A stretch of DNA of 61,091 bases, the filler included. It is 5 parts of 5 records of this genome, joined end to end, with 100 filler letters (N's around TTAATTAATTAA, not from the genome) between each part and the next. Parts side by side here need not be neighbours in the genome. Positions count along the whole stretch, not along the records: positions 40,614 to 53,945 come from SRR31147125_12941; 4 more parts are not named here. One strand, 5' to 3'. A program made the translations under genes and the position numbers. How positions within the stretch are numbered: position 1 is the stretch's first letter; each line of letters opens with the position of its first letter. This document shows positions 1-61,091 of the stretch, piece after piece. Below the pieces are notes generated by a model. It saw only the letters and a program-made list of their open reading frames with translations. It did no database searches and was not told where the DNA came from.

Positions 1-703
1 TTTTTTCATCCGGGTTAATGATGATTTGACCTTTGGTCGTATCCATTAACACCATATCTTGGGGTTTTATTTTTTTTAACATTGACTTTACACCAACAAG
101 TGCTGGTATTTCTAGAGATCTTGCAAGAATCGATACATGCGATGTTTGTGTGCCTTTTTCAGTAACAAATCCTAATACTTTCGATGTATCCATATGAATT
201 GCATCACTTGGTGAAATATCTGTTGCAATAATGATCGCAGGATTTGTGCTCTGTTGATTATTTTTCTTTGAATCATTAAAACAATCTAACATCATTTGTT
301 TAACAAATCTGAAATCATCAATTCTATCCTTCATGTAACTATCTTCCATTTGTAAAAACAGTTTTTCATACTCAAGTCCAACACAATAAATAGCATATGA
401 TGCATGATATTTTTCTTGTTTAATTAATTCAACAATATCATCTTGAAAATCAGGATCTTCTAAAAAATCTAGTTGTGCATCAAATATCATAGCATGTGAA
501 GCATCTGTTTTTAGCATAGCTTTTTGTTTTGTTTCATTCAGTTCAACTTTTACATGTTGAATGGCATCATGCAATGCTGTAATCGTTTGTTTAACATCTT
601 CTACACAACTTTTTTGAGGTATAAACTGATTAGTATCAAGGATATGAACAGGACCATAAACGATACCTTCACAAACTGTCATCCCTTTTAAAATTTCATT
701 CAT
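1..703 (-). CDS. ptsI: PTS enzyme I (phosphoenolpyruvate-protein phosphotransferase), N-terminal part, cut by the window edge
   Basis: Not in the ORF track. Manual translation from ATG 703 gives MNEILKGMTVCEGIVYGPV...AMIFDAQLDFLEDP...DSYMKDRIDD...GFVTEKGTQTSHVSILARSLEIPALVG, which includes the TSH phospho-His motif. The ATG overlaps the HPr stop (ATGA). Confidence 0.93.
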   Translation of the reverse strand, partial: MNEILKGMTVCEGIVYGPVHILDTNQFIPQKSCVEDVKQTITALHDAIQHVKVELNETKQKAMLKTDASHAMIFDAQLDFLEDPDFQDDIVELIKQEKYHASYAIYCVGLEYEKLFLQMEDSYMKDRIDDFRFVKQMMLDCFNDSKKNNQQSTNPAIIIATDISPSDAIHMDTSKVLGFVTEKGTQTSHVSILARSLEIPALVGVKSMLKKIKPQDMVLMDTTKGQIIINPDEK

Positions 704-951
704 GACTTAAACACATCTATTAATGCTTCTAATGCTTCATCTTCATCTGGTCCATTTATTTCTAGGATCATCTCTTCATGTGGCTTCACATTAAGCGTAA
801 TGAGCTTAATCGAAGATTTGGCATTCACAGTCTTACCGTTATAAATCATATGGATGTCACTTTTAAATTGTTTCGCTATTTTTGCAAATTTCGATGCTGG
901 TCTAGCGTGAAGACCAATTTCATCATTGATTGTTATTTTTTGTTTTATCAT
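700..951 (-). CDS. ptsH: Phosphocarrier protein HPr
   Basis: GLHARPAS (His15) and VNAKS (Ser46) motifs, 83 aa. Confidence 0.96.
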   Translation of the reverse strand: MIKQKITINDEIGLHARPASKFAKIAKQFKSDIHMIYNGKTVNAKSSIKLITLNVKPHEEMILEINGPDEDEALEALIDVFKS

Positions 952-3623
952 ATTATGTCCTTGCCTTTTATATATATTTTTATACTATATGTTTGATATG
1001 CTTTAATCTCTTTAATAAAACATGTATCTTTATCCATCCATATATGATCATCATCGATAGTTTCTTCAATTAGATTAATGGGTTGCACTTTATCACTTGC
1101 TATCCCTAAATCAATGGATACATCATGCACATCATTTTGTGTCGGGTTATAAAGTCGAAGTATGAAAGTCTCATCAATCTCCGATTTTTTTATCGCGGAG
1201 ATAAAAATATCATGATGATTGATATTGATTAATGGAAAATCGTTTTCTCCCATCTCACCTAAATCATCATAAACTACTGATTGCAGTGAATCAATATGAT
1301 AGATTTTAAAGAAATCCTTATATTGGTCCATCATATGTGTCATTGGTACATACGATTGACAGACATGTGGCATATGAGACATTATTTCAGCTTTTTTAGT
1401 CACACTTGATTCATCAAAATGCTGATGATGTGTATATATCGCATAGTGTCCTTCGTTAATACCAAGTGATTGTGCATCTGGTGTTTCAATAGGTATACCT
1501 GATGGTCTTCCTTTTCTCACATTTAGATTTGCCTTACCTAAATATCCAACACCTCTAAATAATGTCACTGCAATCTTTTGTGGATCTTGATAGATTTCAT
1601 ATTCACTTAAATTCTCATTTAATATCGTAATACCTTGATTGTTGTCATGCACACTCACAAATTTTTGTTGTGAAAAAATAGGAAGCATTTTTTCAGTCCA
1701 TGAAGGATCTGATACTGAACTTACATCGCGTTTAATCGTCCCAAACTGTGTTTGTGCATAAGCATGTGTTGATTTAAGATTTGTTGGAAATAAAAGTCTC
1801 ATTCTATGATCAAGCGCTTGATTATTTACACGTACTTTAACATCAATGATATCCATCTCATGAAAAAGTGATAGTTGATATGTCATGTGCTGTTTAACCA
1901 TAGTTTTAGATCGTCTATTGTTTTTTAGTAATCGTTTCGGTACATCAATATCAAAAGATATATTTGCGGTATATTGATTGATATCTTTTTTAATTTTTAT
2001 GTGATAATTTTCTATATGTTTAACTTTAAATGTTTCATCTTTAATTGGTGAAAAATTATACGTGTCACCTTCATCAGCAACATCTTCAATTTCTTGACAT
2101 CTATCATATCTGATATCATGTTTTTTGTCATAAATATCAAATGTAGCATCTTGATTAAATGTGACCCGGTAATAACTGTTTTCTATATGATTGATATCTT
2201 TAATTGTTTCAACAAAGCCATTGTCAGTCTTACTTTCTATGATGTCTATGACTTTATATCCATAGTTAAAATCAAAATCTAGAGCAAAACTAATAACATA
2301 CTTCTTAATCATATATGGTTTTGCTAAATAGAGTGACCAGATACTTAAACTTGCGGCATCAACGTCTTCGATACGCTTAATAGCATATTTGATTTCTTGT
2401 TGATTTTGATCAAATAGTTTAAATGCTTTATTTTCACTTAACACTTCTGCATGAATCACTTGTCGCCCTTTAACAAAGGTATCATTAAATACCAATAGTT
2501 TTTGCAATTTATCAGATACTTTATAACTGATTGCTCGTGATTGTGCTTTGATTAAGGCATCACATATTTGATTGATTTTATGATATCGTTGATCAATTTC
2601 TTGATGCACTTCATCCGTACAACATCCGCATATACTATCATGTATTTGATTTTTCATTAGTAATTTCCATGCATCGTTGATTAACGTTTTAGGATAAATA
2701 AGTCCATTTAGCCACCCAATAACGCTGATGGGTTCTACTTTTCTTTCTAATAATTGCTGTGCATATCGATTTGCTTGTTTTTGTTTCATTCTTGTTGATG
2801 CCATAGATGTATGCACGCGGTGTGTGACAGGCTTAATAAGTTCACCTTTTATGCTATCTCTTTTTAAATGTTTAATCGATGCTATGTATGATTTAAGTGT
2901 TGTTTGTTCAACACTTAAATCCTCATCTTTCATCATTTTTGATAATTTTTGTGTATATCTTTTTGGGAATTGATGGTCAACACCATCCATCAATAACATG
3001 TGATCTTGATTAAATCTTTTACGAAAATCAGCAACTTCTTTTTTGATTCTCATATAAAAATGCTTTTCATCATCTGGTAAAAACATACCATTTGAATATC
3101 CATTAAATAACGCAATCGTCAACACTTTATCTTGTCCAATACTTTGCCAATCAAAAAAATTTTGACTAAGTTCATCAACAGGTATACCACGCATTACACA
3201 TGCATAATCAATGCCACTTTGTTTTAAAATATGTGGCATTTGAGCGCTATGACCAAATGCATCAGGTAAATATCCGATTTTCATATAGTTACCCAATTTT
3301 TTAGCCATAGTAGTACCAATCAATAAATTTCGAATCAAAGATTCTCCATCAGGATAAAATTCATCAGGTTGACTATAAAAGGGACCTATGATTAATTGAT
3401 TGTTTGCGACATATTTTTTAAATAATGCTTCTTTTTCTGGATTTAGTCTTAAATAATCTTCTATCATAACCATTTGACCATCAAGCATAAACTTATAATC
3501 TTTATCATCTTCTAATATGTGAAACAGTCTGTCAAAAAAATAATGAAGTCTGACATTAAAGTATTGGAATGGTTTATACCACTCTCTATCCCAATGTGAA
3601 TGACTTACAATAGAAGTCTTCAT
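948..3623 (-). CDS. GH38 alpha-mannosidase (MngB-like mannosylglycerate-phosphate hydrolase)
   Basis: HSHWDREWY, MLDGQ, GYLPDAFGHSAQMP and HDSICGC GH38 motifs; lies in a fructose-family PTS operon. Confidence 0.9.
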   Translation of the reverse strand: MKTSIVSHSHWDREWYKPFQYFNVRLHYFFDRLFHILEDDKDYKFMLDGQMVMIEDYLRLNPEKEALFKKYVANNQLIIGPFYSQPDEFYPDGESLIRNLLIGTTMAKKLGNYMKIGYLPDAFGHSAQMPHILKQSGIDYACVMRGIPVDELSQNFFDWQSIGQDKVLTIALFNGYSNGMFLPDDEKHFYMRIKKEVADFRKRFNQDHMLLMDGVDHQFPKRYTQKLSKMMKDEDLSVEQTTLKSYIASIKHLKRDSIKGELIKPVTHRVHTSMASTRMKQKQANRYAQQLLERKVEPISVIGWLNGLIYPKTLINDAWKLLMKNQIHDSICGCCTDEVHQEIDQRYHKINQICDALIKAQSRAISYKVSDKLQKLLVFNDTFVKGRQVIHAEVLSENKAFKLFDQNQQEIKYAIKRIEDVDAASLSIWSLYLAKPYMIKKYVISFALDFDFNYGYKVIDIIESKTDNGFVETIKDINHIENSYYRVTFNQDATFDIYDKKHDIRYDRCQEIEDVADEGDTYNFSPIKDETFKVKHIENYHIKIKKDINQYTANISFDIDVPKRLLKNNRRSKTMVKQHMTYQLSLFHEMDIIDVKVRVNNQALDHRMRLLFPTNLKSTHAYAQTQFGTIKRDVSSVSDPSWTEKMLPIFSQQKFVSVHDNNQGITILNENLSEYEIYQDPQKIAVTLFRGVGYLGKANLNVRKGRPSGIPIETPDAQSLGINEGHYAIYTHHQHFDESSVTKKAEIMSHMPHVCQSYVPMTHMMDQYKDFFKIYHIDSLQSVVYDDLGEMGENDFPLININHHDIFISAIKKSEIDETFILRLYNPTQNDVHDVSIDLGIASDKVQPINLIEETIDDDHIWMDKDTCFIKEIKAYQTYSIKIYIKGKDII

Positions 3624-3639
3624 AAACTCATCCTTTCAA

Positions 3640-4649
3640 TCACGCTTCTTTTTCTTTTAATACAACAAGTAAAGCGACTGTTACTGCAACACCCACTAAA
3701 TGTGCGACTACAAAAAATATGGCATCATAGATTGTTGGTGATCCAACAAATAGACCGATAAGTGATGGAATGACTGCAGTATTTTCTACAGTAAATATTG
3801 CAGCAGTGATCGCACCTGCCATTGAACCAGCCATCAACGCAGGTATCACTCTAAATGGATGAATAACAGCAAAAGGTATAGCACCTTCTGTCAATCCAAA
3901 GACACTCATAAACAATGCTGTTTTACCTTCTACACGCTCATCTTCATCATATTTATCTTTGAAAATGAGTGTTGCAAGACCTACAGCTAACACTGGCACA
4001 GTAATTGCAACTAATACTGGTGCAACAATGTGATCAAGCCCTTCAGTAGACGCAGCTATCGCAAACGTATATGCAACCTTATTTACAGGTCCACCCATGT
4101 CAAATGCAATCATTAATCCAAGTAATGCTGATATGAGTACCGTATTTACACCTGAAAGTGATTCTAACCAATCATATACAGCATCCATTGCACTAATTAA
4201 TGGTGTCCCAATAACAAAATATATTAGTAGACCACCAACCATAGTTGATATCATTGGAACTATAATAAATGACATTAAAATATCATTACCTTGTCCTTGT
4301 TTAAATTGTTTCGATGCTACGATTAAGGCTTTAATAATATAACCCATCAATAAACCAACAATAAGTCCACCGATGAATCCAATACCCATTTGCTCACCAA
4401 TAAGTGCAACAACAAATGTTGGAGCAAGTCCTAGTTTACCAACAATTGAAAATGCAATATATGCTGCTAAAATAGGTCCAATGAAACCACTAGCGGTCTC
4501 GCTTACTAATGTAAAGAACTCTCCTATTTCTCCTGGTGCTTGTCCAAGCACTAAAAAGAATGCATAAATAATAATGATCGGCAACATAAATGATACACCA
4601 CTCATTAAATGTTTACGTACGTCACCAAAAATCTTTCTTTCTTTTCCAT
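3640..4649 (-). CDS. PTS fructose/mannose-family EIIC; true start probably the ATG near 4649 via a frameshift
   Basis: HLMSGVSFMLP, FDMGGPVNK and TEGAIPF motifs. AGGAG plus an ATG lie upstream in another frame, and the open frame continues upstream as KIFGDVRKHL. Confidence 0.9.
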
Positions 4650-4664
4650 GTTTTTCTCCTTTTT

Positions 4665-4973
4665 TTATTTGATTAACTCAATAGCTTCTTCAAATACTTT
4701 TTGTGGTTTCTTAATTGCTTGTGTGGTTGACGAATGATATGTGATTATATCTTTAAATCTTTCACTATCAATGATTGCGACATCTGCACAATCAATAAAA
4801 ACATCAGCAGAATTAATGTCTTCTATGGTCAATTCATCTCTCACACCAACTGTACCTTGTGTTTCCACTTTAATATCATATCCTAATTTTTTTGCCATCT
4901 TTTTTAATGATTTAGCTGCCATATATGTATGGGCCATCCCTACAGGACATGATGTAATTGCTATTATTTTCAT
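4665..4973 (-). CDS. PTS fructose-family EIIB
   Basis: AITSCPVGMAHTYMAA and KVETQG motifs. Confidence 0.95.
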   Translation of the reverse strand: MKIIAITSCPVGMAHTYMAAKSLKKMAKKLGYDIKVETQGTVGVRDELTIEDINSADVFIDCADVAIIDSERFKDIITYHSSTTQAIKKPQKVFEEAIELIK

Positions 4974-4976
4974 GTT

Positions 4977-5435
4977 TTATCCTCCTATCATTTCTATCAT
5001 TTTATGTCTAAGTTGTAATGGATCTTGATTGTTTTCTAAGAATATCATAAACTCATCTTCTAATAATAATTCTGCAATTTTGGCAATAAGTTCTAAATGT
5101 GTAACATCTTGATCGTCTTGTGATGCAGCTAACATAAACACATATTTAACTTTTTCACCGTCTTTATCCCATTCAATAGGTTTTTGTAATTTTATAATCG
5201 CAACCGTTGATTTTTTTACAACTTTGCTATGACTATGTGGAATAGCAACACCAATATCCATATTGGTTGATGATTCCAATTCTCTTTCTATTAAATCTTG
5301 ATAAAACTTGGATTTATCACTAATGCTATGCGTCTTGCTTACCATTTTTGCTAGTCTTCTTAAAACATCATCTTTATCAGTCAATGCACATGATAAATCG
5401 ATATGTTCTACGTTTAATAACTGATTAATTTTCAT
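4977..5435 (-). CDS. PTS fructose-family EIIA
   Basis: RE...T...GVAIPH motif and HLELIAKIA. Confidence 0.93.
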   Translation of the reverse strand: MKINQLLNVEHIDLSCALTDKDDVLRRLAKMVSKTHSISDKSKFYQDLIERELESSTNMDIGVAIPHSHSKVVKKSTVAIIKLQKPIEWDKDGEKVKYVFMLAASQDDQDVTHLELIAKIAELLLEDEFMIFLENNQDPLQLRHKMIEMIGG

Positions 5436-7266
5436 TTTTCATCCTCACTTGGTTTAATATTTCAATAAATTCATAATAATTGTTTGCTTTTAGGAGTTGA
5501 TCAATTAATGGTTTATGTTCAATGATTTCATAGAGTTTATAAAACATTTCTTCAATATGTTTTTCCTTTGGATTTTTAATATTTAATAAAAATACTAATT
5601 GTACCCTATGTTCAAACCACATCATTGGTTTATCTAATATCGCAATCGCAATCACATTTTCACCTGGCATATCATCAATTGCATGTGGTATAGCGACGAA
5701 ATGATGTAGATATGTTGATGATAAACCTTCTCTTTTAATCACTGAACCTAAAAAGTCTTTTGAGACAGTTTGTACTTGATTTAATTTCTGACATAGAAAT
5801 TGAATGATTTCAAATGGATTATCAATGGATAATTTGGGGAAAAACAGTGATTCTTTAAAGTGATTCGTTAATTTAAAATGTGTTTCAAACTTATCATTTG
5901 ATCGTTTGAGATAGGTTTTAAGTTTTAACGCATCATATGACTTAAAGTTAGGATTTACAACAATAACTTTATCACTTGCTAAAGATAATGTTTTTGTCGA
6001 TATAATGATATCAACTTCACGTTCATCAAATGATGATAGTTGATAATCAGCGATGATATGCTGTAGTTTTAGATGTTTAAATTGTGCGGATAGTTTTGTT
6101 ACTAAAAATTGATTTTGATACATGTCTAAATGTGAGACAAGTATATATTTTTTATCATGGGATAACATCTCATATTCATCTTCTATCATTGATTCTTGAA
6201 TGGTATAAACCATGCGATGTAAGTGGTATTTAGATAAATGTTTGTGGTCATGTTGCGATAATATATTTAATATATAAAGTGCAATTTCAAATGCAACCGG
6301 ATAAAGTTTTTTTACTTCTTCAATCTCTTTTTGCGTGATATAACCTTGGCTTTGATAAATAAGCTCAATCTTGTTTAAAAATTCTTTATCAAAATGCATA
6401 TCAAAGGTTTGATTTAAATGATTTATAAGCGATTTATCTTCTGATAATGGCAGCTTATATTTTTGTAGCGACTCATCAAATAGCACTTGAAGCTTAGATA
6501 TCATCATATCTAAAGTGTAATCATCGATTTGATATGTGGCTTTTAGTTTTTTATGTAGTCTTAGATAAAATGGTAATTGTAAAAGGCTTCTATGCGCTTC
6601 TGTTAGTGCATAGCCTTGGAGTTCGCGATATAGATGTGTCGTTAAAACAGTTCCCATCCGATTAAGCCTTTGTTGACTAACATATATATCACATGTGTCT
6701 AATAAATCACGTATGATGTGATCCACATTGTGTAAGATATCTTGAAAATCTTGATGTATCATTTGATGTGTTAACACAAAATCAATCATTCCATCTCTTA
6801 AATCAGACTCTTTGTAATCTACAATCACATCATCTTGAATCATGAGTTTCATATCATATGTTTTAAATTCTTCATTGATTTTTCTTATATCTCTTTTTAT
6901 TGTTGATTCACTGACACAAAGTTTTTCAGATAACAAATCCAATTTTAGCTGTTCTTGATTAAGAAATAATTCTTGCTTAATAAATTCCAATCTTTCTATA
7001 GGATCAATTGGTTTATCATAGGATATTTTTGTATTAACAATCTTTTTAATGTGATCAATATAATTTGCATGAAGTTGATACCCTTTTCCTTGAATGGTCA
7101 TAATCGCATGCTCACCTTTAAAAAAGGTCATATTAAACGCTTTAATGTCTTGTCTAATTGTACGTGTTGTGACACCGAGTAATTTAGAAAAATATTGACT
7201 TGTTAAGACTTGTTTCGTTTCTAATAATTCAATGAGTATACGTTGAATTCTTGGGTTTGTGACCAT
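5425..7266 (-). CDS. PRD/EIIB/EIIA-containing transcriptional regulator (BglG/MtlR/ManR/LicR type)
   Basis: HTH (LGVTTRTIRQDI), Mga-like HTH (VSESTIKRDI), EIIB-like DIIIST and C-terminal EIIA (RE..SST...VAIPH). Confidence 0.9.
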   Translation of the reverse strand: MVTNPRIQRILIELLETKQVLTSQYFSKLLGVTTRTIRQDIKAFNMTFFKGEHAIMTIQGKGYQLHANYIDHIKKIVNTKISYDKPIDPIERLEFIKQELFLNQEQLKLDLLSEKLCVSESTIKRDIRKINEEFKTYDMKLMIQDDVIVDYKESDLRDGMIDFVLTHQMIHQDFQDILHNVDHIIRDLLDTCDIYVSQQRLNRMGTVLTTHLYRELQGYALTEAHRSLLQLPFYLRLHKKLKATYQIDDYTLDMMISKLQVLFDESLQKYKLPLSEDKSLINHLNQTFDMHFDKEFLNKIELIYQSQGYITQKEIEEVKKLYPVAFEIALYILNILSQHDHKHLSKYHLHRMVYTIQESMIEDEYEMLSHDKKYILVSHLDMYQNQFLVTKLSAQFKHLKLQHIIADYQLSSFDEREVDIIISTKTLSLASDKVIVVNPNFKSYDALKLKTYLKRSNDKFETHFKLTNHFKESLFFPKLSIDNPFEIIQFLCQKLNQVQTVSKDFLGSVIKREGLSSTYLHHFVAIPHAIDDMPGENVIAIAILDKPMMWFEHRVQLVFLLNIKNPKEKHIEEMFYKLYEIIEHKPLIDQLLKANNYYEFIEILNQVRMKNEN

Positions 7267-7290
7267 AGGATACCTCTTTCTTATACTTCT

Positions 7291-7319
7291 ATTATATAAT
7301 TAAGCGCTTACATTGTAAA
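7291..7319 (-). promoter_or_regulatory. sigma-A promoter of the PTS operon with a cre/LacI-like palindrome in the spacer
   Basis: TTTACA-N17-TATAAT. The spacer contains TGTAAGCGCTTA, with the perfect palindrome TAAGCGCTTA at 7301-7310. Confidence 0.75.
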
Positions 7320-7327
7320 AGCATTAT

Positions 7328-7350
7328 ATTTCCTATCTATTCAAGGAAAT
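7328..7350. promoter_or_regulatory. Inverted repeat, candidate PRD-activator binding site
   Basis: ATTTCCT-N9-AGGAAAT just upstream of the -35. It resembles the TTTCC..GGAAA sites of LicR/ManR-type activators. Confidence 0.55.
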
Positions 7351-7380
7351 GTGATTTAATGATGCTAGGAAATATATCAT

Positions 7381-7419
7381 AACAAAAAAGCCATTTTCAA
7401 TAGAAACTTGGCTTTTGTT
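7381..7419 (-). terminator. Rho-independent terminator after tetR
   Basis: AAAAGCCA...TGGCTTTT stem with a T-run on the minus strand. Confidence 0.6.
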
Positions 7420-7440
7420 ATTTATATCCTGTTTATGTAT

Positions 7441-8076
7441 TTATAGAGGTTGTTTTTGTTTCGTTCCTTCTAACAATATTTTACAATAATCATAGAGATG
7501 TTTGTCTGAAATACCTGTTTCTCTTTCAATGATATCTCCTCTAAAAATAATTCTTGAGACAACTCCCATGAGAGATTGAGCAATTAATGCAATGAAAATC
7601 TCAGGTGAGAGTCCTTTGAAATCAATGCTATCGTCATGATTTGTTATTAAGTCTTGGACAACCTGTGCATATCTTCCTGTTGTCATGATTTCAATCAATC
7701 CTTGTGTATTAGATTCTTTCGTAAAATAATAATCATAGTGTACTAAATATTTTACATCTTCTCTATTTTCTAACAGATGATCAAGCGTATCAAATATTAA
7801 ATATGTCATTTTTTCATAATTAGTTTTATACTTATCTACATTTATGTCATGCTCTTTTGCATTTAAATGCTTTAAAACTTCAACATATATGTATTTTGCC
7901 AGAACTTCCTTGTTTTCAAAATAATTATAGATTGTTTTTCTTCCCATTTTACAAGTTTCTGCGATATCCATCATCGTTGTTTCTGATATCCCTTTTTCTA
8001 TAAATAAAATTTTAGCAGTTTGAACAATCGTTTTTCTATTTTTAATTTTTGTGCGACTTTCCATGTTAATATGCAC
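7441..8076 (-). CDS. TetR/AcrR family regulator
   Basis: AKILFIEKGISETTMMDIAETCKMGRKTIYNYFENKE HTH. Confidence 0.92.
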   Translation of the reverse strand: MHINMESRTKIKNRKTIVQTAKILFIEKGISETTMMDIAETCKMGRKTIYNYFENKEVLAKYIYVEVLKHLNAKEHDINVDKYKTNYEKMTYLIFDTLDHLLENREDVKYLVHYDYYFTKESNTQGLIEIMTTGRYAQVVQDLITNHDDSIDFKGLSPEIFIALIAQSLMGVVSRIIFRGDIIERETGISDKHLYDYCKILLEGTKQKQPL

Positions 8077-8245
8077 CTACTCCCATTTCGTCTATTTAAT
8101 ATTTTATCATAATTATATAAAATATTGACCCTGTTGTGAATAATACTCAATGTACAGTTGAAATATGCGTAAAATCTATTTACCGCTTATGATGATTTGT
8201 ATCTAGATATATAATTATGTTATATTTATAACATAGTTCTAAAAC

Positions 8246-9373
8246 ATGAATAATGAAGAAGGTAGCCATATGTACATCAAGAAAGTTGAAACAAACAAAG
8301 ACTTAAAGACATTTATATATTTTACAAAGAGCCTTTATAAAGACGACCCCTATTATATTCCACCCATTTATATGATACTAAAAAATGAATTAAAAAACCT
8401 TGTATTAAAGGATAAAACATACGTCGCATTGCTCGCATACCATCATGATAAAGTTGTAGGCCGTATTTTATATACCTTTGATGATAGTAAGCACAAAGGA
8501 ATGAAAGTTTGTTATTTCTCAATGTTTGAAGTTATTGATGATATCGAAGTAACAAAAGCATTATTTAATCAATTACATGATGACATGCAAACATATAATA
8601 TCTCATATTTGGAAGGTACATTTTCTCCCTATGATCCAGATACTAGACGCGGTATACTAATCGATGGTTTTGATAGTGATCCTGCATTATTTACATCTTA
8701 TAATCATGATTATTATCAGCATCATTTTGAAACACTTGGTTTTGAAAAAGCTTTTGATACACTATTACTTGATGGTGGTTCTATTTCTGAGAAAAATATC
8801 AAGCTATTAAAAAGATTATATGGTTATACAATAAAAACACAAAAAATTACGATTGACTATATGCATATCAAGCAAATCGACAAAGAAATTGACGATATTG
8901 CTGCGATCATGAGTGAAGCTGATAGTGATGTTATTTATCAAGAATCACCCACTAAAAAACAAATATATGATGCATTTTTACAAATGAAATCATTTATTAA
9001 TCCAATGTTTGTCGTCATTGCTAGAGAACAAGATACTAAGCGCCCCATAGGTTTTGCATTTGTTTTACCTGATTTTAATGAAATTATAAAAAAAGCAAAA
9101 GGTAATATCTTATTGTTTCCATTCTTAAATAAAAAGAATACGTCTAAAGCGATTGGTAAACTTCAATATGTTGTGCCAAAATATCAGAAAAAAGGTGTGA
9201 TGGCAGCGATGTATTATATGATTATTGACCAACTATTTAAACATCAAATCCAATCGATAGATATGGGGACTATGATGGAAGACAACATTGATGCATTCCA
9301 TCATTTTAAACGATTCGGTGGACATATCAAAAAACGATTTAGAATTTATGGGAAGGATATTACACAATCATGA
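8246..9373 (+). CDS. GNAT-fold N-acyltransferase of the YghO / bacterial ceramide synthase-like family
   Basis: LYKDDPYYIPP, VVGRI, FSMFE, RGILIDGFD, YNHDYY..FE..GFEK, LPDFN and VVPKYQKKG motifs. Likely start is the ATG at 8270 (GAAGG RBS). Confidence 0.7.
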   Translation: MNNEEGSHMYIKKVETNKDLKTFIYFTKSLYKDDPYYIPPIYMILKNELKNLVLKDKTYVALLAYHHDKVVGRILYTFDDSKHKGMKVCYFSMFEVIDDIEVTKALFNQLHDDMQTYNISYLEGTFSPYDPDTRRGILIDGFDSDPALFTSYNHDYYQHHFETLGFEKAFDTLLLDGGSISEKNIKLLKRLYGYTIKTQKITIDYMHIKQIDKEIDDIAAIMSEADSDVIYQESPTKKQIYDAFLQMKSFINPMFVVIAREQDTKRPIGFAFVLPDFNEIIKKAKGNILLFPFLNKKNTSKAIGKLQYVVPKYQKKGVMAAMYYMIIDQLFKHQIQSIDMGTMMEDNIDAFHHFKRFGGHIKKRFRIYGKDITQS

Positions 9374-10554
9374 CGCTTATCTTTGAATTACTTGCTATTG
9401 TCTTATTACCCATCGTTATTCTAAAATATAAAAATTTTGTGATTACAAAATACGTAGGTGCAGTTGGAACTTCATATGTATTAGGTTTACTTCTTGCACT
9501 ATCAATCTATCTATTAAACAGATTAGGCTTAACCATCACATTAAACACTGAAGTGAGTGAAATCATTTCACATATAGCCATTACACTAGCTATTCCTTTA
9601 TTACTTATTGGTGCAAATATTAAATTTGTCACCAAATTATCAAAACAAGTTTTAATATCTTTTGCATCACTTATATTTTCTGCAGTGATTGTTGCAACCC
9701 TTGTTAATTTCTTATATGCGAGATATATTGATCATGGTTCAATAATCTCAGCGATGGCTATTGGGATGTATACAGGTGGGACACCTAATTTTAATGCCAT
9801 TGGCAAGATTTTCTTCTTAGACAATTCACTCATTGCACTTGCAAATCTATCAGATATTGTCATTGGTGGCGTATTCTATTTCTTCTTACTTATTCTTGCA
9901 AAACCTTTATTTAGCTTACTACTAAAAAAGATTAAAGGTCAATCTTATCAAATTGAAGATATAGTATTAGAAGATAACACTCAGATTGAATTAAAATCTT
10001 TTAAGTTTACTAAGCCACTATTAAAAACCATAGGTTTTAGTTTCTTAGGGGTTTTAGGAAGTGCTATCGTCGGCTTACTTGTGTGGATTATATTTGGTAT
10101 GGAAGATGGCCGAATGAATGACTTCTTAGTGCCGATCATGTTAATTGGTGTCACTGTTTATGGCATTATCTTATCCATTTTTTCTAAAATGCATGAAATT
10201 AAAGGTACACAAGTTGCTGGTCAATATATGATACTCATGTTTTCATTTTCACTCGCAGCTAGTATAGATTTCACAAATTTAACAACTGTGATTGGTCCCA
10301 TATTTATCATATTAACAATCATTACTTTTGGAACAACTATCCTTCATATGCTTTTTAATTTCTTCTTTAAAATTGATATTGATTGTGCAATTGTTACATT
10401 AACTGCTGGTATTTATGGTCCTGCATTTATTCCAGCTATAACAAAACAACTCAAAAATGAACAATTAACTGCACCAGGTCTAATTGTTGGTTCTATTGGT
10501 TATGGTATTGGTACATTTTTAGGTTATTTCTTAGGTTTATTATTTTTACTCTAA
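9370..10554 (+). CDS. DUF819 family integral membrane protein
   Basis: About 11 TM helices; GMYTGGTPNF, AGIYGPAF and GYGIGTFLG motifs. Translationally coupled (ATGA) to the GNAT. Confidence 0.8.
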   Translation: MTLIFELLAIVLLPIVILKYKNFVITKYVGAVGTSYVLGLLLALSIYLLNRLGLTITLNTEVSEIISHIAITLAIPLLLIGANIKFVTKLSKQVLISFASLIFSAVIVATLVNFLYARYIDHGSIISAMAIGMYTGGTPNFNAIGKIFFLDNSLIALANLSDIVIGGVFYFFLLILAKPLFSLLLKKIKGQSYQIEDIVLEDNTQIELKSFKFTKPLLKTIGFSFLGVLGSAIVGLLVWIIFGMEDGRMNDFLVPIMLIGVTVYGIILSIFSKMHEIKGTQVAGQYMILMFSFSLAASIDFTNLTTVIGPIFIILTIITFGTTILHMLFNFFFKIDIDCAIVTLTAGIYGPAFIPAITKQLKNEQLTAPGLIVGSIGYGIGTFLGYFLGLLFLL

Positions 10555-10566
10555 TCCATTAAAGCG

Positions 10567-10598
10567 AAAGGGTTTGGCACGATGTGCCAAACCCTTTT
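10567..10598. terminator. Bidirectional intrinsic terminator
   Basis: AAAGGGTTTGGCAC-GAT-GTGCCAAACCCTTTT between convergent genes. Confidence 0.88.
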
Positions 10599-10600
10599 AT

Positions 10601-13600
10601 TTATGCAAAAATTTCATCGACTAAATATGGAAAATCAACATATGGATTACGATTGCCTTGATATGAGTAAATCACATCATTACGATGCATCTCAAAATCG
10701 TCAACTGGATCTTCTTCATGCCATGTGATAAATGTTTGAAGTGAACCAATCCCACCACTAGATATAGTTAGTCCCCATCTTGTATTCATATATAAGACAG
10801 CTCTAGCGATATCCCCACGATCATCATCACCTGGATACCAATAACCACTATATAATCCATATCCTTGGTCATTAGAACTTCTATAATCACCGAATGGATA
10901 ATTACCACGATTACTATTAATGCTTGTATTCGCAGGTCTTAAATTAAACAAATCAGATTTAGAAGCACTTCCTAATTTGGATTGCGGCCAAATATGTTCT
11001 CTATTCCAAGTTGCTGCACTATCCCATGATGAATTAATAGAATCTCTATTATATACTAATATCATTTGACTAGGATTATTTGGATCTTCATCACTATCTT
11101 GTAAAGCCGTTTTCGCAAAATCATATCCTCGATCATTCATTTGAGATATAAGTGCTTGCAACTCATATTTGAGTGCTGATCCAGATAATTGAAAATTAAT
11201 ACTATTGTAATAAGTACCCGTGTAATTTGAACTTGATGATTTAACAGTGATTTGATAACTCAATTGGTCAATGACATCACCTACATGATTTCTTATTTCA
11301 TAAGATAATGTAACGATTGTATCTTCATCAACACTATATACAACACCTTGAGTATCAATTGCTTGTGAGTTTGAAGATTGCCATGTGATGGTCGCATCAA
11401 ATGATAAATCATCATTGTCCATTAATGTTAAATCACTTGTTGTTTGATTGGGTATTTCAAATATGGACATATCATTTAATATCAAGTCATCGATCATGTC
11501 TTGATCAATATGATCATCAATCAATACATCTTCATCTTCAATTAAATAAATGAAATATTCACCTTGATCTTCATAGACAATACCACTTAATTCAACATAA
11601 TAGCCAAGTTCAGCTTGACTAAAAAGCACTTGAATATCTGATGCATCATCCAATATAGATAAATTAAGATTCCCATCCATTGTTTTTAATACATATGTTT
11701 GATCTTGATTGTCATATGTTTGATCAACATATCCAGATACATCAACTTTCATAGAAAGATATTCAGATAATTCATCAACATTGACATCTGGTGTATATAA
11801 ATCGTGTTCACCTAACGCTTTAATCGTAGAAACATCTATTATATCGTTAGCCATGACACCCGTCACTTCAACTTCATCACCAATAAATAGCATAGATGCT
11901 TGTGCTTGTGAAAGTGAAAGCATCATCGCAGCATTTTGATCTTGTATATATGCGATATATGTATCAGATGATTCATAGATGAAACTAAGAACACCTTGTG
12001 TATGAACAAAACTTTGTTCATCTAAAGTTTTAATATTTGAAATCGTATAAGGTTCACCTAACCCAATTGTAATTACAAAAGTCTTATTAACTTCTACGTC
12101 CCCAAGTTGTAAAAGCGCTTGAAGTACGACTTGTGTTTGTCCAGCATCAGGTACTTGTAACAACTGACTATCCAAATCTATATATGATGCGCCTTGCTCA
12201 ACTGACCAATGAATAGTACTTTGATAATCACCTTGTTGAGGTAATGTAAGAATCATGTCTTGATAGGTGGTATCAATTAAGTCTAGTGCTTCATAATCTT
12301 TGAGTAAATCTCTAAAATCATCTGATATGCCTTGTCCACCAAGTGATGTCCAAGTAAGATTATCAAGTGTCATTTGTCTTCTACCATCTTCGGCATCTTG
12401 TGGAGCTATTTTTAGTGTAAACATACCACTAATATTTAAATCATTTAATGTATATACACCTGATCCATTGCTGTTATCAAAATTTCCAACAACATTGTCA
12501 TTAATGATAACATCATATATTTGTCCATTTGAAAATGGTTTATCATAAGATAAAGATAGTGATGCAATACCACCATCGATAGTTGCTTCTAAATATGAAT
12601 TATCTGCTGTTTTACCACCAAATGCAATCGCTTGACCAGCAAGTTGTTGATCACCTCTAGCACCACTATATGACCAATTAACGCCATTTACTCCTGTAAA
12701 TGAACCTGTTACATAGCTACTACCACTCAAATCTAATTGATCAAATGTTTCAATGTAAGTCTCTCCACTTGATTGTTCAATCACAATAATTTGTGATTGA
12801 ATTTCTGTGGTTTGATCACTGCTATCTGTTGCACGATAATAAACATCATATAACCCGGCATGATCAATATCTAGTAACTCATCATTAATCTCTAATATAA
12901 TATCTTGATCAAAATCATCAATCACCGAAACACCTTCAAATAAATCAAGTGTTTCATCACCCACATAAATAACATGTGAATCAATACCTAAAATCATCGG
13001 TGGCATATCATCGCTAACAACAACTTCTTTTTGTACGACAGTCAATGTAATCGTTTTTTGAAGTGTGGCATCACCAAGTGATAAATCAAATGTGACGATC
13101 ACTTCTATATCATCATTGCTTTGATTGACAAAACCCACGAGGCCATCAATTAAGATCACTTCGTCATTATTTGATGAAATTGAAACCATCACGTCATCAG
13201 ATATGTCTTGATTGTAATCAAATGAAATATTTTTGCTGACATGTGCTGCATCATCATCGCTTTGATAGATAACTTCTATTGAATTTTTAACTTGTTCTAG
13301 TATTTCAAGATCACTTAATGGTGTTTCTCCATCGCCATCTTTTAGTACAGTAAGTTCAAAAGATTTATCTTTAGAAAGTGATTCGTAAGTAACAGTTGCA
13401 GTCATTGTTACAACAACATTTTCATCCCCTCTAGTAACAATCCCCTTAGAACCATCTATTTCAATGACATCAGGATGACTCGATGTCCATATGATACTCA
13501 CAGTATCACTATATTCGCCAGCAATAAAACTAATATCTTCTCTTACATGATCCATATCATCTTGATTAGCATATGTAATATCTATATACTCTAATGCTGT

Positions 13601-13690
13601 ATCTAAAATGACATCATCTGAAACATCGTCACAAGCTTGGATCCCTATCCCTATTAATAGGACGACCCATACATACATAAATTTTCTCAT
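10601..13690 (-). CDS. Lipoprotein extracellular nuclease (endonuclease I / His-Me family) with Ig-like and OB-like spacer domains
   Basis: Lipobox IQAC, repeated WxSS Ig-like units, and a C-terminal WNREHIWPQS, NSNRGNYPF, RGDIARAVLYM, WHEEDPVD, QGNRNPYVD domain. Confidence 0.9.
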   Translation of the reverse strand: MRKFMYVWVVLLIGIGIQACDDVSDDVILDTALEYIDITYANQDDMDHVREDISFIAGEYSDTVSIIWTSSHPDVIEIDGSKGIVTRGDENVVVTMTATVTYESLSKDKSFELTVLKDGDGETPLSDLEILEQVKNSIEVIYQSDDDAAHVSKNISFDYNQDISDDVMVSISSNNDEVILIDGLVGFVNQSNDDIEVIVTFDLSLGDATLQKTITLTVVQKEVVVSDDMPPMILGIDSHVIYVGDETLDLFEGVSVIDDFDQDIILEINDELLDIDHAGLYDVYYRATDSSDQTTEIQSQIIVIEQSSGETYIETFDQLDLSGSSYVTGSFTGVNGVNWSYSGARGDQQLAGQAIAFGGKTADNSYLEATIDGGIASLSLSYDKPFSNGQIYDVIINDNVVGNFDNSNGSGVYTLNDLNISGMFTLKIAPQDAEDGRRQMTLDNLTWTSLGGQGISDDFRDLLKDYEALDLIDTTYQDMILTLPQQGDYQSTIHWSVEQGASYIDLDSQLLQVPDAGQTQVVLQALLQLGDVEVNKTFVITIGLGEPYTISNIKTLDEQSFVHTQGVLSFIYESSDTYIAYIQDQNAAMMLSLSQAQASMLFIGDEVEVTGVMANDIIDVSTIKALGEHDLYTPDVNVDELSEYLSMKVDVSGYVDQTYDNQDQTYVLKTMDGNLNLSILDDASDIQVLFSQAELGYYVELSGIVYEDQGEYFIYLIEDEDVLIDDHIDQDMIDDLILNDMSIFEIPNQTTSDLTLMDNDDLSFDATITWQSSNSQAIDTQGVVYSVDEDTIVTLSYEIRNHVGDVIDQLSYQITVKSSSSNYTGTYYNSINFQLSGSALKYELQALISQMNDRGYDFAKTALQDSDEDPNNPSQMILVYNRDSINSSWDSAATWNREHIWPQSKLGSASKSDLFNLRPANTSINSNRGNYPFGDYRSSNDQGYGLYSGYWYPGDDDRGDIARAVLYMNTRWGLTISSGGIGSLQTFITWHEEDPVDDFEMHRNDVIYSYQGNRNPYVDFPYLVDEIFA

Positions 13691-13787
13691 CTTATCCCTC
13701 TTTCAAGTTGTAATATATAATCTTATTGATATGTATGTTAATCATAACATATCATTCACCATACACATGTACAAAATTTGTAAATAA

Positions 13788-14564
13788 TTATCTTAATAAT
13801 AGACTAGCCACAATCACCACAAGTATTGATGTGATGAGATTCACCATGTCATTATTAATATACTTAATTCCACTTAATAAATGATATGTATCATCATGAT
13901 TTCTATTTTCTATGACATCTAAAGTCGATGGATGTTGATACTTTTCTTGTATCCATATACCTAGATAACTATCTAATACAGAACCTGCAAAACCAGCTAT
14001 GTTGATATATAGAGCATGAATGAGCAATGATACATCAAATTGAGTCATGGTACCTATTAACAAAACATAAATAAATGAGATCCATAGTGCACCTAGAAAT
14101 GATGCACTCATACCTAACCAAGTCACACCACCTGATTCATTTTTTGAGATAGGTTTAAATGTTGTAATGGAGACATTCTCTTTTTTTGATAATTTCCCAA
14201 TTTCAGATGCCCATGTATCAGCATTAGATACTGAAATAGCCATCACTGCAATCAGTAAATAAGTATCATTCGTTTCATTTGTCATCATATACAAAAAACT
14301 AAATATCATTGCACCTAAACCATTAACACTTACCTGTATCCAATTTCTTCCTTGTTTTTCTTTATCAGAATCCCCTAATTTTGTCAGTAAAGATGACGAA
14401 ATGAAAAAACTCATTAAGATAATAAACATCACATACGTTCCCCATGCATAAATCAAAGTACCTAAGATCATAGCAGCAAAAAAACCACTTAAACTAAGTG
14501 ATTTTTTATAAAATGCTATCGATGCAATGAGTAAGCTCAGTATAAAGCCAATGAGATATGCCAT
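13788..14564 (-). CDS. DUF92/TMEM19 membrane protein (VTE6-like prenyl-phosphate kinase family)
   Basis: GRNWIQVSVNG, NADTWASEIG, SGGVTWLG, DSYLG and NNDMVN motifs. Confidence 0.88.
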   Translation of the reverse strand: MAYLIGFILSLLIASIAFYKKSLSLSGFFAAMILGTLIYAWGTYVMFIILMSFFISSSLLTKLGDSDKEKQGRNWIQVSVNGLGAMIFSFLYMMTNETNDTYLLIAVMAISVSNADTWASEIGKLSKKENVSITTFKPISKNESGGVTWLGMSASFLGALWISFIYVLLIGTMTQFDVSLLIHALYINIAGFAGSVLDSYLGIWIQEKYQHPSTLDVIENRNHDDTYHLLSGIKYINNDMVNLITSILVVIVASLLLR

Positions 14565-14573
14565 GTGTTACTC

Positions 14574-15224
14574 CTAAATAAGAATCAATACATAAAGTAA
14601 AAAACTTGTCACTAAAGGAATGAGTAAGTTATCAAGTCCTTTAGGACTCACTAGCTCAACGAGTGTTGCAATTGCTGCAAGAATGAAACTAAACATGAGT
14701 ATGTTTTGACTCGACACTAAAAATGATGTCATCACTAATATTATGATCAATGATGTTATAAACATCATTGCAGTACCTAAAATAGTTTTTTCTTTATATA
14801 TTTTCATTTTACCGAAGTTTTTACCAAATATCGCAGCAAGTCCATCACCATACCCTAAAACAAAAATGCCAGTTCCTGCAACGAATGGATTTGATAATGT
14901 ATATGCAAATATGACCATTATTAAAAGAGAAATTGGAAAATATATGGTTCCTAAACTATGATCTTCACGACGTTCCATTGACTTAATATATTGTTTCTTA
15001 TATGATATATAATTCAATATAATAAAAATCATTGGAGCTATGATTGCAGCCCATAATTGATCAAAGGCGAAAAACGTAAATAACCACCAGTTAGAAACAC
15101 CAATATGTATTAATTTCCTTGATGTTTCTTGATTCACCCATTTTTTATGATACATATAACTTGATATGCCAATGATAACAAATACAAACACAATGGATGC
15201 AATACTATATAGTAATTGTTGCAT
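14574..15224 (-). CDS. CTP-dependent phytol/farnesol/dolichol kinase family (VTE5/SEC59-like)
   Basis: SRKLIHIG, GYGDGLAAIFG, KTILG and E..SPKGLDNLLIP motifs. Confidence 0.88.
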   Translation of the reverse strand: MQQLLYSIASIVFVFVIIGISSYMYHKKWVNQETSRKLIHIGVSNWWLFTFFAFDQLWAAIIAPMIFIILNYISYKKQYIKSMERREDHSLGTIYFPISLLIMVIFAYTLSNPFVAGTGIFVLGYGDGLAAIFGKNFGKMKIYKEKTILGTAMMFITSLIIILVMTSFLVSSQNILMFSFILAAIATLVELVSPKGLDNLLIPLVTSFLLYVLILI

Positions 15225-15243
15225 GTGTGATCCCCTTTAATGT

Positions 15244-15896
15244 TTATTTAATACGTCCAAATAATTTATTTGCTACCACCAATGACAAATCAATGATTTG
15301 CCCTTGATGTTTAATCGATATCATCGCATTAAACGCATCAACTTCAACCACTTTAAACTGATCATGAAGTTTGATATGTTTATCATCTAAAAACGTCAAT
15401 AATTGAGGTTGATCTAAAACACGTTCTAAAATAAACGCATCTTCTTTTTTGGCCTCTGAAAGTGGTATATCTTTAATGACTTCAAAATCACCATCTAAAG
15501 TAGGAATGACATTACCATGCACACAATACTTAGGTTCTCCTAAAAACTTATCAAGATATTCGATAAGCATCGGCGATGAAGCATGCTCTAATTTTTCAGC
15601 TTCCTCGTGTACATCCATCCATTCATAATTAAGTTTATTCACTAAAAACACTTCCCATAAGCGATGGTATCTTACAAGTCTTATCGCTTCTTCTAGGCCC
15701 TTTTGTGTTAAGTGTACACCCTTATAAGGTATAAATTTGAGTAGATTCTTTTTTGCGAGTTTCTTTATCATTTCATTCACTGTTTGATCAGTAAATCCAA
15801 GCAACTCAGCAATCTCATTATTTTTAACAAGTTTTCTGTTTTTTCAACTGTTAACTTGTAAATATTTTTTATATAATCTTCTTCAGCTCTATGCAT
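15244..15896 (-). CDS. troR: DtxR/MntR-family metal-dependent repressor (frameshift at about 15840)
   Basis: The true N-terminus MHRAEEDYIKNIY from ATG 15896 is one A short in a poly-A run. HRLWEVFL, EAEKLEH, CVHGN motifs and a FeoA-like tail follow. Confidence 0.9.
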
Positions 15897-15906
15897 GAAA
15901 TGCCTC

Positions 15907-17010
15907 CTAATTAAGTGATAATGATTCCACTTTTAATTGATAATATGTTTCCCCGGTATCCGTTAGATATATTATATCATTTTCTATCACTATATACTCT
16001 TCTTTTAGTCCAAATTGTAGTTGTTTGTCAAGTTTTTCTTGCTTCCAGTTTAATTCTTTTGCGATATGATGTACATCAATTTCATCAATTTGATTTTTAT
16101 GATTATATACATGAAAAATAAATGCAATAAATTCAAAATCTTGTTTTTGTTTTCTTCTTTTATAAATAGATGTAATCATACCTTTACGTGGTTCTATTAA
16201 AACTACAAGTAAAAATACAAGTAATGTTACTGTAGCAATAACTCCAGATATATTAACATCTAGTACAAGAGCAAGTCCATAACCTAAAACACTATTGATA
16301 ACACCAATTAAAGCTGCGTAAACAAGCGTTTTTTTAATATCTTTTGTGATCATAACTGCAGTTGCTGCTGGTCCAATCATCAATGCAACCACCATGATTG
16401 ACCCCACTGCATTAAATGCTGCGACTGCAGTGATTGATACGAGTGTCATCAATGAATAATGGATCATAAATGGTGCGATACCGAGAGTTGCAGCAAGTGC
16501 TGCATCAAATGAAACTAACTTAAGTTCTTTATAAAAGACTTTAACATAGATAATATTTATAATCATCACTACACCCATAATATACATGAGTTTCGGCCCT
16601 AAAGTTATACCGAATAATTCAAGTTTATCAAATGGTGAAAATTCGATTTTACCGAGTAAAACTGCATCAATATCGAGATGAACTTGACTAAATTGTGTCG
16701 ATATTAGAATTACTGCAATACTAAATAATAATGGAAATATGAGTCCTGTTGCAGAATCTTCACTAGCTTTTTTACTTTTTATGACAACTTCTGTTAAAAA
16801 TACTGTCAATATACCCATAAAAGCTGCACCTATGATCAGTAATGGTGAGGATAGATCACCAACAAACATAAATGCTAAAACAATACCGAGCAATACGGTA
16901 TGTGAAATAGAATCTACAAGCATACTCATTTTTCGAAGTACCAAAAAAACACCTAGTATTGATGTTGCAATCGATGTGAAAACTAATATGATAAGTATCG
17001 ATAAATTCAT
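15907..17010 (-). CDS. troD: Mn/Zn/Fe ABC transporter permease
   Basis: DSISHTVLLG, HLDIDAVLLG and AAFNAVG motifs. Confidence 0.9.
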   Translation of the reverse strand: MNLSILIILVFTSIATSILGVFLVLRKMSMLVDSISHTVLLGIVLAFMFVGDLSSPLLIIGAAFMGILTVFLTEVVIKSKKASEDSATGLIFPLLFSIAVILISTQFSQVHLDIDAVLLGKIEFSPFDKLELFGITLGPKLMYIMGVVMIINIIYVKVFYKELKLVSFDAALAATLGIAPFMIHYSLMTLVSITAVAAFNAVGSIMVVALMIGPAATAVMITKDIKKTLVYAALIGVINSVLGYGLALVLDVNISGVIATVTLLVFLLVVLIEPRKGMITSIYKRRKQKQDFEFIAFIFHVYNHKNQIDEIDVHHIAKELNWKQEKLDKQLQFGLKEEYIVIENDIIYLTDTGETYYQLKVESLSLN

Positions 17011-18062
17011 ATAAGCTCACCTGCCATTAACATGGCTGCTTTTTCAAGTCCTTTACGCGTGAGTCTATATTGATTGTTTTCATAGACCACATATGATAAA
17101 TCCAATAAACATGATAAATCATCATCACTAAGCACTTTAATATCATCATTAATATAGAAATGTATGAGTCCATGAAACTGTTTCACTTGTCTTTTATGAA
17201 TATAACCAGATATATACACCCATACAAATCCTTTTCTAGGGGCAAATAGTAATGATAATAAAACAATACTCGATGCAAATATCACAATAACAGGTCCAGT
17301 GGGTACTTCTGTCCCATAAACAGTTCCAAGAAACCCGGATATCGCACCAAACATGGCTGAAATCATGATGACATGTGTGAGTTTTTCGCTCCACAGTCTT
17401 GCTGCTACACTAGGAGCAATCAATAGTGCACTCATTAAAATTACACCGACAGATTGAATACCTGAGACGACAACTAAAATAACGAGAGTATTTAATAATG
17501 TTTTAATCAAAAATGGTGAAAATCCTAATGATGAGTAAAAATCTTGATTAAATATATATAGTTTAAAGTGTCGCCAAAACAATAACATCACAACCATAAC
17601 AATCGATAAAATAATGACAAGAAAAGTCACATCCTGTGCAGACATGGTTGCCGCTTGTCCAAATATAAACTTTGACAATCTCGATTGATCTTGACCTGCA
17701 CTATCTCTAATCATTGATAATAACACTTGTCCAAATCCAAACATCGATGACAAAATAATTGCCAGTACAGCATCACTTTTGACTTTTGTATATGCTTTAA
17801 TCATGTCAATAAAAGCTAGTGATACAATAGATGCAACAATTGCACCTATGATAGAGATGTATAGCGAAGATTCTTGTGTGATGATAAATGCAAGCACCAC
17901 ACCTGGAAGTGTTGCATGTGAAAGTGCATCACCAACAAGCGATTCTTTTTTAAGCGTTAAAAACACACCAACAATACCACTCACTAAACCTAAAACTACT
18001 GTCCCTAAAAGTACTGTACGAAGTGTATAATTGGAAAATAATTCAGACCACATATCAATCAC
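17007..18062 (-). CDS. troC: Mn/Zn/Fe ABC transporter permease
   Basis: GDALSHATLPG, FIFGQAA and PTGPVIV motifs. Confidence 0.9.
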   Translation of the reverse strand: MIDMWSELFSNYTLRTVLLGTVVLGLVSGIVGVFLTLKKESLVGDALSHATLPGVVLAFIITQESSLYISIIGAIVASIVSLAFIDMIKAYTKVKSDAVLAIILSSMFGFGQVLLSMIRDSAGQDQSRLSKFIFGQAATMSAQDVTFLVIILSIVMVVMLLFWRHFKLYIFNQDFYSSLGFSPFLIKTLLNTLVILVVVSGIQSVGVILMSALLIAPSVAARLWSEKLTHVIMISAMFGAISGFLGTVYGTEVPTGPVIVIFASSIVLLSLLFAPRKGFVWVYISGYIHKRQVKQFHGLIHFYINDDIKVLSDDDLSCLLDLSYVVYENNQYRLTRKGLEKAAMLMAGELI

Positions 18063-18786
18063 GTTCCCTTTGTAGTTTAGTTTGATTATATGTTCTATCT
18101 ATGTTTTCTTTTGTGAATATGTCGTCAACCGGTCCACTTTCAATGATTTGCATATTAAGCAATGTGACCCAATCAAAATATGCCTTTACTGTGTCTAAAT
18201 CATGATGAACAACAATCACAGTTTTATGTGCATCTTTTAGTTTTTTCAGTAACACAATTATCGCTTTCTCAGTTTTAGCATCAACACCTTGAAAAGGTTC
18301 GTCCATAAAATAGATATCGGCTTCTTGTGCTAAAGCTCTTGCTAAAAATACACGTTGCTGTTGTCCACCCGATAGTTCAGATATTTGTCTATTTCTATAA
18401 ACATACATACCTACTTCTTTAAGTGCTTTTATCGCGATATCTTTATCTTTCTTTGTAATTCTTTTTAACCACCCCACATGTCCATATCGACCCATTAATA
18501 CAACATCTAAAACATTCGTAGGAAAATCCCAGTCAACCGAACCTCTTTGTGGTACATATGCGATTTGTTTTTGTACTTCTTTATATGGTTTTTGATCAAA
18601 TAATACAGACCCAGATACTGGCTGTAACAAGCCTAACATCGTCTTAATTAATGTTGATTTTCCAGCACCATTTGGCCCTACTATCGCCATTAAAATCCCT
18701 TGTGGGATATTTAAATCAATATCCCACAAAACTGGTTTTAAGTCATATGATACTGTTAAGTCTTCTACCTTGATGTAAGTTTTCAT
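18055..18786 (-). CDS. troB: Mn/Zn/Fe ABC transporter ATPase
   Basis: GPNGAGKS, VDWDFP, LSGGQQQR and MDEPF motifs. Confidence 0.95.
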   Translation of the reverse strand: MKTYIKVEDLTVSYDLKPVLWDIDLNIPQGILMAIVGPNGAGKSTLIKTMLGLLQPVSGSVLFDQKPYKEVQKQIAYVPQRGSVDWDFPTNVLDVVLMGRYGHVGWLKRITKKDKDIAIKALKEVGMYVYRNRQISELSGGQQQRVFLARALAQEADIYFMDEPFQGVDAKTEKAIIVLLKKLKDAHKTVIVVHHDLDTVKAYFDWVTLLNMQIIESGPVDDIFTKENIDRTYNQTKLQRERD

Positions 18787-18799
18787 GTTTTCACTCTTT

Positions 18800-19713
18800 C
18801 TATTTTAAAGCATTAATAATTGTATCCACATTGTATTTTACAGCTTCTATATACGAACTATATGTTCCATCTCCTAATGAATCTGAGTACAATTCTCCGC
18901 CAATTGATAATGTATAACCTTCATTATTTGCTGATTCGATGACAGAGTCAATAGTTTTTTGTGGTACAGAACTTTCTACAAAAATCGCTTTAACACCTAA
19001 GTCAATGACAAGATCAACTAATTGATTAATATCTGAAATCGACGCTTCACTATCTGTTGATATCCCTTGTATGGCTTCAACTTCAAAATCATATCGATTA
19101 CCAAAGTATTGAAATGCATCATGTGCAGTGACAAGAATTCTTTTTCCTCATCGAGTTCATTAACTTTATTGATGATATATGTATTTAAATCTTCTAATTG
19201 ACTCACATAATTATCACCTATTGCTTGGTATGAAGATTCATTTTCAGGATCAATTTCAATGAGTTTATTTGTTAGAGCTTCTGCTACAATAATCCAGTTT
19301 TCTACATTAAACCAAATATGTGGATCAGTATTGCCTGATTCATCAAATAATAACGTCCCCTCAGCACTAGAAACTTCTGCACCTGCATCCAAATGCGGTT
19401 TTTCTTCAGATAAAGATTCTAGTATGTCAACCATTTTACCTTCTAGATGAAGTCCACCATAGACAATCATATCTGATTGCTCTAATGCTTTTGTGTCACT
19501 TGCTTTCGCTGCGTATAAGTGTGGATCTACACCAACACCCATGAGTGTTGTCACACTCACGTGTTCTCCACCTAATTCTTTCGATAAATCTCCCAACATT
19601 GTAGTGGTTGCAACAATGTTTACTTTTCCTTCAACATATGTGTATCCTCCACTGCAACCTGTTAGGGTAAAACCTATCGCTAATAAAGCGAGTGCTATTA
19701 TTGTTTTTTTCAT
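18800..19713 (-). CDS. troA: Metal-binding lipoprotein TroA/MntA (frameshift at about 19141)
   Basis: Lipobox LTGC, GVDPHLY, DPHIWF. After a lost A it continues RILVTAHDAFQYFG...ELYSDSLG to TAG at 18800. Confidence 0.9.
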
Positions 19714-19730
19714 GTTTTGTTCTCTCCTTT

Positions 19731-19785
19731 TTATGGTTTACCTTAATTTTAATATAATTATAGACTTATTTTATGAAATTGTCAA
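19731..19785 (-). promoter_or_regulatory. Consensus sigma-A promoter of the tro operon plus a DtxR/MntR-like operator
   Basis: TTGACA(19785-19780)-N17-TATAAT(19762-19757). Imperfect palindrome TTAAGGTAAACCATAA (19746-19731) just before the RBS. Confidence 0.8.
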
Positions 19786-19786
19786 G

Positions 19787-19816
19787 AAAAAAGGCAAATC
19801 CATTATGGATTTACCT
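19787..19816 (-). terminator. Intrinsic terminator after rlmD
   Basis: AGGTAAATCCA-TAA-TGGATTTGCCT followed by TTTTT on the minus strand. Confidence 0.75.
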
Positions 19817-19820
19817 CATG

Positions 19821-20370
19821 CTATGATTTTAATGTTAATAAACTGATACTTTCTACAAGTGATGTTTGTGGAAACATATCAAGTGGCTTCGTCACTTCAA
19901 GTTTATATATTTTTAATAACAAGTTTAAATCTTTGGCAAGTGTTGATGGATTACATGATCCATACACAATACGTTTAGGTTTAACCTTTAAAATTAAATC
20001 AATGGTTTCTTTTCCAAGTCCAGTGCGTGGTGGATCAAAAAACATGACATCAATTTTCTTTTTTTGTAATCCTGATAAAGCGCGTTTAAATGTTGATTGT
20101 AAGACGACAACATTCTCGATATCATTCTTTTTAAGACTGATTCTTGCACTCTCACATGATTTTGCATCCACTTCTATCGCATAGACTTTTCTACATTTAG
20201 ATGCGATATAATGACTAATCGGTGCACTACCTGCATATGCATCAATAGCAATATGATATCTTTTAAGCTGTGCAAGTTCCACCATTTCAGTATAGAATTT
20301 ATGTGCTTGCATTGGATTTAATTGGAAAAATGCTTCGGGTGTTAATTCAAATGAATGACCACCAAGTTTT
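19821..20370 (-). CDS. rlmD: 23S rRNA m5U1939 methyltransferase, C-terminal part (contig edge)
   Basis: AFFQLNP, DAYAG, DPPRTG, YGSCNPSTLAKD and DMFPQT motifs. Confidence 0.9.
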
Positions 20371-20470
20371 NNNNNNNNNNNNNNNNNNNNNNNNNNNNNN
20401 NNNNNNNNNNNNNNTTAATTAATTAANNNNNNNNNNNNNNNNNNNNNNNNNNNNNNNNNNNNNNNNNNNN
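20371..20470. other. Artificial contig spacer
   Basis: N44-TTAATTAATTAA-N44 (stops in all six frames). Confidence 0.99.
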
Positions 20471-20803
20471 TTTTTGAAAAAATATATTTGTATTTATGAG
20501 TGGTAGGTTATATGATTCCAGTAAGTATTTTTGGGTTAATTTATCGTCAAAGAATAAGCATGTATTAAAATCAGGAAATACTTTAATTCCCATTTTTTCT
20601 GCAACATACATTAAATGAATGGCTATTTTTATATCTACATTTTCAAAATAAACCCAGTTCCATAAAAATACATCACACTCTTTTAGCTCGTCAATAATAT
20701 TGTTTGAGCTGGCATCTACTATTTTATATGCTAAATTATTTTCAATACAGTATTTAATCCAATATTCTGAAAAGGATTTCTCTCTATGGTGAATCGCTAT
20801 CAT
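20471..20803 (-). CDS. RimK-like ATP-grasp protein, N-terminal part (cut at contig edge)
   Basis: MIAIH...FS..WI.YC and GIKVFPDFNTC..FDDK..QKYLLE...LP, the pre-ATP-grasp region typical of Bacteroidota glycan loci. Confidence 0.7.
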
Positions 20804-20814
20804 TATTAATATTT

Positions 20815-21615
20815 TTACTTCCTTTTTTTGCTAACTTCTAGCATGAAGTTATACATTTTTTTGTGTTTATTTTTAAAATGATGCCTACTAATTATTCCTC
20901 TTAAGTGATATCGAATTTTAGCTCTATCTGGCAACCTATTCGATAACGAACTTTCCATTACTTGAATACAAGGAGTACATATTCCACATGGAGTGTTGTC
21001 TTTTAATGGGTTATGACAAAACCAAGTATGATTTAATAGGTGTCTGAAAGAATATTTTTCAGATATTTCTATCATATTTTTTCTAGATATTTCTATAATA
21101 GGCCATTCAAAACATGAAAATAAAGTGCTAAATGAACTTTTGGTATTTTCTTCAGTAACGAAAGTAATTCCATGAATGGTTTTAGTTTCTTTTAAATTAG
21201 CACGAATTGTTCTATATTTTTCACTTGTTAAATCTTTCTCGAAACAAAGTTCCATATCAGAAATATTCTTAAAGTGACAAAACCTTGCGAGCCATTCGTA
21301 CTGTTCACCAAATTTTATAGATGTGATAATATCTTTATAACTACTTGTTATTGTATCATTCTCGGGAACATTCGAAATATCAAAAAATATAGTAGGATAT
21401 ATTAATTCTTTCGCGTGTGGAAATGATTTAAATAATTCTTTCTTAATTGTATTTATAGCTCTTAGCTCTTGTAAAACAGAGTTTCTTGATGTGTCAATAA
21501 GGTAATATGGTTGAACCCTAGCTTTTAGAACTATTGCACATTGCAGCAATCGAAATGTTGAATCCCATCCTCCGGTCCAAAGGAGTTTAATAGGGATATT
21601 TTCATTATGAGTCAT
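20815..21615 (-). CDS. QueC-like PP-loop ATPase with a Zn-binding tail
   Basis: LLWTGGWDST PP-loop and TWFCHNP....PCGICTPC. Confidence 0.75.
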   Translation of the reverse strand: MTHNENIPIKLLWTGGWDSTFRLLQCAIVLKARVQPYYLIDTSRNSVLQELRAINTIKKELFKSFPHAKELIYPTIFFDISNVPENDTITSSYKDIITSIKFGEQYEWLARFCHFKNISDMELCFEKDLTSEKYRTIRANLKETKTIHGITFVTEENTKSSFSTLFSCFEWPIIEISRKNMIEISEKYSFRHLLNHTWFCHNPLKDNTPCGICTPCIQVMESSLSNRLPDRAKIRYHLRGIISRHHFKNKHKKMYNFMLEVSKKRK

Positions 21616-21629
21616 TATTATGTTTATGT

Positions 21630-22780
21630 TTACTTACTTCTCAGGAAGTTATTTAAAAAATACAACGACGCATCTCTATGTGCTTCGCATTGTACTGCAT
21701 TAATTAAATTTTTTAAATAAGTTTTATATAAAAATGTTTTTGTAAACCAAGTCTGTAGGCTATCTTTTTCAGGAAGTTTGATCTTAATGAATTTGATGTG
21801 GAAAAGATATTATAGTAGTATTTTGATATTCGTTTAATATAATCTTCCCATTTGGTTTGTAATTCTTTGTCATCCTGAATTATAGATTCCTTTTCTTTGC
21901 AGTTATTTAAAAATCGTTCTTTCTCTGCACCTTTTAATAATTCTATTTTTTTATTTCCCTTACATTGAACATAAGGAGAAATTTCAAACTCTATTTTATT
22001 GTCTGAATCAATTTCTAAATTTGCAATAATACCTTCGTACCATTCATCTGAAGCTTTTTGTTTTAGCGGGAACAAGAAATTTCCTAAACTATAAAATATT
22101 GGAGCTGAGTTATATATCTCATGCCCACAAAAACAATGAGTATGATGTGCAATAACAGCATTTGCACCAGAGTCGATAAAAAAACGGTAATCTTTTTTCA
22201 TTCTAGGACTAGGCAATGAATAATCTTCGTGCCCTCCATGAATAATTAAGATTACTATGTCTGCATTATTTTTTGCTTCGTTAATCTGATAAACAGTGTT
22301 GATAATATTATACGGATTCGCTCCTGCAGAATATTCTGAAGCAACCGACCATTCATTTTCCGTAATATTTACGAAAGCAATTTTTTTATCTTTAATACTT
22401 ACATAACATATTTTTTCTGCGTCTTTTAATGAAGTTCCTGCCCCAACAGTTGCTATATTATTTTCTTTGCATGCTTTTAATGTTTCTTTAATTCCAAATT
22501 CATCATAATCTAATATATGATTATTTGCAAGGCATGCAAGGTTTGTATTTAAATACTTAATAGTATCGATACACTCTCTTGGATTATTCATATGTGGACC
22601 TGTTTTCACAATTTTTTGATCATCTTTTTTCTCACATATGGGAGCTTCAAGATTTATTATTGAATAATCCGTATTATCAAATATATTTTTAACCTCATCG
22701 GAAATAATTGAATTAGGTTTTTCACCATATAAGATTGGTGAGAAAAAGTCTCCTGTAAAGGTTAATTTAATTGAGCTCAT
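21630..22780 (-). CDS. CapA/PgsA-like metallophosphatase-fold protein (frameshift at about 21725)
   Basis: TGD, NLEAP, LANNHILDY, HGG.E, AHHTH and YSLGNF motifs. The tail QCEAHR is in the shifted frame and ends at TAA 21630. Confidence 0.88.
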
Positions 22781-23930
22781 TTTTAAAATAATCTATAAGT
22801 TTTTTCATCTGAATATTCGCGTCAAAAAGGTTAGTGACCATATTTTTCCCTTTTATTCCAATTGTTTTTGAAATATCCGGATTTTCATATGCATGTAATA
22901 TTTTGTTAGCGATTTTATCTACAGAAAATTCAGTAAAATAAATATTCTCGTCACCAATAAAATATTTCTCAAGAGTGCTGTTTTTTGTTGCAACAACAGG
23001 ACAACCAAGTACCATGTACTCACCAATTTTGGTTGGGAAATTATATTTGTTTTGTCTATTCTCCGGTTTTAACATTATTGATAGGCTTGCATTTTTTATG
23101 AGTTGATTTAAATCTAGTTGTGATATAAATCCAGTAAATACAATATTTTGTTTTATCCCTAATTGATTAATAGCATTCATAATCTTATTATAATCCGTTG
23201 AATGTTCGGCATTCCCGGTTATGTAAAGTTTTAAATCCGGATGTTTTTTTAATACAATGGAAAATGCTTCAAATAATGTCAGAACACCATCTTTTCTATC
23301 TAATAATGAACCTGTATATAATATATAGTCGCCATTCTTTTTATCTAATGATTTTGAATTATTTATTTTTTCAATAAGAATAGGTATTGTTATCGTTTTT
23401 AAGCTAAGTTTCAAGTCTTTTGTGAAAAAATCTCCAAGTTTATCGGTAATAACAATTAGACCATCAAAATAAGAAGATTCTTGTTTTATCTTTTGTGTTT
23501 CGTGGTTGCTAATTATATCTTTATCCATATATGGAATCTCACTTTTTTCCCTGTAATATAAGCTTTTCGTTATTCGACTAACTATTTTATACAATATTAT
23601 ATTTGAAATTCCGCCACCAACAAATATTATAACATTAGGTTTTTCTCTTAAACAAAGAAAAAAGGATAATAAGACACCGAAGAAATCTGCGAACCTTCTT
23701 TTTAAAAATGAACCACTTCTATATGCATTTTTGGATGCATATTGATATTTGACACCATCAAATGTTCCTTTATAGGGAACATTGAGGTTTTTATCTACTA
23801 TTTTAGGTTTTGGAAGTATAATTTTCGTTAAAGCTCCGGCATTATTTAATCCTTTTGCATATAAGTGGATGCGATTAGTACATGCCATCCCATATGGATA
23901 TGGCTCATTTAAAATAATTGTAATTTTCAT
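22767..23930 (-). CDS. Glycosyltransferase family 4
   Basis: YPYGMA, YTGS...KDG and FPTKIGEYM..GCPVV motifs. Confidence 0.9.
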   Translation of the reverse strand: MKITIILNEPYPYGMACTNRIHLYAKGLNNAGALTKIILPKPKIVDKNLNVPYKGTFDGVKYQYASKNAYRSGSFLKRRFADFFGVLLSFFLCLREKPNVIIFVGGGISNIILYKIVSRITKSLYYREKSEIPYMDKDIISNHETQKIKQESSYFDGLIVITDKLGDFFTKDLKLSLKTITIPILIEKINNSKSLDKKNGDYILYTGSLLDRKDGVLTLFEAFSIVLKKHPDLKLYITGNAEHSTDYNKIMNAINQLGIKQNIVFTGFISQLDLNQLIKNASLSIMLKPENRQNKYNFPTKIGEYMVLGCPVVATKNSTLEKYFIGDENIYFTEFSVDKIANKILHAYENPDISKTIGIKGKNMVTNLFDANIQMKKLIDYFKNELN

Positions 23931-23944
23931 TAAATACTGATAAT

Positions 23945-24478
23945 TTATTCAGCCTTTAGTAATGGTTTTTTTACAAAACTATCTTCAGATAAAGACATTA
24001 GGAATTTCTCTCTTTCTTCAGGAGAGGTAAATTTCTTGTTTACACTCATTTTATTCATTTTTTCAAGGTATTTATCCATCTTACCTATGTAACGGATTGG
24101 ATTACCTGCTGCAATTGTTCCTTCTGGTATACTTTTAGTTACAACACTAGCAGCTCCGATTACACAATTATCTCCAATTTCAATACCTGGCATTAAATGT
24201 ACACCTTCACCAATATAGACATTATTGCCAATTGTGATTTTTCCAAAAACTTCCAAACCAGGATATTGTTTCCTGTAAGGCCATAAACCACCATGTGTAA
24301 AAAACCTTACATTATTTGCAACTCTTACATTGTCGCCAATTGAAATTAAGTATGGTTCTGAGGAATAGTTTTTTGTCGAAATATAACACCCTTTTCCAAT
24401 TTTAACACCAATACTTCTTCCATATTCTTCTGGAGTCTGAAGTCTTTTTCTAATTGCAAAAATTATTTTTTTTATCAT
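23945..24478 (-). CDS. Hexapeptide-repeat (LbH) O-acyltransferase
   Basis: SEPYLISIGDNV, IGNNVYIG, IGAASVVTK and AAGNP motifs. Confidence 0.92.
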   Translation of the reverse strand: MIKKIIFAIRKRLQTPEEYGRSIGVKIGKGCYISTKNYSSEPYLISIGDNVRVANNVRFFTHGGLWPYRKQYPGLEVFGKITIGNNVYIGEGVHLMPGIEIGDNCVIGAASVVTKSIPEGTIAAGNPIRYIGKMDKYLEKMNKMSVNKKFTSPEEREKFLMSLSEDSFVKKPLLKAE

Positions 24479-24480
24479 TT

Positions 24481-25639
24481 CTATATGGATTTAAAAAATG
24501 AAACAAGTTTTGTCGCAAATATTTTATAATCAAATTCTTTTAAAGAAAGTTGAAATGCATTATTTGCTAATTTATCTTTTAATGTATTACTATTCTCAAT
24601 GTCTTGCATTAAATTGTTAAGCTCAGATTCGCTATAATTATTCATTAACAATGCATTTTCTCCATGTTTGAAATAATTTCTTATTTCTCCCCAATTACTG
24701 GTTATTATTGCATTCTTGCTAGCACAATACTCCCCAATTTTGTGTGGAAACCTCGCTTTGTCTTGTATGCTATCCCTTAGTGGTATGAGCAAAGCTTTTG
24801 CTGTTTTATACAAGTTAATGAGTTCATTATAAGGTAATTTTTGAAATAGTTGGACTTTATTTTCTATTCCAATTTTTTTAGTGTAATCTTTAATTTTTTG
24901 GATGTTTTGCTTATCTCCATTTACAACCAGGAAAAGAGAACTTTTCAGTTCTGAGTATTTATAAGCATCAATGATGAATTGAATTACTTCGTAATAAAAT
25001 GCAGAACCGCAAAATAAAAAATGGCTCATTTTGTTTTTCGCTCGAAAATGCAATCGAGGAAATTTTTTCAACGTCAACCAGAACAGGCAAAATTAATTGG
25101 GGCAAAGAAGGATTTTTTTGTTCAATTTTATTTTTAAGATATTCGCTAATTGGTAAAGCACCATCAGCCATTTTCCAAGCATATTTATTAAATAATTTAT
25201 TATCCAGTAATCCAAATTTTGAAGTCGACATTGGAACAAAATCATTATCCCCTACGAGGGTTAAGATGAGTTTAGATCTTTTTAGTACTGAAAGAATTTT
25301 ATATACAAATATCCTAAAAAACGACCGATTGTTAGTTAATATAATATTTGCAGGTTTAAATAATATATAAAAGAACTCGATATAGGATCCTAATATCTTA
25401 AAAAGTACTCTTGAAAGTGGATTTTTAGGTTTGTTTATTGAGAAAGTAGAGTAAAAATAATCTATTCCTTCAAATGTGCCTTTGTATGGTAAATTTGTTT
25501 TTTGACCTATAGATTTTCTACTAACTATTGTCACATCGCATCCACCTTCAACTAGTGATCTTGCAATAAGTTTTTGCTTTTGGGAAGCAGCCATAAAACC
25601 TACAGGAAATCCTACAGAACCAACATATAAAACTTTCAT
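24481..25639 (-). CDS. Glycosyltransferase family 4 (frameshift at about 25015)
   Basis: Starts MKVLYVGSVGFPVG (ATG 25639) and joins the 24481-25077 ORF (LFCGSA...DKARFPHKIGEY). Confidence 0.8.
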
Positions 25640-25640
25640 C

Positions 25641-26981
25641 TTTAATGTTTTTTCTAAATTGTAAAGAAAATCACGGAATTCATCTCTAACCTTATCCCCT
25701 TCATGATTTTGATAAGCAATTTGCATTGCTTTTTTTCCTATTTCTTCTCGGTTTTCTTTTTTATCATATATTAATTTTATCTCATCAATTAAGGCTTCCA
25801 TTGAGTTATCGGAAACAGTAAATGCCCATTGTTCTGAATTCGCATAATTAAACAATGCTGTTGATAAGTGAGCAAAAACAAGTATCGGAGTTCCGGTAGC
25901 CATATATTCTGGAACCTTTGTGGGCATCGATAGATGAATGAAGTCGAGGTTCTCTTTATCAAAGTCCATTGGAAGAACAAGTAAATCAACAGATGAAAAT
26001 TTCTTTGGTAATTCATCATATGGAAGAAAAGGGTTCAAAACGGTATGCGATAAACCTATAAATTCTTTTTTTAACTCTTCCGGAATAGTCTTACATTGAA
26101 GTTGAAACTCTATTTTTAGTCCTGATTCAGCAAGTTTCTCAATTGCTTTTGCAACCAAAAGTACAGAGTTCGAAGTGCCTGCTCCAATTCTACCAGCATA
26201 TAGTACTTCAAATTTATCGTCAAAATTCCAGTCGTTACGACGATATTGTGACCACTTGTTTAGGTCAATGCAATTATGAAATGGGACAAAATCATGTCCA
26301 TATCTTTTTTTGTACTCATCACTCATATGTTGACAAATGCTCATAAGCCCTGAAGATTTTTTAAGTAGGTGCCTAAATCCACCTTGTATTTGCCTATTCC
26401 AGTATAAGTGAGATAATCCTGGTTGATTAATAATTTTTGGCCAATCATCCATGATATGAATAGTAAAAGGTAAGTCTACAACCTTTAATAATTTTCTGCA
26501 AAACCATATTTGTTCGGGCATTGAAAGTTGTGTGTAAATAATATCAGGGTTAACTTTTTTTACCCAACTTACAAATTGAGGACTTAATTTAAATGGAAAT
26601 AGGAAATAGTATATTCCAAGTTTATGCAACCACCTATATATTTTAAGTTTTTTACTTTTATTATACTTTGAAGGCTTTGATTGATATTCAGACATATCTT
26701 TTTGTACAGGAGAGTCTTTCTCTTGATTAAACTCTACTTCACCCGATTCGTAATATGGTTGAAATTTATTTAGTGGCCATGGTCTTTTATATTCTTTATA
26801 GCCAAACCTATAATAAGAAGTACAAATTTCAAGACCATCCTCGTCAATTTTGTTTGCAGCAACAGCAATTTTTTCTTTAGGCCAACCTTTCAGTAAATTA
26901 AAAAGCGTAATACCTCCCCCCAATATAGGTTTAAATAGTTACCTAATATTAGTATTTTAGGGTATTCTTTATTTTGTTCAT
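25641..26981 (-). CDS. Glycosyltransferase family 4 (frameshifts at about 26972, 26920 and 25650)
   Basis: MNK.KEYPKILILG...GGGITL.NL, HIMDDWP, YAGRIG and SMPTKVPEYMATG. Its apparent fusion to the neighbouring ORFs is removed by single-base homopolymer corrections. Confidence 0.8.
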
Positions 26982-27793
26982 CTTGATATGTACTTATAAT
27001 TGTTTTATAATTTTCTAATAAATCATCCGTTATTTTTTCTGGGTTATGCCTATCTTTTGCTCTTATTCTGGCATTATTAGAAAATTTAATCTTTAAATCA
27101 TCATTTTCAGATAATTCCATAATTGCACCAGCTAGTACGTATGGATCACCATCTTGAATTAATAATCCTTCTTCATCGTTTTTAAGTAAATCAACAGTCC
27201 CTCCTGCATACGTTGTAATTATTGGCATACCTAAAACCATTGCTTCGCAAACGCTGTTTGGACTATTTTCGATATGTGAAGGTTGAATAAAAATGTCAGA
27301 AGAAAGCATTAATTCAACCATTTCTTTCCCTGATTTATTACCTTTAAATTTGATGTTAATTGATTCAAAATTAACACTATATATTTTTTTCAATATATTG
27401 TTAACCTGATCATTTTCTAAGGCTCCAATGATCTCCCATGAAAAATTGAAATTTAACGATTTAAGAAGTTTCGATGTCTTAACAATGGTATCCATCCCTT
27501 TATAGGGATTATTTCTTAAAACCGTAATTAATTTAGGCGTAGAGTTGTTTGTAAGATTCCAATTATTTTCAAAAAAATCGTTCCTTATTACTTCTTCACA
27601 TCTTAAATATTTTGCACTTGGAGACAAAACTCTGGTAGTTCGTCTATCCCACATAGTTCTGCCGAATACAAATTCTGCATTCTTTAATATTTTTTCCTCT
27701 ATATTCGCTCTTTTCCTAAAAAAGTTAAAATAGTTTATTAAGCTTGAGCGATTAATCTTTTGTTTAAATGTTGTTGTCTTATTAATATCCTGT
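26969..27793 (-). CDS. Glycosyltransferase family 4, C-terminal part
   Basis: GRT.WD, PYKG and PSHIENSPNSVCEAM..G.P motifs. Confidence 0.88.
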
Positions 27794-27893
27794 NNNNNNN
27801 NNNNNNNNNNNNNNNNNNNNNNNNNNNNNNNNNNNNNTTAATTAATTAANNNNNNNNNNNNNNNNNNNNNNNNNNNNNNNNNNNNNNNNNNNN
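27794..27893. other. Artificial contig spacer
   Basis: N44-TTAATTAATTAA-N44. Confidence 0.99.
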
Positions 27894-27923
27894 TTGGTAT
27901 GAATCAGACATAATTGATTTCAT
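27894..27923 (-). CDS. Start of the gene after fliD, probably the flagellin chaperone FliS
   Basis: GAGGTG RBS followed by MKSIMSDSYQ. Only 10 codons are visible; the call rests on its position after fliD. Confidence 0.45.
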
Positions 27924-27941
27924 TTTATTCACCTCTATCTA

Positions 27942-29498
27942 TTATGACGATGAGCTAGTTAAACCTAATTGAGCAGATAATGCAGACCATTGACTGTTCA
28001 TTTGAGTAAGCGCAACTTCTAAAGCATTGAACTTAGACCACTGAATGGATCTATTAGATTCCAATCTCTCGATAAGTTCATCAATTCTTTCTTCAGCACG
28101 CTCTATACTAGCATCTGTCGAAGCTATCTCGTTATCTTTTGTACTCGATATATGGTTAGATATAATATCTGCAATTCTATTAATCAATCCAGAATCTTTA
28201 AATTCTTCCGTAGAATCGTCATCTGGCAGACTAATAAATATATCTTGTACAACATTTGGATTATCGGTTATCGCTTCTCTTAGCGTATCTTCATCAACGG
28301 ATATCTTTCCGTTGTCCAAGTAGCTAGAAGTGGTGTTCAACCCTATATCAGATGGTGACAATCCTGTATCTGCAACTGCCTCATAAAATGCATTACGCAT
28401 TTTTGATAGAGTACTTTGTATACCATAGTTTCTTCTTAAAATACCACTTTCCGATTTTTCCTCCCAAGCTTCAATCTCACTATCGCTCATTTCCTCTCTT
28501 TGAGCATCTGTTAAAGGCGGATAGTCTCTATAATACTCTTCATCTATTTTAGCATTAAGTTGCTCAATCATTGCATTATATGTATCAATATAATCTACTA
28601 TAGCGTCCACAGTTGAATCGATATCTCTTTCAATATTAAACGTAATAGCTTCAGTACTTGTTGTGTTTAGAGAATAAGTTATTCCGTCTATTGTGAAGCT
28701 ATTAGATGATTTTGTAACCGAAATCCCTTCAATTTGCAACTCCGCATCTTGTCCTGTTACTATATCCGTCGATATTCCAAAAGCCGCATCTCCAGAATCA
28801 GCTGCAAAGGCATTACCTTTGGAGTTTACAATCTCAATTGCCTCAGAAGAACCAGTGCTTGTTGATGTTATTTTAAACCCATCTTTAAGACTGCTATAGC
28901 TCATTCTTACTCCCGCATCAGATGAGTTGACCTCGTCAATTACATTCCAAACAGTATCATCAGATTCAAAAGTGAACTCTTCACCATTAATAGAAAAGGA
29001 AATTTCGCCTACAGCATTTTCGCTATAATCAAATGTAAGTGCTGTACCCGTAAAGCTTAAATCCCCTAGTTCAGTTTTTAAAATATCATCGCCTTCAGTT
29101 TCGAAAATATTAGCGGATTCCACTTTAGCAACATCCGCTAGTTGAGATATGCTATCGATCTGCATACTTCCAACAGTACTGGATGCTCCTGCCGTTATAG
29201 TAGCCGCACTTGTATTTCCACCAGTGCTAACAGAAAATGAATTGTATGTAGAGGAAAGCACCATACTATTTTCTGATAATACACTATTATATTCTTCTTC
29301 AAACGCTTTTAAAGTCAGGTTCACCTCTCTTAACTGCTCAGCTTTATATTCCAACCTCATTTTATCTTGTTCTGCACTATCTACCTTATACTGATCAATC
29401 TGAGTCAAGCTCTCTATTATAGAATCAGTATCCAGTCCACTAGATATACCAGAAAACTTTAATACACTACTTACTCCGCTAGTTGAATCAACAGCCAT
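27942..29498 (-). CDS. fliD: Flagellar filament cap protein
   Basis: SGISSGLDTDSII, GQDA, SNSFTIDGIT, YRDYPPLTDAQR..M...EI..WE and FNALE.ALTQMNSQ motifs. Confidence 0.96.
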   Translation of the reverse strand: MAVDSTSGVSSVLKFSGISSGLDTDSIIESLTQIDQYKVDSAEQDKMRLEYKAEQLREVNLTLKAFEEEYNSVLSENSMVLSSTYNSFSVSTGGNTSAATITAGASSTVGSMQIDSISQLADVAKVESANIFETEGDDILKTELGDLSFTGTALTFDYSENAVGEISFSINGEEFTFESDDTVWNVIDEVNSSDAGVRMSYSSLKDGFKITSTSTGSSEAIEIVNSKGNAFAADSGDAAFGISTDIVTGQDAELQIEGISVTKSSNSFTIDGITYSLNTTSTEAITFNIERDIDSTVDAIVDYIDTYNAMIEQLNAKIDEEYYRDYPPLTDAQREEMSDSEIEAWEEKSESGILRRNYGIQSTLSKMRNAFYEAVADTGLSPSDIGLNTTSSYLDNGKISVDEDTLREAITDNPNVVQDIFISLPDDDSTEEFKDSGLINRIADIISNHISSTKDNEIASTDASIERAEERIDELIERLESNRSIQWSKFNALEVALTQMNSQWSALSAQLGLTSSSS

Positions 29499-29540
29499 GG
29501 CTTCTCCTCCTTATCACCATATATTTATTCTTCTATATTA

Positions 29541-29569
29541 ATATCGGTATAATTTCAACATAACTTTAG
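29541..29569 (-). promoter_or_regulatory. sigma-28 (SigD/FliA) promoter of fliD
   Basis: CTAAA-N16-ACCGATAT upstream of the AAGGAGG RBS. Confidence 0.8.
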
Positions 29570-29590
29570 CCTCTTTAACAAAAAATATAA

Positions 29591-30585
29591 TTAAATATGG
29601 GCATAATATTTAAATTTTGCCGAATCACTTGTTGTATTACTAATTGTGGTATAATTATAGTTTGTTTTGCCAGCTTGTGCTATTGTAACGCCTTCCATTG
29701 CGTTATATGTTCCATTTGCCGAAGGACAAACAACTTGAACATGACCTGATGACCCAGTCCAGTTTCGAGTAACGCTAACAGTAGGTCTTCCTTGATTGGC
29801 AAGAGCCTGCGCTTGAGCTGGTGTGACTTCATACCACCCATATTGTTGGCCGACCGTGCCTAGCCATTCATGAGTTCTATTTGCAGACATTTCAACCCCA
29901 TCTTCGACATTTGGATAATACATTGGCTCCATTGTCTCAGGATCTATATAGTGCGGTATCTCTGCTCCCATAGCTCTTGTAACATCCCAAGTGAATATAT
30001 TACAATATGTATCTCCATTGCCTTTTTTATAAGGTTTATATCTATCATTGTTTTCAACATCAAATTGGTTGATAACCTGTCTATAATTACTTGCACTTCT
30101 GTTTGTATAATCATTTGTTAAATAAGGATAGGTAGGGCGAGATGCTGACTCTGGTATTGTTTTAACAGGGTTAGCCGATAAATCTTCTCCGTAAATAACA
30201 TTTTGCATATCAGGTACAGGAATATTCTTTGTAGTCTGCCAAAGATTTTGCGCAGAATATGAACTACTATCAGTATTGCTATTCGAAAGATTACCTAAAG
30301 AGTTAATCAATGAAGAAACACCGGAATCTTGTCCACCTATTCCAAGACCAAGCATTCCAAAAACACCTGCATAACGCTGTTCATGTCTTGATTTCCTTCA
30401 AGCAACCCAGAAAACAAGTCTGACATATCCATAGTAGATGAGCTATCAACGTCATTTCCACTAAGGTTTTTTGATAATATGCTACCAAAACTTTCACCAT
30501 CATCAGTTTTAACACTTCCAACACTATTTCCACTACCTATATTTACACTACTTAAAAGATCCGAAAATGAAATGTTATTATTCAT
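29591..30585 (-). CDS. Flagellar-locus protein with a C-terminal CHAP/NlpC-P60-like domain (frameshift at about 30358 joins two ORFs)
   Basis: Low-complexity S/N-rich N-terminus; TYCNIF (Cys) ... AQALANQGRPTV ... GHVQVV (His) ... QAG. GGGGAGG RBS before ATG 30585. Confidence 0.65.
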
Positions 30586-30615
30586 AAGTCCTCCCCCATA
30601 TACACAAACACACTA

Positions 30616-30890
30616 TTATTTCGCGCCATATTCTTCATCTATTTTATTAATAAAAACCAAAATTTTAGCAACAACTTCATAAAGTTCAGCAGGAATCTCG
30701 TCTCCCACGCTCATATGCGAAAGCATATCAGCAAGATCATTATCTTCGACCACCTCAACTCCAGCATCCTTTGCAGTATCAATCATTTTTTCCGCTACAA
30801 GACCTTGCCCTAAAGCAACTAGATAAGGTGCGTTTTGTGATTGTACATCATATTTTAGCGCCGCTGCTTTTTTTTAAATTTATCATTCAT
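30616..30890 (-). CDS. FlhB C-terminal-like substrate-switch protein (FlhX/YlqH type), frameshift in an A8 run
   Basis: Not in the ORF track. Translates as KAAALKYD...AP.LVALGQGLVAEKMI..AK..GV.VVED..LA..L....VGDEIP.ELYEVVAKIL. ATGA-coupled to fliK. Confidence 0.88.
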
Positions 30891-32533
30891 ACCCTATAAT
30901 CAACTCTTCTCTCAACATTTGTATCTAATCTCATAAGAGTTTCTTCAGCATTTACTATCGTTGTTTTCTCGTATAAATCTTCAACCCTTATTCCTACCAA
31001 GTTAAAACCTAAACTCTTTAGTTCTTCGCCTAAGGATGAAGCATGTTTTTTTATCAGGCTCGAAGCCTTTTTGTTTTCGTTGCTCATTTTTAATGATACA
31101 TTGTTCTTTTCAAATTTTACTAGCGTTTCTATTCTACCAAGATTCATAGTATCTAGACCCAACAGTATTGAAAAATTTTCACTATCTGCGTCATTTTTTT
31201 TGCTTTTTCTTCTATACACAAAAACCTCTGCTGTTTGTGTGTTTTGCTGATTACTAATAGGAATTTGCACATATGTGAACCTATTAATATCAGATTCAAT
31301 GCTTTTTTCCATAAGCGCACTCTCAGCCTTGGATAAAATAGCATCTTTATTTTTAATATCGGAGCTTTTCACCATCTCCTTTAATTCAGAAAGTTTGCTC
31401 TGCATTTCCTCTTTCGAATCAAATATCTTATTTCCATCGTTTTTTTCTGCATATATTTTATTAAACAAAGATAATACTTTAGTTAGTATCTTAGCTTCAT
31501 CGCTACTTTGTTTTGTAACATCCATCGTTTCAGACAAATTATTTACAACATTACCCGTATTTTGCTGCACCTTTTGTTGCTGCGCAGTGTCTTTTCCTTG
31601 TTCAGCTATGTTTATGCTATTAGTAGCTTGCGCTTCCTTGCCTGCTGTCTGATTACTATTACCTTGATTATTATTATCTACATTTACTTGATCATTAGAA
31701 TTATTCGCGACTTGATTAGGTTGCTGTCCTACATTTTCTGGTTGTCCTACATTTTGATTGTTATTTGTTCCGTCTATAGTTTGTGATGATTCGCTCACCA
31801 AACTAACATTTACCACTTGCGCTGTTACATTATTCGTTGCATTAGTTTGGGCACTTTGCTCATTTGGAACATTTGTATTTGCCACATTAGAATTTTTAGC
31901 ACCAGTAGCCGTATTGGCATTAGCAGCACTTGCATCAACAAGCTTTAAACCACTATCAATATTTTCATTTTGTGATATAATCTGATTGGCTATTTGAGTT
32001 AACTTCGCTCCAATATTGCTATCGAGCATATTGTTTACAGTTTCAATATTTTGAGCGGTAGGCTCAATATTATTTAACACCATAAAAATAGCCGCCCTTG
32101 GAGAAAGACCTTGGTTCTGCTGCAAAACATTCATCACATTATTCATCACTTGCGTACCAGGCTTCAACCCCATATTTTTAAAAATATGAGAAACCTGCGT
32201 TTCAAGATTTACAAATGGTTCAATTTGCAGATTGCTATTTTCTGTCTCAACCGTGCCTGCCGCAACAGTATTTAACTGCATCATAACTTGCCTGCCACTT
32301 TGTCCAAGTACAGTCATGTTTATCTCATCACCTAAAGATAAAATAACATCAGACATAACGTTAGCAACCATTCGTGTTCCGTCCGGTCTTTGCAGTGTAA
32401 TAATATCTCCATTTTTTGATACTACTTGAGCAATAACAGAATCACCATTATTCAGTTTTGGCATGTTACTGTTAGTATTATTATCATGTCTAATATTACT
32501 GTCAGTAACACGTATAGGAACATCAACTCTCAT
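30887..32533 (-). CDS. fliK: Flagellar hook-length control protein
   Basis: N/Q-rich disordered middle, C-terminal YVQIP...LDTMNLGRI switch domain, adjacent to the flhB-like gene. Confidence 0.8.
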   Translation of the reverse strand: MRVDVPIRVTDSNIRHDNNTNSNMPKLNNGDSVIAQVVSKNGDIITLQRPDGTRMVANVMSDVILSLGDEINMTVLGQSGRQVMMQLNTVAAGTVETENSNLQIEPFVNLETQVSHIFKNMGLKPGTQVMNNVMNVLQQNQGLSPRAAIFMVLNNIEPTAQNIETVNNMLDSNIGAKLTQIANQIISQNENIDSGLKLVDASAANANTATGAKNSNVANTNVPNEQSAQTNATNNVTAQVVNVSLVSESSQTIDGTNNNQNVGQPENVGQQPNQVANNSNDQVNVDNNNQGNSNQTAGKEAQATNSINIAEQGKDTAQQQKVQQNTGNVVNNLSETMDVTKQSSDEAKILTKVLSLFNKIYAEKNDGNKIFDSKEEMQSKLSELKEMVKSSDIKNKDAILSKAESALMEKSIESDINRFTYVQIPISNQQNTQTAEVFVYRRKSKKNDADSENFSILLGLDTMNLGRIETLVKFEKNNVSLKMSNENKKASSLIKKHASSLGEELKSLGFNLVGIRVEDLYEKTTIVNAEETLMRLDTNVERRVDYRV

Positions 32534-32704
32534 AACAAAAATCCATTCCTTTCGCTATAACCAATTATAACTTCAAAGTCACAATTAGTCATGAAAATAA
32601 AGTTATTTTCGTTAAACACCAAAAACAAAACTCATATAATCATAGCATACATATATCATATCTTACAATTTGCATGCTAATTATCTACAAAGTTACTCTT
32701 CGCA

Positions 32705-33163
32705 TTATTCCACATGCGTAGCCAAGACACTATCAATATCAATAATCATAACAATATCGTCATCAACTTTCCCCATGCCAAGCAACGCATTTTCATCAAC
32801 TATGGTACCATACTCCGGAACCTCTTCAACATCTTCGCTTGCAATATCCAAAACTTCTTTAACATCATCAACTATAACGCCACTAGCTTTCACACCAGAT
32901 TCCGTCTCTTGCTCTACAATAATTATTGATGTTAAATCATCGTATTCCTTTTCTTCAATACCCAATTTAAGCCTTAAATCAATAGTACGAATAACTTTAC
33001 CTCTAAGGTTTATAACCCCTTTAATATACTTAGGAGCTCTTGGCACTTTTGTTATGTGTATCATATTAATGATTTCTTTTACTCTTTCAATAGAAACAGC
33101 ATATTGCTCATCACATAAAACAAATGATAAGTATCTATCCTTTTTTATATTGTTTTCAGCCAT
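32705..33163 (-). CDS. cheW: Chemotaxis coupling protein
   Basis: ITKVPRAPKYIKGVINLRGKV and GVIVDDV motifs. Confidence 0.95.
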   Translation of the reverse strand: MAENNIKKDRYLSFVLCDEQYAVSIERVKEIINMIHITKVPRAPKYIKGVINLRGKVIRTIDLRLKLGIEEKEYDDLTSIIIVEQETESGVKASGVIVDDVKEVLDIASEDVEEVPEYGTIVDENALLGMGKVDDDIVMIIDIDSVLATHVE

Positions 33164-33397
33164 TCTTCATCCACCTCCATTTAATCCCCACATTACTTCT
33201 TTATATCAACAACAGGATAACCATCGTAACGATTACCCCATTGTGATACTATTTTCAAAGTGTAAAATCTAACACAAGCACAAAGCATTGACTTAAAACT
33301 ATCTACAATCAAATTACACTATAGCCTGTATAATAATTGTAATTTTTGTATAGGTATATCTAGCCAAAAATACTTTAGCCTATTTAAAAACAAGTAT

Positions 33398-33874
33398 TTA
33401 TTTTTCTTTAACTCTCTCAAGCTGCTTTAATTCACCAGAAGAAAGGATTTTATTTACATTCAAAAGCATAATAACTTTATCTTCTGCTTTGCCCATACCC
33501 ATAAGAAAATCTTGGTCTACATCTTGACCATATTGTGGTGGCGGTTCAATATTATCGGGTATTATATCCAAAACTTCTGAAACGACATCAACTATTATAC
33601 CGCTCGCCTTAATACCTTTGCTTGTTTCAATCTCAACAACAATAGTAGAAGTCTTTTCATCATACTCTCGCTTGTCAAGCCCAAATTTCAGCCTCAAATC
33701 AATAACAGGTATGATTTTCCCTCTTAAATTAACAACACCTTTAATAAACTTAGGCAACCTAGGCACATGGGTCATCTCTAACATACCTATGATTTCTCTT
33801 ACCTTTAAAATTGGTATTGCGTAATGTTCCTCACCTAACTCGAAAGTTAAATATTTGTTATTTTGTTTTTCCAA
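33398..33874 (-). CDS. cheW: Chemotaxis coupling protein (TTG start)
   Basis: KYLTF, VREIIG, GVVNLRGKIIPVIDLR and IEPPP motifs. Confidence 0.95.
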   Translation of the reverse strand: MEKQNNKYLTFELGEEHYAIPILKVREIIGMLEMTHVPRLPKFIKGVVNLRGKIIPVIDLRLKFGLDKREYDEKTSTIVVEIETSKGIKASGIIVDVVSEVLDIIPDNIEPPPQYGQDVDQDFLMGMGKAEDKVIMLLNVNKILSSGELKQLERVKEK

Positions 33875-34038
33875 AATATCACCACCGTTTTATTTTTTTA
33901 AAGGCTAATATAATGCAATTTTATGCAGTGCAATATTCTTTATTCGCCTTATAATATTTAAAAATTATTGTTTATATAAACAATATTATTAAATCATAAC
34001 ATTAAGTGCAAGTAAAATTTTCAAAAATGATCATTATT

Positions 34039-35973
34039 TTAAAACTCATCACTTGAATTCAGTGGTATTATTTCATCCAGCATTTTGTCCTTATCTTGTT
34101 CTTCGCCTTCAAAAACAATAGCCTCAGCCACTTCTTCACTTATATTTTCCGCTGTCGCATTTGTATCTCGAGTTTTTTTACTGACAAGCTTTTTAAATAG
34201 TTTGCTTTCAAATTTAAAGCCTTCAGAATCACCGTTAACCAACTTGTTTAACTCTTTAACAGCTTTTTCTAACGAAGTAGCTTGTGTTTGCATTTCGTTT
34301 GCAGAAGTCGCACTCTGTTCTGCTGTATTTACATTCGACTGAACAACCTTTTCCATTTGACCAATAGCCGTTGTTATTTGCTCGATACCCTTAGATTGCT
34401 CATCACTTGCTACCGTAATCTCACTCATTAACTGATTAACATCTTCTATCTTTGTTATAATTACTTTTAATGCATCGCTAACTTCATCACTCATAACAAC
34501 GCCTTGCTCAGATAATTCGATATTTCTATCGATTATTGCACTTGTATTCTTAGCAGCATCTGCACTCTTTTGTGCTAAATTTCTAACTTCCTGCGCAACA
34601 ACAGCAAACCCAAGCCCTGCGTCACCTGCTCTCGCAGCCTCAACAGCCGCGTTTAGAGCAAGCATGTTTGTTTGAAAAGCAATATCATCTATAACTTTTA
34701 TTATCTTCGAAATTTCTAAACTAGATGCTTTTAACTCATCCATAGATTCATTCATTTCCTTAACTTTAACAGATCCTTGAACTGCAGCTTGGCTGGCGTT
34801 TTCTGATAATTCGTTTGCTTGTTTTGTATTTTGAGCATTTTGCCTTACCATAGAGGATGTTTCATCCATAGTAGCAGATGTTTCTTCTATCGAAGCAGCC
34901 TGCTCTGTTGCACCTTCCGACAACTGATGCCCCGCACTAGCAAATTGATCTGATGTTACAGAAACTTGTTTCGAACCAGTACTGATTGTTTCTATGAACG
35001 AAACTAAGGTTGTGGATATTTTATTTAAAGAACCCATAACAAAAACACCAGCTATTAAGGATAAAACAATAGCTAATAAGATATAAATTGTTGACGTCTT
35101 AGTCTTATTCTCTGCCTCATCCGATAACTCTTCAAGCATCATGTTTTCATAAGCCTTAAACACAGAAGTTTTAGCTACAATTTCTTCCATGGTTGTTTTA
35201 CCAATATCTTTTTCCATTTCTGCAAAAAGATCATCTTCAGATTTATAACTCATCGACTTTTGTTTCAAGTCTATTTGCGAAAATGCAACGTTGTTCATCC
35301 AATCCTTAGAGACTTCTGTTAATTCTTCATCACCTATTCTATTAAGGCTAATTAGAGTTTCTTCTCTTCCTTCCACATAAGGTTCAAGAAAACTTTCATC
35401 TCCTGTTAACAAGTAGCCACGCATTCCTGTTTGCATACTTGCTAATGAGTATAGAATTTCATCTCTTAATTCGATATCGACTATTTTTTTTGCTTGTGCG
35501 ACAGCCAAATCCATTTTAGTCTTATCTGCTTTAGATGCAATTAATTCGTTTAACTCTGTTACAATCTTATTACTTTCGATGATTTCTTTTTGGATCATCA
35601 AATATTTGTCTGCGGCTTCTGCGTGCCATTTATCAGACTGTAGTTTAATATCCTCAAGTTTTTTCGTCTGAGATTCATCATCAGCAACAGTCTCTTCAAG
35701 ATTGCTCATTCTAGTGTCAAATTCTAAAGTAGCGTTATTAAATGCTACTTTATACTCTTGATTTGAAGTTGCCAAGTATCCTCTAAGTGCAGCTTCTTGT
35801 TCTATCATACTTAGAACAAGCTGTTCAGCATCACTAATAATTCCTTGAGCTTCATTTATCTTCACAGTGTTTTTGTTAAGACTCGAAATATTAAGAAAAA
35901 GTGTAAACGATAATGCAAGCATAATAATTAAAGTGCAAGCATATAGTATAATTAATTTAATTTTAATGTTCAT
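34039..35973 (-). CDS. Methyl-accepting chemotaxis protein with a CHASE3-type sensor
   Basis: Two TM helices, two RGYL(A/L)T CHASE3 motifs, and [20 protein letters not shown]. Confidence 0.95.
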
Positions 35974-36006
35974 ATTAGGCCTCTCTTAATCTATCAATAC
36001 AATCCG

Positions 36007-36453
36007 CTATTTGTTGTCTGATAAGACTTTATCAACATCCAAAACTATAATAGCATCATCTTGTAGTTTTCCTATACCGTATATAAAACTAGAATCAATC
36101 TTCGACTTTTTGCCAGAAGCTTTTTCAATGTTTTGATCATCAATCTCTATAACTTCATGAACAGTATCTACAATTATTCCATTAAGGCTCAGTTCATCTT
36201 CATCCCCAAACTCTACAATAATAATTGATGTCCTTTCATTATAAGCAATCTGTTCATAATCCAGACGAAGTCGTAAATCCATTATTGGAATAATTTTTCC
36301 TCTAAGATTAATGATACCATTCATATACTTTGGTAATTTGGGAACTCGAATTATTTCCATCATACCAATAATCTCTTTTGCTTGTAATATTGGGATACCA
36401 AAAGTTTCATCTCCAATATTAAATGTTAGAAACATATTGTTTTTTTTCGCCAT
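36007..36453 (-). CDS. cheW: Chemotaxis coupling protein
   Basis: GIINLRGKIIPIMDLR and GIIVDTV motifs. Confidence 0.95.
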   Translation of the reverse strand: MAKKNNMFLTFNIGDETFGIPILQAKEIIGMMEIIRVPKLPKYMNGIINLRGKIIPIMDLRLRLDYEQIAYNERTSIIIVEFGDEDELSLNGIIVDTVHEVIEIDDQNIEKASGKKSKIDSSFIYGIGKLQDDAIIVLDVDKVLSDNK

Positions 36454-36548
36454 ACCTTCACCACCGATACTTTGTTTTTTTGTATTGTTTATGTCTACTA
36501 TTTTATTGTATATAGTAGAAACTATTTATTCATAATATTATTTGATTA

Positions 36549-38702
36549 TTAATAATCACTATCTGAGTCTAGTGGAATAACTTCATCTGCCTTCACTTCA
36601 ATTGCTTCTACATCCACCTGCTGATCTAGTTTTTCTTCATCAGCGCTTCCTTTATTAAAATCCTCTTTTGCTTTATCCTTCTTTTGCTTTTTTATTTTTT
36701 CCCATACTTCGCTTAATTTCCAACGCCTAGACTTTTTTTGTCTATTTTTATTGTTTTTTTCTTTACGTACTTTTATTTTCCTCGCTTTTTCCTTAACCTC
36801 TTTTTTTACAGTCTCTCTTTCCTTTTCCAAAACCTCTTTCAAGTCCGATTTAGTCGCACCCTTAACAAGCTTGTCCAATTCTCCAACAACATATTTAAGC
36901 TGAGAAGCTTGACTGTTAAGATTTGTTGCTGCCGCCGAACTCTCCTCTGCCGCTCCTGCATTTGATTGTACAACTATCTCCATTTGCTCAATAGCTTTTG
37001 CTATCTGCTCAGTACCCTTAGTTTGTTCGTCACTAGCAGCCGATATCTCACTCATTAGGTGGTTAACGTCATTTGCTTTTTCAATGATTAAACTTAAAGC
37101 CTCATTAACTTCATCGCTAATCAAAACTCCCTGCTCTGACAATTTAATGTTTTTGTCTACAATGCTCTCTGTTTCACTTGCCGCTTCTGCGCTCTTTTGA
37201 GCCAGTCTTCTAACTTCCTGCGCAACAACAGCAAATCCAAGCCCTGCATCACCTGCTCTTGCAGCCTCAACAGCTGCATTTAAAGCCAGCATATTTGTTT
37301 GGAAGGATATATCATCAATTACTTTTATTATTTTAGAAATTTCCACACTGGATTTTTTAAGCTGCGCCATAGATTCAATCATCTTATCCATTTTTGCAGC
37401 ACCATCTTTTGCAGCAGCAGTAGTCTGCTCAGATAAATCGTTTGCTTGGTGTGTATTCTTCGCATTTTGTCTTATCATAGAAGCCGTTTCTTCCATTGTC
37501 GCAGACGTCTCTTCTATCGAGGCAGCTTGTTCTGCTGAACCTTCTGATAATTGATGGCTAGAGCTTGCTAGCTGTGCAGATGCACTGGATACATTTTCTG
37601 ACGAAACAGAAAGCGTATTTACATTTTTGGAGATAAGCTTAGCTATCGATCTTGAAATTATTATTACTAATAACACACCTAAAAGCACACTTGCCACACC
37701 TAAAGCTATGGCCATTACAAATGCCCTTACTATGTCGTTATTCATCTTTTCTTGCTGAGCTAGCGCCATTGTGTTTGACTTTTCCACAATTTCATCAGCC
37801 AACACATTAAGATACGCTTTTTCCTCGATTTGACTGTTTCTTAGGTCTTTAAACTTTTGGTATGCAGATAAGTAATCGTTAATATACGTGCTCACCATTT
37901 GTATAGAGCTTCGGTCTTCTTTTGCCTCTAAGTTAAAACCAAGCCACATGCACAATTCTCTTAATTCTTTTGCTTTTTCAGATAATTCCTCATCATACTT
38001 TTGTTCGCCAGTAAACCAGAAATTAAGTTCTGCCAGCATAATTTCTTGAGCTAAAACGACAGCATCACTATTTGCAACAACTTCATCGTATTCAACATTC
38101 ATAGTCGTTGCCATAAGTTCACCATCAAAAAATTCCGTTTTGCTTTTTTCAACCATTTCCTCGCTGAATTCTGTAAAATTCTTTTTCTGTCGTTTTTCTA
38201 CCGCTTCTAATTCTTCCTGAATAAGATATATATTTTTCTCCATCGCTGCAAAATAATCGTCATTTATATTCATATACGATTTGTATTTCGTGAATGATTC
38301 TTTATACCCAAAAAGACTAAGGCTCATTTCGGAAACTTCTGTTTTGTCAGCTTGAGAATCAAATAGTGAAAGCCCTTCATTTAATGCTTTTGCAGCTTGA
38401 GCAGTATATTTTTCTGCATTTTCGGCCGAAACCTCATCGCGAGTGTCAAAATAATCCATTGTCCATTTATTAACAAGCATGACATTTTGATTTATTAAGA
38501 TAACATTCTCTAAGCGTGCTTTACTATCTTTTATTTTTTTTAGTGTAGCCACTTCTAATGATACAACAGTAATTAACAAGACCAAAATAATAGAAAAACT
38601 AATAAAGAGTCTGGTTAAAAGCTTCATATCCCTTATTTTTCTGGAGAAACTAAAGCTTTTTAAACTCTTAAAATTTGTCTTTTTCACGTTACCTACCTCC
38701 AA
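36549..38702 (-). CDS. Methyl-accepting chemotaxis protein with a large helical sensor domain
   Basis: Two TM helices, [20 protein letters not shown], and a long Lys-rich C-terminal tail. Confidence 0.95.
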   Translation of the reverse strand: MEVGNVKKTNFKSLKSFSFSRKIRDMKLLTRLFISFSIILVLLITVVSLEVATLKKIKDSKARLENVILINQNVMLVNKWTMDYFDTRDEVSAENAEKYTAQAAKALNEGLSLFDSQADKTEVSEMSLSLFGYKESFTKYKSYMNINDDYFAAMEKNIYLIQEELEAVEKRQKKNFTEFSEEMVEKSKTEFFDGELMATTMNVEYDEVVANSDAVVLAQEIMLAELNFWFTGEQKYDEELSEKAKELRELCMWLGFNLEAKEDRSSIQMVSTYINDYLSAYQKFKDLRNSQIEEKAYLNVLADEIVEKSNTMALAQQEKMNNDIVRAFVMAIALGVASVLLGVLLVIIISRSIAKLISKNVNTLSVSSENVSSASAQLASSSHQLSEGSAEQAASIEETSATMEETASMIRQNAKNTHQANDLSEQTTAAAKDGAAKMDKMIESMAQLKKSSVEISKIIKVIDDISFQTNMLALNAAVEAARAGDAGLGFAVVAQEVRRLAQKSAEAASETESIVDKNIKLSEQGVLISDEVNEALSLIIEKANDVNHLMSEISAASDEQTKGTEQIAKAIEQMEIVVQSNAGAAEESSAAATNLNSQASQLKYVVGELDKLVKGATKSDLKEVLEKERETVKKEVKEKARKIKVRKEKNNKNRQKKSRRWKLSEVWEKIKKQKKDKAKEDFNKGSADEEKLDQQVDVEAIEVKADEVIPLDSDSDY

Positions 38703-38720
38703 ATAATGTGTTTTATTTAT

Positions 38721-38746
38721 ATATCGTCAGATAGCAACTTTATTTA
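38721..38746 (-). promoter_or_regulatory. Possible sigma-28 promoter of the MCP/cheW unit
   Basis: TAAA-N14-GACGATAT. Confidence 0.45.
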
Positions 38747-39101
38747 CAAAAACATAAATAGATCAACACTATATTTATTATATATAGTGTACGGGTAAAC
38801 CTGATAAATTTCTTATTTTTATCAAAAAACATATATTAAAGTATTGTACATTTATTCGTTTGAAAATCTCTTAGTATTTCGAATCATATTTTAATTCGCT
38901 TGTTAATTCATTGTTAATATTCGTCATTTAATTATAGACTATTTCGTAAATTTAGTCTACGAATTTTACTGATTTTTGCATAAATTTAGAACTTTTTAGT
39001 ATATATATTTATATATATCCATAACTATTATCGTTAATACCATCTATAACTTTATACCATATGAGATATTTTTAGTAAAAATACAATAATCCATATGTTT
39101 T

Positions 39102-40433
39102 TTATAGTATTACCTTCCCTGTTATCGCCTCGTATATAATACTGTTTTTATATTCTAATAATTTAGTTATAATACTGTTCTTTTTGTCTAATATAGTATC
39201 TATTTTCGTAAGTTTCACTTGTAAAAACTCAACAATTTCACGTTGTTGTTTTATCGGAGGTATCGGAACGTCTATATCGCCAACCTGTTCAAAATTTAAA
39301 CTCGCACGGTTTGTACCATCTCTAATTTGAAAAAGTGCATTTTGTCCTATCTTTGATGATAGAACATACTGCAAATATTGGCTATCTACGCTTTCATTTA
39401 AAGGTCTTATAATACATACATGTTGACTAACATTTGCGTGAGTGTCATCTAGATATACTGCGCATCTGCCAAGAGAACCGCCTGTTATATTAAGCAATAC
39501 ATCACCTTTATATACTCTGCTGTTTTTCATACTTTCATCTAAAGATTCGCTTATATATGTTTTTCTTTTTATATCTATTGCTCCTCTTAAAATATTTTGG
39601 CACCTCAAAAACAAAATCCCTTTTTTAGAATAAGCATCCTCTCCTCCACGCGGAGTTTTGCCACCGCCTATTTTACTTGCTATATATCTTATTTTGCTTA
39701 TATTCCAATCGATCGAAATATTGCCAATAAAGTCAGCACCACTCGGTATCGTTTCGTTCCCACTTTTTAATCCTTTGGTCAATATCTTTTGTAAAAAAGA
39801 TTCCCTATACTCCTCTATCTTTTTTATTGTTTGCTTTTGTTTTTTTATAGAATCATCAATTTGTCTATCTATGTTATCCAAATAATCAGCAATGGATTTT
39901 TGTTTTTCTAAGGCAAACATCGGTACTACAAAATCGCTTATCTGAGCAAAAGAAATACCATTTCGGTTAACCCCATCTTTACAGGTGTTTGTATAATTTT
40001 TACAGATGTCAGAAATCAAAACATAATAGAGATACTTATTGTAGACTAACTTTTCATTGCATCTTATGATACATACGTGCTGATTCACATTTGCACTGCA
40101 GTCCATATCAAAAACACATGCCCTGCCAATAGAGCTACCTGTTATGTTAAATAAAATATCACCCTTGCATAATCTACTGCTTTTAAGTGAATGATCTATT
40201 TCTTCCGATATATAAACCGCATTGTCTAAAAACAAGCCGTAATCAAATATATTCTGGCTTCGTAAAAACAATACGCCTTCATTTTGATATACACTCATGC
40301 CACCTTTTGGTGTTTTACCACTGCCTATTTTTTTTGTAATGTGTTTTAATTTTTTAAGTTTGCATCCAAAAGCTACATTCCCAATCCACGCAATCCCACT
40401 ATCGTAGAGTTCGGCCCTTTCAGTTGTCCTCAA
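39102..40433 (-). CDS. hsdS: Type I restriction-modification specificity subunit
   Basis: TRD-helix-TRD-helix layout; DSGIAWIG, KQ..IADYLD, TKGL, PPI..Q.EIV.FL and EAITGK motifs. Confidence 0.93.
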   Translation of the reverse strand: MRTTERAELYDSGIAWIGNVAFGCKLKKLKHITKKIGSGKTPKGGMSVYQNEGVLFLRSQNIFDYGLFLDNAVYISEEIDHSLKSSRLCKGDILFNITGSSIGRACVFDMDCSANVNQHVCIIRCNEKLVYNKYLYYVLISDICKNYTNTCKDGVNRNGISFAQISDFVVPMFALEKQKSIADYLDNIDRQIDDSIKKQKQTIKKIEEYRESFLQKILTKGLKSGNETIPSGADFIGNISIDWNISKIRYIASKIGGGKTPRGGEDAYSKKGILFLRCQNILRGAIDIKRKTYISESLDESMKNSRVYKGDVLLNITGGSLGRCAVYLDDTHANVSQHVCIIRPLNESVDSQYLQYVLSSKIGQNALFQIRDGTNRASLNFEQVGDIDVPIPPIKQQREIVEFLQVKLTKIDTILDKKNSIITKLLEYKNSIIYEAITGKVIL

Positions 40434-40513
40434 CTTTCAAATACCTCCTTTAGCATATATGATAGTTCAGATTCTAACTTTTCGATCTCGGATAATACTT
40501 CGTTAGAATCTCT
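40430..40513 (-). CDS. hsdM: Type I R-M methyltransferase, C-terminal end
   Basis: RDSNEVLSEIEKLESELSYMLKEVFES*; the stop overlaps the hsdS TTG start. Confidence 0.7.
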   Translation of the reverse strand, partial: RDSNEVLSEIEKLESELSYMLKEVFES

Positions 40514-40613
40514 NNNNNNNNNNNNNNNNNNNNNNNNNNNNNNNNNNNNNNNNNNNNTTAATTAATTAANNNNNNNNNNNNNNNNNNNNNNNNNNNNNNN
40601 NNNNNNNNNNNNN
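40514..40613. other. Artificial contig spacer
   Basis: N44-TTAATTAATTAA-N44. Confidence 0.99.
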
Positions 40614-40658
40614 AAAATTTAATGATTTTTAATCACTTTTTGTCGAAAAGGCATAATA

Positions 40659-42012
40659 TTATGCCAACTTGTTTCTGTTTTCATATATTTTTGTGATTGC
40701 TGCAATAATATCATCCATATCCTTTTTGTTTCCAAGCAGTGTTTGCTGGGAAAACCAGACGGATTCTGTGATCAGTTTTTCATTTTCCGGGCAATCCAGA
40801 TTTTTTCGATACGTTGATAATTGTTCTTGTGAATAGATCTTTTGAAAAGCGGGTGAATCTAGTGTGTCCTCGATAAAAAGTTCTTTATTGAGAGCTGTTC
40901 CATATCCTTTGGAACATGATATGCCCTCAGCCCGCAATGCTTTGATAAAGTTATCACGCGGTATATTGTTAAAATGCTCTTTATTATAGCGCATCGCATA
41001 CAAATGATAAGCGGAACGTGTTGTGCCTTTATAAAATTTTTGTGGATTTATTCCGGGAATCTGTTTCAGGTGATCCGTTAGATAGGATCCGTTTTCATTT
41101 CTTATTCTGGCCTGCTCTTCTGCCCGTTCCATCTGGGAAAGCATAATAGCCGCCTGAAAAGCAGTCATTCTATATTTCGTTCCTAATCTGACATAACCAC
41201 TCACATTTAATTCACTACCGGCAGCACGGCCAAAGTTATGAAAGGAGAAACATCTGTCCATCAGGTCTTTGTCTTCTCCGATAATGGCGCCTCCTTCTCC
41301 ACAATTGATGTTTTTGGAACCCTGAAAACTGAAACAGCCAAGATCGCCAAAATTTCCCAGTTTTTTATTTTCCCACTCTCCCATATGTGCCTGACAGGCA
41401 TCTTCAACAATTTTGAGATTGTGTTTTTTTGCAATGGCCTGGATTTTATCTATATGCACAGGTGCACCCAGAATATCCACCGGCATGATCGCTTTTGTAT
41501 GTTTTGTGATTTTGGCTTCAATTTTTGCGGGATCCAATTGATAGGTCTCGGGATCAACATCGACAAAAACAGGTAATGCGTTACACAAAAAGATGGCATC
41601 AGCAGAGGCAACAAAGGTATAGACAGACACCAGCACTTCATCTCCGGCACCTATACCCAGACTGTATAATGAGGTGTGTAATGCCTGAGTTCCGGATTGT
41701 GTGCCAAGGCAATATTTTGCACCCATTAAATCCGCGAATTTTTCTTCAAATGTGGTAACGGTTTTACCTCCAAAGCGACCCCATTGACCGCTGTTTAAGG
41801 CCTTTAATAACGCGGTTTCATCTTTTTTATCCCATACAGGCCAGGAGGGAAACGATTTTTTTCTGACAGGTTCTCCGCCAAGAATGGCCAACTTTTGAAC
41901 TCGCCTGGAATTTTGCAGTGGAGCTGGAAAAAGCTTTTGATGTGACAGCTGCCATGGTACCAACAGACGCTGTAGCCAAAAATTGCCGTCTGCTAAAGTC
42001 TTTTTGTGTCAT
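40659..42012 (-). CDS. DegT/DnrJ/EryC1/StrS PLP aminotransferase with a Tat signal peptide (frameshift at about 41895)
   Basis: MTQKDFSRRQFLATA twin-arginine leader with a GGAGG RBS; SGTQAL, EDACQAH and FSFQGSKNINCGEGG motifs. Confidence 0.9.
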
Positions 42013-42239
42013 GAAGTGACCTCCCGGATATTGAAAAAAATAATTGCTTTAATGATAATATTTCAAAAATGAGATTATATTAGGATACATAATAAATAAT
42101 TATATGTCAAGAATATTCAGACTTTAAAAAAGGGGAAAAATTTGATAAGAAACATGATTTTTGAAATCTTGGCTCGCACACGACTGTTTCATTTAGTGTA
42201 GCTTAATTCTGGTTTTTTAAATTAAAAATTCAATTTTAC

Positions 42240-42268
42240 TTGACATTTTTCAACAAGTTGAGTAATAT
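42240..42268 (+). promoter_or_regulatory. sigma-70-type promoter for the kor/hdr operon
   Basis: TTGACA-N17-TAATAT. A divergent TTGACA at 42110-42105 would serve degT. Confidence 0.55.
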
Positions 42269-42403
42269 AAAAAGAACAAGTTATCCCTATCTTTTATATG
42301 AAACTCTATTGTTACATAAAATACCATAGAATGTCTTATCCGCAAAACAATTCTTTATTCCTGCGGGAGATGATATACGAGAGAAAATGTAAAGATTAAA
42401 AAG

Positions 42404-42572
42404 TAAGCGATCGGTCCACAGCCTTGAGTCTTGTGACTATCAAGCTCTGTAAATGGCACTGAAATTCGGATGGATTACTTTTAAAAGAATGAAAAGAGTC
42501 GGAACTGGTGATTAGAGCCGGGCTGCGTTATCTGTCAGATCAATGATAGGTTTAGTGGACCGGCTTTTTTTG
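42404..42572 (+). ncRNA. Candidate structured 5' leader RNA or attenuator (unassigned family)
   Basis: TCGGTCCAC/GTGGACCGG closing stem, internal hairpins, and an alternative AGAGCCGG/CCGGCTTT stem followed by T7. Confidence 0.5.
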
Positions 42573-42597
42573 TTTCTATTAATAATTGGAGATAGAG

Positions 42598-42882
42598 ATG
42601 AAATTTTGGCGAAAACCTTTTGATGCCGATACTATTAAAATTCCACATGGAGAATTACACATCATTAAAGATAGATGTAAAGGGTGTGGGTTTTGTGTCA
42701 CCTATTGTCCGAAAAGTGTTCTGGAAATGTCCGATGAATTTAACAGCAAGGGGTATCATCCTCCCAGGATTATTGATGAAAATCAGTGTGTTAATTGTGA
42801 CCTGTGCGAAATGATTTGTCCTGAATTTGCAATTTTTAGCATAAGAAAAGAAGAACCGGACACACAAAATGTGGAGTTGTAA
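42598..42882 (+). CDS. korD: 2-oxoacid:ferredoxin oxidoreductase delta subunit (2x[4Fe-4S])
   Basis: CKGCGFCVTYCP, NSKGYHPP and CVNCDLCEMICPEFAI motifs. Confidence 0.9.
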   Translation: MKFWRKPFDADTIKIPHGELHIIKDRCKGCGFCVTYCPKSVLEMSDEFNSKGYHPPRIIDENQCVNCDLCEMICPEFAIFSIRKEEPDTQNVEL

Positions 42883-42884
42883 AC

Positions 42885-44054
42885 ATGGAGCAAAAATTGA
42901 CAGCAGATCCCATTAACGTTTTAGAGGGAGCTCATTTTTTTGATGGGGATACAGCTTGTGCTGAAGGTGCCATAGCAGCCGGTTGTCGATTTTTTGCCGG
43001 TTATCCCATCACTCCATCAACAGAGGCTGCAGAACGAATCTCCCAACGGTTTCCACAAGTAGGGGGTATGTTTATACAGATGGAGGATGAACTTGCCTCT
43101 ATGGCTGCTCTTGTTGGCGCTTCCTGGGGTGGAGCTAAAACAATGACTGTCACGTCCGGCCCGGGTTTCTCCCTTATGATGGAGAATATTGGACTTGGTG
43201 TTATGATGGAAACGCCGTGTGTGGTCGTGAATGTACAGCGGGGAGGACCTTCCACCGGTTTACCAACAATGGTTGGCCAGTCCGATGTTATGCAGGCACG
43301 ATGGGGATCTCACGGGGATTATGAAATTATCGCCCTTTCTCCGAATTCGCCTCAGGAGGCCTTTGATTTTACCATCAAGGCTTTTAATTTGGCAGAAAAA
43401 TACAGAGTACCTGTTTTAATATTAATGGATGAATGCGTAGGCCATATGACAGAACGAGTGCTGGTTCCTTCTGCGGATTATATTGAACTTTATCCAAGAC
43501 GATATACAAAACTTCCCCCTGGTGAGTATTGGCCATACGTCCCGAGCGAGGATCTTATTCCGGATATGGTGAAAGCCGGCGAAGGCTATCGAATCCACAC
43601 CACAGGTCTGACCCATGATGAGCGAGGATATCCTCTCATGAGTGTGGATGCACAGGCCAAATTGGTAAAACGATTGGTAGATAAGATAAGTAAAAACAAA
43701 GATGATATAATAGATATTGAAGAGAGGAATATAAAAGGAGCAGATGTCATTGTCGTGGCTTATGGTATTACTTCCAGAGTTTGTCAGCCGGCCATAGAAA
43801 AGGCAAACAAAAAAGGTGTTAAAACCGGGTTTTTAAAATTGAATACGATCTGGCCGTTTCCTGAAGCGCGTATTCGGGAATTGGCATTTTCGGTTCAGAC
43901 TTTTGTGGTACCAGAAATAAACCTGGGGCAACTCGCTCTGGAAGTGGAGCGTTGTGCGGCAGGACAGGCAAAGATTTTAAAAGTCTCTCATGCAGGCGGT
44001 TCCGTTCATGACCCTGAAAACATATTTAACATGATTATGGAGGGCGTCAAGTGA
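42885..44054 (+). CDS. korA: 2-oxoacid:ferredoxin oxidoreductase alpha subunit
   Basis: FAGYPITPSTE, QMEDE, TSGPGFSLM and QRGGPSTGLPT motifs. Confidence 0.95.
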   Translation: MEQKLTADPINVLEGAHFFDGDTACAEGAIAAGCRFFAGYPITPSTEAAERISQRFPQVGGMFIQMEDELASMAALVGASWGGAKTMTVTSGPGFSLMMENIGLGVMMETPCVVVNVQRGGPSTGLPTMVGQSDVMQARWGSHGDYEIIALSPNSPQEAFDFTIKAFNLAEKYRVPVLILMDECVGHMTERVLVPSADYIELYPRRYTKLPPGEYWPYVPSEDLIPDMVKAGEGYRIHTTGLTHDERGYPLMSVDAQAKLVKRLVDKISKNKDDIIDIEERNIKGADVIVVAYGITSRVCQPAIEKANKKGVKTGFLKLNTIWPFPEARIRELAFSVQTFVVPEINLGQLALEVERCAAGQAKILKVSHAGGSVHDPENIFNMIMEGVK

Positions 44055-44925
44055 AAGAAATGCCAAAACATGAAGAACACCCAATGGAAGCCTTACTACG
44101 TATGGATAGAATTCCGCATATTTGGTGCTCAACCTGCGGGATTGGTACGGCTGTTTCCTGTTTTATCGATGGTTTGCGGAAAAGTAATCTGGAGTCAAAA
44201 GATGTGGCTGTCGTATCCGGTATAGGGTGTACAGGTCGAGTTGCTGGTTATCTGTTTTTAGATTCATTTCATACAACCCATGGTAGAGCATTACCTTTTG
44301 CAACGGGTTTACATCTTTCAAATCCGGAATTGAAAGTAGTTGTTTTTAGCGGTGATGGCGATTTGATTTCCATTGGTGGGAACCACTTTATTCACTCGGC
44401 TCGTCGTAATATGAACCTCACGATTATTTGTGTTAATAATTTTAACTATGCCATGACCGGCGGCCAATTAGCACCCACAACTCCCAGTCTGGCATTGAGT
44501 TCCACATCTCCGTATGGAAACTTTGAGCATCCCTTTAATCTACCCTTATTAGCCGCGTCAAGCGGCGCTGTTTATGTCGCACGATGGACATCTTTACATA
44601 TCCGACGTTTGAGCAAATCGATCACTGAGGCTTTGCAAAAAAAGGATTTTCATTCATTGAAGTCATATGTCCCTGCTCAACTCTTTATGCCCGCAGGAAT
44701 AAACTTGGTTCTGGTCTCGATTTGATGAAATTTTATCATGATAATAGTGAAATCAGGCATGGTGCGGACCCAAAAGACCTGGATATCGAATTTCAAAAGA
44801 AAATTATCGTCGGTAAATTTATTGATATTGAAAAACCAACTTTTCTGGACATGTATAACAACAGAATGCAGCATGTGCTGGGCGAAAAGTATCATCTTTA
44901 TGGCAGCAAAGAGGAAAAAAGGTGA
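44051..44925 (+). CDS. korB: 2-oxoacid:ferredoxin oxidoreductase beta subunit (frameshift at about 44640)
   Basis: WCSTCG, SGIGC, HTTHGRA, GDGD and GGNH motifs. It continues KKGFSFIEVICPC after a lost A. Confidence 0.92.
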
Positions 44926-45139
44926 CACCAAAAGTTCCCGAACCTGAAGCTGTGTCGTCTTGATAGTGCATGGAAAAGTAATATTATCCTTTGATAACGC
45001 AAAAGGTTTTGTTTAATAAACCAGAGTACGAGATTGCTTCTCTAATAGATGTGAATCATGAAATAGTTACTATATGAGTGGGTTTTTATGTGTCATAATA
45101 TAATAATTTTAATAAATTAAACTATGACAAGGATGGATT

Positions 45140-45709
45140 ATGAGCAGGACAGAAATCCGTGTTTCCGGATTCGGCGGTCAGGGAATCATTCTAAGTGGCC
45201 GAATAATAGGTATGGCCGCAGCCATTTATGAGAGTAAGCAGGCAACATTTAATCAAAGTTATGGTCCCGAAGCCCGCGGAAGTGCTTGCAGTGCACAGGT
45301 TGTTGTGTCTGATGAAATGATCCATTACCCCTATGTATCAAAAGTGGATATCCTTCTGGCCATGTCTCAGGAGGCTTGTACGAAATTTGCGCCGGAACTC
45401 GTGACAGGCGGTTTACTTCTTTTGGAAAAGGATCTTGTCAAAATGCAGAACGTACCGGAACATCTTGTCTGTTATGCTATACCTGCTACTCGCATAGCGG
45501 AAGATTTAGGAAGAAAGATTATTGCCAATATCGTCATGCTTGGATTTTTTACATCCATGGCAGATCTGTTTAAATTGGAATCCATGCATCAGGCCATGCT
45601 TTCATGCGTACCCAAGGGAACCGAGGAATTAAATTTAAATGCCTTTAATGCAGGTTATGAGTATGGACAAAAACTAAAAAAATCCTCCCCGGTAGAAAAG
45701 GTTGGGTAA
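45140..45709 (+). CDS. korC: 2-oxoacid:ferredoxin oxidoreductase gamma subunit
   Basis: SGFGGQG, QSYGPEARGSA and ANIVMLG motifs. Confidence 0.93.
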   Translation: MSRTEIRVSGFGGQGIILSGRIIGMAAAIYESKQATFNQSYGPEARGSACSAQVVVSDEMIHYPYVSKVDILLAMSQEACTKFAPELVTGGLLLLEKDLVKMQNVPEHLVCYAIPATRIAEDLGRKIIANIVMLGFFTSMADLFKLESMHQAMLSCVPKGTEELNLNAFNAGYEYGQKLKKSSPVEKVG

Positions 45710-45715
45710 AGGATT

Positions 45716-46174
45716 ATGACAGAAATTAATTTTGATTTTAAAGATATACTGGATAAGGTTATAGGTGGGAACGGTCACAGTTACTGTTTTCAATGTGGCG
45801 CTTGCGTGGGAGACTGTCCGGCTGCCCGTTATTCAGAGAGATTTAATCCGCGTCTCATCATGCATATGGCTATATTAGGCCAACACGATGCGCTTTTAGC
45901 AGAGGATTCGGTTATTTGGGAGTGCACCAATTGTTATAATTGTTATGAGCGATGTCCACAGGATGTTCGTCCTGTGGAAGTCATTATGGCACTTAAAAAT
46001 ATTATTGCTTCTCAACATAAAAGTCCTGAAAAAGTGAAAATGATGGTAGCAGCTGTGCTTGATAATGGTCGTACGGTCGTGTTGTCTCCTGCAGTACAGC
46101 GAATCAGGGAAGAATTGGGTTTAAATCCTGTAAAAGAAACAGCGGTTGAAGAATTAAGAAAGATTCTAAAATGA
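45716..46174 (+). CDS. hdrC: Heterodisulfide reductase subunit C
   Basis: CFQCGACVGDCP and IWECTNCYNCYERCPQ motifs. Confidence 0.9.
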   Translation: MTEINFDFKDILDKVIGGNGHSYCFQCGACVGDCPAARYSERFNPRLIMHMAILGQHDALLAEDSVIWECTNCYNCYERCPQDVRPVEVIMALKNIIASQHKSPEKVKMMVAAVLDNGRTVVLSPAVQRIREELGLNPVKETAVEELRKILK

Positions 46175-47072
46175 ATCAAAAAAGTGGCGATTATATCCCC
46201 TTTTGGGGTTGTATGATATCGTTAAAATATCCCCAGTTTGAAGCAGCTATACGCAAAACTGTTGGCTCATTGGGTATGAATTTGATTGATGTAGATGGTT
46301 TTACCTGCTGCCCGGATCCAATCTATTTTAAATCATCTAACAAGCTCGATTGGCTTACGATCGCTGCCAGAAATCTCTGTCTTGCGGAAGAAAAAAGCTG
46401 GATATCATAACCATGTGCAGTGGATGTACTGCTACATTATCGGAGGCCCGACATTTATTACAACATGATTCGGCACTTTTGACAGAAATAAATAAAAGAC
46501 TTGGAAAAATTAATAAAGAGTACAAGGGGACGAGTTCTGTCCGGCATATCGTGACTGTTTTGCGGGATGATGTGGGTATGGATCGTATAAGTCAGACTGT
46601 TACTCACCCCCTTGAAGAAATGCGTGTTGCCATTCATTATGGTTGTCATTTGTTGAAACCGAGCAAAATTATGCATGTGGATGATCCGGACAGACCTACT
46701 ATTTTAGAGGATTTAATTGCTGCGACTGGAGCCAGGTCTTTAGAACATGAAGAACGAATTTTGTGCTGTGGCAAAGCCTGTGAGAATCCGGATTTACCTC
46801 CAAAAATGACATTTGATGTTCTTCAATCCATTAAAAAGAGCGAGAGTGATTGTATGTGCCTTATTTGTCCCACATGCTTTGATGAATATGATCTTGGTCA
46901 AATTCGACTGTCACGATTGTTTAAAACAACTTTTAATATCCCTGTTTTATATTATTTTCAGATGCTGGGATTAGCTCAAGGTTATTCAGCTGAAGAACTG
47001 GGATTGTACCGGCATAAAATAAAACCAGATCAATTTGTAGCTAAAATGAAAACAAGCAAATTGATTGTATAA
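46171..47072 (+). CDS. hdrB: Heterodisulfide reductase subunit B (frameshift at about 46393)
   Basis: FWGC, FTCCPDP, AARNL, CSGC, HYGCHLLKP, CCG and CPTCF CCG-domain motifs. Confidence 0.9.
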
Positions 47073-47139
47073 AATATTTCAAAAGAATTAATTAACTTTT
47101 AAATAAAATCATATTTATTCATTCAGGAGGAGCCAAACT

Positions 47140-48228
47140 ATGTCAATTTTAGTTGATGATGGAAAATTGCTGAATTTTACTGAAAGAGTTTTTCAAACTT
47201 TTGAATTGAGCAAAAAAGATGCCCTTATTTGTTCTGATAACCTTTTGTCCGCGGATTTGAGAGGTATTCCATCTCATGGCGTAGCCCGGCTTAAAAGATA
47301 TGTTGATGGCATAAAGAATGGGTTGATTTACCCTTTGAATAAACCTCAAATCGATAGAGAATCCTTTTCCACAGCTACGATCGATGGCAATGCCGGTCTT
47401 GGCCAGGTTGTCGGCTATTTTTCCACCAAATTGGCTATAGAAAAAGCAAAGGAAAGTGGTGTAGGAATTGTGACTGTACATAATAGTAATCACTATGGAA
47501 TAGCCGGCTATTATGCGGAGATGATTTTAAATGAAAATATGCTTGGCATTTCCATGACTAATTCGGCACCTCTGGTTGTACCCACGTTTGGCCGTGAAAT
47601 GATTATCGGCACAAATCCCATTAGTCTGGCAGCTCCGACAAAAAAGAATCGCCCATTTTTTCTTGATATGGCTACGTCTGTTGTACCCAGAGGAAAGTTG
47701 GAAGTTTTTGATCGTGAGGAAAAAGCAATGCCTGAAGGTTGGGCTGTCAATGCAAAAGGTAAAACAACGACAAGCGCCAGTGAGGTTCTGCAAAATATGC
47801 TTAGTCGGCTTGGCGGTGGTATTTTACCCCTGGGTGGAGAAGGAGAGCTTTTCAGGGGATATAAAGGGTATGGAATGTCGCTACTCGTGGACATTCTCTC
47901 AGGAGTGCTTTCAGGTGGGGCTTATGCCAATTTGGTTAATATGAAAAAAGATGGCAAACCTGCACCGGCAAATGTGAGCCATTTTTTCATGGCGCTGAAA
48001 ATTGAAAGTTTTATTGATATAGATACTTTTACCACGAAAATGGATGATCTCATTGACCGTTTAAAAAATTCATCAAAGGCTGAGGGACAGGAGCGGATTT
48101 ATATTCATGGTGAAAAAGAATATGAATTTTATGAAAAACATAAAAAAGAAGGCGTGCCTCTGCAGGAAAAGGTATATGATACACTAAAAGCAATTGCTGA
48201 TGAAAGAGGAATCTCATTTGATATATAA
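47140..48228 (+). CDS. Ldh2/ComC-family NAD(P)-dependent 2-hydroxyacid dehydrogenase
   Basis: DLRGIPSHG, SNHYGIAG, GTNPI, DMATS, LPLGG and YKGYG motifs. Confidence 0.92.
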   Translation: MSILVDDGKLLNFTERVFQTFELSKKDALICSDNLLSADLRGIPSHGVARLKRYVDGIKNGLIYPLNKPQIDRESFSTATIDGNAGLGQVVGYFSTKLAIEKAKESGVGIVTVHNSNHYGIAGYYAEMILNENMLGISMTNSAPLVVPTFGREMIIGTNPISLAAPTKKNRPFFLDMATSVVPRGKLEVFDREEKAMPEGWAVNAKGKTTTSASEVLQNMLSRLGGGILPLGGEGELFRGYKGYGMSLLVDILSGVLSGGAYANLVNMKKDGKPAPANVSHFFMALKIESFIDIDTFTTKMDDLIDRLKNSSKAEGQERIYIHGEKEYEFYEKHKKEGVPLQEKVYDTLKAIADERGISFDI

Positions 48229-48310
48229 CATTTTGATCTATGCTCTGTAAATGAGCAGGAAAAGCCATTGATATAAACGATAAAGGAACATCTGTTTAAT
48301 TGATTTGTAT

Positions 48311-48350
48311 TTAGGCCATCCATCAAAATGTTGGATGGCCTGAAGCTTTT
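48311..48350 (+). terminator. Hairpin, probable terminator or processing site after ldh2
   Basis: TTAGGCCATCCA...TGGATGGCCTGA followed by AGCTTTT. Confidence 0.65.
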
Positions 48351-48397
48351 ATAATTTTGATGCTCATTTTTAGAGTTTCAATTATCAGAGTATTCAA

Positions 48398-48760
48398 ATG
48401 AAACCCATTATACAAAAGACAAGTTTTGGCTCTATTACCATTGCCAAAAGTGTATATGAGCATGATGTGATTATTCGTCTGAATGGTAAAGTGGAAAAAC
48501 GGAAGAAAAAGTTATCAAAAAATATCTATGGAACATCTCATGTGATTTCGTTAGATGAAGCCAAATATGTTTATGAAAAAGGTGCGAAAAAACTCATTAT
48601 AGGGACAGGACAGTCCGGTATGGTCAAACTCTCCGATGAGGGAGCTGACTATTTTAAACGAAAAAAATGTCAGGTACAACTACTTCCAACACGAGATGCA
48701 ATGAACGCCTGGAATGAAGCTCAAGGTGACATTAATGCCTTGTTTCATGTTACGTGTTAA
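48398..48760 (+). CDS. Mth938/DUF498-like protein
   Basis: FGSITI, YGTSH, IIGTGQSG and ALFHVTC motifs. Confidence 0.88.
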   Translation: MKPIIQKTSFGSITIAKSVYEHDVIIRLNGKVEKRKKKLSKNIYGTSHVISLDEAKYVYEKGAKKLIIGTGQSGMVKLSDEGADYFKRKKCQVQLLPTRDAMNAWNEAQGDINALFHVTC

Positions 48761-48808
48761 GATAATGAGCGCTTTTGTGTAACCTGTTTTCAAAAAAAGG
48801 AGGCCTTC

Positions 48809-51800
48809 ATTATTAAGTCAAAAGAAGAAAAAGGTGTCCTCGTATTAGGTGGTGGAATCGCAGGTATTCAGGCAGCACTGGATTTAGCTAACTCTCAGGT
48901 TAAAGTTTATCTGGTTGAAAAATCGCCGAGTTTAGGCGGACGAATGGCCCAGCTGGATAAAACTTTTCCGACAATGGATTGTGCTATATGAATCCTGGGT
49001 CCGAAGATGATGGATGTCGGTCGACATCCAAACATTGAGCTTTTCACTCACTCGGAATTAAAAGGACTTGATGGTCGTGCAGGAGATTTTATCGCAACCG
49101 TGCTTCGCCATCCCGGTTATGTCGATGAATCTCTTGCACCGGATGTGGAGATTGTGCCGCAAACTGTCCAAAAGTTGTGCCTAATGAGTTCGATTGTGGC
49201 CTTGGGGCACGCAAGGCCATCTATCGCCCCTTTGCCCAGGCTGTCCCCAATGTTTATGTGCGAGATCTTGAAACCTGTATTAATAAAAAGTTCAAGACGA
49301 TCCGTTGCCACCATTGTGAAAAAGCATGTCTCCAAAAAGCGATTAATTATGATATGGCTCCCAGGGAATTTCAAATCCCGGTTGGTGCTGTTATCGTCGC
49401 TATTGGCGCTGATGTTTATGACCCGTATGAAATGAAGTCATATGGATACAGTGTATCCCCAAATATCCTCACAGGTCTCGAGTTTGAACGCCTCTTAAAT
49501 GCATCCGGTCCTACCAAAGGAAAAATTCTTCGACCTTCAGATAAAAAAAGCCCGAAAAAAATCGCATTTGTTCAGTGTGTCGGTGTCAGAGGAGAGAACG
49601 ATCGGCAGTATTGTTCGCGTTTTTGTTGCATGAATTCCGTAAAAGACGCGTTGCTGGTAAAGGACCATCTGCCTGAAATCGAAAAGATGACCATATTTTA
49701 TTCAGATATAAGATGTTTTGGTAAGGGATACGAATCATTATATGTCCGGTCATTAGAACGTCCGGAAATAGATTATGTGCGTGGCAAGCCATCAAAAATT
49801 ACTGAATGCCCGGATAGCGGTGATTTAATCATATATGTGGAGAACACACTAACTGGCCGTCCTGAAAAAGTTCAGGTTAATATGGTCGTTTTGGCATCTG
49901 CTGCCGTACCACATGCTTCAGGAAAACAGTTAGCTGAAATTCTCGGAGCTGAACTTGACCATAGTGGGTTTTTTGCCAGTAAAAATGGGTCATCAGAACT
50001 ATTATCCAGTACTCGTGAAGGTGTTTATCTTTGTGGCTGTGCCAAAGGCCCTGAGGATATTCCGGAATCAGTTGCGCAGGGATCGGGTGCTGCTGCCCTG
50101 GCTGAAAAATTCGTTCAGGATAACCGACTCCCGGTAATCGAGGATGAAATATTACAGGTAAATACAGATGGACCTCCGCGAATTGGTGTTTTTCTATGCC
50201 ATTGTGGCATTAATATCGCTGGTGTCCTGGATATTTCACGAATTCAGGATTATGTAAAAACCTTACCCGGTGTTGTCCATGTTCAAAACGATCTTTTTCT
50301 GTGCTCAGATGGGAGCCAAAAAGAATTACAGCAAAAAATTGGTGAAAAAAAGTTGAACCGGGTTATAGCTGCCGCTTGTACACCCCGCACACATGAACCA
50401 ATCTTTCAGGAAACCTGTTCCCGGGTTGGATTAAATCCATATCTTTTCGAAATGGCGAATGTGAGAGATCAATGTTCATGGGTGCATTCTCTTGAACCGG
50501 AACTGGCAACAAAAGAGCCATGGATCAGATCAGAATGGCTGTCTCCCGATCCTCCTGGTTGCAACCATTACCGAAAAAAGAGATTAAGGTGGAACAGGCG
50601 GTCCTGGTTGTTGGCGGTGGAATGGCAGGCATTCAGAGTGCTTTGAGTTTGGATGCTCAGGGCATACCTGTTTATCTTGTGGAAAAGGAAGCACAGCCTG
50701 GCGGGCGGATGCGAATGCTGGAAACCGTTGTCCCCGATAACAAGCAGGCCAATATCATTCTGAATGAAAAATTGGCTGAATTAAAGAAAACGAATGTTCA
50801 TATATATCTTAATACGGATGTGACGAAAATAAGTGGTTACATAGGTAACTTTGAGGTTGAAACAACAAAAGCATCCTTTAAAGTTGGCGCCATCATCCTG
50901 GCATTTGGTGCAGATGTTTACAAGCCAACAGGTGAATTTCAATATGGCAGAATGAAAAACGTGCTTACCAATTATGAGCTGGAAGAACTTTTTGCTAAAT
51001 CAGCTACGTTGGCAATAGATAATAAGCCAGTAGAAAAAGTTGCCTTTATCCAATGTGTCGGCTCGCGAGATCCGGAACGTCATTCGCATTGTTCCCGTAT
51101 ATGTTGTGATGTCACTGTCAAACAAGCTACAACTCTTGTTCAACAGGGGAAACATGTAACTGTATTTTATCGCGATATGCGTACGGTCGGTCACGGTGCT
51201 GAAGAAATGTACCGCCAGGCACGAGGATTAGGGGTTCGCTTTATTCGTTGCCCGGATGATAAAAAACCAGTTGTAAAAAAGTCCCGGGACAGGTGCATCA
51301 TAAGTGTTCATGATGCTATGCTTGGCGGGAAAGTGGAAATGAATGTAGATGCGGTCATTCTGGCAACCGGTATGATTCCATCTGCAACACAAATGGAAAA
51401 GTTTAAGGAATTGCTCAAGATTACCCATAGCCCGGATGGTTTTTTGATGGAACGTCATCCAAAGCTGGGTCCTGTAGAAACCTTTGTAGATGGGGTTTTT
51501 GCCTGTGGATGTGTACAAAGCCCTCAGGGTATTGGTGACTCTATGGCGCAAGCCAATGCCGCGGCAGCCAAAGCGGCACTGTTGGTGAGCCGGGATACTA
51601 TTGATATTTCACCAACGACCTGTGTGGTTAACGAAGAAAAGTGTCGTGGCTGTGGATATTGTGTGTCAATTTGCGAATTTCATGCTCCGGAACTCATTGA
51701 AAAGGGCGATGGTGTTTTCGTCGCCACTATAAATGAAGCCATGTGCAAAGGATGCGGTACCTGTGCTGCCTGGTGCCCAACAGATGCCATCATCGCCAAA

Positions 51801-51881
51801 CATTTTACAGACAGACAAATCGAATCCATGCTGGATGCCATGCTGACAGGTACGGTAACAGTGGGGCTTGAGGTGGATTGA
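48809..51881 (+). CDS. hdrA: Large tandem heterodisulfide reductase subunit A, selenocysteine-containing (UGA 48989-48991; frameshifts at about 49136 and 50512)
   Basis: [18 protein letters not shown]...[29 protein letters not shown]; ferredoxin insert; YCSRFCC; internal [10 protein letters not shown] domain; second GGGMAG FAD domain; C-terminal 2x[4Fe-4S]. Confidence 0.9.
49011..49030 (+). promoter_or_regulatory. Bacterial SECIS-like hairpin
   Basis: TGGATGTC-GGTC-GACATCCA, a perfect 8-bp stem with a G-first loop, 27 nt after the in-frame UGA. Confidence 0.8.
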
Positions 51882-51997
51882 AAATAATTAGCATAAACAA
51901 CCCCTAAATGTTTGTATGTTATCTGCTATGTTAAAACTGGATTATGAGAGAGTTGTCTTTTAGGGATCATTAATAACCTTCATCAAAGGAGAATAAA

Positions 51998-52522
51998 ATG
52001 AAACCCTTAAAAAGTGCGTTTGCAATTCCTGGTTTTATTAGTTTTTTGTTATTGTTATGTCTGGTTTTTAATTGTCAGCAGCCAGCAGGTGTAAGTAAAG
52101 CTGAAGAAGAAATGAAAGCCCTTGTCAGTCAATCTCTGGACGTTTGGAATAAGGGTGATTTTGAGCTTATGAACAAGCTTTTTTCACCCGAGTATGTGCG
52201 CCATGAGGTCGATATCTACGAGGATATTGTGGGTTTGGATTCGTTAAAAAAACACGTTACTTTTTTTAGAACAGCCTATCCAGATTTTAATGTCGTAATG
52301 GATGAATTAATCGCCAAAGAAGATAAAGTAATATTGCGCTGGACATTAACAGGCACAAATACAGGCCCACGTGGCGATGAGCCACCCACTGGAAAAAAGA
52401 TAAAAATTTCCGGTTGCAGTATTTCCCGTGTTGTCGAAGGGAATGTGACAGAGGAATGGGTCTATTATAATCAAGTAGCGGCTCTTATACAACTTGGTTA
52501 TGTAATTTCACCTCCACAGTAA
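51998..52522 (+). CDS. SnoaL-like ester cyclase-fold lipoprotein
   Basis: Signal peptide ending VFNC; WNKGD, AYPDF and W...GTNTG...PPTGKKI motifs. Confidence 0.85.
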   Translation: MKPLKSAFAIPGFISFLLLLCLVFNCQQPAGVSKAEEEMKALVSQSLDVWNKGDFELMNKLFSPEYVRHEVDIYEDIVGLDSLKKHVTFFRTAYPDFNVVMDELIAKEDKVILRWTLTGTNTGPRGDEPPTGKKIKISGCSISRVVEGNVTEEWVYYNQVAALIQLGYVISPPQ

Positions 52523-52594
52523 AAGTAAACGAAAATTAAAGTTGCCTGGACGCGTTGTTGAATGTGTTAATAGAAATGGAAAACATTAGCTAAA

Positions 52595-53041
52595 ATGAAA
52601 AACTTTGAGCCCAAAATAGTTGCTTTTGCCTGTAATTGGTGCAGTTATGCTGGCGCTGATACGGCAGGGGTGAATAGAATACAGTACTCGCCGCATTTCC
52701 GTGTTATTCGGACCATGTGTTCCGGCAGGGTAAAGCCGTCTTTTATTCTAAAGGCTTTTCAAATGGGTGCGGATGGTGTGCTGGTGTCCGGATGCCATTT
52801 TGGTGATTGTCATTATGTTTTTGGTAATCATCGTGCGGTAGAACAATTCGAAAAAGCCAAACAGTTAATCACTATCCTTGGCCTGGAAGAGAAACGGTTG
52901 CGACTGGAATGGATTTCAGCTGCAGAAGGAGGTCGCTGGGCGCAGATCATTAATGAATTTGTCGCAGAAATTACACAACTTGGTCCCAGTCCTTTAAATA
53001 ATAAAAAAGAGGCAGAATTGTGGAAACAAACGGACTCTTGA
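52595..53041 (+). CDS. mvhD: [2Fe-2S] MvhD/FlpD subunit
   Basis: FACNWCSYAGAD, MCSGRV, GCHFGDCHY and WISAAEG motifs. Confidence 0.95.
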   Translation: MKNFEPKIVAFACNWCSYAGADTAGVNRIQYSPHFRVIRTMCSGRVKPSFILKAFQMGADGVLVSGCHFGDCHYVFGNHRAVEQFEKAKQLITILGLEEKRLRLEWISAAEGGRWAQIINEFVAEITQLGPSPLNNKKEAELWKQTDS

Positions 53042-53945
53042 AAGAAACCCATGTCAATGCCTGTATTGAATGTGGCAAGTGTACGGCGAATTGTCCCGTC
53101 TCTCGCTTTAATTCGGGTTTCTCACCACGATTATTATTGAGCCGATTTTTCGAAAACAGTGCCACTCAGTTTCTTCACGACAAGCGTATCTGGAGTTGTT
53201 TGAGCTGCGGTATGTGTCGGGAACGCTGCCCTATGGATGTTAACTTTACAGAGTTTACAAAAATTATTCGTCAAAAGGCTTATAAAACCGGAGAAGAGGC
53301 AGAATGTGCTCATGGCGGAGCTATCCAATCCCTGATGAAAATGATGATATCAGATAACCTGAAACAAAACAGATTGCAATGGCTGACGGATGATCTTAAC
53401 GTAGCAGAAAAAGGAGATGTTGTCTATTTTATCGGTTGTTTACCCTATTTTGATGCTTTTTTTACTGATCTGAAAGTTGAAACTCTTGATATTGCAAAAT
53501 CGACTATACAAATTTTGAACAAGCTTGGCATTACGCCGGTTCTTATGCAGGATGAAAAATGCTGTGGCCATGATTTGTTATGGGCTGGTGACGTTGAGAA
53601 TTTTAAAAAATTGGCACAGGAAAATATAAAGGAATTAAAAAAGGTTAATCCTAAAAAAGTTATTTTTTCGTGTGCGGAATGTTATCGAACATATAAAATG
53701 GATTATGCCTCATTGTTCGGATCGCTGGATTTTGAAGTAACTCATATTTCAGAACTTTTATCAGAAAATATCACGTCGAAAAATATGAAAATGAATCAAA
53801 TTGAAGGAACAGTAACATTTCAGGATCCATGTCGACTGGGACGTCATCTCGGCATTTATGAACAACCACGAGTTATTTTAGATGCTATTTCAGGGCAACA
53901 ATTCAAAGAAATGCCTAAAAGTAAGCAAAATGCCATATGCTGTGG
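53020..53945 (+). CDS. HdrD/GlpC-like Fe-S oxidoreductase (2x[4Fe-4S] plus CCG domains), cut at contig edge
   Basis: CIECGKCTANCP, CLSCGMCRERCP, YFIGC, CCGHD, CAEC and DPCRLGR motifs. Confidence 0.88.
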
Positions 53946-54045
53946 NNNNNNNNNNNNNNNNNNNNNNNNNNNNNNNNNNNNNNNNNNNNTTAATTAATTA
54001 ANNNNNNNNNNNNNNNNNNNNNNNNNNNNNNNNNNNNNNNNNNNN
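53946..54045. other. Artificial contig spacer
   Basis: N44-TTAATTAATTAA-N44. Confidence 0.99.
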
Positions 54046-54580
54046 TCAAACGAATTAATGATAAAATACCACGACGAAGAATGGGGAGTACCGCTTCACG
54101 ATGACCAAAAATTATTCGAGTTTTTTACCCTCGAAGGTTTTCAGGCCGGATTAAGCTGGCAAATTGTATTAAACAAACGAGAGAATTTTCGCCGGGCTTT
54201 CGATAATTTCAATCCTGAGAAAGTTGCCAATTACAACGAAGATAAAATTCAGGAATTAATTCAGGATAAATCAATAATTCGGAATCAACAAAAAATTAGA
54301 GCTTGTGTAAATAATGCCCAACGTTTTCTCGAAATACAAAAAGAGTTTGGCACTTTCGATAAGTATATCTGGGGATTTTAAATCCATTCAGAATTCGTTT
54401 AAAAGCATGAGTGAAATTCCTGCAAAAACGGCACTCTCCGATAAAATATCGGCCGATCTTAAAAAGCGGGGATTTAAGTTTGTAGGCAGCACGGTAATCT
54501 ATGCACACATGCAAGCCACCGGAATGGTGAACGACCATTTGGTAGATTGTTTTCGCTATCGGGAAGTTTGTCAGCAGTAG
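54046..54580 (+). CDS. tag: DNA-3-methyladenine glycosylase I (5' partial, frameshift at about 54378)
   Basis: YHDEEWG, LEGFQAGLSW, IIRN..KI, LKKRGFKFVG and MVNDHLVDC motifs. Confidence 0.93.
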
Positions 54581-54588
54581 TCAGCCCT

Positions 54589-54776
54589 CAGTCGCCAGTC
54601 TTCAGTCTTCAGTAGGCAGTCCTCGATAGGCAGTTATTGGGCTGTTTTTATTTCAGGCTACATCCTTCTACTTCACTCAGGGTGACAAACTACGGATTAT
54701 CAGTCATCGTGCAACTAATGTCTTCTACTGACTGAGAACTGCCTACTGAAGACTGTTGACTGAAGACTGGCGACTG
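54589..54776. repeat. Inverted arrays of CAGTnnn heptamers enclosing a REP-like half element
   Basis: CAGTCGC-CAGTCTT-CAGTCTT-CAGTAGG-CAGT (54589-54620) is mirrored at 54738-54776. The inner CCTTCTACTTCACTCAGGGTGACA resembles 57778-57802. Confidence 0.85.
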
Positions 54777-54781
54777 CAAAA

Positions 54782-55852
54782 CTACCTTTTCCGAACAGCC
54801 GAGCGTTTAAATCCTGAAACCTGCAAATTAGGATCGTGATTCGGATTGTAGCTTTCATTATCGGTGTAAATAATTTCGCCCAAATCGTTTTGCCATCGAT
54901 TTTGCCACTGGTTGGTGCCAATTTCTACTTTCTTGGTATACGGATTTACGTACTCTTCCTGATCGGTTAGCGTCAGGTACATATCGTTATGAATTTCGTG
55001 ATTGATTTTTTGCTGATGCGCTGCAATCTCGCGATCAATATTCTGGATTTGTTGCTGAACTTCCAGCATTTTCCCTCCACGCACCTGCTGCCCTTTTATT
55101 TCGCCTTTTAGCCAGCCAATATCAATTTCAACCGAAGTGTGAATGGTTTCAAACACCGGCGCCCATTTTTGCAGTTCTCCTTTTGGCGCACGTGCAAATA
55201 AACAATTTTTATTGCCCCAAAGTCCGGCGCCCATTTGTCCCCAGTCTTCAACCACTGCCATCATAATTTCTTCGTATTGCTTGCCGTTTTCGGTGTATTC
55301 GAAAGTTACCAGGGCAGCATCGTAATTCATGGTCAGCATTGGTATTTTTGCAGCATAATCGCGAAATGTTTTTACCAAATCCGGCAGTGTTTTATTTCCG
55401 GTTGATTTTATATTGCTGATGTTGGGGTGGGCGAAAGGTATGGCAACATTCATTATAAAATTAACAGCACTGGTTTTGGGGCGAACCTCCATGCCATTGT
55501 AATTACTGCCCGGTGGAAACATTCCGGCAGCAGGAGAATAACGCATGTCGAAAAACAAATACTCGGGCAGCCAGCGAATTTGCACATCGGCCGCGGCATT
55601 GTTAAAAGCAGCAAAATCGTATTTGGCAGCAATGGCATTTCCTGCTCCGCCGCTTGTTGACGGATTGAGGCGAAAAATACCGCCTTTGGTTTGCCAGCCT
55701 TTGGGAATTAAAACTGTAAATGCTCCTTCGTTGGGCTCTTTTACTTTTTTGAAATAAAGGACTTCACCACTTTGTTTAGTTGGTTGCGAGGCGCAACTTA
55801 CACTAAAACCGAATATTATAACTATTGAAATTAAATGGTTTAGAGTTTTCAT
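54782..55852 (-). CDS. Uncharacterised lipoprotein
   Basis: Lipobox SVSC; AFTVLIPKGW; coiled coil followed by a YVNPYT/W C-terminal region. Confidence 0.75.
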   Translation of the reverse strand: MKTLNHLISIVIIFGFSVSCASQPTKQSGEVLYFKKVKEPNEGAFTVLIPKGWQTKGGIFRLNPSTSGGAGNAIAAKYDFAAFNNAAADVQIRWLPEYLFFDMRYSPAAGMFPPGSNYNGMEVRPKTSAVNFIMNVAIPFAHPNISNIKSTGNKTLPDLVKTFRDYAAKIPMLTMNYDAALVTFEYTENGKQYEEIMMAVVEDWGQMGAGLWGNKNCLFARAPKGELQKWAPVFETIHTSVEIDIGWLKGEIKGQQVRGGKMLEVQQQIQNIDREIAAHQQKINHEIHNDMYLTLTDQEEYVNPYTKKVEIGTNQWQNRWQNDLGEIIYTDNESYNPNHDPNLQVSGFKRSAVRKR

Positions 55853-55897
55853 AGTGGGTATTCTTTATTTTTACGATTGATTTTTTTTAGTATAGAG

Positions 55898-55979
55898 TTC
55901 ACGCAGAGAACGCAAAGACTTGGCAAAGGATGCAAAACAAAAATGGTAGATCTCGAAAACTTTGCATCCTTTGCGTGAA
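55898..55979. repeat. Intergenic inverted repeat (CGCAAAG-type)
   Basis: GCAAAGGATGCAAA (55923-55936) pairs with TTTGCATCCTTTGC (55961-55974); outer TTCACGC/GCGTGAA. Confidence 0.8.
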
Positions 55980-55993
55980 AACAGATATCTCGG

Positions 55994-57133
55994 TTAGGCA
56001 TATTTTACATTAAAATATTTCTCGTATTTGGGTAAACTTAAGTGTTGATTCAGATTGCTTAAGAATACTAAAGATGAATCGGGAAGACTTTCGCGACAGG
56101 CAGACGAAGGAATTACCGTTGGCAATGCACTTATTTTTCCCAGTAAATCATTAAAATGTTCAGGAATTAAAAAGTTCATTTTTCGTTTGCTCACTGCCGC
56201 GTCAAACATTTTTTTTCTGTCTGATAATTTAAGGCCAAGTAACGCAGTGGCAACATCTGAAAAATGAGTATGGCTTATGGACTGTTCCAATGCTGGTCGG
56301 ATAAAATTCGCTCCTGTTCCTTTCAAATCATCTAAAAGATTACGAACCATAATTTCGGCCAGCACATCAATAGGTATTATTTTGAATTTATACGGAATAA
56401 ATACACCGGTTTGCAGAAACAAATCGAGGATGTGCCAAATGGAATAATTTTCGGGACAAAGGCCCTCTTTTGCCGAGCCCACCACTAACGGAATGTCGTA
56501 AATGCAGCCGTTTAATCCTTGCGAAAAAGCATTTCTTAAAATTTGGTTTGCCACCCATTTAAAACCTGCGTAGCCCGATTGCCAGGCGTTTGTATTCAGC
56601 CTTTCAAAATCTTCATCATCGGTAAAAAAGTTTGCATTGTACGACGATGGATAATGCAGGTTTTTCGTATTCTTAATGTCTCCGCAAAAATCAATCATTT
56701 GTTCCAGCTCGGGCAACCACTGGCTTTTAAAACGGCTGTAAGGCAAATGATACAACGGAACCATGGCCAGGTGGAGCACAAAACCGGTTTTTGCTTTTAG
56801 CTTTTCGTATTCCAAATCGCTTAAACCCATTTTAGGCTTGCAAACTTCTCCGGTGTAAATCTTTATTTTTTCTGAAAGTTTGAAGGTGCCCAGGTTCCAG
56901 CAGTTAAAAGCTATTTGCATTTTAGTTACCCCTTGTTCGAGGTTTTGCCCCCGAACCAGCAAATGTATTTTCCCGGGCCACTGCTTTTGCAGCAGTTTAA
57001 CCATGTGCGCTCCCAAAAACGAGTTGGCCCCGGTTATAAAAATTCCGTTGGAAATAGGACTATCGTTTTTCCCCGTGAAATTCCATTCGTTGGAAATCAG
57101 TGGTTCTTTTCTTATGTCGTTATTTTGTTGCAT
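55994..57133 (-). CDS. Stand-alone thioester-reductase-like extended SDR (NAD_binding_4)
   Basis: IFITGANSFLGAH, LLVRG, GEVCKPKMGL, HLA...H.PY and GYAGFKW (YxxxK) motifs. Confidence 0.8.
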   Translation of the reverse strand: MQQNNDIRKEPLISNEWNFTGKNDSPISNGIFITGANSFLGAHMVKLLQKQWPGKIHLLVRGQNLEQGVTKMQIAFNCWNLGTFKLSEKIKIYTGEVCKPKMGLSDLEYEKLKAKTGFVLHLAMVPLYHLPYSRFKSQWLPELEQMIDFCGDIKNTKNLHYPSSYNANFFTDDEDFERLNTNAWQSGYAGFKWVANQILRNAFSQGLNGCIYDIPLVVGSAKEGLCPENYSIWHILDLFLQTGVFIPYKFKIIPIDVLAEIMVRNLLDDLKGTGANFIRPALEQSISHTHFSDVATALLGLKLSDRKKMFDAAVSKRKMNFLIPEHFNDLLGKISALPTVIPSSACRESLPDSSLVFLSNLNQHLSLPKYEKYFNVKYA

Positions 57134-57235
57134 ATTTTTGATTTTTGATATTCGATACCTGATTTTGAAAAAGTCTCAGTCACAGTTTACAGACTGTAAT
57201 TTCGCTGCCAACTGCCAACTTTTTAAAAGCTATTT

Positions 57236-57292
57236 CAAAGTTCGTACAGTGTTGATAAAAAGTCAAGAAAATGCACCCTACAAAACCCTACA
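57236..57292 (-). promoter_or_regulatory. Imperfect Bacteroidota promoter with an upstream phased direct repeat
   Basis: CTTG-N20-GAACTTTG, preceded by TGTAGGGT-tt-TGTAGGGT (57275-57292). Confidence 0.5.
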
Positions 57293-57308
57293 TTTGAGTT
57301 TAAAGTTT

Positions 57309-57878
57309 TGAGTTATGAGACGCGAGTTATGAGACCAGAGACCCGAGTTACGAGATGTGAGTTACGAGTTTCGAGCGGTTAGGAAATAAGTATATGGGTG
57401 AATTAGTAATTGAGTGAACGGGTGAATTAGTTGAAGAGGCTTATGTATACACCTTTCACCGCTTGGCTAAAAGTCCACCCGGTGAATAGTTTGCAGGCCC
57501 CCTCCCGGCTAAAGCCGACCTCCCCCGAAGGCTGAGGAAACAGCTTTTTTTCCAAAATATTGAAAGTTGTATTATATGTAAAGTTTACCGGGAGAATTAA
57601 ATTCAAAGTGTGAACGGTCTGAGACTGCGACTGAGAATTTACGCGCTAAGGAGTTTCAAACTCCTTAGCGCATACATTTTTTTATTCATCCGGTGAACCG
57701 AAGTTAACGGGTGAGCAGTCTGCCTTCTGCTGACGGGAAATGGGTAATCCAGATTAATTGACCATTAATAGCGTGCACCCTTCGACTCCGCTCAGGATGA
57801 CAGTTTGTTATTCTTTCTTACATCATATTCCCGATTGAATACTGCCGACTGCCGACTGAGTACTGCTAACTGCCTACT
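57309..57878. repeat. Mosaic of short repeats and REP-like palindromes
   Basis: GAGnnnn heptamers 57309-57374; GGCTAAA-containing elements 57456-57531; perfect 14-bp-arm palindrome 57643-57671; CTTCGACTCCGCTCAGGATGACA 57778-57802; ACTGCCn heptamers 57841-57878. Confidence 0.85.
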
Positions 57879-59765
57879 AAATCCTCTCTACTACATCGTA
57901 TAAATTATCGGCGTGTTCCATACCCAGTTTTTTACGAAGGCGGGTGCGGGCAACTTCAATACTTTTTGTCGATTGTCCGGTAATACCCGAAACATCTTTG
58001 GTAGATAATTTCATTTTCAGAAAAGCAGCCAGTTTGCGGTCGTTAACCGTTAAGCCCGGGTGTTTTTCGTTTAGCCTGGAGTAGAACCCGGGATGTACTT
58101 CGTTAAAGTGGGCTTCAAATTCTTTCCAGTGTTTCTGGTTTTTCAGGTCGAAGTTTAGTTCGCGAATTAACTTTTTTAATTCAGTTGGATTATTGTTGCC
58201 ATTTTGCGAAAGCTCGCCAAGTTGTTTTACAATCCGTTCAACCGTAGTATTTTTTTCGGCAACAAACATCGATTTTGTAACCAGTTCGCGTTTTTGGTAT
58301 TCAATTTTATTGTTTAGGTTTTCCAGCTTTTGTAGTTGATTTTTTTTCGTGTTTTTATTTGAACAACCAATAGCAGCACCACTGCAACCAAAAGAATAAT
58401 CCCGATGGCAAGTAAAAAAGACACTTTTCTACGCTGGTTTAAAACTTGCTGCATAATAGTTGCCTCTTGTTTTAATCGTTCGTTTTCTTCAATTCGGTTT
58501 TTTACCTTATACTTAATTTCCAGTTCTTCAATGGTTTTTGTTTTTTCAATAGAATACAAACTGTCTTTTATCGAAATCCAGTTTTTATGGTATTTCAGGG
58601 CTTCCGAATCCTTATTGCTTTTTAGGGCAATTTCGTATAATTGATTATACGCCTCGGCTTGTTGCGGAAGGGCCTCGGTTTTTTTCGAAATATTGAGAGC
58701 ATTCGAGGCTAAACGCTGTGCTTCTGCGTAATTGTTGTTTTCGGTAGCAAATTCAGAAAGACTGAGTAATGACGTGGCTTCTAAAGAATTATTATTGGTT
58801 TTTTCTGCAATTTCCAGTGCGCGATTATAATAGGTTTTCGCTTCGTTTGCTTTGCCGGTTTTGTGCATTAAACTGCCGAGCTCAATATAACAATGAGCTA
58901 CTCTCGAATTATCGTTAATTACATTGGCAAGTACCAGTGCTTCGTTTAATAACTCAATTGCTTTTGGGTAGTTACCAAGTATAGAATATGCCGAAGCAGT
59001 ATTAGCCATCGGAACAAAAAGGTAGTACTGGTTATTTGTTTGCCGGGCCAGTGCCAACGATTTCTCGTAGTAATTTAAAGCTTTTTCGAGCGAGCCCTGT
59101 TCTTCGTGAAGCAAGCCAATATTATTTAGAACATTAAATTCGTAAACAGGCATTTTTCGCTGTTGGTAAATTTCAAGTGCTTCCGAAAAGTGAGTCATTG
59201 CCTCCGGAAATTTACCCAGATTCTTTTCAACGGTTCCAAGGTTGTTGTATACATCGGCTATGGCTGCCGTGTCGTTTTGGGCTTCGGAATAGTTAAGCGA
59301 TAAAGTATAATAACTTAGTGCTGCATTGTAATACCCCTTCGATTTGTATGCCAATCCAATTCCAAAATGCGCATTGTTCAGCTCTTCGGGCATTTCGTTT
59401 TTCGAATAAAATTCAACCGCCTCGAAATAATGCTCCAGTGCCAAATCGTAATCGCCGGTTTCGAGGTACATTTCGCCAAAATTGTAATTTATCTTTGCTT
59501 TGGTTTCGGTATCATTAATATTTTCAGAAAGAACGAGTGCTTTGTTGTAATAAACGATGGCGCTGTCGTAATGGTAATCGTAATATTCATGGTAACCAAT
59601 TTCAAAAAATAAACGAAGCAAAGTAGTATCGGCCGAATTTGAATGGATGAGTTGTTTTAAGCTGTCGGTTTTTGTTTCTGCCCCTAAACTTTTATTGGGT
59701 ATTACGAGCATAGCAAAATACAGCAATACGAAATTTAATACGATATTGAATTTAATTTTTGGCAA
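57877..59765 (-). CDS. Periplasmic TPR sensor / TM / LuxR-HTH transcriptional regulator (frameshift at about 58340)
   Basis: Signal peptide, TPR repeats (YNNLG, LNNIG), KDSL and a TM helix. After an A8 run it continues to F..HF..VHP.FY..L...P.LT..D.KL...SIEVARTRLRKKL. Confidence 0.9.
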
Positions 59766-59803
59766 TTTCCCAATTTTGATTGTGTTGGAACCAAGCTATT
59801 TAT

Positions 59804-59811
59804 CAAAAATA
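59804..59811 (-). promoter_or_regulatory. Bacteroidota -7 promoter element
   Basis: TATTTTTG matches TAnnTTTG. A divergent TAATTTTG at 59930-59937 precedes pepC. Confidence 0.5.
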
Positions 59812-59978
59812 CGATATCCGGTATTAAATGAGCTATTCTCATCTAAGAAAAACATCTGTTACTGTTAAGTAATTTACTGATTTTTATCAAGTCTGTGTTA
59901 ATTCTTCTTTCTGAAAAAGAATAAATTGTTAATTTTGACGCTAATCAAATTGAAGGGGTAATTATTTAATTTAATAGA

Positions 59979-61091
59979 ATGAAGTTGCGTTTATTGGCTG
60001 CCGCCATTGTTGCGGTTTTTACTGTTAATGTTGTTTTTGCAGAAAACGACGATAAAAAAGAGAAGAAAGAAGTAGGTTATATTTTTGAAACCAATGTTGA
60101 GTTACCAAAAACTTCGGTTAAAAATCAGTACCGTTCAGGTACATGCTGGTCGTTTTCGGGGCTTTCATTTTTAGAATCAGAAATGTTACGTTTAGGAAAA
60201 CCTGAGGTAGATCTTTCTGAAATGTTCGTGGTTTGGCATACTTATTCAGAAAAAGCTGATAAACACGTTCGTGTACATGGCAACCTTAATTTTGCTGCCG
60301 GTGGTGCTTTTCACGATGTAACCAACATGATTAAAAAACACGGAATCGTACCAGAATTGATTTATGATGGCTTGGAATACGGCGAAGAGAAACACGTACA
60401 TGGTGAAATGGATCGTGTATTAAAACAGCATGTTGATGCGGTTGTAGAAAATAAAAACCGAAAATTAAGCACAGTTTGGCACGAATCAATCGATGCCACA
60501 CTAAATTCATACCTGGGTGATCTTCCCAGAAAATTTGAATACGAAGGGAAAGAATATACTCCTCAAAGTTTTGCCAGCGAATATGTTGGATTAGATATGG
60601 ATGATTATGTTGAAATCTCTTCATATACTCACCATCCGTTTTATTCAAAGTTTATTTTAGAGGTACCCGACAACTGGGCTTGGGATCAGGTGTATAATGT
60701 TCCGATTAAAGAGATGGAAGAAATTATAGACTATTCGTTAAACAATGGTTTTACTATTGCATGGGCTGCCGATGTTAGCGAAAAAGGTTTTGCTACAAGC
60801 AATAAAGGAGTTGCAGTTCTTCCGGCAGCACCAAGCGAAGATATGAGCGATGCAGAGATTGCAAAATGGGAAGCTCTTTCGAAAAAGGAGAAAGATAAAG
60901 AATTATATAAACTGGAAAAACCGGTGCCAGAATTGGTAGTTACCCAGGAAATGCGCCAGACAGCATTCGATAATTATCAAACCACCGACGACCATGGTAT
61001 GCACATCGTTGGTACAGCAAAAGACCAAAACGGTCATACCTTCTATAAAGTGAAAAATTCGTGGGGCGATTATAACAAATACAAAGGTTAT
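59979..61091 (+). CDS. pepC: Secreted C1-family cysteine aminopeptidase (PepC/bleomycin hydrolase-like), cut by the window edge
   Basis: Not in the ORF track. Signal peptide, KNQYRSGTCWSFS, DDHGMHIVG and KVKNSWG; open to the last base. Confidence 0.92.
   Translation, partial: MKLRLLAAAIVAVFTVNVVFAENDDKKEKKEVGYIFETNVELPKTSVKNQYRSGTCWSFSGLSFLESEMLRLGKPEVDLSEMFVVWHTYSEKADKHVRVHGNLNFAAGGAFHDVTNMIKKHGIVPELIYDGLEYGEEKHVHGEMDRVLKQHVDAVVENKNRKLSTVWHESIDATLNSYLGDLPRKFEYEGKEYTPQSFASEYVGLDMDDYVEISSYTHHPFYSKFILEVPDNWAWDQVYNVPIKEMEEIIDYSLNNGFTIAWAADVSEKGFATSNKGVAVLPAAPSEDMSDAEIAKWEALSKKEKDKELYKLEKPVPELVVTQEMRQTAFDNYQTTDDHGMHIVGTAKDQNGHTFYKVKNSWGDYNKYKGY

Follow-up and report, generated by a model that had tools for sequence, protein, structure and literature searches.

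The element analyzed here lies in a window of 61,091 nt, by which we mean the whole stretch of DNA that was analyzed; the window consists of five joined parts, and the part that holds the element (40,614-53,945) is SRR31147125_12941. The element occupies a 585-nt intergenic gap, which is flanked by a DegT-type aminotransferase gene on the minus strand and by korD on the plus strand. korD opens a 10-kb operon in which it is followed by the genes for the alpha, beta, and gamma subunits of a 2-oxoacid:ferredoxin oxidoreductase, and then by genes for an HdrB/C-like protein, an Ldh_2-type dehydrogenase, a DUF498 protein, an HdrA-like protein, a SnoaL protein, MvhD, and a further HdrB/C-like protein. 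The alpha-subunit gene, directly after korD, matches the NCBIfam model PRK08659 (2-oxoacid:acceptor oxidoreductase alpha) with 570.6 bits against a cut-off of 411 and stays below the NCBIfam cut-off for 2-oxoglutarate synthase (375 vs 579). Because only the general cut-off is passed, 'kor' is used here as a working name. The coordinates of the features are collected in Table 1.

Table 1 Features of the korD leader and their positions in the window.
Feature	Positions	Strand	Description
Sigma-70-like promoter	42240-42268	+	TTGACA, 17-nt spacer, TAATAT; 10 of 12 matches
5' leader	42275-42597	+	About 323 nt ahead of korD
Candidate antiterminator strand	42392-42431	+	Complements 42544-42578 (terminator 3' arm, U-tract, anti-SD strand)
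Small hairpin	42418-42450	+	Present; z -0.57, 50 of 200 shuffles fold equally well
Fast-changing spacer	42470-42498	+	10 substitutions in 29 nt in the relative
Conserved block	42499-42560	+	62 nt, 0 differences in the relative; 15-nt 5' flank and most of the terminator hairpin
Terminator hairpin	42515-42566	+	Stems of 7, 4, and 8 bp; 19 pairs, 4 of them G-U
U7 tract	42565-42571	+	Overlaps the last two pairs of the stem; common to the next hairpin
SD-masking hairpin	42567-42598	+	U-tract and UGUUUCUA paired with UGGAGAUAGAGA
korD	42598-42882	+	Ferredoxin-like delta subunit, first gene of the operon; Pfam Fer4 families

The leader region was found in four sequencing runs, with no RNA run among those listed. 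One of them (X1) contains a near-identical contig and may be its source; the other three (X2, X3, and X4, from two studies) contain one and the same relative, which is about 92% identical and counts as one lineage. The X1 contig has one letter fewer than the window at 41928, within an A-run; without this letter, the ATG at 42012, which has GGGAGG ahead of it, is in frame with the DegT-type ORF at 40659-41963, so the gene probably starts at 42012 and the window bears a one-base homopolymer difference. Within the operon, the beta-subunit ORF ends at a TGA stop (44723-44725) after 224 codons, and a 67-codon ORF in another frame (44722-44925) seems to be its continuation; the frame break is either an assembly error or real. 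A 214-nt AT-rich gap follows the beta-subunit ORFs, and the gamma subunit begins at 45140. HdrA2 is matched by two ORFs that overlap each other, 49177-50646 (model positions 257-564) and 50520-51881 (model positions 312-641), and a third ORF, 49007-49435, overlaps the first of them; the ORFs at 49007-51881 could be two paralogues, the product of frame breaks, or a gene with an in-frame TGA read as selenocysteine.

The gene content at 951-7266 and 27945-38702 is Bacillota-like (mannosylglycerate hydrolase, a fructose-type PTS EIIC, a PRD/Mga-type regulator, FliD, and two chemotaxis receptors), and the Atlas clusters nearest to the FliD of the window are mostly from Bacillota. The kor genes, in contrast, are closest, among the matches listed, to genomes from phyla other than Bacillota, so the operon may have been acquired by transfer. 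When KorA was scanned against 185,579 species genomes, the identity reached at most 74% among the at least 600 matches listed. A scan of a metagenome collection with KorD gave 227 matching stretches, 163 of which encode a relative; the best 80 of these, with identities of up to 83%, were used. korD precedes korA in 79 of 80 genome loci.

The first-pass annotation had described a TTGACA promoter at 42240 followed by a leader of about 330 nt. The hexamer is there, with TAATAT 17 nt later, and the length comes to about 323 nt if transcription starts near 42275, as the promoter sequence suggests. The region 41800-42900 contains 8 promoter-like sites against 3.6 ± 2.0 in shuffled sequences, and the site at 42240-42268 is the only one on the plus strand before korD that leaves room for a leader. 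From 42322 to korD, the promoter scan found no plus-strand promoter-like site. Since there is no such site between the hairpin described below and korD, transcription of korD must pass through the hairpin.

At the 3' end of the leader, a stem of AGAGCCGG and CCGGCTTT that runs into T7 had been proposed as a terminator-like structure. This stem is present, and it forms the base of a longer hairpin. With its tail (42514-42572), the hairpin has a predicted energy of -26.4 kcal/mol (z -5.09), a value that none of 200 shuffles reaches, while the minus strand of the same stretch folds with only -11 kcal/mol (z -0.61). The G-U content of the stem together with the weak fold of the minus strand indicates an RNA structure of the plus strand, in agreement with the earlier remark that the G-U pairs favor this strand. 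To rank the hairpin, both strands of the window were scanned for runs of at least five T preceded by a helix, which gave 69 sites at -10 kcal/mol or better; the hairpin is the strongest of these (-25.7 kcal/mol, with the runner-up at -21.2 kcal/mol). A consensus terminator scan missed it because only simple loops of 3-8 nt were allowed. The hairpin lies 26 nt ahead of the korD start codon and has the features of an intrinsic terminator, namely a stable, G+C-containing stem-loop on the transcribed strand and a U-tract directly after the stem, and its sequence predicts termination at the U7. A canonical hairpin followed by T6 lies directly after the stop codon of the ORF at 19821-20312 on the minus strand, indicating that the organism uses canonical terminators elsewhere.

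A second hairpin, which the first-pass annotation did not mention, follows immediately and shares the U-tract. It covers the Shine-Dalgarno sequence GGAG (42588-42591) and the A of the korD AUG, and consists of 12 pairs, five of which are G-U. Its predicted energy is -9.6 kcal/mol (z -3.86; 0 of 200 shuffles as good). The hairpin is marginally stable and places a pyrimidine strand opposite the Shine-Dalgarno sequence, the arrangement expected of a sequestered ribosome-binding site. The two hairpins jointly (42514-42602) reach -36 kcal/mol with z -6.30.

For the part of the leader upstream of the terminator, the first-pass annotation had drawn a long-range helix between 42411-42419 and 42555-42563. 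We found CGGTCCAC (42412-42419) and GTGGACCG (42555-42562) to be 100% complementary over 8 nt, with one additional U-G pair, and the long-range complementarity exceeds the 9 bp originally described. The core duplex, 42405-42430 with 42545-42566, has 20 pairs and -23.0 kcal/mol, which is equaled by 5 of 1000 dinucleotide shuffles of the upstream leader and by one of 267 other 224-nt pieces of the window. When the duplex is extended to the candidate antiterminator strand and its full complement, including an A-run, the energy is -27.0 kcal/mol (9 of 1000 shuffles, 0 of 267 pieces). Because three targets were tried, the resulting p of about 0.005 to 0.01 should be taken as roughly 0.02 to 0.03. 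When the long-range helix is forced, the folds come out 1.8 to 4.8 kcal/mol less stable than the minimum free energy fold, which would allow a switch between the two.

All the other base pairings that had been named are present as well, including TTATC/GATAG, and two of them are no better than chance. The small hairpin at 42418-42450 does form, yet shuffled sequences fold equally well too often for it to stand out (Table 1). Likewise, GCUCU (42444-42448) can pair with AGAGC in the 5' arm of the terminator and so sequester it, but upstream pairing with this arm is matched by 308 of 1000 shuffles. The 181-nt element as a whole has a modest structure (z -2.18; 7 of 200 shuffles as good). In the window, the minimum free energy fold is a three-way junction with an A-run/U-run extension; we dropped it as a conserved form, since two of its five changed pairs break in the relative, the minimum free energy fold of which is the plain hairpin. 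The window also forms a 9-bp hairpin of 42473-42482 with 42492-42500.

The comparison with the relative separates the leader into parts that behave very differently. The relative aligns at 41934-42270 with 30 differences and at 42438-44000 with 114 differences in 1563 nt (7.3%). Between these aligned pieces, 167 nt of the window (42271-42437) are swapped for 150 letters without an alignment at 80%, which means that the part supposed to be the aptamer is not conserved. The counts for the leader are of differences listed, in a list that leaves out those within about 32 nt of the ends of the aligned pieces (42438-42469 and 42239-42270) and has 106 further rows that appear to lie beyond 42561. Downstream of the fast-changing spacer comes the conserved block, and the chance of an unchanged run of its length is about 0.01 at 7.3% divergence and negligible at the rate of the neighboring 29 nt. 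Immediately after it, a C-to-T change at 42561 turns a G-C pair into a G-U pair, and the hairpin is kept at -24.2 kcal/mol. The T-run is T7 in the X1 contig and T6 in the relative. A small palindrome, ATCTG-T-CAGAT, lies at 42530-42540 inside the conserved block. In the spacer, five of the ten substitutions (42472, 42485, 42486, 42489, and 42491) together make a perfect 9-bp hairpin in the relative (42471-42492) that is absent from the window. Of the central hairpin that the long-range fold would enclose, three of the five changed pairs are broken. With no change in 42499-42560 and a non-alignable or variable sequence upstream, the conserved unit, as judged from this alignment, is the terminator hairpin with the 15 nt ahead of it, rather than a riboswitch-type domain of 150 nt. 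On the promoter side, 42203-42238 has no difference among those listed. The stretch 42013-42238, upstream of both divergent promoters, shows 14 listed differences over its 226 nt, plus two one-letter losses, and is much better preserved than 42271-42498 in the transcribed leader.

Several other candidates in the leader were considered. Two small ORFs (42298-42399 and 42453-42515) have no Shine-Dalgarno sequence; the first falls in the part of the leader that is non-alignable in the relative, and the second, of 20 codons, acquires a stop through the change of the relative at 42486. We thus found no translated short ORF over the switch strands, as ribosome-mediated (leader-peptide) attenuation would have. 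A sigma-54-like sequence, TGGCAC-N5-TTCG at 42454-42468, was dropped because the GC of the sigma-54 motif at -12 reads CG there. GGA motifs of the CsrA type were also rejected; by eye, the relative lacks two of the five.

In a search of the whole window with Rfam 15, no match reached its gathering score and no described aptamer class was matched, so the element is undescribed in that library, as the first-pass annotation had supposed. Its by-eye verdict that the leader is no T-box also agrees with the search, in which no T-box match appeared even at E up to 10. At that threshold, the region 42000-42650 gave three Rfam matches with E of 2.6 to 7.5, which we take as noise. The best of them, gltS RNA (RF02982; 42319-42409, plus strand), scores 20.6 bits (E 2.6), where the gathering score is 47.5, and lies upstream of the conserved part. 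Twenty related loci (107,014 bases) yielded nothing usable in Rfam.

Homologues of the leader were sought with both DNA and RNA models. With blastn against 80 and then 166 related loci, the leader gave only matches of 16-42 nt with E of 0.25 or worse. A DNA search with 42430-42597 of 167 genomes from the phylum of G002, a set that includes the unpublished genome G160, gave matches of 16-41 nt, the best with an E of 0.002 per genome, which is the level of chance. A covariance model built solely from the window sequence of 42499-42575 matches only itself in the window, has no match with an E of 1 or below when run on 100 of the 166 loci, and gave two matches at E 0.01 (28 bits) in 151 genomes, where about 1.5 would be expected by chance. 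These tallies rest in part on G160, and the 151-167 genomes belong to the phylum of the best KorA matches among those listed, which is probably not the phylum of the window itself, since FliD matches in none of the 167 genomes and its nearest Atlas clusters are mostly from Bacillota. In the literature, a search for an orphan riboswitch found none at the level of titles and the beginnings of abstracts, a level that gives no proof of absence in print. As far as can be seen from the sequences compared, the element is restricted to one genus-level lineage.

We also asked how often a terminator precedes korD at other loci. With a finder that requires a T-run of at least five behind a helix of -12 kcal/mol or better, and with the antisense strand as the control, 154 distinct korD loci with at least 250 nt upstream gave 25 sense and 13 antisense helix-plus-T-runs. 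In 13 of the 154, the locus carries an unrelated hairpin of its own, and the T-run behind it begins 20-90 nt ahead of korD. Terminators in the leader of this operon are thus a recurring feature of a minority of lineages, and their sequences are unrelated. Three metagenome loci, L096 (2204-2503), L106 (2204-2503), and L099 (2203-2496), share another conserved leader in front of korD, about 250 nt in length. This leader combines a TTGAAT / TATAAT-type promoter with a long hairpin and a T7-8 run that lies about 60 nt ahead of the start codon, and Rfam has no match to it in any of the three.

From these data, we propose that the element is a lineage-restricted transcription attenuator with an added translational mask, relieved by the upstream strand, and we put the probability of this reading at roughly 0.5. 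Transcription from the promoter would meet the terminator hairpin and the U7 and, unless something kept the hairpin from forming, would mostly end there. In the transcripts that read through, the U-tract and the strand after it would fold onto the Shine-Dalgarno sequence and the start codon and mask them. Relief would most likely come from pairing of 42392-42431 with 42544-42578, by which one long-range helix may undo both hairpins. A protein or small molecule, a second RNA, or temperature could decide between the two folds. The attraction of relief by this strand is that both hairpins would go with one helix. The case is weakened by the position of the strand in the part that is non-alignable in the relative, while its partner at 42544-42560 is unchanged, and a conserved switch strand should have aligned. 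Alternatively, the unchanged 42499-42513 may mark the site of a protein acting on the hairpin and could be a protein-dependent antitermination site. The attenuator half of the earlier reading, which had the leader as an attenuator or riboswitch-like element, is thus supported: a strong terminator-like hairpin stands on the plus strand, 26 nt ahead of korD, and no promoter-like site follows it; the hairpin is unchanged in one relative apart from the pair-preserving substitution at 42561, and an upstream strand complements its 3' arm beyond chance. The riboswitch half is not supported by the relative, in which 42404-42437 is non-alignable, 10 of the 29 positions at 42470-42498 are changed, and the central hairpin is mostly broken at its changed pairs.

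If the element were nevertheless a true riboswitch, a domain of approximately 42405-42566 would bind a small molecule that stabilizes the long-range helix and turns the operon on. The near-equal energies of the two states and the long-range helix beyond chance would fit such a device, and the class would be new because no known family matches. The would-be aptamer is the least conserved part of the leader, though, and a conserved aptamer is not what the relative displays; the inner hairpin at 42418-42450 is not above chance, and no homologue was found in the 166 related loci or in the 151 genomes (RNA model) and 167 genomes (DNA query) of what is probably the wrong phylum. We consider this reading quite unlikely. 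The chances are just as slim for the most far-reaching version of it, in which 42392-42598 is a new ON switch whose one helix dismantles both the terminator and the mask of the ribosome-binding site and is set by a metabolite or redox signal tied to the 2-oxoacid:ferredoxin oxidoreductase / heterodisulfide-reductase-like operon; if true, it would be an orphan riboswitch class so far in one genus only. The opposite view is that nothing is regulated, and that the hairpin is a constitutive partial terminator or a stabilizing or processing structure that fixes expression, with the complementarity due to chance. This would account for conservation that is limited to the hairpin and its near flank, for the rest of the leader changing at about the rate of the fastest sites, and for a p-value of modest size once the three tests are corrected for. 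Placed before a promoterless 10-kb operon, on the other hand, a U7 terminator of -26 kcal/mol would largely silence it, and a plain terminator would not need 42499-42513 to be unchanged, so we regard an unregulated structure as unlikely.

Two further explanations would take the element away from leader control. The distance of about 300 nt between promoter and terminator, and a hairpin with a U-tract, which is the usual 3' end of small RNAs, would suit a separate small RNA of about 295 nt (42275-42571) that is ended by the terminator, with korD expressed through leakage only. The body of such an RNA would be the non-conserved part, korD would be without a promoter of its own, and the U-tract is complementary to the korD ribosome-binding site, which ties the element to korD in cis; we therefore think a small RNA very unlikely. 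A DNA-level element, such as an operator or a roadblock site for a transcription factor, would be in keeping with a conserved block that contains a palindrome. As DNA, however, the repeat is imperfect owing to the G-U pairs of the stem, the minus strand folds poorly, and the sole change in the stem, at 42561, keeps the RNA pairing, all of which makes this explanation highly improbable.

As it stands, the attenuator is one more lineage-restricted leader terminator, useful for the annotation of the operon. If the switch is real, it would show how an anaerobe, once transcription is under way, gates a large operon devoted to 2-oxoacid oxidation and Hdr-type electron transfer, with a compact design in which a single U-tract serves both the terminator and the mask of the ribosome site.

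Leader terminators are a common form of cis-control in Bacillota, where the terminator/antiterminator leaders include riboswitch expression platforms, T-box leaders, and leaders controlled by PyrR or PRD proteins. The korD leader resembles them in having a promoter, a long leader, and an intrinsic terminator just before the ribosome-binding site of the first gene, as well as an upstream strand that can pair with part of the terminator, giving an alternative fold that excludes the terminator and is close to it in energy. It differs in having no recognizable sensor part and no Rfam match, and in that the competing strand, which is not conserved in one relative, takes the 3' arm of the terminator, whereas for most attenuators known, the target is the 5' arm. 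Sites for antitermination proteins were sought through Rfam, which includes a model of the PyrR binding site and gave no match, and by eye with the motifs of PRD/RAT, ANTAR, TRAP, and HutP. In the ON-type pbuE/ydhL adenine riboswitch, a closing helix that excludes the terminator turns the gene on, as the long-range helix would do here. The korD leader has no homology to it and no conserved junction, and the whole 5' arm of its terminator would sit inside the closed domain. The masking hairpin recalls the FourU thermometers, for example that of the Salmonella agsA leader; unlike in these, the U-run of the korD leader also serves as a terminator tail, and none of the thermometer families in Rfam matches. 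As in the FourU thermometers, the Shine-Dalgarno sequence is paired with a U-run, and the resulting hairpin is weak and rich in A-U and G-U pairs. The sequence itself is undescribed in Rfam, but the kind of system is well known, and one U-tract serving both a terminator and a ribosome-site mask is not unprecedented in principle.

Follow-up and report, generated by a model that had tools for sequence, protein, structure and literature searches.

The window analyzed here (61,091 nt) contains a run of co-oriented genes which, on a modest balance of the evidence, we read as a Kor-Hdr operon in which an OorDABC-type OGOR would be coupled to a hydrogenase-less, BamDEF-like bifurcation module, with the Ldh2, DUF498 and SnoaL genes as lineage-specific insertions in a conserved kor-hdr frame. 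The order korA-korB-korC-hdrC-hdrB is conserved in other genomes, the HdrA protein is a selenocysteine-containing tandem of two HdrA units, and the genes that appear broken in the window are intact.

Gene content and organization of the cluster

The window consists of five contigs joined by linkers of the form N44-TTAATTAATTAA-N44, and all genes of the cluster lie on the (+) strand of the contig at 40614-53945. ORFs and domain matches bore out the gene list and order given in the original prediction (korD-A-B-C, hdrC, hdrB, Ldh_2, Mth938, Sec-HdrA, MvhD, HdrD-like), and domain matches on this contig included no hydrogenase or formate dehydrogenase, as had also been stated. The end of the contig cuts the cluster off at 53945, and DNA from 54046 on is unrelated to it; the donor module and the remaining operon would lie beyond this end.

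The first four genes encode the Kor subunits. The delta subunit gene korD (42586-42882, for which the ATG at 42598 had been the earlier choice of start) specifies two [4Fe-4S] motifs with Fer4 and Fer4_7 matches, and its product scored 67.9 bits against the OGOR_delta profile, under the cut-off of 125. The alpha subunit, encoded by korA (42885-44054), matched POR_N (246 bits) and PFOR_II and surpassed the cut-off of NF006412 (570.6 bits versus 411), while korB (44051-44963) encodes the beta (TPP) subunit with a TPP_enzyme_C match and korC (45140-45709) the gamma subunit, with 113.7 bits to POR and 208.9 bits to NF006323, below the cut-off of 235. KorA homologs of 70-97% identity are named in their sources as 2-oxoglutarate or 2-oxoacid oxidoreductase alpha subunits, and the Kor substrate is most likely 2-oxoglutarate.

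The hdr genes begin with hdrC (45716-46174; Fer4_8), which lies 6 nt behind korC (45709 to 45716), as predicted, and encodes two CX2CX2CX3C motifs; its product scored 111 bits against TIGR03290, below the cut-off of 160. The product of hdrB (46171-47072) contains the CCG domain twice, is 300 aa long after allowing for a base missing at 46390, and has both CX(n)CCX(n)CXXC motifs complete. Farther downstream, an MvhD-type [2Fe-2S] adaptor (52595-53041; FlpD, 177 bits) of 148 aa, without Sec, aligns with HdrA2 profile positions 645-774. It is followed by an HdrD-like protein of the HdrC-HdrB fusion type (53020-53945; Fer4_8 and two CCG), truncated by the contig end, whose first CCG motif is complete and whose second has begun before the sequence stops; its top NCBIfam match, TfrB, covered only profile positions 131-419 and scored 141.7 bits, below the cut-off of 385. 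None of the cluster's Hdr proteins reached an NCBIfam Hdr equivalog cut-off. Both an HdrCB pair and an HdrD-like protein are encoded, and our preferred reading gives no account of why.

Three further genes are interspersed. An Ldh_2-family NAD(P)-dependent L-2-hydroxyacid dehydrogenase (Ldh2; 47140-48228; Ldh_2, 413 bits) shares the fold family of archaeal-type Ldh_2 malate and L-2-hydroxycarboxylate dehydrogenases (1v9n, 3i0p, 2x06); among solved structures it is closest to 1v9n ('malate dehydrogenase', 372.5 bits), and it missed the equivalog cut-off for L-sulfolactate dehydrogenase, NF040650 (289 versus 500 bits). The adjoining DUF498/Mth938-domain protein (48398-48760; PF04430, 45.5 bits) has PH1505 and MTH938 as solved relatives, and an Atlas search returned DUF498 clusters only. 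Both genes resemble their neighbors in base composition and are therefore not obviously a recent import; at least two relatives, represented by a 23,984-nt contig and a contig of run X3, retain both, and they may have a local functional role. Between hdrA and mvhD lies a gene that was absent from the original list, encoding a secreted SnoaL-like protein (51998-52522; 103.9 bits) with an N-terminal signal peptide. The hdrA-mvhD spacer is 736 nt in the window versus 154 nt in relative X3, which has no SnoaL gene, and this gene is probably an unrelated strain-level insertion.

HdrA is a tandem protein with selenocysteine in its first unit

The hdrA gene (approximately 48807-51881) encodes about 1015 aa, its start codon being uncertain. 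The selenocysteine originally proposed was upheld: the gene has an in-frame TGA at 48989-48991, alignment to solved HdrA puts Sec at the second Cys of its DCSMC motif, and the TGA is followed, 19 nt on, by an 8-bp hairpin with a GGUC loop. To this we add that the protein is a tandem, or fused dimer, of two HdrA units. The first ORF piece aligns to residues 260-562 and then 4-117 of solved HdrA and the next piece to residues 311-652 (392 and 304 bits). In unit 1, the TrxR-like FAD domain bears a C-x-x-Sec pair and is accompanied by the inserted ferredoxin domain; unit 2 is built from an HdrA N-terminal domain, another TrxR-like domain, this one lacking the Cys/Sec pair, and a 2x[4Fe-4S] domain at the C-terminus. 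This architecture is widespread, as 134 of the 150 best representative proteins are matched unbroken across the junction.

Apparent frameshifts are assembly errors

In the window korB is one base short at 44636 and at 44914, hdrB at 46390, and hdrA at 49133 and 50510. That these are true pseudogenes in a decaying cluster, as four frameshifts inside 9 kb of window sequence might suggest, is extremely improbable. An independently assembled contig of 109,139 nt from the probable source run has an extra base at each of these sites and otherwise does not differ from the window; the extra base is also found at four of the five sites in the relative's contig of X3 and at two of the five in a third run, X2, with the hdrB base at 46390 present in runs X1, X2 and X3. 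Four of the sites fall in A-runs, and 49133 in a CTCTT context. The two hdrB pieces align with residues 1-75 and 75-300 of an intact 300-aa relative, P0143. Because the missing bases are present in independent contigs, mostly at A-runs, we attribute the frameshifts to assembly and regard korB, hdrB and hdrA as intact; read through with X at the breaks, the corrected KorB product is 304 aa.

The kor-hdr gene order is conserved

In all five KSB1 and Calditrichota MAG pairs considered (MBN1347940/36, MDZ7271126/22, MDZ7293946/42, MDZ7338678/74 and MBC7188414/18), the accession numbers of KorA and HdrB differ by exactly 4, and matches to the two proteins fall on equal-sized contigs in at least six direct cases and two more via cluster members. 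The kor and hdr genes thus form one conserved unit, as originally claimed. Gene junctions measure 2 nt (korD/korA), -4 (korA/korB), 6 (korC/hdrC), -4 (hdrC/hdrB) and -22 (mvhD/hdrD), and such overlap and abutment, together with the kor-hdrCB order in other genomes, place the arrangement beyond chance. The hdr module can also stand without insertions: at a distant locus, L011, hdrC, hdrB, hdrA, mvhD and hdrD are consecutive with nothing interposed, and hdrB and hdrA share one long ORF.

Relationship to described systems

The arrangement had been put forward as uncharacterized, which holds for its biochemistry; the linkage of OGOR and Hdr genes has been described, and is published as a hypothesis (Rubin-Blum et al. 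2019, PMC6315080; Williams et al. 2021, PMC8542988). In the available text of the former, the rTCA clusters of tubeworm symbionts and Thioflavicoccus mobilis have korABCD and tfrAB interspersed with flxABCD-hdrABC, and the authors hypothesized a complex passing bifurcated electrons to OGOR. Our cluster likewise places a four-subunit OGOR among hdr genes, but differs from the clusters as described there in that its visible part lacks flxABCD, tfrAB and acl, that it has a tandem Sec HdrA, a separate MvhD and an HdrD-like gene, that Ldh2, DUF498 and SnoaL are inserted, and that its relatives are KSB1 and Calditrichota rather than Gammaproteobacteria. Ca. Celaenobacter (Cloacimonadota) has a TFR-OGOR-Mvh-Hdr cluster, similar in combining OGOR and Hdr in one gene cluster tied to the TCA cycle; the Mvh hydrogenase, TFR, fumarase and succinyl-CoA synthetase reported in the available description (PMC8542988) are not visible here.

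A parallel in architecture, by description rather than alignment, is BamDEF of Geobacter metallireducens class II benzoyl-CoA reductase (BCRII), for which the available text identifies BamE as a fused HdrA dimer and likens the adaptor BamF to MvhD and the subunit BamD to HdrBC/HdrD (bioRxiv 10.64898/2026.04.10.717634); all three elements have counterparts here. As that source presents it, the bifurcating FAD of the BamDEF module has a Cys pair close by, in the place of the C-x-x-Sec of HdrA here, and BamF, which carries Sec19, exceeds the ordinary MvhD here by more than 100 aa. The low-potential partner is the tungsten enzyme BamBC in BCRII and would be Kor here, and our cluster has an extra HdrC-HdrB pair and no BamGHI-like genes in its visible part. 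From methanogen HdrABC-MvhAGD and HdrA2B2C2 (5odc, 8rvu, 7bkb), HdrA, HdrB, HdrC and MvhD remain recognizable and the HdrB CCG motifs are complete; unlike those systems, the cluster has no hydrogenase, and HdrA is duplicated with its domains permuted. CoM-S-S-CoB is unlikely as a substrate because the relatives are non-methanogenic bacteria.

Alternative readings of the cluster

The original prediction joined Ldh2, Kor and Hdr in one pathway, 2-hydroxyacid <-> 2-oxoacid <-> acyl-CoA, wired directly to Hdr; such wiring could work, for example, through confurcation of Ldh2 NAD(P)H with Kor ferredoxin. We consider this improbable. The ldh2 gene does sit on the same strand between hdrB and hdrA, across gaps of 67 nt and 169 nt and with no convincing terminator between it and the hdr genes (11 terminator-like sites versus 10.3 by chance), and enzymes of its subfamily carry the annotation L-2-hydroxycarboxylate dehydrogenase or malate dehydrogenase, with 2-oxoglutarate and oxaloacetate as possible products. 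L011 also has Ldh2 and LarA-like genes 3 kb from its hdr module. Of the synteny expected in relatives, however, only the kor-hdrCB part was recovered broadly; among the matches listed, Ldh2 occurs together with KorA and HdrB on just two contigs, the nearest relative's 23,984-nt contig (96%, 97% and 92% identity) and that of run X3. Other kor-hdr contigs, such as those of 21,823 and 42,380 nt, are not among the best 120 Ldh2 matches listed, as judged from contig sizes and these match lists. At L002, the sole close Ldh2 ortholog (74% identity) viewed in genomic context, the neighbors are amylase, cysE and cysK-type genes, and neither kor nor hdrA nor hdrB occurs in the 10 kb upstream or the 6.5 kb downstream. 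Across 81 Ldh2-anchored loci, hdrA/hdrB/mvhD matches occurred at one, about chance level, and a matching kor set likewise at one. Ldh_2 enzymes are NAD(P)-dependent and a domain search found no Fe-S or flavin domain in Ldh2, so any link would be made by a metabolite in common or by the NAD(P)H pool rather than by direct wiring. The same operon, moreover, tolerates the unrelated secreted SnoaL gene. Ldh2 as a conserved third member of the system is thus unsupported, being kept only in the nearest relatives among the matches listed.

Somewhat less doubtful, though still unlikely, is that Kor and Hdr are separate enzymes sharing a ferredoxin pool and one operon for co-regulation, without physical coupling, Kor then serving catabolism or the TCA cycle as an ordinary OGOR, and Hdr being a ferredoxin-linked disulfide reductase. 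Ferredoxin is used by Kor-type and Hdr-type enzymes alike, which fits such a reading, as do the usual ferredoxin-type exit domain of KorD and the lack of any Kor-Hdr fusion protein on the contig at 40614-53945. An AT-rich gap of 176 nt upstream of korC, with a promoter-like site at 44960-44987, also interrupts kor itself. Against these points stand the strict conservation of gene order and the junctions of 6 nt (korC-hdrC) and -4 nt, which we count, as translational coupling, in favor of a single Kor-Hdr unit. The analogous BamDEF, as described in the available text on BCRII, is hard-wired to its low-potential output enzyme.

Proposed mechanism

For the coupled Kor-Hdr operon that we prefer, a mechanism can be modeled on class II benzoyl-CoA reductase. 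Its Hdr module would comprise HdrC, HdrB, the tandem Sec-HdrA, MvhD and the HdrD-like protein, without a hydrogenase. Electrons from a donor module, not on the visible contig, would enter through the [2Fe-2S] cluster of MvhD and reach the FAD that lies next to the Cys-x-x-Sec pair in HdrA unit 1, where the electron pair would be split. The high-potential electron may then pass by way of HdrC/HdrB or of HdrD to a high-potential acceptor, a disulfide or another, and the low-potential electron through the inserted ferredoxin domain to KorD/KorB, directly or through free ferredoxin. Ldh2, with malate/oxaloacetate or 2-hydroxyglutarate/2-oxoglutarate as candidate substrates, would be tied to the module at most by a common metabolite or cofactor pool. 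Running in this direction, the low-potential electron at Kor would drive the conversion of succinyl-CoA and CO2 to 2-oxoglutarate; in reverse, the module would confurcate the electrons of 2-oxoglutarate oxidation.

Gene content of the kor-hdr cluster

The cluster lies on the contig at positions 40614-53945 of the window, whose five contigs are joined by four linkers, each made up of 44 N, TTAATTAATTAA and a further 44 N. The original prediction described a co-oriented series of 2-oxoacid oxidoreductase, 2-hydroxyacid dehydrogenase and Hdr genes, and ORF and domain matches located every gene that it named, all on the (+) strand: korD (42586-42882), korA (42885-44054), korB (from 44051), korC (45140-45709), hdrC (45716-46174, starting 6 nt past korC), hdrB (46171-47072), the gene for an Ldh_2 protein (47140-48228; Ldh2 below), the gene for a DUF498/Mth938 protein (48398-48760), hdrA (to 51881, with a TGA in frame), mvhD (52595-53041) and an hdrD-like gene (from 53020). 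One gene had been overlooked, at 51998-52522 (+), which encodes a SnoaL-like protein with a signal peptide. Upstream of the kor cluster, a DegT-type aminotransferase gene is found on the opposite strand. Given that the cluster sits on this contig, its right edge is simply the contig end, which cuts the hdrD-like gene. The absence of hydrogenase and formate dehydrogenase genes from the visible part, noted in the original prediction, was borne out across the whole contig 40614-53945.

The four subunits of a KorDABC (OorDABC) set are complete: a delta subunit with two [4Fe-4S] clusters, an alpha subunit with POR_N and PFOR_II domains, a TPP-binding beta subunit and a gamma subunit of the POR type. 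KorA scored 570.6 bits against the NF006412 profile, above the cut-off of 411. The putative substrate is 2-oxoglutarate, as homologs carry the source name '2-oxoglutarate ferredoxin oxidoreductase'; matches to the 2-oxoglutarate:ferredoxin oxidoreductase (OGOR) models were sub-threshold. HdrC possesses two CX2CX2CX3C motifs, and HdrB has two complete CCG motifs.

Between korB and korC, in an otherwise tightly packed operon, is a 176-nt AT-rich gap (44964-45139, GC 0.27) with a promoter-like site at 44960-44987, and the sequence of a relative from another public run (X3) diverges here. Scans for terminators (11 sites vs 10.3 expected) and promoters (44 vs 33.2 expected) stayed at chance level, and an Rfam search of the contig returned no match at E <= 1.

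The GC content of this contig is 0.41 and that of the last contig 0.39, against 0.32, 0.29 and 0.34 for the first three, which carry flagellar (FliD), chemotaxis receptor and PTS regulator genes. The first three contigs may come from another organism, making the 'genome' a mixed bin. The neighbouring contig closes with a gene for HsdS, the specificity subunit of type I restriction-modification (39102-40433). In the interval 42400-53945, short contigs from a metagenome run on marine sediment (X2) cover portions of korA, hdrC/B, ldh2 and hdrA; a number of the pieces listed show ~95% identity, and marine sediment may be home to a close relative.

Frameshifts in korB, hdrB and hdrA

In the window sequence korB, hdrB and hdrA (the last twice) are split by single-base frameshifts, as might be seen in decaying pseudogenes. 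The probable source run (X1), however, contains a 109,139-nt contig that spans the whole stretch with no substitutions and with one additional base each at 44636, 44914, 46390, 49133 and 50510. The additional base was also present at 4/5 sites in a 25,209-nt contig of X3, which is roughly 91% identical, and at 2/5 sites in X2; a further run (X5) gave no contig over the stretch. Four of the five sites fall in A runs, the exception being 49133, in a CTCTT context. Reading through the breaks as X gives products of 304 aa for korB, 300 aa for hdrB and about 1015 aa for hdrA, and the two pieces of HdrB correspond to residues 1-75 and 75-300 of P0143, a relative that is intact at 300 aa. One of the breaks in hdrA falls in the domain predicted to contact KorD. 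KorB is intact after base correction. Since the missing bases are present in independent contigs, and the HdrB pieces together span an intact relative, we conclude that all three genes are intact in the organism and reject pseudogene decay.

A tandem HdrA with a selenocysteine codon

The three pieces of HdrA align in succession to solved methanogen HdrA: the first to residues 144-240, the middle to 260-562 and then to the N-terminal domain (4-117), and the last to 311-652. This HdrA is a tandem of two units. Unit 1 comprises an FAD domain, a Cys/Sec pair and an inserted ferredoxin domain; unit 2 is made up of the N-terminal domain, another FAD domain that lacks the Cys/Sec pair, and a C-terminal ferredoxin domain. 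It does not match the single methanogen-type HdrA (N-domain, TrxR, inserted ferredoxin, C-terminal ferredoxin) but is a tandem with permuted domains, and the three pieces scored 489, 374 and 148 bits against the HdrA2 model, whose cut-off is 1100. The tandem architecture is common: a protein search returned 1241 proteins at E <= 1e-30, and of the best 150 representatives 134, most of them 940-1530 aa, aligned in one stretch running from unit 1 into the N-domain of unit 2. A Lys/Gln residue was considered as a marker of bifurcating versus non-bifurcating FAD and dropped; the Lys of the CC-x4-K stretch is kept in both units.

In an alignment with the HdrA structures 8rvv and 8rvu, the in-frame TGA (48989-48991) falls on the second Cys of their DCSMC motif. 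A hairpin with an 8-bp stem and a GGUC loop, a loop typical of bacterial SECIS elements, lies 19 nt 3' of the TGA. This HdrA thus has the hallmarks of a bacterial selenoprotein, with an in-frame TGA at a conserved Cys and a downstream hairpin, the folding energy of which is unexceptional (z -0.56) and which matches no Rfam family. At the 5' end (48761-48840), the stretch from a stop codon (48761-48763) to the HdrA FAD motif contains no in-frame ATG, GTG or TTG; it does contain a strong AAGGAGG, with ATT codons after it at 48807 and 48810. This suggests either that ATT serves as a rare start codon or that a further homopolymer error went undetected in the A-run near 48791.

Neither MvhAG nor another known donor is encoded on contig 40614-53945, which ends inside hdrD. 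About 830 nt past position 53945, both the X1 source contig and X3 contain a second HdrA-like FAD motif, indicating that the operon continues with another HdrA paralog or Hdr module. The electron donor is probably encoded beyond the contig end.

Conservation of kor-hdrCB and the place of Ldh2

We looked for conserved synteny of kor with hdrCB and found it. Among the matches listed, the closest to KorA (97%), HdrB (92%) and Ldh2 (96%) all lie on one 23,984-nt contig. Further KorA and HdrB matches fall on contigs of the same size as each other (21,823, 42,380, 17,228, 478,358 and 8,568 nt, as well as 21,348 and 21,908 nt reached through cluster members). In KSB1 and Calditrichota MAGs, the GenBank accession numbers of KorA and HdrB differ by exactly four in 5/5 pairs, the spacing expected from korA, korB, korC, hdrC, hdrB, and so the kor-hdrCB order is conserved at 66-82% protein identity.

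Ldh2 itself is a full-length match to the Ldh_2 family (PF02615; 413.2 bits, residues 9-350), in which a domain search revealed neither an Fe-S nor a flavin domain. Among solved structures its best match is 1v9n, a 'malate dehydrogenase' (372.5 bits), followed by 3i0p and then sulfolactate dehydrogenase 2x06, and Ldh2 scored 289.1 bits against the L-sulfolactate dehydrogenase (ComC) model NF040650, below the cut-off of 500. From what is known of the family, its likely substrates would be oxaloacetate/malate or 2-oxoglutarate/2-hydroxyglutarate.

KSB1, Syntrophus, Planctomycetota and Zixibacteria contain orthologs of Ldh2 at 58-78% identity. With the exception of the 23,984-nt contig, none of the best 120 Ldh2 matches lies on a contig of the size of those carrying KorA and HdrB, an absence gauged from match lists and contig sizes and not from the contigs themselves. 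We took in 81 Ldh2-anchored loci, including the 80 metagenome loci listed. The sole close ortholog in a readable context among them (locus L002, 74%) is flanked by an alpha-amylase-domain gene on one side and cysE/cysK-type genes on the other, and its surroundings lack kor, hdrA and hdrB. One listed locus of the 81 has an hdr module 3 kb from Ldh2 (L011, 48%), its hdr genes contiguous and without insertion and hdrB and hdrA sharing a single long ORF; a matching kor set lies 4 kb away in another one (L077, 45%), with unrelated genes intervening. A scan of genome contigs gave one distant Clostridia locus (42% identity), in whose genome MvhD was not found, and an Atlas search with DUF498 returned DUF498 clusters only. 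X3 keeps ldh2 and the DUF498 gene, and 154 nt there replaces the 736-nt SnoaL stretch of the window. The synteny of Ldh2 and SnoaL suggests that the kor-hdr operon accepts passengers, Ldh2 being one at the genus level. Ldh2 as a conserved partner is therefore not supported, its link to kor-hdr being seen, among the contigs and loci listed, only in the nearest relatives.

Distant Ldh2 homologs (52-57%) occur in a recurring cluster with a LarA-like racemase, an HdrD-like Fe-S protein and a GlcD-like FAD oxidase, at loci L024 (10001-15091, adjoining PEP carboxykinase), L041 (10001-14945) and L012 (5879-10241). This cluster looks like an L/D-handling unit for 2-hydroxyacids of the malate or lactate type. 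We considered a LarA link for the window's Ldh2 and rejected it: a LarA-like gene is found in 7/81 listed loci, with distant homologs only, and is absent from L002.

A proposed link between Kor and a bifurcating Hdr module

Class II benzoyl-CoA reductase offers a comparison. A 2026 preprint (bioRxiv 10.64898/2026.04.10.717634) describes BamE as a fused HdrA dimer, BamF as an MvhD-like adaptor, BamD as an HdrBC/HdrD-like subunit and ETF in the role of high-potential acceptor. By those descriptions of the Bam proteins, the cluster resembles BamDEF in having HdrA as a fused dimer, an adaptor of the MvhD type and a subunit of the HdrD/HdrBC-fusion kind. In contrast to the Bam system as outlined there, the visible contig contains neither an AOR-type BamBC nor a NuoEFG-like BamGHI, and Kor occupies the place of the output enzyme.

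A pairing of Kor with Hdr has already been proposed in print. Rubin-Blum et al. 2019 (PMC6315080) report korABCD and tfrAB genes intermingled with flxABCD-hdrABC and propose a complex feeding OGOR; the flxABCD and tfrAB described there are both missing from the visible part of the window. The HdrD-like protein scored 141.7 bits against TfrB (cut-off 385), with the first 130 profile positions unmatched. A TFR-OGOR-Mvh-Hdr cluster was likewise reported by Williams et al. 2021 (PMC8542988). Our literature search yielded no account of an Ldh2-Kor-Hdr arrangement and none of Kor-Hdr in KSB1. Because the general pairing had already been proposed, the increment from this window is modest: an intact Kor-Hdr example with Sec, and the operon's tolerance of the inserted genes for Ldh2, DUF498 and SnoaL.

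The original prediction wired a 2-hydroxyacid to acyl-CoA pathway to an Hdr complex. Of this, kor and hdr as one conserved unit stands, with its order kept in relatives, whereas the Ldh2 link is not supported. In the best-supported reading, a BamDEF-like module for flavin-based bifurcation is coupled to an enzyme of the OGOR type. The module's low-potential branch would serve Kor, and its high-potential branch would terminate at the non-cubane clusters carried by HdrB or HdrD; in HdrB the two CCG motifs are complete. The acceptor, any physical complex and the way in which electrons run are all inferred. A more elaborate possibility is that Sec-HdrA, MvhD and HdrD dock on KorDABC, much as BamDEF does on BamBC, and deliver bifurcated low-potential electrons to the TPP site, with the NAD(P)-linked Ldh2 and the DUF498 protein, in this lineage, tuning or draining the 2-oxoacid product. 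If so, docking without free ferredoxin would make 2-oxoglutarate synthesis feasible from mild donors, the product would leave as the 2-hydroxyacid, and the operon would be a self-contained CO2-fixing, redox-balancing unit. We regard this version as unlikely.

For operons of this kind, passengers should not be taken as pathway members until synteny has been checked. The proposed Kor-Hdr unit tied to a BamDEF-like module bears on which substrates Hdr-type bifurcating modules reduce in non-methanogens, and on how anaerobes obtain electrons low enough in potential for 2-oxoglutarate synthase. The conserved Kor-Hdr operon, with its BamE-like tandem HdrA, provides a concrete complex for purification.
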